Below, piece after piece: positions 1 through 32,569 of a stretch of 32,569 nucleotides of DNA; within the stretch, counting starts at the first letter, position 1, and the number at the start of each line of letters is the position of its first letter. Origin of the DNA: an uncultured virus (IMG/VR IMGVR_UViG_2049941000_000863). Its lineage: Duplodnaviria > Heunggongvirae > Uroviricota > Caudoviricetes. The notes under the pieces are model-generated. The model had not been told where the DNA came from. It saw only the letters and a list, made by a program, of their open reading frames with translations, and did no database searches. Both the position numbers and the translations under genes were made by a program. The DNA is taken from the IMG/VR virus record IMGVR_UViG_2049941000_000863; one strand, given 5' to 3'.

Positions 1-390
1 AGGGACTATACCCAGCGTTCAGATGTACAGGCGGCAATCACCCGTCAGCGTGAACTCCTGAAAGAGCAGTACGACCGCGCCCGCGCGACCAATGTGGTTG
101 CAGGAGGCACGGATGGGGCACTTGTCGCCCAGCAACAGGCCGCGAACAAGTCCCTGTCGGACACCATGACCGACATCGCGTCCCAGGCTTCCAGTTACAA
201 GGACAGGATTGAGCAGCAGTACCGCGCCCAGGATGCGGCTCTCAATCAGCAACAGGCCGCATCTTACCAGCAACAAGCCGCGCAGACCGCACAGGCCGCA
301 AGTCAGGCCGTCAATGCAGGAATCAATCTCGTCGGGCAGGATGTCGGCCTTACAAAGAAAAAGAACGAAATAGAGAAAACTGACGCTTGA
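1..390 (+). CDS. 5'-truncated Q/A-rich helical protein, putative small ejection/internal virion protein
   Basis: Frame 1 is open from base 1 (RDYTQRSDVQAAITRQRELLKEQYDRARATNVVAGGTD...) to TGA at 388-390. Q/A-rich coiled-coil composition; first of three tandem genes ending in the giant protein. Function is inferred from context. Confidence 0.65.
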   Translation, partial: RDYTQRSDVQAAITRQRELLKEQYDRARATNVVAGGTDGALVAQQQAANKSLSDTMTDIASQASSYKDRIEQQYRAQDAALNQQQAASYQQQAAQTAQAASQAVNAGINLVGQDVGLTKKKNEIEKTDA

Positions 391-395
391 CAGCC

Positions 396-844
396 ATGCC
401 GGACAAGAAGAAAACAAGAGCGCAACAGGCGCAGGAGGCATACGAGCAGCAGGCACAACAACTGGAGCAGACCGGGCAGGAAGTTGTGACCGGCCTCACT
501 ACTGCAGGCCAGCAGTACCAGCAGAGCCTCGACGCGGCCAACCAAGCCAGGACTGAAGCCTACAACCAGGCCCAGCAGATATACAAGCAGCGGATGGACG
601 AGGGTTACACCCAGTTCGCCGACATCATCGCAGGGGAGAAGGCCAGAGCCGACCAAGCCCAGCAGGAAGCAATCGAGCAATACAACAACGAGCAGAATGC
701 CGCCCGTTGGACTGGTGCGACCGAACTGGCCGCATCCATAGCGAACATGATTGCCGTGGGCGGTCATAATGCGGTCAGCCAGCAGTATCACTCCTATTCG
801 CAGGACTGGATGAAAAAGGCCGACGAGAACTGGAAGCAGAACCG
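396..844 (+). CDS. N-terminal part of Q/A/E-rich coiled-coil protein, putative ejection protein (continues into N gap)
   Basis: ATG at 396, 5 nt after the previous stop (MPDKKKTRAQQAQEAYEQQ...), with a hydrophobic/Gly patch (LAASIANMIAVGG). The ORF track's fusion with 1800-2820 across 953 Ns is not supported. Confidence 0.65.
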
Positions 845-1797
845 NNNNNNNNNNNNNNNNNNNNNNNNNNNNNNNNNNNNNNNNNNNNNNNNNNNNNNNN
901 NNNNNNNNNNNNNNNNNNNNNNNNNNNNNNNNNNNNNNNNNNNNNNNNNNNNNNNNNNNNNNNNNNNNNNNNNNNNNNNNNNNNNNNNNNNNNNNNNNNN
1001 NNNNNNNNNNNNNNNNNNNNNNNNNNNNNNNNNNNNNNNNNNNNNNNNNNNNNNNNNNNNNNNNNNNNNNNNNNNNNNNNNNNNNNNNNNNNNNNNNNNN
1101 NNNNNNNNNNNNNNNNNNNNNNNNNNNNNNNNNNNNNNNNNNNNNNNNNNNNNNNNNNNNNNNNNNNNNNNNNNNNNNNNNNNNNNNNNNNNNNNNNNNN
1201 NNNNNNNNNNNNNNNNNNNNNNNNNNNNNNNNNNNNNNNNNNNNNNNNNNNNNNNNNNNNNNNNNNNNNNNNNNNNNNNNNNNNNNNNNNNNNNNNNNNN
1301 NNNNNNNNNNNNNNNNNNNNNNNNNNNNNNNNNNNNNNNNNNNNNNNNNNNNNNNNNNNNNNNNNNNNNNNNNNNNNNNNNNNNNNNNNNNNNNNNNNNN
1401 NNNNNNNNNNNNNNNNNNNNNNNNNNNNNNNNNNNNNNNNNNNNNNNNNNNNNNNNNNNNNNNNNNNNNNNNNNNNNNNNNNNNNNNNNNNNNNNNNNNN
1501 NNNNNNNNNNNNNNNNNNNNNNNNNNNNNNNNNNNNNNNNNNNNNNNNNNNNNNNNNNNNNNNNNNNNNNNNNNNNNNNNNNNNNNNNNNNNNNNNNNNN
1601 NNNNNNNNNNNNNNNNNNNNNNNNNNNNNNNNNNNNNNNNNNNNNNNNNNNNNNNNNNNNNNNNNNNNNNNNNNNNNNNNNNNNNNNNNNNNNNNNNNNN
1701 NNNNNNNNNNNNNNNNNNNNNNNNNNNNNNNNNNNNNNNNNNNNNNNNNNNNNNNNNNNNNNNNNNNNNNNNNNNNNNNNNNNNNNNNNNNNNNNNN

Positions 1798-4700
1798 TTC
1801 TTTCCCAGGGCGATTATGATGCGAAGAAAGACAAACTGCACGAAGCCTATCCAGAGGCGAATGTCGTGGAGATGCAGGACTACAAGGCTGGTGAGGAAAT
1901 CGGGGATTCCGACTTCTTCATCAACATCCCTGGCACGACTGAACCGACACAGATAAGTGCAAAGGACTTTGCCGCGAAGCAGGACAAGATTTATGCGGCA
2001 TATCCCGATGTGCAGGTGTCTCGTATCCGTCAAGTGGACTATTATGGAGACAAACTGGGCGAAATCTATGACAGGGAGTCCGAACTGAAAGCAGAGTTGG
2101 AAGGACTTCCTGCCGAAACCAACGCAGCGGATCTCCGCAACATGGCCGACGAAGACCTTGTTGTCGAGGCTGGCCGCGTTACGAAGGAGAAGGCCGGCCT
2201 TGCCCGTCGTGCGGAAATCAACAAGGAACTCGACCAACTCTATCGCATGAGGGAGGAAAACCCTGCATGGAAGCGGTACTGGGCGAGCGTGAACAACGGC
2301 ATTGACGAGGACTACGCACGCATCGACAAGATGCAGTCAGACCTGCGAAAGGATAACAAGGAGGCGGCACGGAATTATGAGACGGCCAACCGTCTTGCCA
2401 TTACTGGCCCACAAGGAATGGGACTTGCGGCGGTCAAAATGTTGGAATCCGATCCCGAATACAACAGTTCGATGGAAAGCCTTTCCGCTGCCCGTCTTAT
2501 GCTGAATGACGCGAAGAAAGCGGCCACTGCACCGTCCAGGTATGGCGGTGACGACAAAGGCGCGTGGAGCGACTTTTGGCGTGGTATCAAGGACGGAGCG
2601 CCAGAAGCCTTGTCTGAGGCTCAACTCGTTCGTGCCGGCCTTAACATGCACCTTGTAGATGCAATCAAGAAGATTCAGAACGCGGAAGGGAAAGATGTAA
2701 GCATCCTCGACCTGGTAAAGGACGACAAGTTCAACGACATCGGTTATCTCAACGCTGGCGAAAAGGAACTCGTCAAGGCTTTCGTGAAGAAGGCCGAGGT
2801 GGAGGGCGGTCGTGGAGATANNNNNNNNNNTATCAGTCCGGCCAGAGTGCCGTGCAGTCGCTCGGATTCATGCTGGACTTCATGATGGTCGGAGGTGCAG
2901 GCGAGAAGGCGGCTGAAGCGGTCGCCGGAAACCTTGTCAAGTCTGCTGGTCGGAACGAAATTGCCAAGATAGGAGCGGAAACCCTGTATGGTACGGTAAA
3001 GGCCCTTGCCATGACTCCGCTGATGCCGTCCACCTATAACAACCTCATGAACAACATACTCCAGTTCAACGATGCGGGCGGTGTGGATTTGTCTGGCAAA
3101 GCCGTGGCTCGCGCAATCGGAGATGTTGTCATCGAGAACATATCCGAGACCGTCGGCAGCGTCCCAATGGAACTGGCAGGTATTCCTCTTTCCCGTGTCA
3201 AGTTCCCAGACTGGGCGAAGGCCATGCGGAACTCCGCGGTCGCATCTGCTTTGAGACAGGCCGGCTATCACGGCTTTATCGAGGAAATGGTTGAGGAATG
3301 GACGGGCAACGCCCTTCGCGTCATGACAGGCGTGGATAAGANNNNNNNNNNTACCAGACCGCTACGGCTCCCATGAATGTCAAGATGCAGACCGCGAAGG
3401 AGGCCGGTGCCGCCAGGACGCAGGGGGTCGTTACGGGAATCAATGTGGACCTTCACGAACGCCAACTCGAAGAACAGGCCGCGGCTCGGCGCGAAAGTGC
3501 CGCGGCAAGACGGGAGAACGCGGCAATCACCGCGGCACGATACGGACTGCGGAAGAACGACAAGGGAGAGTACGAAATCGATCCGAACTCTCCTGTCACG
3601 CAGGCGGCTCTCCGTGCTGGCTCTGGTGGGGGAAGTGGTGCAAGCCGGAATACCCTGTTCTATTACGATGCGAACGGACAACTAACGCCGGTCTATATGA
3701 CGGCCACGGAATATGACAAGTTCGTGGAACAGTCCTACGCATCGGTCAAGGACAACGAGGACTTCCAGAAGGCGTACCGGAGGGCAGCGACCGACATCGA
3801 GCGAAAGAGCATCATCTACGACTTTGCTACGCAGGTCCCGGAGCGTCGTTCCGTTTTGAGCCAGTACGGAACACGGCCCGAAAACTATGTGGAAAGACCA
3901 GAAACCGCGTCACCCGATACGAACACGCCCGGTTACGCGACCGGCAATAAGAAATCTACGCAGGACTTAATCAACAGCCTATTCAGTANNNNNNNNNNAT
4001 TGACGCTCGCGCAATATACCGCCGCATCCCGTTCTCTCAAAAAAGCCGGGACTTCCTTGGAGAAAGCGCTTGAAGTTATCAGCATGGACAAGTTGAGCAC
4101 TGAGGCAAAGAAAGCCCTTCTCAATACGGATTCGTTCAAGACTCCGGAGGAACTGGCACACCACCTTGCCGATGTCTATCAGCAGATCGTCGAGAACGGT
4201 GGCGATGCTGCCACGGCATACAAAGCCGTCATGGACTATGTTCAGGCCGATTCCCAGTACAAGGTCATGACAGGCATCTTCGAGGAGCAGAAGGACATCG
4301 ACCGCGGTCGCCGGCTGACGGAACTGAACACCCAGATGGGGAACGCGAACTGGCATCATGCAGCGAAGAACGGCGTGAGTTATGTACGCATCATCACGGA
4401 CGCTGACGGCAACGAGCGTTTTGTCACAGCGCGGGACGAAAACGGGTTGGCCCTTGTGGACAGGCAGGGGAACAAGACCTTTCTTTCCACGGAGGAACTT
4501 GCGGTCGGTATAGCAGACGGCTCTCTTACCGACAATGGCGAACAGGAGTTGTTCGATTACCTGGACAAGCAGACGGACATCAAGAAGAAGGCAGACGACC
4601 AGCAGCGCGTGGAGTTGGAGCAATTGCAGAACGAGACGGAACTGATGCGCCGCGCCCAACCGCAGACAGTAGTGAACATCGGCACGGTTGAAAACCCCGT

Positions 4701-7700
4701 CGAGGGAACGATTCTGCAATACGATGGCGGTCTATTCATCGTACAGGGTTCTGACGGTTCCGTGCACCANNNNNNNNNNTCCGTTTGAGACATCGACTGG
4801 CCTTCGTTATCAGGTGGACTACAATGAGAACGGGCATACGGTTCTTGACTTCTTCACGGAAGACCAGTTGAACTCCATTATCGGCATGTCCGAGCAGACA
4901 CCTGCCGTTGATGTTGCCGAGCAGACCGAGCCGGTTCCCGCCGACGATACTCCCCGTGACTTCCGCGGGAATCCGCTCCCGATGCGCACCAACAAAAAGA
5001 CCGGCCAGCAGACCGTGGACCAGAACGCCCTGTGGAACAAAGACCCGGAGGCGTGGGCGCGTTGGAACGACTCGAACCCCAGCCAGCGCGTGACGAGCAA
5101 GGAACGGATTGAATACACCCTTACCGAACTCAACAAGGAAATCGAGAAGGATACAAAGGCCGTCCAGAAAGCCGCGCTGAAAGGCATCGACGAAGACGAG
5201 ATGGACAACATGGAAGCCGCCCTGGGTGCGAAACTCGACAGGCGTGAACTCCTGCAATCCATTCTGAACAAATATAACCTGCCTGCCGAGGCCGGTCAGA
5301 CCGTGGCGGGCGAGCAGCGAAAGGCCGCTGCAGAACAGGTCAAGCAAGAGCAGAAGGCTGGTTTCCCTGGCATCCAGCAAAGATGGAACGAGACACCGAA
5401 GATTGTCNNNNNNNNNNGGTGCACCAGACGAGATCCGTCTGCCGAACGGGGAGACTGTCACCGGTAACTATGTGCTTACCGAGGCGTTTGCCCCTACTCC
5501 ATCCCATAACCCGGCCAACGGATTTTCCATGACGGAGGGATTCCCTGTGGACGAGAACGGAAAGACCGTGAATGACCGCGACTACGAGCGCGACAGGGCA
5601 GCGCAGCAGTCCGTCCTGGATAAAGCGGCCAAATACGACCAGCGTGCCCTGCAAACGCCTGTAATTGTTTCCGCTGACGGCGTTGTCCTATCCGGTAACG
5701 ACCGCACTATGGCAAGCCAGATTGCGGCAGCGCAGAATACCGACGGCGCGTATTTGGAATATCTCGCCAAGTATTCGCAGAAGTACGGCTTTANNNNNNN
5801 NNNNNNNNNNNNNNNNNNNNNNNNNNNNNNNNNNNNNNNNNNNNNNNNNNNNNNNNNNNNNNNNNNNNNNNNNNNNNNNNNNNNNNNNNNNNNNNNNNNN
5901 NNNNNNNNNNNNNNNNNNNNNNNNNNNNNNNNNNNNNNNNNNNNNNNNNNNNNNNNNNNNNNNNNNNNNNNNNNNNNNNNNNNNNNNNNNNNNNNNNNNN
6001 NNNNNNNNNNNATCCCAGTCCAAGACTGAAAAGGCCGTCAAAGCGGGGAAGACGCTCAATGCTGAATCACTGGCCTCCCTCGCAACGCTTGTGGACAGGT
6101 ACGACGACATCAACGCCCTGTACAACAGCAAGGAAGGAGTGAACGAACTACTGGACATCCTTCTTTCTGCAGAAGTCATCTCGCAGGAGCAGGTTGCGGC
6201 ACTCCGTGACGGCGATACCCTGTCCGGTGCGGGAATGGACTTGCTCGAAAGCACGCTTATCGGTGCGGCCCTGGACGAGGAAGCCGTGCGCGTTGCCATG
6301 TCCGACAAGAGCATCCGCAAGTCCGTTGTGTCCGCTATCTCGCAGATCCTTGTCGGCAACACCTTGAACGACTACATCCTCCGCACGGAACTGACCGACG
6401 CCATCACCCTTGTCGCCAACGGCAAGGCCCTTGGCGAAATCAAGTTCGGTGAAAGCGTGCAGGACTACATCCGCCAGCAGCACCTGTTCATGGACGATGT
6501 GGTCGCCGAGGCATCCGTCCAACTCCTTGCAGATGCAATCAACGACCGCAAGACTTCATTCCTGAAAAAAGTGCTATCTTTGTACAACAGGGATGCGGTG
6601 GAGTCGGCAAACGGCCAGATGAGCCTGCTCACGGGCGATGTCCTGACGAGGGAGGCCATTCTTCGCAACATCTTAGAATTCCTTGGATATGACACCAGAA
6701 TCATCTACGACACTTCCGAACGGGCAGCGGAACAACGAGAGCCCGCAGAACCGGCAGGCCCAGCAGACCGGCCAGTCGCCGCAGCAGAAACAGAACAAAC
6801 TCCTGCTCCTGTTCAAGGCGGTGAGGGAAGCCAGGTAAATCGCGCCCAGTACGATCGCGAGGAAGTCGCGGTCATCCTCGAACAGGGTAATGTCGGTGAG
6901 TACAACCTTACCGACTACATGACTGACGAGGAAGTTGCCGAGTTCGTCCGTCGCTGGGAGTCTTTCCTGCCGTTCAACGATGCGGTTGGCGAGGCATACA
7001 CCCGTCTCGATGCTGACCTTCATTCATCGGACAAGAAGAAAAAGAAAGCAGCGCAGGCCGAAATAGACCGGCTGGAAATGGCGCAGCAGGAAGCACATGC
7101 CCCGGTACAGGAGTATGTGGACGAACTCATTGAAAAGTATGGACAACTCGCAGAAGAAGAAATCGATGAAGTTGCCGAGGAGGAACTTGTCGATGAGGAA
7201 TACCAGGAGGATGCCGATGTAGAGGAAATCCCCGAAGATGAGGACGATGAACCGGAACCCACCAAGGGGAAAAAGGGGAAGAACGGAAAAGGAAAGGGGA
7301 CGAAAAAGGAGGAAAAGCCGTATGTCGTTAAGGGTAATGCTTCCGTGCTGACGGTAGCCAAGCAGACATACACCCAGGATGAACTCGAAGAATTTATCTA
7401 CAACGGCAGTTTCACCGAATACCAGAGCAAAAAGACAGGAGAAAAGATTCAGACCCTCTCGATAGGCGCACTTAGTCATGGGTCATTCAAGAATGATAGC
7501 GTCACAATCTGGAAATGGATGCCCGGTGCCGAACACACTGACCGGCGTGAGGCGACCGTTACGACTGACTATCTTCTCAAATACTTCAAGGCGAACAAGT
7601 TCAAGTGCCTCAGCAAAGACAAGTCGCGAAAGAACAAGCACGGATACTGGATCAACAGACATGGCGTCTGCATGAATCCTATCCGTATCGAACTCCCTTC

Positions 7701-10700
7701 AAGTAAGAAGGGATGGGCCAATTTTTCGTATGCGTACTTCTGGCAGGACGATAAGGACAAGTGGCATGCTGGCGGTTCCACATCATACGGGACTGGTGGC
7801 GGTTCGCTCGGAATGGATAGAACCGAACACAATACTAAGTCGGAGGCTATCAAGTCCGTCATTGAGGCACTGAAATATGAGCAGCAGCGACATACGGAAA
7901 AGAACAGGCAGACCAAAGACCGCGACAACCTGTTATCTACGCTCCAGTCCAAAACCCTTCCACAGGCTTTACTGGAAGAAGGAGTGGTGAACACCGTAAT
8001 GCGCGTAGATTTGTCCGATGCCGGCATTGAGGGAACACAGGGAGACCTGTTCGGCGGCGAGGNNNNNNNNNNAGGAAAGTCCGAAGAAGGGAAGTAAGGT
8101 CAAGAAAAAGACCACCAAGCGCAAGGCCCAGGCTGGCGTGGACCTGTTCGGTGGAGAAGTAGTCGAGGCACCAGAAGAATCCGACGAGGAAAGCGAGCCG
8201 CGCTTCACGCTTGAAGATGAAGAAGGCACGCCCGGCAACTTCCATTGGATTGCTGAAAGGGTCTGCACGAATCCGCAGATCATCACCATGCCCGGTGCGG
8301 ACAGGACAAGTTCCGTCCCGAAAGTGGCACTTGCTGAAAAAGAAGGAAAATGGTATGAATCCACCTACATCACGGCTGACGGAGGTGTCGGTTCGTCCTG
8401 GGGGAGCGTGTTACCGACCTTCAAGGCAAGGNNNNNNNNNNGTAAGGATGCGATAAATCACGCCATCGAGTTCATGCGGTTCATCCTCAATGACCGCGCA
8501 AAGAAGGCAGCGCCATACGGCGAGACCTTCACCGAGACGAAGGACCTCATTGACTACATCGTCAAGGTGGAACTGCCGAAAGAGGACGCGAAAAAGGAGG
8601 AAAGCGCCGAGGATGCGCTCGGATTTGTCAAAAACGCCCTCGACAACTTTGCCCAAAACGGGAACTATGCAAGGGTAGTGCACACCTTGGAATCATACCA
8701 GGACTTCTTCGGGGAAGATGTGGCGCAGGAAATTGACACCATTCTTTCCGACCTTCGGAAGAACGGCATCAGCAAGGAATCCAAGGATGAAATGGTACGC
8801 CGGACTGCCGAACTCTATAACCGGCTTGTCAATCCGCAAGCGGAGACCGAATCCGTTGAGGAACAAACCGAACCCGCTCCTGCATACGGCTCGCAGAACA
8901 CCATCATCACGACCGACAAGTATGAGGAACTGAAAAAGCGGATGAGAGAGAAACTGGGCCAACTCAATGCAGGGTTTGACCCGGAAGTGTTCTTCATCGG
9001 CGCGCAGATGGCCGCTTACCATGTTGAGGCCGGTGCCCGTAAGTTCGTGGACTTCGCCCAGCGCATGATTAAAGACCTGGGCGACGCTATCCGTCCCTAT
9101 CTGAAAGCCATCTACAACGGCGCTCGCGACCTTCCTGGCATGGAGCCGTTCAAGGGCGACATGGATTCCGCGTCAGCCGTGGACGGTATTGATGTGAACT
9201 CTATCGGAATTGAACAACCCGTTACGCAACCCAAGGAGGCATCACAACCGGAGCCTGTCGCTCCAGTCCAGCAAGTCGATGTGAACTCCCTGTTTGGTGC
9301 TGTCAATGACCTTGCACGCGGCAAGCGGAACGAGGTAAGAACTTCCGACTTCGCGACCCCTGTGAGTGTGGAAGAAACTACCGAAAACAGTAGGAAAACT
9401 CCCGAAGTTTCAGTAACTTTGCAAGAGAGCGAAGTGGGTGTCGATGCGTCCGATTATCGGACTTACATGACCGCCCAGGCGCGTGAGTTCTTTGCCAACG
9501 AAAACCCGGAATTTGCAAAGCCTGAACTGGCCTTCATTACGGAAGCGTCGGAGGACAATGTGGTTATTCCTGTCACGGAACTGGAGAAACTGCAGGAGGT
9601 CATTGATGCGGAGAAAGCCATCAAGGATGTTGGTGTCCGTGCGAAGGAGGAAACGGGAAGTGAATCACTCGTCCTGACTGACGAAGAAGTACAGGCGTAT
9701 TCAGACCGCCTTCTTGCCGACGACAACGGCAGTTATGCAGGGAAAAACGATTACTCCGGTCCTGTCGCAAGGGAAAAGAAAGCGTTCATCGTCATTGGCC
9801 GTCCGGCAGGAGGAAAGAGCAGCGTATTCGCAGATCCGTTGTCCAAGCAGCACAAGGCACGCATCATTGACAGCGACATCGTGAAGCCCTGGCTCCGAAA
9901 CTACAATGGCGGTGTCGGTGCCAACTATGTGAACGCTGCATCCGCAAAGGTCGCTGACGAGGCGATTATCAAGGCGGCGGAGCGTGGCGAGAACATCGTC
10001 ATCCCCAAGATTGGAGGCGCAAGTATTATCAATGAGATTGCCCTGCCTTTACGGGTCGCCGGTTACTCGGTCGAACTGTGCTTTAACGATGTGACCGAGG
10101 AAGCATCCATCATGCGGGCCGCGTCCAGATTTGCGCGGACTGGCCGGTATTTGAGCCTGCAGTACCTGAAAAGCATCGGCGATAAACCGAATAGCACATT
10201 CCGAAAGTTTGCTGACAAGAGCATAAAAGAATCAGTCTATGAACTATCTGAAAGACAAGTACAAGAGTTACGAAGAAGGATTAGCCGCCTATCTGGAATG
10301 GGAGGAGAGCATGCTGGAGCCCTACGAGAAACCGGCAACGGAGCAGGACAAGGCAATGTGGACGAAATCCTTCAAGCGGCTCTGGGAGAAAGAGGAACTG
10401 CATCCCAGGACGAACGGCTCTTTGCATCAGCCGTCTGGAAAAGNNNNNNNNNNNNNNNNNNNNNNNNNNNNNNNNNNNNNNNNNNNNNNNNNNNNNNNNN
10501 NNNNNNNNNNNNNATTTGGGAATCCGCGAGCGGGGAGCCAATCCCCGGAACTGAACAGGAAAACAAAGAATCCGACAAAGAATCGTTGGTTAAAGGGATG
10601 AAGGATAGACTTCATGCCTTTACGGAACCCGTTCAGTCTGTGGAAGCCTCTGGCCAGACCCTGGGCGAACTGGGCAAGTACACCCATACAAAGACCGGAC

Positions 10701-13700
10701 AGGAGATGTCCATTGTCCGTCTGACGGGCGACAGGCTGACCAAAGACGAGTTCAAGCAACTCAAATCCCGTGCAAAGGAACTTGGCGGCTACTATTCGTC
10801 TTATGGCGGTGCCAAGGGATTCCTGTTCGAGAACGAGGAAGACGCAATCAAGTTCAACACAATAAACGCACCTGAAAATGCCGAACAACAAACCGATGTC
10901 GAGACAGCAGCAGATACAGCAACTATTGTCAGCGAAGCGGCATCTATTGCAGTCGAAGCGCAATCTCTTGCGGAAGCAGAGGGCACAGGAGAGCAAGCAG
11001 CCGCAGAAGTAGTCACCCGTATAGACAACGCCCTGGAGTCCATCGACGACCAACTCGCCCTGCTCGGATACTACAAGGCTGACCAGACCGAACCGTTCCA
11101 TGAGAGTTACGGCTACATGAAGTCTGCCGAGAAGAAGGCCGTGAAGGATGCAGACAAGTTGGCTAAAAGACTGGCTGCGGATTTGGGACTCAATGTCGGT
11201 CGGAAGCAACTCGCCAAGGCTAATATCGCGCCTGCCGGTGGTGATGTGACCTTCCGGCTCCCTCTCAATGAGGGGCGTGAACTCTATGTGGACATCCACA
11301 TGGAACCGGATGCAGATGATAGTCTCATGATCCGCGGACTGGCCGTAGGTATTCAGGGACTTGACATCATGTATCGTGTCGAGAATCCCTCCGCTACCGG
11401 AGCCGAAAAATACGGACGGAATTACTACACCAGTTATAATGCAACCTATGACGAAATCCTCCGTGGTGTCCGGAATGCCGCTCGCGATTATCTGCCGGAG
11501 TCACAAGTCCAAACAGGTCCTGTCGATGTACTGCAAGTCGCTAAAGAACAGGCCGANNNNNNNNNNATGAGGTAAACACCGACGCGCCTGCCGCCAGGGT
11601 CAAGCCGACCGAGGTGAACGGATACAGGATTGGGGAGAAGGTTCAGTACAGGCCCAGCCAGGGAGACCGTTCCACCCAGGAGGCTACCATTTACGATTTC
11701 GAGAATGACGGACGGCCCGTGCTTGATGCCGGCCTCGCTCCAGTTCTCTATGAGGTTGTAGAGTGGGAGCAGATAAGCAAGATTGAAGAACCTGTAAACG
11801 ATACAGACAATGACCGTAGTGAACAACCACAAGGAGTACCAGCAGGCACTGGAAGCCAAGGCGAAAGCGCTGGGCAAGAAAGTGTCCGACCTGACCGAGG
11901 CGGAGAAGGAGGACGCGAGGGAGACCTTCATGGCCGCTCACGGGCTCTGCGACCTCGATATGATGATTCCGTAAAGCGGAATACACGCAACAATCGCGTT
12001 GCGAAGGGCGAGGTCGTCTATCCCAAGACACCTGCCGCACGATTCAAGGCAAATATCGCCGCCATCCGTCTGCTGAAAGAATTGCAGGATAGCGGAAAGA
12101 ACGCGACCAAGGAACAAATGGCCGTGCTCCGTCAATATACCGGCTGGGGTGGTCTTGGCGGTTACTTCAACAACGAATACTCTGCGGAACACCGTGAACT
12201 CAAATCCTTGCTTACCGATGAGGAAATGGAGGCCGCGGCCCTTTCCATCAACACGGCATACTACACCCCTGTCGAGGTCATTGACAACATGTGGGAGGTA
12301 GCAAAGCGTCTCGGTTTCCAGGGCGGCAATATCCTCGAAGGGTCTGCTGGAACTGGTGCTATCCTTGCCTCCATGCCGAAAAACATCAGCGAGCGTAGCG
12401 CAATCACCGCCGTCGAATTGGACAACATCACGGGCGGCATCCTCGGTCTCCTGTACCCTGACGCAACGGTGCATGTGCAGGGATTCCAGGAAACGGACAT
12501 CCCCAATGGAAGCATAGACCTTGCCATTACCAATGTTCCGTTCGGGGACATCAATGTCTATGATTCCAAGGAAAAGGACATCACGAGGAAGTTCGGAGGC
12601 AAGATCCACGACTTCTGCATCGCGAAGAATATCCGCAAACTCGCCCCAGGCGGTCTCGGCATCTTCATCTCAACCCGTGGCACGCTGGATAACAGCAGCA
12701 AGGCACTTCGCCAGTGGATTGTGAACGAGGGAGAGGCCGATGTAATCGGAGCGTTCCGTCTGAACAATGAGACCTTCGAGGGAACCGGAGCAACTTCCGA
12801 CATCATCGTAGTCCGCAAGCGCGTCAATGGCAAGGTGTCTCCCAACGCGATTGATGTGACCGACACGCAGATCACCCGTCGCGAGGATTATGTGCTTGAC
12901 GATAGGGAATGGAATCCCAAGACCCGCGCCTATGAGTACAAGACCGGAAAGGCGGCGATGGAACTCAATACCTATTTCGTTGAGCACCCGGAGAACATGG
13001 GCGGCGAAATGGGATTCGGATTCGAGCACAAGGATACCTATCGCCCCGGAAGTTCCGCGCTCTGGCCGTCCGAGAAGATTGACCAGAACAAGCGTCTTGC
13101 GAAATGGGCGAAGCAGTTCTCGTCCATGCAAGTTGAGGAGCAGGCCGTCACCGCTCCGGCCGAAACCGAAGTGGAGGAATCCAATGCGACCAAGGAAGGA
13201 CAACTTGTCACCAACTCCAAGGGAGAGATATGTATCTCCCGCAGCGGAAAGGCGATTCCCTTGGGCGTTAATGCCCAGAAAGTGAAGGGATATTCCAAGG
13301 CGCAGGTGCTTTCTGACTACAACGCGCTGAAAACAGCCATCAACGAAGTCCTGGACTATCAGTTGAAGAATGAGTCGGACGAAGGATTGAAGCCTCTCCT
13401 GTCGAAACTGAACAGGGCGTACGACACCTTTGCGCACCGCTATTCCAGACTGAACCGCAACACGGCCATTTCGTTCCTTCGCAACGATGTGGACTTCCCG
13501 GCTATCGCCGCCGTGGAGGACTACAAGGAGAAGAAAACCATTGACGGCAAGGTGTTATATCCCGTACANNNNNNNNNNATGTGAAGAAAACCAGCATCTT
13601 CTCCGGTCGTGTCCTTGGTGCGAAGCGCGTCCCGACCCCGAAGGACGCGAAGGACGGCGTTATCGTGTCCATGAACCAGTTCGGTCGGATTGATGTACCA

Positions 13701-16700
13701 TTCATCGCAGACGCGCTCAACAAGGACGAGGATACCGTGCGTCAGGAAATCCTCGATAGCGGTCTTGGATTCGAGAATCCGCTGACCGGCGGCATCGAGG
13801 TTGANNNNNNNNNNNNNNNNNNNNNNNNNNNNNNNNNNNNNNNNNNNNNNNNNNNNNNNNNNNNNNNNNNNNNNNNNNNNNNNNNNNNNNNNNNNNNNNN
13901 NNNNNNNNNNNNNNNNNNNNNNNNNNNNNNNNNNNNNNNNNNNNNNNNNNNNNNNNNNNNNNNNNNNNNNNNNNNNNNNNNNNNNNNNNNNNNNNNNNNN
14001 NNNNNNNNNNNNNNNNNNNNNNNNNNNNNNNNNNNNNNNNNNNNNNNNNNNNNNNNNNNNNNNNNNNNNNNNNNNNNNNNNNNNNNNNNNNNNNNNNNNN
14101 NNNNNNNNNNNNNNNNNNNNNNNNNNNNNNNNNNNNNNNNNNNNNNNNNNNNNNNNNNNNNNNNNNNNNNNNNNNNNNNNNNNNNNNNNNNNNNNNNNNN
14201 NNNNNNNNNNNNNNNNNNNNNNNNNNNNNNNNNNNNNNNNNNNNGAACCGCGCTGCCGGTGTTCGCAGTAATGTGCTGAACATCGACAAGCGAGGGCATG
14301 AACTCATGATCGCGGCCATGAACAATAGTTCCGTCGTGTTCTCGCGTTCCTACAAGGACCCCGTGACGGGCCAGACCATCACGGAACATGACAAGGAGGC
14401 AACGCAGGCCGCTACCGCGAAGATGTCCGAGATGAGAGACGATTTCAAGGAATGGGCGCGCGCAAAGATGCTGGACGAACCGGAACTTGCCCAGCGTATC
14501 GGGAAGGTGTACAACGACACTTTCAACGCGATTGTCCCGAAAGAAATCAAGGACACATTCCTCCCTGCTCATTTCGAGGGCATGGCCACCAAACTGAACA
14601 ACGGCAAGGAACTCCACCTGCGCGAACATCAGTCCAAGGCGGTTATCCGTGGCACGACCGAGCCGCTTATGCTGGCTCACGAAGTCGGAACCGGAAAGAC
14701 CTTCACGCTCATAGCGACCGCGATGGAGATGCGCCGGCTCGGTACGGCAAAGAAACCCATGATTGTCGTGCAGAACGCGACACTGGGCCAGTTTGTCAGT
14801 TCAGCGAAGGAACTCTATCCGAACGCTAAGGTTCTAACCATTTCCGAAGCAGACCGCACCGTTGAGGGGCGCACAGCCTTCTATGCAAAAATCAAGTACA
14901 ACGACTGGGACATGATTATCGTCCCGCAGTCGGTGTTCGAGATGATTCCGGATAGCGAGGAACGCCAGCGTGCGTTCATCCAGGAGAAGATTGACGAGAA
15001 GATGTTCATCCTCGAACAGGCAAAGCAGGCCAATAATGCCAGTGCTGAGCGTCAGTTGAAGAAGGAACTGGAAGACCTGCAGTATGAATACCAGTATGGC
15101 GAGAAGCCGCCGAAGAAGGGCAAGGCAGGTAAGAAAGATGCGAAGAAGGAAGCCGAGGCGAAAGTCAATGCCGCTGCAAGGGCGCAGAAACAACTCGACC
15201 GCAGGACGGACGATGTGTCCGACTTCGACGACATGGGCATTGATGCACTGCTTGTCGATGAGGCCCATTCCTACAAGCACCTTGGATTCTCGACCGCCAT
15301 GCAGCGCGGAGTTAAAGGCGTGGATTCTACGGGCTCCAAGAAATCTGCCGGCGTATATCTCAAGACTCGCGCTGTCTTTGATAAGGCCGGCTGGAAGAAT
15401 GTAATCTTTGCGACAGGTACGCCTATATCCAACACCGCAGCGGAGATCTGGACCTTCATGAAGTACCTCATGCCGGACGACATGATGCGTCAGAACCATA
15501 TCTACTACTTCGATGATTTCGTCCGCAACTTCGGTAACATCGCGCAAAGCCTGGAGTTCACGACAAGTGGCAAGTTCAAGGAGAACACCAGATTTGCCTC
15601 TTACACCAACCTGCCCGAACTTATCCGCATCTGGTGGTCGGTTTGCGATACTGTCCGTTCCGAGGATGCCGTGGCCGAGGGTGGCGAGAAACTGGAGGAC
15701 AAGCAACCGAAGATGGAAAACTGGACGGGCGCGGATGGGCGCGAGCATGTGAACCAGGCCCGTGACATCTATCTGCCTCAGTCCGGTTCGCTTGTGGACA
15801 TCATGAACTATGTCCGTCAGCACCTCGAAGAGTACGAAAAAATGTCCGGTAAGGAGAAGAAGGAGAACAGCCATATCCCGCTTACCATGTTCGGCAGGGC
15901 ANNNNNNNNNNGAGGAAGGCGAGTTCGACAATCCTGTGGCCGTCCTTTCCGGAAGTCAGTATGCGCTGCTGAAATCGCAGGCCGAGCGCGAACTGCGTAA
16001 ACTCCGCAACAAGAAGGAGCAGTACAGGCAGGACCAGATTTACATCGAGCGCACACTGAAAGACAATAACAACCGGATAGAATACGACAAGAAACTCATT
16101 GACGAGGCAAAGGCGAACCTTGCCAAGGTAAAGAGCACTTTCCCGGACGGCAGCGTGAAGGAAATCACAATCTCTGGCCGTAAGGCGAAGGGTGCGGAGC
16201 AGATTGGGGAGGCTATCAAGGAAAAGATTACCGGGCCGCTTCGCGAACTGGTGGAGCGTCGTAGGAACGATCGCGGATTCACGACCGAGGACAAGCATTA
16301 TACCATGACCTTCGACGGCGTTTCCGTTGATGTGAAGGTTGGTATAGACCGCACTCAGGAGTGGAACGACAAGACCTACCAGTACAAGCCTGTCATGCGA
16401 ACCCGCGTAGAGTATTCCTGCCCGTCCATCGGGCTTGTAGGGCACTATATCATGGGCGGCATGAACGGAATCAAAGACATTCCACAGGAATTTATCGCTA
16501 CATTCGCATCCGGGAAATACTTTGAGCAGGCCGTCACCAACCTGGAAAATACAATCTCCCGTCTCAATGCGGACAACGACTTGATGCTGCAGCGTCGCGG
16601 TAAGCCTTTCGCCGACGAGGACAAACTTCAGAAGCAGGAGGAAGTCGTCAAGGACTACACCGAGAAGATGAAGGCTGAAATGGCCGAAAAGGAAAAGAAG

Positions 16701-19700
16701 TACGCTGAAATGGCAAATCATGGCACACCCAACGAAATGGCCGGTTTGAGTCAGCGGCTTGAAGGTGTAGTCATGGACGAGGACGAGGACGGTGAAGGAG
16801 AGACGCACAATAGCGAAGTAAATAGGAATGCGCCGAAGTTGAATATGAATGATCCTACCGTAGTCGCACAGGCCGTTTCTTCCGTGAACAGACTTGCAAA
16901 GCGACTTGGACTTCGTGTCGTATTCGATAGCGGACTGCAAAGCAAGGGTGCGTACACCGAAGGCACCGACTTCGTGCGAATCAATCTTGCCAACTGCGAA
17001 TCCGTGGACGATGCCGTTGAAACCCTGCTCCATGAAGGTGTGGCCCATTTTGGACTGCGCGAAATGCTCGGCGAACAGGGGATGAAGGACTTCATCGCAG
17101 ATGTCCTGGAAAAGGCTGCTCCAAGCATCCGTGCGAAGATTCAGGACATGGCCGAAGAAAACGACTGGACCCTGGAATACGCAGCCGAGGAATCCGATGA
17201 GGAAATGGAGGCCGNNNNNNNNNNNNNNNNNNNNNNNNNNNNNNNNNNNNNNNNNNNNNNNNNNNNNNNNNNNNNNNNNNNNNNNNNNNNNNNNNNNNNN
17301 NNNNNNNNNNNNNNNNNNNNNNNNNNNNNNNNNNNNNNNNNNNNNNNNNNNNNNNNNNNNNNNNNNNNNNNNNNNNNNNNNNNNNNNNNNNNNNNNNNNN
17401 NNNNNNNNNNNNNNNNNNNNNNNNNNNNNNNNNNNNNNNNNCATTGCAGGACTGGCGCAAAAGACCGACTACACAAAGGCCGAGCGTGGCCTGTGGCGCA
17501 GGATACTTGAAGCCGTCCGCAATCTCATTTCCACCATTACGGGCAGGGATACCTACATCACGGATGATACTATCCGAGAAATGCTTGTCGCCTCTTACGC
17601 CCGTCTGGAGGAAGAAGCGGCCAATACTTTCGAGAATAGCCTTAAGAGACAAATCGAAGGAACGCTCCCGGCAGGCTATGTTCATAAACTTGGCCTCCCT
17701 GGTGCCATTCTCCGTAGTGTAGGCGTGCCGAACATGCCTATCAATCTTGCCGCATCCCGTCTTGCCGAAAAAGCGAATAATCACGATTACACACTCGATG
17801 AGTTAAGTGGCCTTGTAGATGCAATCAATAATCCAATTGCGGTTTTTGCAAGGGGTAAGGGCGATGATGTGGCGAGAGACCTTATCGTTGAGATAGAACA
17901 CAATGGGAAAAACTTTGTCGTCGGCCTGTATCTGAATCCCGTGGTTGGCGGTCAGCGACTGGAGATTAACAGTATCAGGACTGTTTATCCGAAGGATACG
18001 GACGAGTGGGTGCGCTGGATCAAGTATGGCCGGGCAAAGTATCTGGACAAAGAAAGAATCAAGGCCATCATTGCCGAACAGCGAATGACTTTCGCTGACG
18101 TCAGCAGTGATGACCTGAATGNNNNNNNNNNAATATAATTGATTTTTTTGAGAATCCAAATACTTCCGGCATTTATGATGAAGGAGTTACGCATTATCGA
18201 CTCCGCACTAAACCTGCTCCCAAGAAAACCGGCATAGGCTATAAGGTGTTCTATCGTGGAAAAGACGGGAAACTCTATCCTCCTATGGTCGCCAATCCCA
18301 ATGGCGAGGCAACACCCGTTGGAGTATGGCTTGATGCAGATGCGGCACCTGTGGCTGGTCAGAGCAAAACGGGCCGTCCACAAGTCAAGGCAGGCGGCAA
18401 AGGAACGCAGGGTGGAAGTGGTACGCTCGCATATCGTCCTGGCTGGCATCTTGGCGAAATCCCTTACGCTATCCAGTTCAACAGGATTAACCCTGCGAAT
18501 GGTCAGAAAGAACTGTTCCCGCGTGACTTTGTTTGGGCCGAGGTTGAATATGCTGCCGACAACGACTATCAGAAGGACGCTGAGGCCGAAGGCATCAATG
18601 CAAACGGTAAGTTCCAGCACTCCCTTGCCGGATTGAAACGGGTCCCGGAAGATGGTTTTTACCGATACCGCACTAACCCGAATCCGGAAACCGACCCCTG
18701 GATTATCACCGGAGCCATGAAGGTCAATCGCATCCTCTCGAACGATGAAGTGGACGAGATTGTCCGTGCTGCCGGGCGTGAACCGCAATTACGCGAGGGG
18801 GATGTGGTACGAAACCGCGTCGCTGGCGTGGACGGCTTCATTTCCAATGCGGAGGCTGCGGTCAATGCAATCCAGATGGAGAAGGCTACTCCCCAGCAGT
18901 GGTTGAAGATGATTGAGGGCAAGGGCGGTCTCAAAGCCGGAGAGGACAAGTGGATTGGCCTGTCCGATTGGCTCGAAGCCTCAGACCGCAAGACGCTCAC
19001 CAAGCAGGAGGTCCTGGAATATATCAATCAGAACAAGATTCAGATTGATGATGTGGCCTACACTGATGCGGACAATATCCCGATGGGCGGCGATAATGAG
19101 TGGAATCAGATAGTTGAGCAGCGTTATGGACGCGATGTTTTCTCGGCTTTCCGTTTCTATCCTGGGGACGGAGGAACCTCCACGGAGTTCGTGGACGAGG
19201 ATGTGGCTGCGGATGTTTATCGCAGACTCCAACATGATTACGACTATGACTACCAGATTGTGACTCCAAACGAAGGACAGCCGTATTCTCGGCTCGATAT
19301 GTATTGGATGAAACAGATAGCAGAAAGGATTGCTGATTATGGAGACGGCCAGATGCGCATCAAATATGGTAGAACCATTCATCCTACCAGGATTACTTAT
19401 ACTACGGATGGCCTTTCCAACAAGCGCGAGATCGCGCTGACCGTCCCGACGATTGAGCCGTGGAATCAGCAAGACAATATCCATTTCGGCGATGCTGGTG
19501 AGGGGCGTGCTATCGCGTGGGCAAGGTTCGGTGATGCCTTCGTGGACGAAGAAGTTGTCGTGAAACCCGAAGATAAGGCCGAACTTGAACGCCTGAATAA
19601 GAAAGTCAAGGATGCTTTCGATAAGGCAGACAAGGAACCTTCGGACGAAAACCGTGATGCTTTCTTAGCCGCAAGGGACGAAAGGGACGCTTTTGCTGGA

Positions 19701-22700
19701 CGGACTAATGCCCGTGGTGGGATCAGACGGCGCAGGGTGCTTTTCATCNNNNNNNNNNAAATCGCAAAGAAGCACGGTGTGGAAGTCGAAACGCTCGACG
19801 ATGTGGCGACATCGGAAGAAAAACAACGAGCCGCGGATTACAATAATCGAATTTCCGAGTTAAGGAAACAAGGTGGTGTTCCTGCCGCACCCTTTGAGAA
19901 GAACTGGCACGAACTGGCCATGAAGCGGATGCTCCGTCTTGCTGCCGAGGAAGGATACGACTATGTGGCATGGACTACCGGCAACCAGCAGTCTGAAAGA
20001 TACAATATCGGGGGCGTTGTCGAAGAGATTGGGAGAATGAAAGATAGGAACCTCAATGAAAAGCAGTTCATAGTCTTTCTGAAAGGTAGAGACCATTCAA
20101 AATACATTACCACGGACGATAATGGAAATGTCGTATCTACGACTGTAGCAGACTTCAATGGGAAGAACCTATCAGAGATAGTCGGGAAGGAACTTTCCGT
20201 CAAGATGCTCTCAATGAAAGAAGGCGATTTCATCCGCGGTGATAATCTCCGTATAGGTGGACAGGGCATGAGGGGTTTCTATGACGAGATCCTGCCGCGC
20301 TTTATGAACAAGTACGGCAAAAAATGGGGTGTGTCCACCAATGATTTGCTTGTTGGCCTTAACCGTGGACTTTTCGTTGAGGCTCATGCCGTCAGGGTCA
20401 CTCCGGAAATGCGTGAATCCGTCATGCAGGGCCAGATGATGTTCCGTTTCATCGGTGAAAAGGGAGCGGACAGGGCAGATGCAGTAAGCCCCATTGAGCG
20501 CCGTATGGAAACGGTCGAAGTGCCGAGGAAGGGTCTTGCTAAACTTTTCGGCAGCAAGAAGTTCAAGACGGTTGAAACTGCGGTCACGCGGATTGACAAC
20601 CTCAATATCGCAAAGAAGATGCAGGCAGACGGGATAAGACCGGAGGACATCAAACGGGCAACCGGGTGGGAAGTTGGCAGGGACGGAAAATGGAGATACG
20701 AGGAAAGCGATGTGTCCATAAATGAAGACTTCCTCCAACACATACAGGGAAAGAGCCTTGACGAACTGTCCAGCGAGACATATCCGCTCGGCCAGATTTT
20801 GAAAGACGGGCAAGCGAAGGATATGCTTTTCACCGAGTATCCCGAACTCTCCGAAATCAAGGTGTCTTTCTATAACGATTCCTGGTTCGATTTTTTCAAC
20901 TTGACAAGGGGATATTATAACCCCGTCACCAAGAAACTGATGCTTAACCCCAAGGGGGCAGGTTGGCTATTTACCAAGAAGCCGGATGCGAAGGAACTGT
21001 CCAGCACAATGCTCCACGAGATACAACATGTGATACAACATATCGAGGGATTCGCACAGGGCGGCAACACTTCAATCGTGGACAAGTATGGTAATATAGC
21101 GGAACTGAAGTCAAGGCAGGAGCAGATAGCGCAAAGAATTGAGGAAATCCTTAACTCCGATGACAAGTATCGCGAACTCAACGAACGATATGAGCGAATG
21201 AAGGACGAGGAAAGCGATGGGTATAAGGAGCATCAAAAAAGGTGGAACGATGCTGTCGCAAAGTTCGAGGCCGAGGATGAGGAATACCAAAAGAGGTGGA
21301 ATGAGACGGAAGATAGGATTGCCGAGGTAAGGAAGGCAAGGCTCGCAAAGAAAATGAGCGATGAAGATGCGACGAAGGAACTCCAAAAACAAGCCGACAT
21401 AAGGTGGGAACTTCTCAAGAACAAACCACGCTATCCAANNNNNNNNNNNNNNNNNNNNNNNNNNNNNNNNNNNNNNNNNNNNNNNNNNNNNNNNNNNNNN
21501 NNNNNNNNNNNNNNNNNNNNNNNNNNNNNNNNNNNNNNNNNNNNNNNNNNNNNNNNNNNNNNNNNNNNNNNNNNNNNNNNNNNNNNNNNNNNNNNNNNNN
21601 NNNNNNNNNNNNNNNNNNNNNNNNNNNNNNNNNNNNNNNNNNNNNNNNNNNNNNNNNNNNNNNNNNNNNNNNNNNNNNNNNNNNNNNNNNNNNNNNNNNN
21701 NNNNNNNNNNNNNNNNNNNNNNNNNNNNNNNNNNNNNNNNNNNNNNNNNNNNNNNNNNNNNNNNNNNNNNNNNNNNNNNNNNNNNNNNNNNNNNNNNNNN
21801 NNNNNNNNNNNNNNNNNNNNNNNNNNNNNNNNNNNNNNNNNNNNNNNNNNNNNNNNNNNNNNNNNNNNNNNNNNNNNNNTGTCGCGACAATGACGATGTG
21901 GTGCGCACCGTCCTTCACGAAGGGGTCGGCCACAACGGACTGCGCAGGCTCATCGGTAACGAGAATATGCGAGACTTCTGCCTCGACTTGTTCATCAGCC
22001 TGCCGAAAGCCGTGCGTGCCAAGATTGCGAACGATGCGGTAACGAAGTATGGCGGTAATGTCGTGGAATCAGTGGAGCGTTTTGCCGCAAACGATGTTAT
22101 CCGCGAGGTGGGAAAGGAAGCCATGTTCGAGTCCACCGAGGAATGGTTGGCCGAAACTTCCGAAACAATCGACTATAAAAACTATCGCAGGAATGTGTGG
22201 GACATCATCCGTGATGCCCTGCGCAGGGTGCTGGCGAAAGTCGGAATCAATGTCCCCTTATCCATCCGCGATGTGAAATGGCTGATGGTCCAGTCCGCTA
22301 TGGCGAACCATGAGACGGACCCGACGGTCGAGGCAAGACGGCAGGTAGTAGCCAACGCGCTCGGATTTACGCTGAAACAACAGTCCGAAAAATACGAGGC
22401 CGTACAACTTTCCAGAAACAGGATCGCAGAAGAAACCCTGGCACCTGCGGCTCGGATATATAACAAGGATGTGCTGTACTGGTTCAACCGCCTACATGAG
22501 ACATGGGTGGACAAAGACAATGCCGTCCACCAACTTGTGAACGCAATCGAGAAGGCGACCGGAAAGGCTGCAAAGGCTTTCGAGGACATCCGTCTCGCGC
22601 TGAACCAACAGAGTTCCAAGGGTCTTGCCGCAATCGAGAAGTTCGAGCGAGAGTGCTGGGCACCCATGCAGGAGGCCATCCGTTCACTCATGAATGAAAA

Positions 22701-25644
22701 GGGCATCGATTTGCACGCTGTCGAGCGTTATGTCATGATTAAACACGGACTGGAGCGTAACGAGGTTTTTGCCAAGCGTGACGCACGCGAGTTCTATCAG
22801 GACGCACACGACAAGGCTGTGAATGCTATCGAAAACTCCGACAAGATTGACGACGAGATGAAGAAAACGCTCATCGGAAAGGAGGACGCGAAACTGACGA
22901 AACATTTCGAGGCCATTGATGCCGGAACCGACAGGAAGTATCTTGAACTTCGCGAACAGGACTATGGCGGTCTTACTGCGATGTATTCCGAATACGACCC
23001 CATCGAGCCGTTCATGGAAGGCGTGGAGTCCGAGGAAGAATACCAGGCCCGCGTGCTGAAAGCCCGTCATCCAAAGTACACATACACCGATGAGGCCGGT
23101 CGCGAGCATGTGGACATGGCCGCTACCGAGGAAGCGGCTCAGCAGGAAGTGAACGAGTTCGAGAATGGCCATGACGCTGCCGTCAAGGAACTCTGGAAGC
23201 GCATCAATGCCGCGACAAAGAGCACGCTGAAACACCAGTACGACGCGAACATGATGAGCCGCGAACAGTACCAGGCCGTCAGCGGCATGTTCAAGTATTA
23301 TGTTCCGCTGCGTGGGTTTGCCGACAATACCGCAGAGGACATGTACGACTACTACCAGTCCGACCAGCGTAACGACTTCACGCCGCCACTCCTGAAAGCG
23401 AAGGGCCGTAGCACCGAGGCGGAATCGCCTTTCGGATACATCGGCTCTATGGCTTCCAGCGGTATCGCTGCGGACATGAAGAACGAGACCAAACTGGCCC
23501 TGTACTACTTCGTGTCGAACCGGGCGGAGAATGACCTTGTGACAATTTCCGAGGTATGGTATAAGAATACCGGCGTGGACGAATTTGGTAAGCGCATCTT
23601 CACTCCCGTATATCCCCCGTTCAAGGAAGACTTGAGCGGAGAAGATGCAAAGCGGGCCTATGAGGAATGGGAAAAGCAGATGCAGGAGGAAGCAAAGGCC
23701 GGATTTGCTTTCAAGGGTGGAAAGAAACTGAACCTGAAAGGCAGCGTAATCCATATAGACGAAAGCCAGAAGACTTCCCATGTTATCAAGTTCAAGGTTG
23801 GTGGCCGCGACATGATGATGTACATCAACGGGAATCCCCGTGCGGCGCAGGCTATCAACAACGAACTGAATGTGGAAATGAGCGCTGACTATCAGAAGGT
23901 GTTTGGCAAGGTGTTGCGCTGGTTCTCCGGCATCAACACCAGTTACAACCCTGAGTTCTGGCTGTCCAATGCACAAAGGGATATACTGTTTGCCCTCATG
24001 TCGGTCAATGTGAAGGAAGATCCGGAATACAACGAAGCATTCCGAAAGAATCTCGGCCAACTTGTCAAGGCGACACTGACTCCTGGAAAGAAAGGAGGCG
24101 CGTATTCGTTGAAGAAGAAACTGGATAGCGGAGAACTCGGTGACGAGCGTCTTGACAGGCTCTATAAGGAGTTTGTCGAGAATGGTGGGGTTACCGGCTA
24201 TACCACCCTCAAAAACAATGAGGAATGGGAACTGGAACTCCGCAAGTTCACAGGCGACCAGAAGAAAGCGATGCAGGCCGTAAAGACCGTATTCGAGAAG
24301 GTGCAGCACTTCGGCGAGGCAATCGAGCAGATGACGCGGTTCTCCGCTTACATCACCGCCCGTGAACAGGGTAAGGAAATCAAGGATGCCGTGAACGATG
24401 CGAAGGAACTCACCGTGAACTTCAACCGAAAGGGAAGCGGTAAGGCAATCTCGTTCAAGGAGGCAGGACGGCTCCGTACGAAGGACGGCAAGAAACTGAC
24501 CGCCCTCCAGAAGGCTTTTGTCGTGGGTGCGTCTTGGATTCCGGTATATGGGCGCAGATTCATCATGTTCTTCAACGCATCGACGCAGGGCTTGAACGCC
24601 ATGTTCAAACTATACAAGAAGGACGGAAAGAGGATGGCCCTGTGGACGGCTGGGTTCTTTGCTCTCGGTGTGATACAGGCGGCAATCCACGCTATGCTGG
24701 ACGACGATGATGATTATCTTGACATTCCGGACTATGAGCGCAGGAACAACCTCCTGATAGGTGGGAATGGCGTGTACTTCAAATGGGCGATTCCGCAGGA
24801 GGCCCGCGTGTTCTACGCCATCGGCGACATGGTTGTCAATCATGCTCTCGGTCGTGAACCTCATAAGGCTTCGGTTGGCGGTTGGGCCGGAGAGATTGCA
24901 TCAGTCCTTTCCGACATCGCCCCGCTCAATCCTTCCGGAGGTCTCGCTGCCCTGGCTCCGTCCGCACTTACGCCAGTCGTAGAGGTCGCAATGAACCGCG
25001 ACTACAAGGGCGCGAAGATTTTCAACGATCTGCGCTACCTTTCAGATGAGGAACGGAAGCGCACGCCGGCCTACCAGCGTGCGTTCCAGGGAACCGGCAG
25101 GGTTTATGTCCTCCTGTCCCAGTTTGCGAACTGGATGACCGGTGGAGACTATGCCGATGCCGGGTGGATTAACCCCGTCAATAACCCTGCCGCATGGGAA
25201 CATATCCTACAAGGTGCGACGGGTGGCGCAGGTACGACTATCGGCAAGTTCTATCGTGGTACATTCGGCCAGATTCTTGGTGAGGACTTCTCCGTGCGCA
25301 ATACCCCGTTCCTGTCCCGTCTGGTCACGGTCACGGACGACCGATACCGGAACGCGCACACCACGGAGTTGTTCGACTACTACAAGGCCGAGGCCGAACA
25401 CACGAAGAAGATGATTAACACCTATCGTAAGAACGGGGACGAAAAGAAACTTGACCGCATTTATGAGAGCGAGGACTATGAGATCATGAATATTTACGAT
25501 TCTTACAAGTCCCAGTTCCAGTACTACAACGACGAACTTAAGGCAACCACCGACAAGAAAGACCGCAAGGCCCTCATGAGGGAACAGGATGCGGTACGGA
25601 AGGAAATGATTCTTGAAATCTCTAACATCGGTAAGAATGATTAA
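1798..25644 (+). CDS. Giant polyvalent virion/ejection protein (~8,000 aa), fragmented by scaffold gaps; start lies in the 845-1797 gap
   Basis: Every contig from 1798 to the TAA at 25642-25644 has one stop-free + frame from edge to edge, and frames change only at N gaps. Domains straddle gaps (ParB, methylase-helicase, peptidase). The domain set and C-terminal LPD38 match the polyvalent-protein class of Iyer et al. 2017. Segment 3352-3988 is probably not part of it. Confidence 0.8.
3352..3988 (+). CDS. Coding fragment between two 10-N gaps; probably the misplaced C-terminal part of the 396 gene
   Basis: Open frame YQTATAPMNVKMQTAKEAGAAR...RQLEEQAAARRESAAARRENAA...GSGGGSG...DLINSLFS. Composition resembles the 396 protein, and 637 bp would fit in the 953-N gap. 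Confidence 0.55.
5418..6688 (+). other. DdrB-like ParB domain of the giant protein
   Basis: NDRDYERD...ALQTPVIVSADGVVLSGNDRTMA (SGNDRT at 5691-5708) is the ParB/Srx-type GxxR motif in the form seen in ddrB-ParB domains; a helical extension continues after the gap. Confidence 0.75.
6575..6582 (+). promoter_or_regulatory. Intragenic Bacteroidetes-type -7 promoter element (TATCTTTG)
   Basis: Exact TAnnTTTG match, built from codons unusual for this gene (CTA TCT TTG), ~110 nt upstream of the nested ATG at 6689. No clear -33 TTTG. Confidence 0.4.
6689..6838 (+). CDS. Candidate nested (+1 frame) 49-aa ORF after the ParB domain
   Basis: MTPESSTTLPNGQRNNESPQNRQAQQTGQSPQQKQNKLLLLFKAVREAR*. It spans a low-complexity linker of the main frame that is rich in A-ending codons. 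Confidence 0.45.
   Translation: MTPESSTTLPNGQRNNESPQNRQAQQTGQSPQQKQNKLLLLFKAVREAR
9414..9421 (+). promoter_or_regulatory. Intragenic Bacteroidetes-type -7 promoter element (TAACTTTG, followed by CA)
   Basis: Exact TAnnTTTG in an AT-rich linker upstream of the zeta-like domain and the nested ORFs at 10239, 10878 and 11810. Confidence 0.5.
9770..10443 (+). other. Zeta-toxin-like P-loop kinase domain of the giant protein
   Basis: Walker A GRPAGGKS (9797-9820), IIDSDIVK, GENIVIP, GYSVELCF, RAASRFARTGRYL: motif order typical of zeta/PezT-family kinases. Confidence 0.8.
10239..10443 (+). CDS. Candidate nested (+1 frame) small helical protein, putative antitoxin of the zeta-like domain; 3' end in or after the gap (at most 10601)
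   Basis: MNYLKDKYKSYEEGLAAYLEWEESMLEPYEKPATEQDKAMWTKSFKRLWEKEEL..., with genome-typical codons (AAG, TAC, CTG, GAG, GCC) and an A-rich leader. The main frame here reads as G/R-rich off-frame text. Confidence 0.65.
10878..11012 (+). CDS. Candidate nested (+1 frame) 44-aa basic ORF
   Basis: MPNNKPMSRQQQIQQLLSAKRHLLQSKRNLLRKQRAQESKQPQK*, with an A-rich leader (A at -3) and LL repeated every 7 residues. Could be a shadow of an Ala/Glu-rich main frame. Confidence 0.35.
   Translation: MPNNKPMSRQQQIQQLLSAKRHLLQSKRNLLRKQRAQESKQPQK
11810..11974 (+). CDS. Candidate nested (+1 frame) 54-aa helical protein just before the methylase domain
   Basis: MTVVNNHKEYQQALEAKAKALGKKVSDLTEAEKEDARETFMAAHGLCDLDMMIP*. 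Nearly all codons end in G/C like the genome's real genes; A at -3. The main frame is a G/R/S-rich linker with atypical A-ending codons. Confidence 0.7.
   Translation: MTVVNNHKEYQQALEAKAKALGKKVSDLTEAEKEDARETFMAAHGLCDLDMMIP
12040..13110 (+). other. N6-adenine DNA methyltransferase domain (DarB-like)
   Basis: ANIAAIRLLK...LRQYTGWGGL, AYYTP, motif I ILEGSAGTG (12331-12357), motif IV variant NVPF (12532-12543), AFRLNNETF...TSDIIVVRK. Confidence 0.9.
14600..16030 (+). other. SF2 (SNF2-like) helicase domain, DarB-like; second RecA lobe not visible (gap at 15902-15911)
   Basis: Walker A AHEVGTGKT (14675-14701), Walker B DEAH (15257-15268), motif III ATGTP (~15410-15424). Confidence 0.9.
16870..17600 (+). 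other. Zincin-like metallopeptidase (MPTase-type) domain 1
   Basis: KGAY...VRINL...ETLLHEGVAHFGLR (HEGVAH 17031-17048), followed by an AAEE helix. Confidence 0.7.
17630..18121 (+). other. MuF-C-terminal / PBECR-like putative RNase domain
   Basis: LGLPGAILRSVGVPNMPINL...LVDAINNPIAVF...LEINSIRTVYPK pattern recalled from MuF-C/BECR-fold domains of polyvalent proteins. Confidence 0.6.
20580..21070 (+). other. LPD23 domain plus HExxH metallopeptidase domain 2
   Basis: AKKM...IKRATGWEVGRDGKWRYE (LPD23 signature), then LFTEYPEL...RGYYNP...MLHEIQHVIQHIEGFAQGGN (HEIQH 21015-21029). Confidence 0.8.
21880..22300 (+). other. Zincin-like metallopeptidase domain 3 (paralogous to domain 1)
   Basis: RTVLHEGVGHNGLR (HEGVGH 21916-21933)...STEEWLAE. 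Confidence 0.7.
24300..25400 (+). other. LPD38-type C-terminal domain
   Basis: AKELTVNFNRKG...FFNASTQG, a hydrophobic helix, DDYLDIPDYERRNNL...IPQE...PVVEVAMNRDYKGAKI. Boundaries approximate. Confidence 0.75.
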
Positions 25645-28453
25645 GAAAATCCAATTACGCGGCATCTCGCGCACCCCGTCGGACAGGCTCACTTCCGNNN
25701 NNNNNNNNNNNNNNNNNNNNNNNNNNNNNNNNNNNNNNNNNNNNNNNNNNNNNNNNNNCGCTGAGAGCCTGAATGTACAACTGCAAGCCGGCGAAATCGC
25801 TCCGATGGCAAAGCCTGTAAAGGCGAAGGACGGAAACGGGAACGAGATAAATGTCAGTGGGGACATTCTTTATATCCACAAGGGTATTGGGTACGAAAAC
25901 CTAATTTACCAATCCGGGAGCGAACTCCGATATTCTGTGATTCTCCCGAAGGGCGAGGGAACGGACGGCCTCGTTTATGATGGGTTTGAGGCCGGCGAGG
26001 AAATCAATGACATAACCGCCATCGGCAACACGCTCATCATCTCGTCCACGAAGGATATGTACTATATCCTCTGGAAGGAAGGCTCGTACCGTCTTATCGG
26101 CAACCAGATTCCCGTTCCCAGCATCGGGTTCCGGATCGGGGAACTTTCTTCACCCCGCGAGGTTCCGGTCGTTGAAGATTTCGATGACCCGCCAACGGAT
26201 ACCGAATTTGGGCTTTCTCGCCTGGGCGATGATATGGTAATATTTCCTCACGAGAATATCGGCGATGTGACGAATTATGGTTATTCCGCAAAGAAATATG
26301 TTTTCGACCCCGATTTNNNNNNNNNNTTGATTTGACATGGGGAGAGATTGACAGGCAGTTAGCGGATATATCCAGGAGCGGCAAGGCGGTGTTTCCGATG
26401 TTCGTCCGCTATGCTGTACGGCTTTACGACGGTACGCATTATGCGCAGTCGATCCCGGTCCTTCTCGGTGCCGACATAGAGAAGTTCGTGGACGAGAAAG
26501 GTGTCGTTTTTCAAGGACTTCGCATAAGCGGAGACGGAACGGAAAAACACGTGATGACCGTGGCGGCCACCTTCGTCAAGTTGGCAGAGCCGTATTCAAT
26601 CGTGATAGACGAGGTCTCCGGTGATTTGTACGAAGGCTGGGAGGACATCGTGAAATCCGTGGATATTTTCGTTTCTCCCCAGATGAAACCCGTACAAAGG
26701 AACGCCGCAAGGTTCGATATGAAATACGCAAGGCAGCAGGGGACGCCCGGCGCTATAAACACCGGGGCCAACTGGTATAAGATAGATAACTTCGTTCTCG
26801 ATCCGTTCTATATGGAGGAGAATCAGGAGAAACTGGTTTTGAACCACCAGAACACCTTCCTTGCAAAATCTTTCACATTGGAGGAGTTCGGGAACTTATC
26901 GTCTGGCTATGTGCTTGACATCGACACTTCCTCGGACTATATCCTGGTGCAGGAGGCGTTGAAAGAGACACCGCGCAGCATGCACCACACCAAGGGCAAC
27001 NNNNNNNNNNCTTATGACCGACACGGAACAGGTGTTGTATGGGGGTTATCCGTTCATCCATTCCTCGAAGTGGATTGCGCCGAGCAATCCAACCCAGGCC
27101 CGCTACGGTTTCGTGTTCTACCTACGCGGAGAGAACGGCGAGAATATCGTCGTAACAAAGAATGTGAACGGCGGCGAGGAAATCACCGCAAGGCGCAGGG
27201 CAATAGTGGAAGGTTCACAAGACCAGTACGAGGAATTCCCGACCGCATGGTTCGCCTATCCCGATTCCCGGTGCTATCGAATGGAAATTTACATGTACTC
27301 CTGGCAGACGATGGTCGCATCGCTTCAGATGCGTCCGCTTGATCAGGCGGATGTGGCCTACGCCTTCATTGGTTTCGGACAGCAGAGGGGTTACAGCCTT
27401 GCCATGTATCGACCTTCGGAGAACAATCTTTACAAGCAGCCGAACACCCTGCTGGTCTCCAAGGCAAACAACCCTTTCGTGTTCCCCGTGGAGGATTCAG
27501 TAACATTCACGGCTGGCGAGATACTGAACCTTGCCGTGGCTACGAAGGCCCTCTCCGAAGGACAGTTCGGACAGTTCCCTCTCTATGTGTTCACGGATGA
27601 GGGCGTGTTTGCGCTCTCAGTAGGAGACGAGGGCCAGTTTAGGAACGCTCATACTGTAAGCCGTGACATTCTCATTTCCAGTAAGGCTGTAGCCGGAATT
27701 GAACAGGGCGTTTTCTTCGCCGCCGCTCGCGGCCTTCTGCTGCTCCAGGGCTCCACGGTTACGAAAGTATCGGATGCAATCGAAGGACCTGTTTTCGACA
27801 TCGACCCCGTGCTGGCCGACAAGTTATCGGCCGACCACTTTGACGGTATGCAACTTGAACCCGCCCAGCCTTTTCACCAGTTCCTGAAGGGGTGTCATAT
27901 TGCATACGACTATGCAAGTTCTCGCATAATTCTCATGAATGATTCGTATCGGACGATGTATGTGTACAAGTTTGACACGAATACATGGCACAGGATGAAC
28001 ATGGGACTCGGNNNNNNNNNNNNNNNNNNNNNNNNNNNNNNNNNNNNNNNNNNNNNNNNNNNNNNNNNNNGCGTTCTCAACTCATTCCCGGAAGCGGCCA
28101 TAGTGATTGGCGACCAGGGCGGTCAGTCGTTGTATAACTTCTCCGTCGTGCTGGAATCCGAAGGTACGGAGGTGGCACCCGGTCTCATTTTTACCCGTTC
28201 ATTCGACCTGGGCGAATCAGATGTCCGCAAAATCATACGGAGTCTCCGAATCCGAGGCATGTTCAACAGGGGAGATGCAAGATATATCCTTCTCGGTTCG
28301 TTCGATGGGATTCACTGGAAGCAGTTACCTTCGCTGCATGGAGGTTCGTACAAGATGTTCAGTATGATCCTTCTGACGAACCTGTCGCCGGGCGAGCGAA
28401 TTTCTTGGGTGGACATCGACTACGAAACCAGATTCACGAACAAACTTCGGTAG
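25637..28453 (+). CDS. Tail tube / head-stabilisation-type structural protein (P22 gp10-like), split by gaps
   Basis: ATG at 25637 overlaps the giant gene's stop (MIKKIQLRGISRTPSD...). Beta-rich throughout; SKANNPFVFP...ATKALSEGQFGQFPLYVFTDEGVFAL is recalled from Bacteroidetes phage stabilisation proteins. Ends TAG 28451-28453. Confidence 0.7.
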
Positions 28454-28454
28454 T

Positions 28455-28499
28455 TTGGGAAAGATAGACCAAGGGGACGGCTTGCCGTCCCTATTTTCG
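28455..28499 (+). promoter_or_regulatory. Candidate phage late promoter, copy 1 (TTGGGAAAGATAGACCAAG-N22-TTCG)
   Basis: 19-bp exact repeat with 30619-30637; both copies are intergenic and have TTCG at identical spacing. Confidence 0.6.
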
Positions 28500-28502
28500 T
28501 TG
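28474..28502 (+). terminator. Probable intrinsic terminator after the tail gene
   Basis: GGGACGG-CTTG-CCGTCCC hairpin followed by TATTTTCGTT. Confidence 0.6.
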
Positions 28503-28524
28503 TGTAAACTACAACTACGCAAAA

Positions 28525-28887
28525 ATGGAACTGATTACGATTATTCTATCAAGCCTGCTTGCCCTGTTAGGAGGACTGAACATTTTCCAGTTCCTGTTCT
28601 TCCGCTCAACCAAGAAGGAGTACCAGGCGCGGGCAGAACAAGCCGTACTGGAAGCAAAGGATGCCCGATTTGAATCGTTGCAGAACCAGATACGAAGCAT
28701 GGAAGAACTATACCGCCAGCAAAGTGATACATTGGCGCAGGTTCGGAAGGAACTTCTCGACATCGCCAAAAAGAAAATGGAAAGTGACAAACGGGTCGCC
28801 CAACTCGTCCGCANNNNNNNNNNNNNNNNNNNNNNNNNNNNNNNNNNNNNNNNNNNNNNNNNNNNNNNNNNNNNNNNNCATCAATAG
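28525..28887 (+). CDS. Holin-like membrane protein (N-terminal TM helix plus coiled coil); 3' end uncertain (gap)
   Basis: MELITIILSSLLALLGGLNIFQFLFF then a charged coiled coil; directly upstream of the endolysin. Confidence 0.6.
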   Translation: MELITIILSSLLALLGGLNIFQFLFFRSTKKEYQARAEQAVLEAKDARFESLQNQIRSMEELYRQQSDTLAQVRKELLDIAKKKMESDKRVAQLVRXXXXXXXXXXXXXXXXXXXXXXHQ

Positions 28888-28890
28888 CAA

Positions 28891-29514
28891 ATGATCGTCC
28901 TCATCGACAACGGGCATGGCGTGGAAACGCGCGGCAAGGGTTCGCCGGATGCACTGAAAGGGCAGACTGGTTCGACCCTGTATTTCCGCGAGTATTCGTG
29001 GACGCGCAAGGTCTCGCAGGCTTGTTGCGATGTCCTCCAGGCGCGTGGATTACAGGCGTGGCTCCTTGTCCCGGAGGAAAATGACATCCCGCTTTCAGTC
29101 CGCACAAANNNNNNNNNNTTCTGCCGGAAATACGGCAAGGACAATGTGCTGCTCGTGTCAGTCCATAACAACGCGGCTGGAGACGGGAGCCGGTGGATGA
29201 ACGCAAGGGGTTGGTCCATCTATACCAGTCCGGGCGTTACGAAATCAGACTATCTCGCAGAGGCCATTTATCAGGTCGCGAAAAAAGAGTTTTTGAGTCC
29301 GCTCACCGTCCGAAAGAAATGGGATAAGTATCTGGAGCGAGACTTTGAGGAAAACTTCTATCTCCTTACGAATACCCTATGTCCGGCTGTCCTTGTGGAG
29401 AACTTCTTCCAGGACAACAAACTCGATGTCCGTTTCCTTCTCTCAGACAGGGGTATTGGGTCGTGCATCCATGTCATAACGCAGGGGATAGAGGACTATA
29501 TCAAAAACAAATAG
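28891..29514 (+). CDS. Endolysin, N-acetylmuramoyl-L-alanine amidase (Amidase_3)
   Basis: Zn-amidase motifs IDNGHG, FRE, VSVHNNA and PAVLVENFF; no signal peptide. Confidence 0.93.
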   Translation: MIVLIDNGHGVETRGKGSPDALKGQTGSTLYFREYSWTRKVSQACCDVLQARGLQAWLLVPEENDIPLSVRTXXXXFCRKYGKDNVLLVSVHNNAAGDGSRWMNARGWSIYTSPGVTKSDYLAEAIYQVAKKEFLSPLTVRKKWDKYLERDFEENFYLLTNTLCPAVLVENFFQDNKLDVRFLLSDRGIGSCIHVITQGIEDYIKNK

Positions 29515-29522
29515 GAAAGAAT

Positions 29523-29903
29523 ATGCAAGACAAGATTAAGTACATCAAGGATCGCCGGGGTCGCAAGCGCTATCCGGTCACACACGAAAAGGGCATCCGC
29601 GACTCCAATTGGGTGACCCTGGAGGAAAAACTGAATTTGCTCGAAGCCGCAGTCGAAAACATGCTGGATGCCGGCGGCGTGGCGGCTGCTCCGTTGATTG
29701 TCAATGGGACGGTCAATACTGGTGCTTTTACTCCTTCTGACGGCACCGACTTCGACGATGTGCGCAAGGCGCTTTCCGAAAGAGTTGTTTTCCTCAGTTA
29801 CGAGGATGACGGTGAGTCGTTCATTGACATGATTGTATATGCCAATGAAACCGAGATCGTCTCCGGCAGCAATGTGAGGTGGAGAAAAAACATGATTCAG
29901 TGA
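29523..29903 (+). CDS. Hypothetical 126-aa protein, possibly structural
   Basis: ATG 8 nt after the amidase stop (MQDKIKYIKDRRGRKRYPVTHEKGIRDSNWVTLEEKL...), ending TGA; normal codon usage. Confidence 0.7.
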   Translation: MQDKIKYIKDRRGRKRYPVTHEKGIRDSNWVTLEEKLNLLEAAVENMLDAGGVAAAPLIVNGTVNTGAFTPSDGTDFDDVRKALSERVVFLSYEDDGESFIDMIVYANETEIVSGSNVRWRKNMIQ

Positions 29904-29947
29904 GAATCCTTTTAGTTTCTCATATTGATAAGGGTTGTTTTTTGTGT

Positions 29948-29980
29948 GGCGGGGGCGTTGTGAAATGCCCCCGTCTTTTA
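29948..29980 (+). terminator. Probable intrinsic terminator / stable hairpin
   Basis: GGCGGGGGCGTT-GTGA-AATGCCCCCGTC (12-bp stem with two G-U pairs, GNRA loop) followed by TTTTA. Confidence 0.6.
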
Positions 29981-29984
29981 TCCT

Positions 29985-30604
29985 ATGAAGAAGATAATCA
30001 TATTTCTGCTGNNNNNNNNNNGTCTTGCTCCCCAAAGATTACTGAACGCATCATCACCATCACGCAAACTGAGGTGAGGGATAGTCTCGTTTGGCGGGAT
30101 ACGACCCTCTATGTCCCTATCCCTTTGGAATCCGACCAGGTTATCGTCCAAGTGGGAGACACATCACGGTTGTCCACATCGGTCGCCGAATCTGTCGCCT
30201 TCGTCGGGAATGACGGATTTCTTCATCACACTTTGGAGAACAAGCGAACACCGATTGCGTATGATTTCAAGTGGCCGGAGCGAATCTTGACCACCACCAC
30301 TANNNNNNNNNNNNNNNNNNNNNNNNNNNNNNNNNNNNNNNNNNNNNNNNNNNNNNNNNNNNNNNNNNNNNNNNNNNNNNNNNNNNNNNNNNNNNNNNNN
30401 NNNNNNNNNNNNNNNNNNNNNNNNNNNNNNNNNNNNNNNNNNNNNNNNNNNNNNNNNNNNNNNNNNNNNNNNNNNNNNNNNNNNNNNNNNNNNNNNNNNN
30501 NNNNNNNNNNNNNNNNNNNNNNNNNNNNNNNNNNNNNNNNNNNNNNNNNNNNNNNNNNNNNNNNNNNGCTGCTCGCCATGCTGGGAAAAGTGTTACCAGT
30601 TTAG
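29985..30604 (+). CDS. Lipoprotein, putative spanin (gapped; 3' end uncertain)
   Basis: ATG 29985 MKKIIIFLL-gap-SCSPK gives a signal peptide II/lipobox. The beta-rich body is RDSLVWRDTTLYVPIP...LHHTLENK, and a hydrophobic end LLAMLGKVLPV* follows the gap. Confidence 0.6.
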
Positions 30605-30618
30605 GCAAAAGAAGCCGA

Positions 30619-30663
30619 TTGGGAAAGATAGACCAAGAAACGGAGTGCATTTTATGACATTCG
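30619..30663 (+). promoter_or_regulatory. Candidate phage late promoter, copy 2
   Basis: TTGGGAAAGATAGACCAAG-N22-TTCG, ending 24 nt upstream of the portal ATG. Confidence 0.6.
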
Positions 30664-30687
30664 CAACATAAAGTGCACTTTTTCCGT

Positions 30688-32569
30688 ATGTTCAAGGCAG
30701 ACCGTCTCATAAAAAGGAAATCTACACCCGCGGATATGGATTCCGTAAGGGTGCGTAAGAAGGAAATCCGCGTCAAGGACAAGGATGTGGACTTGCTAAA
30801 ACGCTGTGAGGCCGTCTGGATGAATCTCGATTCATTCCGCCAGCAGCGTGCCCGTGGACACAGGTTCTATGACGGAGACCAGTGGGCAGACCCGATTACC
30901 GTGAACGGCAAGACCATGACCTACCGCCAGTATCTCATGCAGACCGGTAATGTCGTCATTCAGACCAACCAGATAAAGAACCGCGTGGACACGATCGCTG
31001 GCGTGATGGTGAAGGAAAGGAACGAGCCGGTATGCCATGCTATCGACCGCGACGAGCAGCAGTATGGCGAGGTCGTGACAAACGCAATACAGGCCAACTG
31101 CGACAAGAATGTGATGCCCGAACTCTACATCAAGTGGATTAAGGACCTGAACCTGGGCGGTCTGGCGGTCTCCTATGAATCCTACGATGCTACACATGGC
31201 CCGAATAGAAGGCTCGATTCCTGGACGCAATACATCAACCCAAACCTTGTTTTCTTCGATGGCGGTGGTGTAGATCCCCGTTTCTGGGACCTGTCAATCG
31301 TTGGCAGGTTCTATTACGGCGCGNNNNNNNNNNCCAAAGTCCGATTGCCCTGGACATGACGACATCATCATGCTTTCCGTGTTCGGCATCGGTCTTTCCG
31401 TGGTCTTCCATGTATGATGCCATCTGCGAGCAGCAGAGTTGTGAAGGCTCGTCCCACAGGTCGTCTNNNNNNNNNNTCGGCTATGAGGAAATCATCGACG
31501 CTGATGATTATGAATACCGCAAGCAGGTAAAGTCCGAGAACGAGCGCCGCAAGAAACTTGCGGTCGCATCCGGTTGGGACGAGGACGAGGCCCCTTACAT
31601 CATCGGAGACGGATATGGCAAAGACGATGTGGAGCGTAACGGATTCTTCATCGACACTTACTGGTACTGCCGTTTCCTGGCACCTGACGGAACTATACTT
31701 TGGGAAGGCGAATCCCCTTACGCAGACCGCACGCATCCGTTCAACTTCTGCATCTTCTCATACATCGACGGCAGGATTGTCGGCTACATGAACGATGCAA
31801 TCGACCACAATATCGCCATGAACAGGGCGGTCGTCCTTCACGACTGGCTCGTCCGTTCGCAGGCGAAGGGCGTTACGGTCGTACCGCGAAGGCTACTCGG
31901 AGGGAAAATCACCGAGAAGGAATTTGCGCGCGCATGGGCAAGCATTGACGACCTTGTTTATGTGGACATAGGGCCAGGCGAGGAAGAACTTCTGCCGAAG
32001 CAGTTCCACGGAGTTGCTCAGACTTTCGATGTCGGAGGCTTGCTGGCGACATACCAGCACCTCATGGACGCTGGTTCTCCTGTGAACGGTGCCCTGCAGG
32101 GCAAAACGCCGAACTCTGGCACATCGGGAACGCTGTATGCCCAGATGAGCGCGAATGCGTCCACGCCTATCGCTGCCCTTATGGAGCAGTTCCACAACTT
32201 TGTACTGGCCGTGCTCAACAAGAAGATGAAGAACATCGTCAGTTTCTACGATACGGACAGGTTCGAGAAGATTGCCGGACGCATCGACACTCTCTACGAC
32301 ATGTCCGCTATCAACCTGAACGAGATAGCAGACCTCGAATACGACCTGCGCATCAAGGAAAGTGCGGACACTCCCGTTTTCCGCGAGATGCAGGAACAAG
32401 ACCTCCTTACTTTCCTCCAAGCCGGTTTCATCACATTCGAGGAATACCTGGAGGCCAGCAGCAAGCCGTATGTGGACAAGATCCTCCAGAAACGGCAGGC
32501 ACGACAGGCCGAAATGGAAGCAGCGGAACAGGCCGGGATGCCAACGGGGTCCGCGCCGGAAGCGGTTCC
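30688..32569 (+). CDS. Portal protein (P22-like), 3'-truncated and interrupted by a misplaced contig
   Basis: RFYDGDQW...TNQIKNRVDTIAG in 30688-31323. From 31479 an open frame to the window end reads YWYCRFLAPDGTILWEGESPY...HPF...YIDGRIVGYMNDAIDHN...AKGV...VNGALQGKTP (absent from the ORF track because it has no stop). Confidence 0.85.
31334..31466 (-). CDS. terL: Terminase large subunit, C-terminal nuclease fragment (misplaced 133-bp contig)
   Basis: Minus strand reads DDLWDEPSQLCCSQMASYMEDHGKTDAEHGKHDDVVMSRAIGLW; GxHDDxVMxxAI is the terminal acidic motif of TerL RNase H-like domains. Confidence 0.75.

Follow-up and report, generated by a model that had tools for sequence, protein, structure and literature searches.

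Putative small-protein genes nested in the +1 frame of a giant polyvalent-protein gene in Bacteroidales gut phages

The analyzed window, a 32,569-nt stretch of DNA from an uncultured virus of the class Caudoviricetes (IMG/VR record IMGVR_UViG_2049941000_000863), contains one giant open reading frame (ORF), on which the features described below are located (Table 1). All 19 stretches between the N-runs of this ORF are free of stop codons in one frame, which confirms the giant ORF of the initial annotation; the frame number differs across several N-runs, so these are not length-preserving. In relatives, more than 5000 codons of the gene are open. Pfam searches of the product revealed ddrB-ParB, Zeta_toxin, SNF2/ResIII, MuF_C, LPD23 and LPD38 domains, all above curated cut-offs. 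With its many unrelated effector domains, LPD domains and MuF, the gene encodes a textbook polyvalent protein. Such proteins are regarded as major counter-defence weapons that phages and conjugative elements inject, and, to our knowledge, they have always been annotated as single genes. Polyvalent proteins of these elements were described by Iyer, Burroughs, Anand, de Souza and Aravind in 2017 (PMC5512222), and the host gene is a typical example, uniting MuF_C, ddrB-ParB, zeta-like kinase, methylase-helicase and LPD domains in a single product.

Table 1. Features of the giant gene and of the ORFs nested in it (window coordinates)
Feature	Position	Strand	Remarks
Giant polyvalent-protein ORF, main frame	384..25641	+	Frame number switches at N-runs
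ddrB-ParB domain, main frame	5418..5792	+	PF18763, E 1.1e-7
Unnamed conserved domain, main frame	6013..6690	+	Nested ORF 6689 starts in its C-terminal end; tblastn: 52 loci
Nested +1 ORF 6689, 49 aa	6689..6838	+	N-part shadows main-frame domain end
Zeta-kinase module, main frame	9452..10549	+	Pfam Zeta_toxin E 6.7e-10; PDB 1gvn_B E 2.5e-6; alignment A2
Nested +1 ORF 10239 in zeta-module tail, at least 67 aa	10239..10443	+	Zeta-tail family
Nested +1 ORF 10878, 44 aa	10878..11012	+	+1-selected core ~10905-10976, 'QQIQxLLxAKxxLLQxK'
Nested +1 ORF 11810, 54 aa	11810..11974	+	Stop 3 nt before conserved methylase N-terminus
DarB-like N6-methylase domain, main frame	11977..13566	+	tblastn: phage 'DarB-like antirestriction' genes

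Four ATG-initiated ORFs, noticed in the initial annotation, were recovered at the same coordinates, each in +1 relative to the local main frame. Their reported placement at domain borders was also reproduced, except that ORF 6689 does not directly follow the ddrB-ParB match and is situated where the following conserved domain ends. The stop codon of ORF 10239 is hidden, because the ORF runs into an N-run at position 10444; a called relative of 67 aa (P0078) is 85% identical, and its end aligns with residue 67 of the window peptide. The lengths of the nested ORFs are in themselves meaningless, because the giant gene holds 32 ATG-initiated +1 ORFs of at least 40 aa (the longest of 131 aa), and the four are not the longest among them. 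Furthermore, 42 stop-free +1 runs of at least 50 codons were counted, and the probability of 50 open +1 codons was 0.18. These numbers speak for chance shadow ORFs devoid of meaning: hydrophilic linkers without NTA and NTG codons, which are needed for +1 stops, would provide open +1 frames with an ATG for free. A switch of the main frame to A-ending codons at the nested ORFs had also been pointed out. This is a consequence of the genetic code, since codons for N, H, K, E, Y, Q and D have A at position 2, i.e. position 3 of the main frame; these residues make up 23 of the 54 in ORF 11810, as counted from its translation.

Codon usage was compared between frames in 1372 sliding windows of 40 codons each. 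An alternative frame outperformed the main frame in 22 of them, all located within 6688-6852, 10169-10423 or 11779-12003, and three of the four nested ORFs thus have better codon usage than the overlying main frame. When the window was compared with its closest relative (L001), main-frame position 1 varied more than position 3 only at 6779-6928, 10799-11008 and 11759-11968. Across 80 loci, all 75 ORFs favoured over the main frame lay in +1 and none in +2. The 21 nt upstream of the nested ATGs have an A+T content of 0.67-0.75, as against 0.507 for all ATGs, and many nested ATGs are preceded by a TAA at a comparable distance. Bacteroidota use an A/T-rich leader in place of a Shine-Dalgarno site.

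The ORFs were compared with over 100 related loci, drawn from metagenomes, viral contigs, genomes of Bacteroidales and an isolated Bacteroides phage. Judging from these sequences, each nested ORF is a member of a conserved +1-frame family that appears to be fixed to one neighbouring domain, and at least six recurrent nested +1 families were seen in the analysis. The ATG, stop and peptide, whose conservation had been proposed as a check, are maintained in homologues: the ATG is kept in 67 of 68 (ORF 11810), 33 of 33 (ORF 10878), 37 of 37 (ORF 6689) and 10 of 10 (ORF 10239) distinct sequences, in all of which the main frame is free of stops. The nested peptides are 40-50% identical across dozens of loci, exceeding the main-frame peptide of the same interval, and conservation in the 11810 and 10239 families extends over the entire peptide, beginning with its first residues. 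Called proteins with the same starts and lengths as nested ORFs were found elsewhere (69 and 18); the 18 zeta-tail proteins among them span 61-67 aa.

The 11810 family was surveyed in 81 loci, i.e. the window and 80 loci picked by main-frame methylase homology. A protein-like +1 ORF is present just upstream of the methylase in 80 of these, while the remaining locus (L018) has it some 1.7 kb farther upstream. Of the 30 Bacteroidales genome loci, 25 show this nesting as well, inside open frames of at least 1769 codons. In the zeta tail, each of the 10 complete zeta modules has a +1 ORF at an identical offset, starting within the module, 103 nt past the kinase 'SRFA' motif; L001 and L003, the closest relatives, lack the zeta cassette together with its nested ORF (blastn map). 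The 6689 family (49 loci, 37 distinct sequences) is present in 49 of the 51 loci having the upstream domain, a count that leaves out L099 (N) and one locus failing the span filter. The 10878 family, located between two unnamed domains, was gathered by +1-peptide similarity and comprises 33 distinct sequences from 42 loci, so that the 42 matches in 81 loci are not a presence rate. The isolated phage BKO1-TP3 (host Bacteroides koreensis) carries two such nested ORFs in a polyvalent gene adjoining the portal gene. Its annotation contains only one CDS of 16,662 nt there, which agrees with the expectation that gene callers would miss the nested ORFs.

The frame-specific dN/dS comparison suggested in the initial annotation gave values of 0.17-0.29 for +1 and of 1.3-2.3 for main, based on alignments built on the +1 peptides and on pooled pairs that are non-independent because many loci are close relatives. 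For the 11810 family, 955, 738 and 1818 differences were counted at +1 codon positions 1, 2 and 3 (dN/dS 0.235 in +1, 1.63 in main). Flanking domains show the reverse of the nested-ORF pattern: the methylase control (11977..13566) displayed 1847, 1225 and 5978 differences by main-frame position, with dN/dS of 0.092 in main and 1.93 in +1. ORFs 6689 and 10878 had been regarded as less gene-like, yet each contains a +1-constrained core of ~20-24 codons. In the former these are the last ~20 codons (about 6776-6835, motif 'NKLxxLxxAxxx'), with dN/dS of 0.29 in +1 and 2.34 in main, and in the latter the 24-codon core gave 0.17 and 1.30, respectively. The N-parts of both are constrained in the main frame (0.19 against 1.43 in +1 for ORF 6689; 0.14 against 0.97 for ORF 10878) within the same alignments, so the method is not simply biased towards +1. 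ORF 6689 of the window differs from L001, its only close comparison, at 5, 12 and 12 sites by +1 position, a distribution that favours neither frame. Two close pairs of zeta-tail sequences yielded +1 pS of 0.38 and 0.46 with pN of 0.081 and 0.106, respectively; pN/pS was about 0.21-0.23 in +1 and 0.66-0.91 in main.

These patterns indicate that purifying selection acts on the nested ORFs in their own frame, beyond any constraint of the host frame. Within the overlap, selection acts on the +1 peptide, and the main frame is only kept open, being read through as a poorly conserved hydrophilic linker. Meaningless chance ORFs are therefore extremely improbable, since dozens of loci share conserved peptides, ATGs and stops, and the substitutions keep to the +1 frame, opposite to the methylase control. 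We attach just as little credence to constraint on the nucleotides themselves, exerted by RNA structure, an internal promoter or a packaging signal, or to a main frame created by assembly frameshifts. The upstream TAA at a comparable spacing and the A/T-rich leaders would fit a nucleic-acid signal, but variation has a period of three bases and is highest at the third +1 position, which indicates coding and not structure. N-runs that shift the frame abound in the window, as an artefact would have it; however, more than 100 loci that were assembled separately have the same layout, as does an isolate genome in which one CDS is annotated, and stops close the +1 ORFs at either end where the main frame is open.

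Programmed +1 ribosomal frameshifting before the nested ORFs would yield truncated polyproteins with a conserved C-terminal helix and no free proteins. The confinement of +1 constraint to the distal core in the 6689 and 10878 families, with the N-part not constrained in +1, is what an appended tail would show, and called proteins such as P0093 illustrate the possible look of such a fusion product, though there it arises from a frameshift in the DNA. We nevertheless consider this mechanism unlikely. Nearly every member retains the ATG although the main-frame residues at this point vary (YG, NA, YD), and in most members a +1 stop lies only 1-8 codons before it, leaving almost no room for entering the frame. 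Moreover, the A/T-rich upstream region resembles an initiation region, and the 11810 and 10239 peptides are conserved along their full length.

Translations of the nested ORFs read as acidic or polar peptides without a signal sequence. In Pfam and PHROGs, none of them had a match with E<=0.01 that passed the curated cut-off, and seven zeta-tail peptides, together with that of the window, retrieved nothing there either. An AF2 model of the zeta-tail homologue from L017 had a pLDDT of 89.2 and a pTM of 0.73, obtained from only 6 sequences; the 11810 peptide of the window was modelled with moderate confidence (pLDDT 67.4) as a two-helix hairpin. Both modelled peptides are thus predicted to be helical. 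With the zeta-tail model, Foldseek found no PDB match reaching E<=0.001, and the matches listed included neither epsilon nor PezA. Stand-alone homologues, which the initial annotation had proposed to look for, did not emerge: the loci inspected included no unfused arrangement, and a search for longer proteins containing nested peptides returned only frame chimeras or long leaders. Within these searches, no family, fold or stand-alone homologue pointed to a function.

The epsilon/zeta and PezA/PezT systems link the gene of a zeta-type kinase to that of a small helical protein; the epsilon gene is a separate gene upstream of zeta, and structure 1GVN represents the epsilon/zeta toxin-antitoxin pair. 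The zeta-tail ORF is similar in that it encodes a small, predicted helical protein tied to such a kinase. Unlike epsilon and PezA, it lies inside the tail of the kinase module, in +1, and in the searches above it matched them neither in sequence nor in fold; on both grounds an identity as an antitoxin of this type is not supported.

The Rz1 gene, which encodes an outer-membrane lipoprotein with a signal sequence, is embedded in the +1 frame of Rz, and the ORFs described here are likewise small phage genes wholly inside a larger gene in +1. They differ in that several different genes are nested in one giant gene, each in a read-through linker. An embedded o-spanin of the Rz1 type was rejected, as no hydrophobic signal or lipobox is present and the host gene encodes a polyvalent protein, not an i-spanin; an Rz-like PHROG match (E 0.027) of one among 13 members is sub-threshold noise. 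According to the available portions of PMC6139136 and PMC5295617, the spanins of lambda and its relatives work together, and their genes are embedded, overlapped or separated in related phages; unlike for these relatives, the loci inspected here included no separated layout. Another comparable case, as presented in the accessible part of PMC11855218, is the ShiLan insertion in actinophage DNA methylase genes, which hides an HNH endonuclease that lies out of frame. There too, a stretch of a methylase-type gene that is stop-free in the host frame, where it is translated as a loop, conceals in another frame a gene that is complete with start and stop. However, the ShiLan gene is described in that part as a homing endonuclease, a selfish insertion with patchy distribution, whereas the nested genes encode small proteins without a nuclease match, helical where modelled, seem to be fixed at their sites in all relatives carrying the neighbouring domain, and are under purifying selection.

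Taken together, the four ORFs are very probably real nested genes for small proteins, each with its own family, tied to a module and probably encoding module-specific partners. Each would encode a protein of ~45-70 aa in the +1 frame of an inter-domain stretch in Bacteroidales gut phages, ORF 6689 being linked to the domain following ddrB-ParB, 10239 to the zeta kinase, 10878 to two unnamed domains and 11810 to the DarB-like methylase. We infer that the peptides are made by internal initiation at the conserved ATG behind the A/T-rich leader. The frame would always be +1 because main-frame stops require codons of the small gene that end in T, and such codons can be avoided synonymously. Co-inheritance, on which the proposal of a partner role is founded, suggests that the peptides probably act on the adjacent domain, e.g. 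as an inhibitor, assembly factor or co-factor. The interpretation in the initial annotation stood as far as conserved nested genes at domain borders, under purifying selection, are concerned; their role as antitoxins or chaperones and their being left behind on injection gained no support from the tests.

It is plausible that the nested ORFs are retained partner genes bridged by read-through. The better codon usage of three of the four and the association of each family with one domain argue for this origin, and the failure to find an unfused, stand-alone layout in the loci inspected argues against it, as does the outcome of the search for longer proteins. As a more tentative possibility, which we regard as rather doubtful, polyvalent genes may be built of cassettes of a domain and its own partner, the partners being made in the infected cell at assembly, not injected as part of the polypeptide, and holding the kinase, the methylase and other domains inactive or folding them for packaging, as a general second layer. 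Nesting would cause domain and partner to be inherited and recombined as one cassette, and a partner gene hidden in a linker readable in -1 would make the pair inseparable by recombination.

No published report of this nested-gene arrangement was found in our literature search. In the available text of PMC5512222, the terms 'overlapping', 'frameshift' and 'linker' occur 0 times, and the one 'reading frame' passage concerns neighbouring small ORFs; by this term search, nested genes are not described there. The arrangement is directly testable, since the isolated phage BKO1-TP3 carries two such ORFs. If each module hides a partner protein, entire protein families are absent from the gene catalogues of gut phages, and experiments in which a domain, for instance the zeta kinase or the methylase, is expressed on its own may leave out its natural regulator. 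If true, the layout would show gene fusion with a small gene kept in between, a new route in which this gene is bridged over instead of deleted, and would reveal an unannotated second coding layer in the polyvalent proteins of phages, and perhaps of plasmids.

The window is masked by 28 runs of N (2979 N in total, between 845 and 31476), 18 of which are exactly 10 N long. Because the number of the main frame changes across several of these runs (e.g. 8063-8072 and 11557-11566), the runs are not true to length, and window positions modulo 3 are therefore unusable across them. The N-runs divide the giant ORF into 19 stretches, in every one of which one frame is open throughout. On the basis of the domains recognized in this frame and a match to phage genes for 'DarB-like antirestriction' proteins (the best, at 50%, in Bacteroides phage BKO1-TP3), the host gene belongs to the polyvalent proteins of phages as described by Iyer et al. 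2017 (PMC5512222). Further ORFs are present downstream of the giant gene; at the counterpart position in BKO1-TP3 the portal gene comes next. Coordinates are summarized in the table.

Positions of the giant gene, its domains and nested ORFs in the window, and of selected features in related loci
Feature	Position	Frame	Source or remark
Giant polyvalent-protein ORF	384-25641	main	
ddrB-ParB	5418-5792	main	Pfam
Domain preceding ORF 6689	6013-6690	main	
ORF 6689	6689-6838	+1	
Zeta module, nested ORF included	about 9354-10656		
Zeta_toxin	about 9770-10225	main	Pfam
ORF 10239	10239->10443	+1	
ORF 10878	10878-11012	+1	
Match to DarB-like genes	11569-13566	main	
ORF 11810	11810-11974	+1	
SNF2/ResIII, MuF_C, LPD23, LPD38	within giant ORF	main	Pfam
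Downstream ORFs	25613-32567		
TAA-before-ATG segments	10220-10238, 10860-10877, 11791-11809	+1	examples in window
Sequence at zeta-module site	L001:5625-5982		closest relative
ORF placed like ORF 6689	L003:3396-3701	+1	also outscores main frame
Site in split giant-gene copy	L108:3378-3629		bacterial genome
Extra +1 family	L006:4212-4454, L032:3918-4115, L123:6197-6364	+1	16 more loci; L123 is isolate BKO1-TP3
Second nested ORF of BKO1-TP3	L123:8681-9010	+1	
Family of zeta-carrying loci	L017:2706-2933, L018:3141-3368, L020:3546-4037	+1	
Single ORFs	L002:15156-15329, L003:15255-15455, L050:13059-13184, L051:6489-6617	+1	outscore main frame

The four ATG-initiated ORFs reported in the initial annotation are present, all in +1 relative to the local main frame. 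Length alone does not separate them from shadow ORFs in the +1 frame of the giant gene, where 32 ATG ORFs of at least 40 aa (up to 131 aa; against four such ORFs in the +2 frame) and 42 stop-free runs of at least 50 codons were counted, and where, at the observed stop density, 50 consecutive codons stay open with a probability of 0.18. An alternative frame outscored the main frame in codon usage in 22 of 1372 sliding windows of 40 codons, all falling in 6688-6852, 10169-10423 or 11779-12003; by codon usage, the nested ORFs do stand out. In a frame-blind blastn alignment with L001, the closest relative, differences at main-frame positions 1, 2 and 3 numbered 323, 198 and 1054, and position 1 exceeded position 3 only in 6779-6928, 10799-11008 and 11759-11968. 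A move of the giant protein's true frame to +1 in these stretches was rejected, since +1 stops flank each nested ORF.

The ORF preceding the methylase (11810) was analyzed in 80 viral loci collected with a main-frame query (methylase part). Its +1 peptide matched 31 of them (up to E 1e-10), outscoring its main-frame counterpart, and in L001 identity over the ORF 11810 interval is 91% for the +1 peptide versus 78% for the main-frame one. Every match is a short +1 ORF, and the main frame around it stays open for 2995-5355 codons. With anchoring on the methylase, a +1 span of at least 45 codons was found directly upstream of its N-terminus in 81/81 loci including the window, and in 80 of the 81 the ORF is protein-like and starts at a conserved Met. 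The homologous ORF of locus L018 sits about 1.7 kb upstream. In 107 pooled, non-independent pairs of 3-30% nucleotide divergence, differences at +1 codon positions 1/2/3 were 955/738/1818 and dN/dS was 0.235 in +1 versus 1.63 in the main frame. The adjoining methylase N-terminus, used as a control, shows the reversed pattern (1847/1225/5978 by main-frame position; dN/dS 0.092 for the main frame and 1.93 for +1). The AlphaFold2 model of the window's peptide is a two-helix hairpin (pLDDT 67.4).

The pre-methylase ORF was also present in 30 loci from Bacteroidales genomes (Prevotella, Muribaculaceae, Bacteroides, Alistipes and others). In 25 of these it is nested within a frame open for at least 1769 codons; the remaining five lack a long host frame and are copies that are broken or short. 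Some giant-gene copies in bacterial genomes (L108, L105, L114) are split into many frames, resembling decaying prophage remnants; the small ORF is still intact in L108 and itself damaged in L114.

In the 10878 family, the motif QQIQxLLxAKxxLLQxK was found in the +1 peptide of 42 of 81 loci, which is not a presence rate because the set was gathered by +1 similarity. The offset of the ORF start is identical in seven distinct loci, i.e. all those in which both main-frame anchors were found. A 24-codon core has a dN/dS of 0.17 in +1 and 1.30 in main (pooled, non-independent pairs), while constraint falls on the main frame in the N-terminal part (dN/dS 0.97 for +1, 0.14 for main) and on neither frame in the C-terminal part.

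The domain preceding ORF 6689 was detected in 52 loci; after removal of two short matches and addition of the window, 51 remained. In 49 of these, a +1 ORF begins 4-16 nt ahead of where the domain ends (of the other two, L099 was excluded because of N and one did not pass the span filter). The N-terminal part of the ORF shadows the end of the main-frame domain (dN/dS 1.43 for +1, 0.19 for main), and the last ~20 codons (NKLxxLxxAxxx) are constrained in +1 (0.29, against 2.34 in main; pooled, non-independent pairs). The ATG is retained although the overlying main-frame residues vary (YG, NA, YD). Comparison of the window's own ORF with L001, its sole close comparison, gave 5/12/12 differences by +1 position, a distribution that favours neither frame, and a scan for further relatives of region 6013-7212 returned nothing beyond the contig of L001. 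An ORF of L003 is placed like ORF 6689, yet its peptide is different and longer.

L001 and L003 lack the zeta module (~1.3 kb) in its entirety, and its site in the closest relatives holds about 0.36 kb of other sequence. No loci were found by a single-protein scan for the module, and an alignment scan yielded only four viral and seven metagenome loci. All ten distinct loci with complete modules (the window, L017, L019, L020, L084, L115, L116, L117, L119 and L121) carry a +1 ORF (61-84 codons) whose start lies 103 nt past the kinase SRFA motif; six peptides resemble that of the window (MNxLxxKYKSYEEGL), and the other four form a second type, which is acidic. In two close pairs, pS/pN was 0.38/0.081 and 0.46/0.106 in +1, and 0.149/0.136 and 0.225/0.150 in the main frame (kinase core control, main frame: 0.56/0.086). 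A protein search retrieved 18 called proteins of 61-67 aa. P0078, 85% identical to the window's peptide, ends at residue 67 of the latter, for which reason the hidden stop of ORF 10239 is probably located at the start of the N-run. AlphaFold2 predicted three helices for the L017 homologue (pLDDT 89.2, pTM 0.73; only six sequences); a Foldseek search of this model against the PDB gave no match at E<=0.001, with epsilon and PezA not listed.

In a codon-usage scan, 75 alternative-frame ORFs were flagged across the 80 loci; they are all in +1, none in +2, and form recurrent clusters that include two families missing from the window. The extra family 'M..EAMYWLAVVQQAN.GDKEAQEVLRQENELR...PTV.EEL', absent from the window, was flagged in 19 loci, some 3-3.5 kb upstream of the methylase. 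A further family, 'MNRIEEAK.WI...KEAK.KYK...', occurs in three zeta-carrying loci, and single +1 ORFs outscoring the main frame were also recorded. In the isolate BKO1-TP3, one annotated CDS of 16,662 nt adjoining the portal gene contains two nested +1 ORFs, with their ATGs at about 6203 and 8750 of L123.

Of the distinct sequences, 67/68 in the 11810 family, 33/33 in the 10878 family, 37/37 in the 6689 family and 10/10 in the 10239 family retain the ATG, and the main frame is stop-free over every member of all four. The initial expectation that start codon and +1 peptide persist in homologues of the giant gene holds, as does that of frame-specific constraint, dN/dS being lower in +1 for the 11810 family and for the 10878 and 6689 segments (non-independent pairs). 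The 21 nt upstream of the nested ATGs have an A+T content of 0.67-0.75 (A alone 0.41-0.55), compared with 0.507 (A, 0.296) when all 28,975 ATGs in these loci are taken together. Initiation regions in Bacteroidota are A-rich and free of Shine-Dalgarno sequences, and the A/T-rich leaders appear to fit this type. Many nested ATGs across families are preceded, about 12-17 nt upstream, by a +1-frame TAA in an 'ATAAA/GTAAA' context. T is scarce at nested third positions (0.03-0.14 versus 0.198 at main-frame third positions), which suits avoidance of main-frame stops, although the nested third position is also simply main-frame position 1. From the retained ATGs, the stop-free main frame, the A/T-rich leaders and the T-poor third positions, we infer that the nested peptides would be produced by internal initiation at their own ATG, while the main frame would read through the overlap as a linker under little constraint. 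Two called proteins, P0092 and P0093, switch between main and nested frames, and their contigs therefore carry indels at the overlap; P0093 resembles the expected product of a +1 frameshift.

It had been proposed that small partner genes were bridged when effector genes fused. In three of the four ORFs codon usage is more gene-like than that of the main frame above them, which fits this origin and, by the usual argument, points to the small frame as the older of the two. On the other side, no lineage with a stand-alone small gene was found, the 30 Bacteroidales loci included. A search for longer, in-frame fused forms gave six proteins, and the four inspected are +1 ORFs with long leaders or indel frame chimeras.

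Embedded +1 genes such as Rz/Rz1 are already known. A similar arrangement is outlined for ShiLan/HNH, in which an out-of-frame gene is hidden in an insertion of a phage methylase read through by the host frame (PMC11855218). No published description of nested genes in polyvalent proteins was found in the literature searched. Searches of Pfam and PHROGs gave no family for any nested peptide, and the ESM Atlas gave no usable look-alike. Because every family keeps to a single module, the nested peptides would act as partners of the adjacent module.

Follow-up and report, generated by a model that had tools for sequence, protein, structure and literature searches.

The window analysed here (the whole stretch of viral DNA, 32,569 nucleotides long) is a gappy scaffold, which we read against G001, a gap-free phage record that has 100% of the window's sampled words in common with it. 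Comparison with the real bases in G001 reveals that the N runs of the window have the wrong lengths; its 70-N run, for instance, stands for 34 real bases. Because of these wrong lengths, the ORF at 8018-11575 is a fragment from the interior of one ORF with 7,946 codons, and the separate-looking ORFs of the window are artefacts of scaffold gaps. An alternative genetic code, prompted by the many abutting ORFs of the window, was dropped because the frame changes coincide with N runs whose real lengths differ. The start of the giant gene lies under the N run at 845-1797, and Pfam assigns ddrB-ParB, Zeta_toxin, ResIII/SNF2/Helicase_C, MuF_C, LPD23 and LPD38 domains to its product, a polyvalent protein. 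The gene and its kinase are laid out as follows:

1798..25644, plus strand: readable part of the giant polyvalent-protein gene, a single open frame of 7,946 codons in G001 (24556-48396, minus strand)
9449..10558, plus strand: main-frame module with the zeta-like kinase (358 residues in G001); the 70-N run interrupts the version in the window
9770..10225, plus strand: kinase core, with a Pfam Zeta_toxin match (PF06414), the Walker A motif GRPAGGKSS and an IDSD motif

The module consists of N-terminal helices, the P-loop kinase core, a linker and a C-terminal beta-hairpin. That the domain is zeta-like had been suggested in a first-pass annotation of this DNA, and both sequence and fold agree. 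In the 8018-11575 reading the Pfam Zeta_toxin match covers residues 585-736, with E 1.7e-9 and 37.8 bits (cut-off 22.3). The G001 reading contains the domain as well, and HMMER aligns the core to residues 34-152 of zeta in 1gvn_B (E 5.3e-4). In this alignment GRPAGGKSS pairs with zeta GQPGSGKTS, and the second Asp of IDSD pairs with zeta Asp67, whose catalytic role, equivalent to that of PezT Asp66, is described in PMC3062530. When 22 kinase modules are aligned, the mean column identity is 50% and the invariant columns are G117, P119, A120, G122, K123, S124, D141, S142 and D143. The AlphaFold2 model of the module (pLDDT 86.2, pTM 0.84) has 3q8x_D as its best Foldseek match (E 1.6e-7, TM by target 0.57), followed by 1gvn_B (3.8e-7) and the PezT chains of 2p5t (1e-5 to 3e-5), with all zeta and PezT structures ahead of polynucleotide kinases.

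The substrate site reads differently. Thr118 and Arg120 of zeta contact UNAG (PMC3062530); HMMER aligns zeta EGTGR with the profile consensus PRIGG (PKIGG in this phage), which puts Ile in place of Thr118 and an invariant Gly in place of Arg120, in a single profile alignment whose register may be one residue off. Because these two residues are replaced, UNAG-kinase activity and toxicity by the zeta mechanism are uncertain, and, judging from the sequence, the domain may be neither a UNAG kinase nor toxic.

Beside the kinase core, a second reading frame opens within the giant gene. The features that we discuss from here on are:

10219..10238, plus strand: leader of nested gene 1, A-rich and, in this phage, without a Shine-Dalgarno core
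10239..10451, plus strand: putative nested gene 1, 70 codons of the +1 frame and a TAG (G001 40361-40149, minus strand)
10239..10403, plus strand: predicted folded domain of nested gene 1, about 55 residues, with helices at 3-7, 11-24 and 35-49 in the AlphaFold2 model
10298..10409, plus strand: main-frame linker, module residues about 284-320, low in pLDDT and predicted to be disordered
11810..11974, plus strand: putative nested gene 2, 54 codons of the +1 frame; codon-usage scan -13.2 for the main frame and +22.3 for the +1 frame

The nested ATG (10239-10241) lies 13 bases past the end of the Pfam kinase match, and from it the +1 frame reads MNYLKDKYKSYEEGLAAYLEWEES..., overlapping main-frame module residues 264-335; over the same region the main frame reads ...GDKPNSTFRKFADKSIKESVYELSERQVQELRRRISRLSGMGGEHAGALRETGNGAGQG...LFASAVWK. 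The last three codons of nested gene 1 fall under the N run, so its end coordinate is nominal and counted from the bases of G001. Every sequence string quoted in the first-pass annotation is present in the DNA. Its surmise that the stop is hidden by the 70-N gap holds too: in G001 the TAG follows after 70 codons, with the main frame continuing in phase. A TAT->TAC change at 10238-10240 is indeed silent in the main frame, as had been proposed, because TAT is a main-frame codon, and the change would therefore abolish the nested ATG silently. Across the loci, the main-frame codon that contains the AT of the nested ATG is always NAT (Tyr, Asn, His or Asp), and thus variation is limited to the base that lies outside the ATG.

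A +1-frame TAA at 10224-10226 stands four codons 5' of the nested ATG. Across 19 loci the ATG keeps its place in the alignment; in 17 of them such a stop precedes it by 0-5 codons, and in L006 the stop is directly adjacent to it. The leaders of these 19 loci contain GGAGG (7 loci), an AGGTGA-type motif (6), GGAG (1) or none of these (5, this phage included), so that a Shine-Dalgarno-like core precedes the nested ATG in 14 of 19.

We compared 31 zeta modules, taken from the window and L006-L035 (among them the near-duplicates L022/L025, L024/L029, L026/L027 and L021/L032), and 29 have, past the kinase core, an ATG-started +1 ORF of 49-84 codons. These loci are mutually related, so that locus counts are not counts of independent events. 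The first-pass annotation had named lack of conservation of the +1 ORF in homologues keeping the zeta domain as counting against its idea, and the comparison gives the opposite; L014 is a zeta module without the nested ORF. The peptides encoded at this site belong to at least three sequence families, and the position beside the kinase core is kept across polyvalent proteins of varied architecture. The +1 frame of the homologous segment contains 0-2 stops; in the +2 frame, 17 of 23 mapped loci have 5-9 stops and six have 1-4.

The pattern of substitution changes at the overlap. Measured by codon position on an alignment made from the main-frame protein, variability in the kinase core is highest at the main-frame third position (0.55-0.70, versus 0.19-0.42 at the first). 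Inside the overlap the maximum moves to the main-frame first position (0.47-0.61), where the +1 frame has its third position; the main-frame third position falls to 0.33-0.54 (0.33-0.46 in five of seven windows), and after the overlap the usual pattern returns. The second peptide family displays a similar, weaker shift, with the main-frame first position leading in five of seven overlap windows. Identity among homologues follows the same course: over the kinase core the main frame has 0.63 and the +1 frame 0.29, and over the first half of the overlap the main frame has 0.39 and the +1 frame 0.50. The kinase core contains 76 +1-frame stops in 1,464 codons, and that first half contains 0 in 248. 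Among close pairs, 88 changes are silent in the +1 frame only versus 47 in the main frame only, set against 304 and 525 possible single changes of the two kinds; in the closest pairs the one-frame-silent changes are about equal (2:2, 3:3, 1:1, 6:8).

Codon usage in this phage singles out the same stretch. At the overlap the +1 frame scores +21.4, and main-frame windows elsewhere average 21.7 +/- 8.2; the main frame at the overlap scores -15.5, below all 772 background windows. The background score of the +1 frame is -44.2 +/- 14.7, and the one window of 772 that reaches the score of nested gene 1 is nested gene 2. The same scan, run on two other giant genes, replicated the result. We put the probability that the +1 ORF after the kinase core is a genuine overlapping gene at roughly 0.9, and from these sequence comparisons we conclude that purifying selection acts on the embedded +1 frame across relatives. 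That the gene is independently translated and yields a folded product is probable.

What would this product look like? AlphaFold2, run on 30 sequences, returns a mean pLDDT of 85.0, with blocks at 92-96 over residues 1-50 and 52 residues at or above 90; the last 15 residues are predicted to be disordered. On the main-frame side, the pLDDT blocks of module residues 281-320 are 51, 39, 56 and 58, so the same DNA carries the predicted folded part of the nested protein in the +1 frame and a predicted disordered linker in the main frame. A profile search of 1.84 billion proteins returned 22 relatives of the nested domain. Thirteen are 57-77 residues long, eight are in-frame C-terminal copies in which Lys, Gly, Asp, Asn or Phe replaces the Met, and P0052 is a weak row that matches the profile only in part.

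The domain has no evident counterpart in the reference collections that we searched. When all PDB chains were searched with a profile built from 11 nested peptides (E up to 10), seven unrelated chains and no epsilon or PezA came up, and in Pfam, at E up to 1, no family was matched by more than one member. The fold gave nothing significant by Foldseek against PDB (best E 3.4) or by VIA-align against 48,161 representative chains (best Z 4.3), two comparisons in which small helical domains are poorly resolved; in BFVD the best E was 2.6, and the ESM Atlas yielded no usable feature match. By hhalign, homology of peptide family A has a probability of 24% with family B and of 2% with nested gene 2. 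The nested domain is a new family of about 55 residues whose function Pfam and PDB searches leave unassigned.

Nested gene 1 has company in this gene. Nested gene 2 sits in a low-complexity linker directly upstream of the methylase/helicase module and, in this phage, does not adjoin the kinase module; it is conserved as ATG-started +1 ORFs of 47 codons in G003, G004 and G005. The codon-usage scan detects two linkers only with nested +1 genes in the 7,946-codon gene, and a third nested +1 region in L039. A family-C-like peptide adjoins the kinase module from the linker before or after the hairpin (L031 versus L028). In L014, the module without a nested ORF, the zeta module ends the protein and a free acidic ORF of 61 codons begins 79 bases after the stop of the gene; the family C HMM does not match this ORF. 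Comparative, compositional and structural evidence points to at least three families of embedded genes in the linkers of giant polyvalent-protein genes. The titles and abstracts returned by full-text literature searches mention neither genes nested in polyvalent-protein genes nor an antitoxin nested inside its toxin gene.

How did one gene come to lie inside another? The first-pass annotation had proposed a toxin-antitoxin pair absorbed into a virion protein, with a candidate antitoxin overprinted in the C-terminal part of the toxin. Absorption of a small gene fits the codon usage, native in the +1 frame and foreign in the main-frame linker, as well as the in-frame and free-standing occurrence of the domain elsewhere. 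The direction of the overprinting, however, is probably the reverse, with the linker of the large protein overprinted on an older small gene. We lean towards an origin in which neighbouring genes fused through this older gene, which was read in a different frame and so became enclosed; other linkers seem to reflect the same swallowing of small genes.

As for how the locus would work, we envisage that ribosomes initiate at the nested gene's own ATG on the giant polyvalent virion-protein mRNA, presumably aided by a Shine-Dalgarno sequence in many relatives and using the A-rich leader instead in this phage. The product would be a free protein of 70 residues, a compact helical domain of about 55 residues with a floppy tail. 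Shifted by one base, the same stretch would give the giant protein a helix and then a disordered linker that runs from the kinase core to the C-terminal hairpin.

The most likely single specific function for such a protein, and still a doubtful one, is inhibition of the kinase. The free domain would bind the adjoining kinase module in the producing cell and silence it until the polyvalent protein is packaged and ejected, and it would then be the counterpart of the small proposed immunity ORFs that follow MuF and polymorphic toxin domains. The points in favour are the fixed place beside the kinase core, the at least three peptide families found there, the free ORF in L014 and the MuF precedent. 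On the other side stand at least 14 carriers of the domain without a detected zeta domain, the existence of other nested genes, the lack of a nested ORF in L014, the lack of detected likeness to epsilon or PezA and the absence of the UNAG-contact residues of zeta from this kinase.

The MuF precedent comes from temperate phages, for whose MuF toxins small downstream ORFs have been proposed as immunity genes (Jamet et al. 2017, PMC5576092). The likeness extends to a head-associated MuF-type protein with a toxin-like domain (MuF_C is found here) and to a small ORF without known domain right after the toxin-like domain, a candidate for immunity; there, however, the toxin domain is C-terminal and the ORF is separate and downstream, whereas here the domain is internal and the ORF lies in the +1 frame of a linker. 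Polyvalent proteins, as treated by Iyer et al. 2017 (PMC5512222), likewise join many domains in one polypeptide, and fusions of zeta-toxin-like kinases to MuF in phages are recorded in that paper; the words 'overlapping' and 'frameshift' do not appear in its text, and it does not describe linker-nested genes.

The epsilon/zeta and PezA/PezT systems (1GVN, 3Q8X, 2P5T) resemble this locus in the Zeta_toxin match, the Walker A motif, the catalytic Asp and the best folds, and also in having a small acidic protein, here a predicted helical one, encoded beside the kinase. They differ in that their toxin is free, whereas the kinase here is one domain of a protein of about 7,900 residues, and in that their antitoxin is encoded upstream in a two-gene operon, whereas the small gene here comes after the kinase core, in the same gene and in another frame. 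We found no sequence or fold likeness of the nested peptide to epsilon or PezA, and two UNAG contacts of zeta, Thr118 and Arg120 (PMC3062530), are Ile and Gly in this kinase.

The strongest competing explanation, to which we give slightly less than an even chance, is that the nested gene is real and that its product, a general small binding domain, has nothing to do with silencing the kinase. It could serve in docking or as an adaptor, pair with other nested proteins, or act in host takeover or anti-defence, and its site would be due to a disordered linker that tolerates a second frame together with fusion across small genes. The domain forms the C-terminus of at least 14 proteins without a detected zeta domain, by Pfam scan for P0038, P0040, P0046, P0047, P0049, P0050, P0051 and P0053 and, for P0054-P0059, by a precomputed listing that holds no Pfam domain at all. 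When these carriers are compared with the loci by BLAST, zeta loci are matched only at the nested +1 ORFs or at the helical region upstream of the kinase module. In P0051 the order is X-A-X-A, the nested domain (A) being fused twice to a 122-residue domain X; in phage G002, A and X each form a nested +1 ORF, X the second one. Because P0051 fuses two nested domains, nested proteins may act with each other and not with the kinase. (A helix-turn-helix reading of X, which would give a PezA-like layout, was dropped: it was seen by eye only, and Pfam and PDB sequence searches give it no support.) The further nested genes, at 11810-11974 here and in G003-G005 and L039, point the same way, as do the lack of detected likeness of the domain to known antitoxins and the missing UNAG-contact residues.

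Against this explanation, the +1 ORF follows the kinase core in 29 of 31 modules with at least three peptide families and differing partner domains, only two linkers of the 7,946-codon gene carry nested genes, and the family-C-like peptide stays next to the kinase module in both of its linker placements (L031, L028). If the nested protein is an inhibitor, it would answer how phages safely make proteins rich in toxin domains in a cell that they need alive for virions. It would also be a new genetic solution, immunity encoded within the toxin gene, which therefore makes the pair inseparable during domain shuffling. If it is not an inhibitor, the locus would be a case of gene fusion by read-across in another frame, with the older gene staying functional, and would still define a new domain family of about 55 residues. 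A more sweeping proposal, which we regard as unlikely, is that giant polyvalent proteins owe their interdomain linkers to swallowed small genes, which survived in the +1 frame when the genes around them fused and now supply a hidden set of proteins from one shared mRNA, and that each enzymatic 'warhead', the zeta-like kinase foremost, has its own neutraliser or handling factor in its linker; warhead and safety catch would therefore be inherited, shuffled and expressed as one unit.

A quite different reading, which we consider improbable, is that the +1 ORF is untranslated and owes its openness and conservation to composition, to constraint on the main-frame linker or to an RNA element. Length by itself does speak for it: the giant gene contains 13 ATG-started +1 ORFs of at least 70 codons, compared with a mean of 11 in synonymous-codon shuffles, and 26 of at least 50 codons, compared with 22 expected. 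With 13 observed and 11 expected at 70 codons or more, we rejected ORF length as evidence of coding. This phage also has no Shine-Dalgarno sequence at the nested start, which counts against the reality of the gene as well. Nested gene 1 stands above chance because of conservation, the phase of variability and codon usage. In the overlap the main frame is the less conserved reading (0.39 versus 0.50), the third position of the +1 frame is the most variable, and codon usage is native in the +1 frame and foreign in the main frame; in addition, the peptide family occurs in frame elsewhere and its predicted fold has a pLDDT above 90 over residues 1-50.

Programmed ribosomal frameshifting into a truncated polyvalent protein of about 2,750 residues that ends in the small domain is very improbable: although the domain is the in-frame C-terminus of other proteins, we reject such a fusion because +1 stops lie 0-5 codons upstream in 17 of 19 loci and leave scarcely any room for a shift site, and Met comes first in the nested versions where in-frame versions have Lys, Gly, Asp, Asn or Phe, with a GGAGG or AGGTGA-type motif before the ATG in 13 of 19 loci.

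Genes that lie within a longer gene in a different frame include Rz1 in Rz of phage lambda and comS in srfA of Bacillus subtilis. Both resemble nested gene 1: each is a short ORF with its own start, enclosed completely by the larger gene on the same strand and read in a shifted frame. Here, by contrast, the host gene encodes a giant virion protein of many domains, the overlap lies in a linker between domains, several nested genes occur per host gene, and the nested domain is also found in frame elsewhere. Genes for giant polyvalent virion proteins rank among the largest genes of phage genomes, and because gene callers discard embedded ORFs, annotations would miss an entire class of small phage proteins.

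Searches for further carriers give a sparse picture. Searches of isolated-phage and plasmid collections with the region, the kinase, the nested peptide, P0049 and P0057 found no match, and scans of viral contigs with P0049, P0038, P0053 and P0057 and with a five-sequence alignment of the closest subgroup led to no confirmed locus. A metagenome scan with an 11-sequence alignment returned three loci only, and among 401 genomes of the order of one host-candidate MAG, the nested domain is present in the centre genome alone.

The scaffold is gappy, with 28 N runs (for example 2821-2830, 5794-6011, 10444-10513 and 31324-31333), and in nearly every case the frame switches between its long "ORFs" fall at these runs. 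A gap-free phage record, G001 (65,311 bases, direct terminal repeats, estimated complete), has 100% of the window's sampled words in common with it. When the N-free segments are mapped onto G001, there are 34 real bases where the window has 70 N, 195 against 10, 109 against 218 and 100 against 10, and near the window's end the order of segments 31334-31466 and 31477-32569 is swapped. The N-run lengths are thus wrong and produce false frame changes, so that a single gene of 7,946 codons and the portal gene look like many abutting ORFs. In G001 the former is one open frame (24556-48396, minus strand; first Met at codon 5), and the "main ORF" of the first-pass annotation, 8018-11575, is an internal piece of it. 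Its Pfam domains are ddrB-ParB, Zeta_toxin, ResIII/SNF2/Helicase_C, MuF_C, LPD23 and LPD38, the domain set of polyvalent proteins as described by Iyer et al. 2017 (PMC5512222). Two genes lie 3' of this giant gene:

28891-29514, + strand: N-acetylmuramoyl-L-alanine amidase gene
30673-32567, + strand: P22-like portal gene, broken up in the window by scaffold gaps

The ORF of interest lies in the +1 frame of the giant gene and opens at ATG 10239. Combining its conservation, start signal, variability phase, identity, codon usage, fold and family, we conclude that it is very likely (roughly 90%) a real, independently initiated gene, nested gene 1. All strings quoted in the first-pass annotation were located in the sequence, and its suspicion that the stop was hidden in a gap was borne out: a TAG lies beneath the N run, giving 70 codons in G001, where the main frame stays in phase past the ORF into the next conserved motif. 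Length itself is no evidence, as the giant gene has 13 ATG-started +1 ORFs of at least 70 codons and synonymous-codon shuffles have a mean of 11. We fetched 30 loci encoding relatives of the module (12 viral contigs and 18 species-representative genomes). With the window included, an ATG-started +1 ORF of 49-84 codons is present after the kinase core in 29 of the 31 modules, a count over related loci with four near-duplicate pairs and hence not of independent events. One locus, L014, has a zeta module without a nested ORF, and in another, L033, the contig ends 16 codons past a GGAGG-ATG.

Across 19 loci the ATG sits at one common aligned position. Its A and T come from a main-frame codon that is NAT in every case (Tyr, Asn, His or Asp), with variation only in the base outside the ATG, and a +1 stop lies 0-5 codons 5' of the ATG in 17 of the 19. 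The ATG is preceded by GGAGG in seven, an AGGTGA-type motif in six and GGAG in one; five, including this phage, have none of these. The alignment used for variability was built from the main-frame protein, which is expected to bias it toward that frame. In the kinase core the most variable codon position is the third (0.55-0.70); in the overlap it is the main-frame first position (0.47-0.61), equivalent to position three of the +1 frame; and 3' of the overlap the normal pattern is restored. In a second peptide family at the site the shift is alike but less strong, with the first position leading in 5 of 7 overlap windows. Identities and +1 stops change in the same region as follows:

Identity in each frame and stops in the +1 frame
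Kinase core: identity main 0.63, +1 0.29; +1 stops in 76 of 1,464 codons
Overlap, first half: identity main 0.39, +1 0.50; +1 stops in 0 of 248 codons

Between close pairs, 88 changes are silent only in the +1 frame and 47 only in the main frame, against 304 and 525, respectively, among all possible single changes; in the very closest pairs there are roughly as many of one class as of the other, so both frames are under constraint. Codon usage, scored in this genome alone, gives the +1 reading of the overlap +21.4, compared with 21.7 +/- 8.2 for the mean main-frame window, while the main frame there scores -15.5, below every one of the 772 other windows. The +1 score is reached by a single other window, and this is the second nested gene described below.

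The product is predicted to fold into a compact, helical domain some 55 residues long (peptide-family model, mean pLDDT 85, blocks of 92-96 across residues 1-50) with a disordered tail, the tail being the portion that overlaps a conserved main-frame hairpin. Neither Pfam nor PHROG has a family for it, and it has no PDB sequence match and no significant match in structure searches. Searching 1.84 billion proteins with a profile of the family gives 22 relatives: 13 small ones of 57-77 residues, eight longer ones that carry the domain in frame at their C-terminus (P0038, P0040, P0046, P0047, P0049, P0050, P0051 with two copies, and P0053), and one weak, partial match. A further search added six carriers (P0054-P0059). 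The 14 fusion proteins showed no zeta domain: Pfam detected none in the first eight, and a precomputed listing gives the other six no Pfam domain. By BLAST the fusions match the loci only at the nested ORFs or at a helical stretch that precedes the kinase module. The first domain residue in the fusions is Lys, Gly, Asp, Asn or Phe, never Met, so that the Met of the nested versions is a start codon without structural role. That the +1 frame has native codon usage and that the domain also occurs independently suggest that, of the two readings, the small gene came first and the linker of the large protein was overprinted on it.

A codon-usage scan of the giant gene flagged only one further region:

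11810-11974, + strand: nested gene 2, 54 codons, +1 frame, in the low-complexity linker that precedes the methylase/helicase module

Here the +1 frame scores +22.3 and the main frame -13.2. Three related virus records (G003-G005) have ATG-started 47-codon +1 ORFs at the equivalent place, about 120 bases 3' of nested gene 1 and 40-43% identical to nested gene 2, which belongs to no known family and has no detectable homology to nested gene 1. In the closest relative, G002, the same linker before the methylase module instead holds a 115-codon +1 ORF (L036 3400-3747, + strand), whose product shares 49% identity with the first 122 residues of P0051 (domain X). Since P0051 has the order X-A-X-A, where A is the nested-gene-1 domain, at least two nested proteins are linked to each other through fusion. 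Scanning the giant gene of L036 flagged 8 of 203 windows, all within its two nested ORFs, and that of L039 flagged three regions, one a further candidate; nested +1 genes thus recur in these linkers. The third L039 region (about nt 271-500 of a 2,721-codon open frame; +1 +18 to +25, main 0 to +5) has a +1 reading that opens MNRIEQAQNWIALMSQEEMKE; another giant polyvalent gene may thus contain a nested gene here as well.

The zeta-like domain reported in the first-pass annotation is supported by a Pfam Zeta_toxin match at 9770-10225 (E 1.7e-9). The region has 29 relatives among 5.8 billion proteins, all long (776-1,989 residues) and with varied domain sets, and a conserved module of about 358 residues is alignable over 22 loci. 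Its model (mean pLDDT 86.2) has N-terminal helices and a P-loop core, followed by a helix (268-282), a stretch of poor prediction (about 284-320) and a beta-hairpin (327-346); among solved structures it is closest to zeta toxin and PezT. Invariant features are the Walker A motif and the Asp aligned with zeta's catalytic Asp67. Zeta's UNAG contacts Thr118 and Arg120 (PMC3062530) align with Ile and an invariant Gly. This implies a zeta-like fold and catalytic core but not the substrate; the module resembles a zeta/PezT-type P-loop kinase and differs from UNAG kinases in one of the membership features tested. Phage zeta-toxin-like kinases fused to MuF are noted by Iyer et al. 2017 (PMC5512222), who suggest that they weaken the cell wall at DNA entry.

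What might the nested protein do? We give close to an even chance to a role unrelated to the kinase, as an adaptor, a partner of other nested proteins or a host-directed factor. That it is an immunity-like inhibitor of the kinase module, in line with the toxin-antitoxin pair first proposed, is a reading we consider less likely. In its favor, the ORF adjoins the kinase core even where the proteins' other domains differ, the site is taken by at least three peptide families, and a family-C-like peptide adjoins the module whether the linker comes before or after the hairpin (L031 versus L028). Also, a small candidate immunity ORF comes after 89.4% of 191 MuF toxin genes (PMC5576092). The zeta module of L014 ends a 598-residue protein and is followed 79 bases on by a free 61-codon acidic ORF (2407-2592, + strand), which likewise favors inhibition, but that same module lacks a nested ORF. 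Against inhibition, too, the domain is fused to proteins without a detected zeta domain, the nested proteins are joined to each other, nested gene 2 lies away from the kinase module in this phage, the kinase lacks zeta's UNAG-contact residues, and the small protein has no detected likeness to epsilon or PezA, no test run here having placed it in that family. The L014 layout is the classical one of toxin then small ORF, and its free ORF does not match the nested family C HMM. The +1 stops upstream of the ATG all but rule out a frameshift product.

The arrangement is like a toxin-immunity pair of MuF toxins folded into a single gene, and also like embedded genes such as Rz1 within Rz. Full-text literature searches, judged by titles and abstracts, turned up no account of genes lying inside polyvalent-protein genes, and the words 'overlapping' and 'frameshift' are both absent from the text of Iyer et al. 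(PMC5512222). The arrangement bears both on phage biology and on annotation practice.

Three distant zeta modules (L017, L034 and L035; 34-35% identity) have ATG-started +1 ORFs of 55-57 codons after the kinase core, all opening at a TAT-GAC codon pair, and those of L034 and L035 have ...PTEQELRDDWGGL in common close to the end. An Oscillospiraceae MAG contig encodes a stand-alone zeta-like protein of 321 residues from the same clade (L030 1366-2331, + strand), with a +1 ORF of 60-73 codons nested in its C-terminal tail; by eye, its neighbors resemble an integrase fragment, an XRE-type repressor and an ImmA-like peptidase gene.
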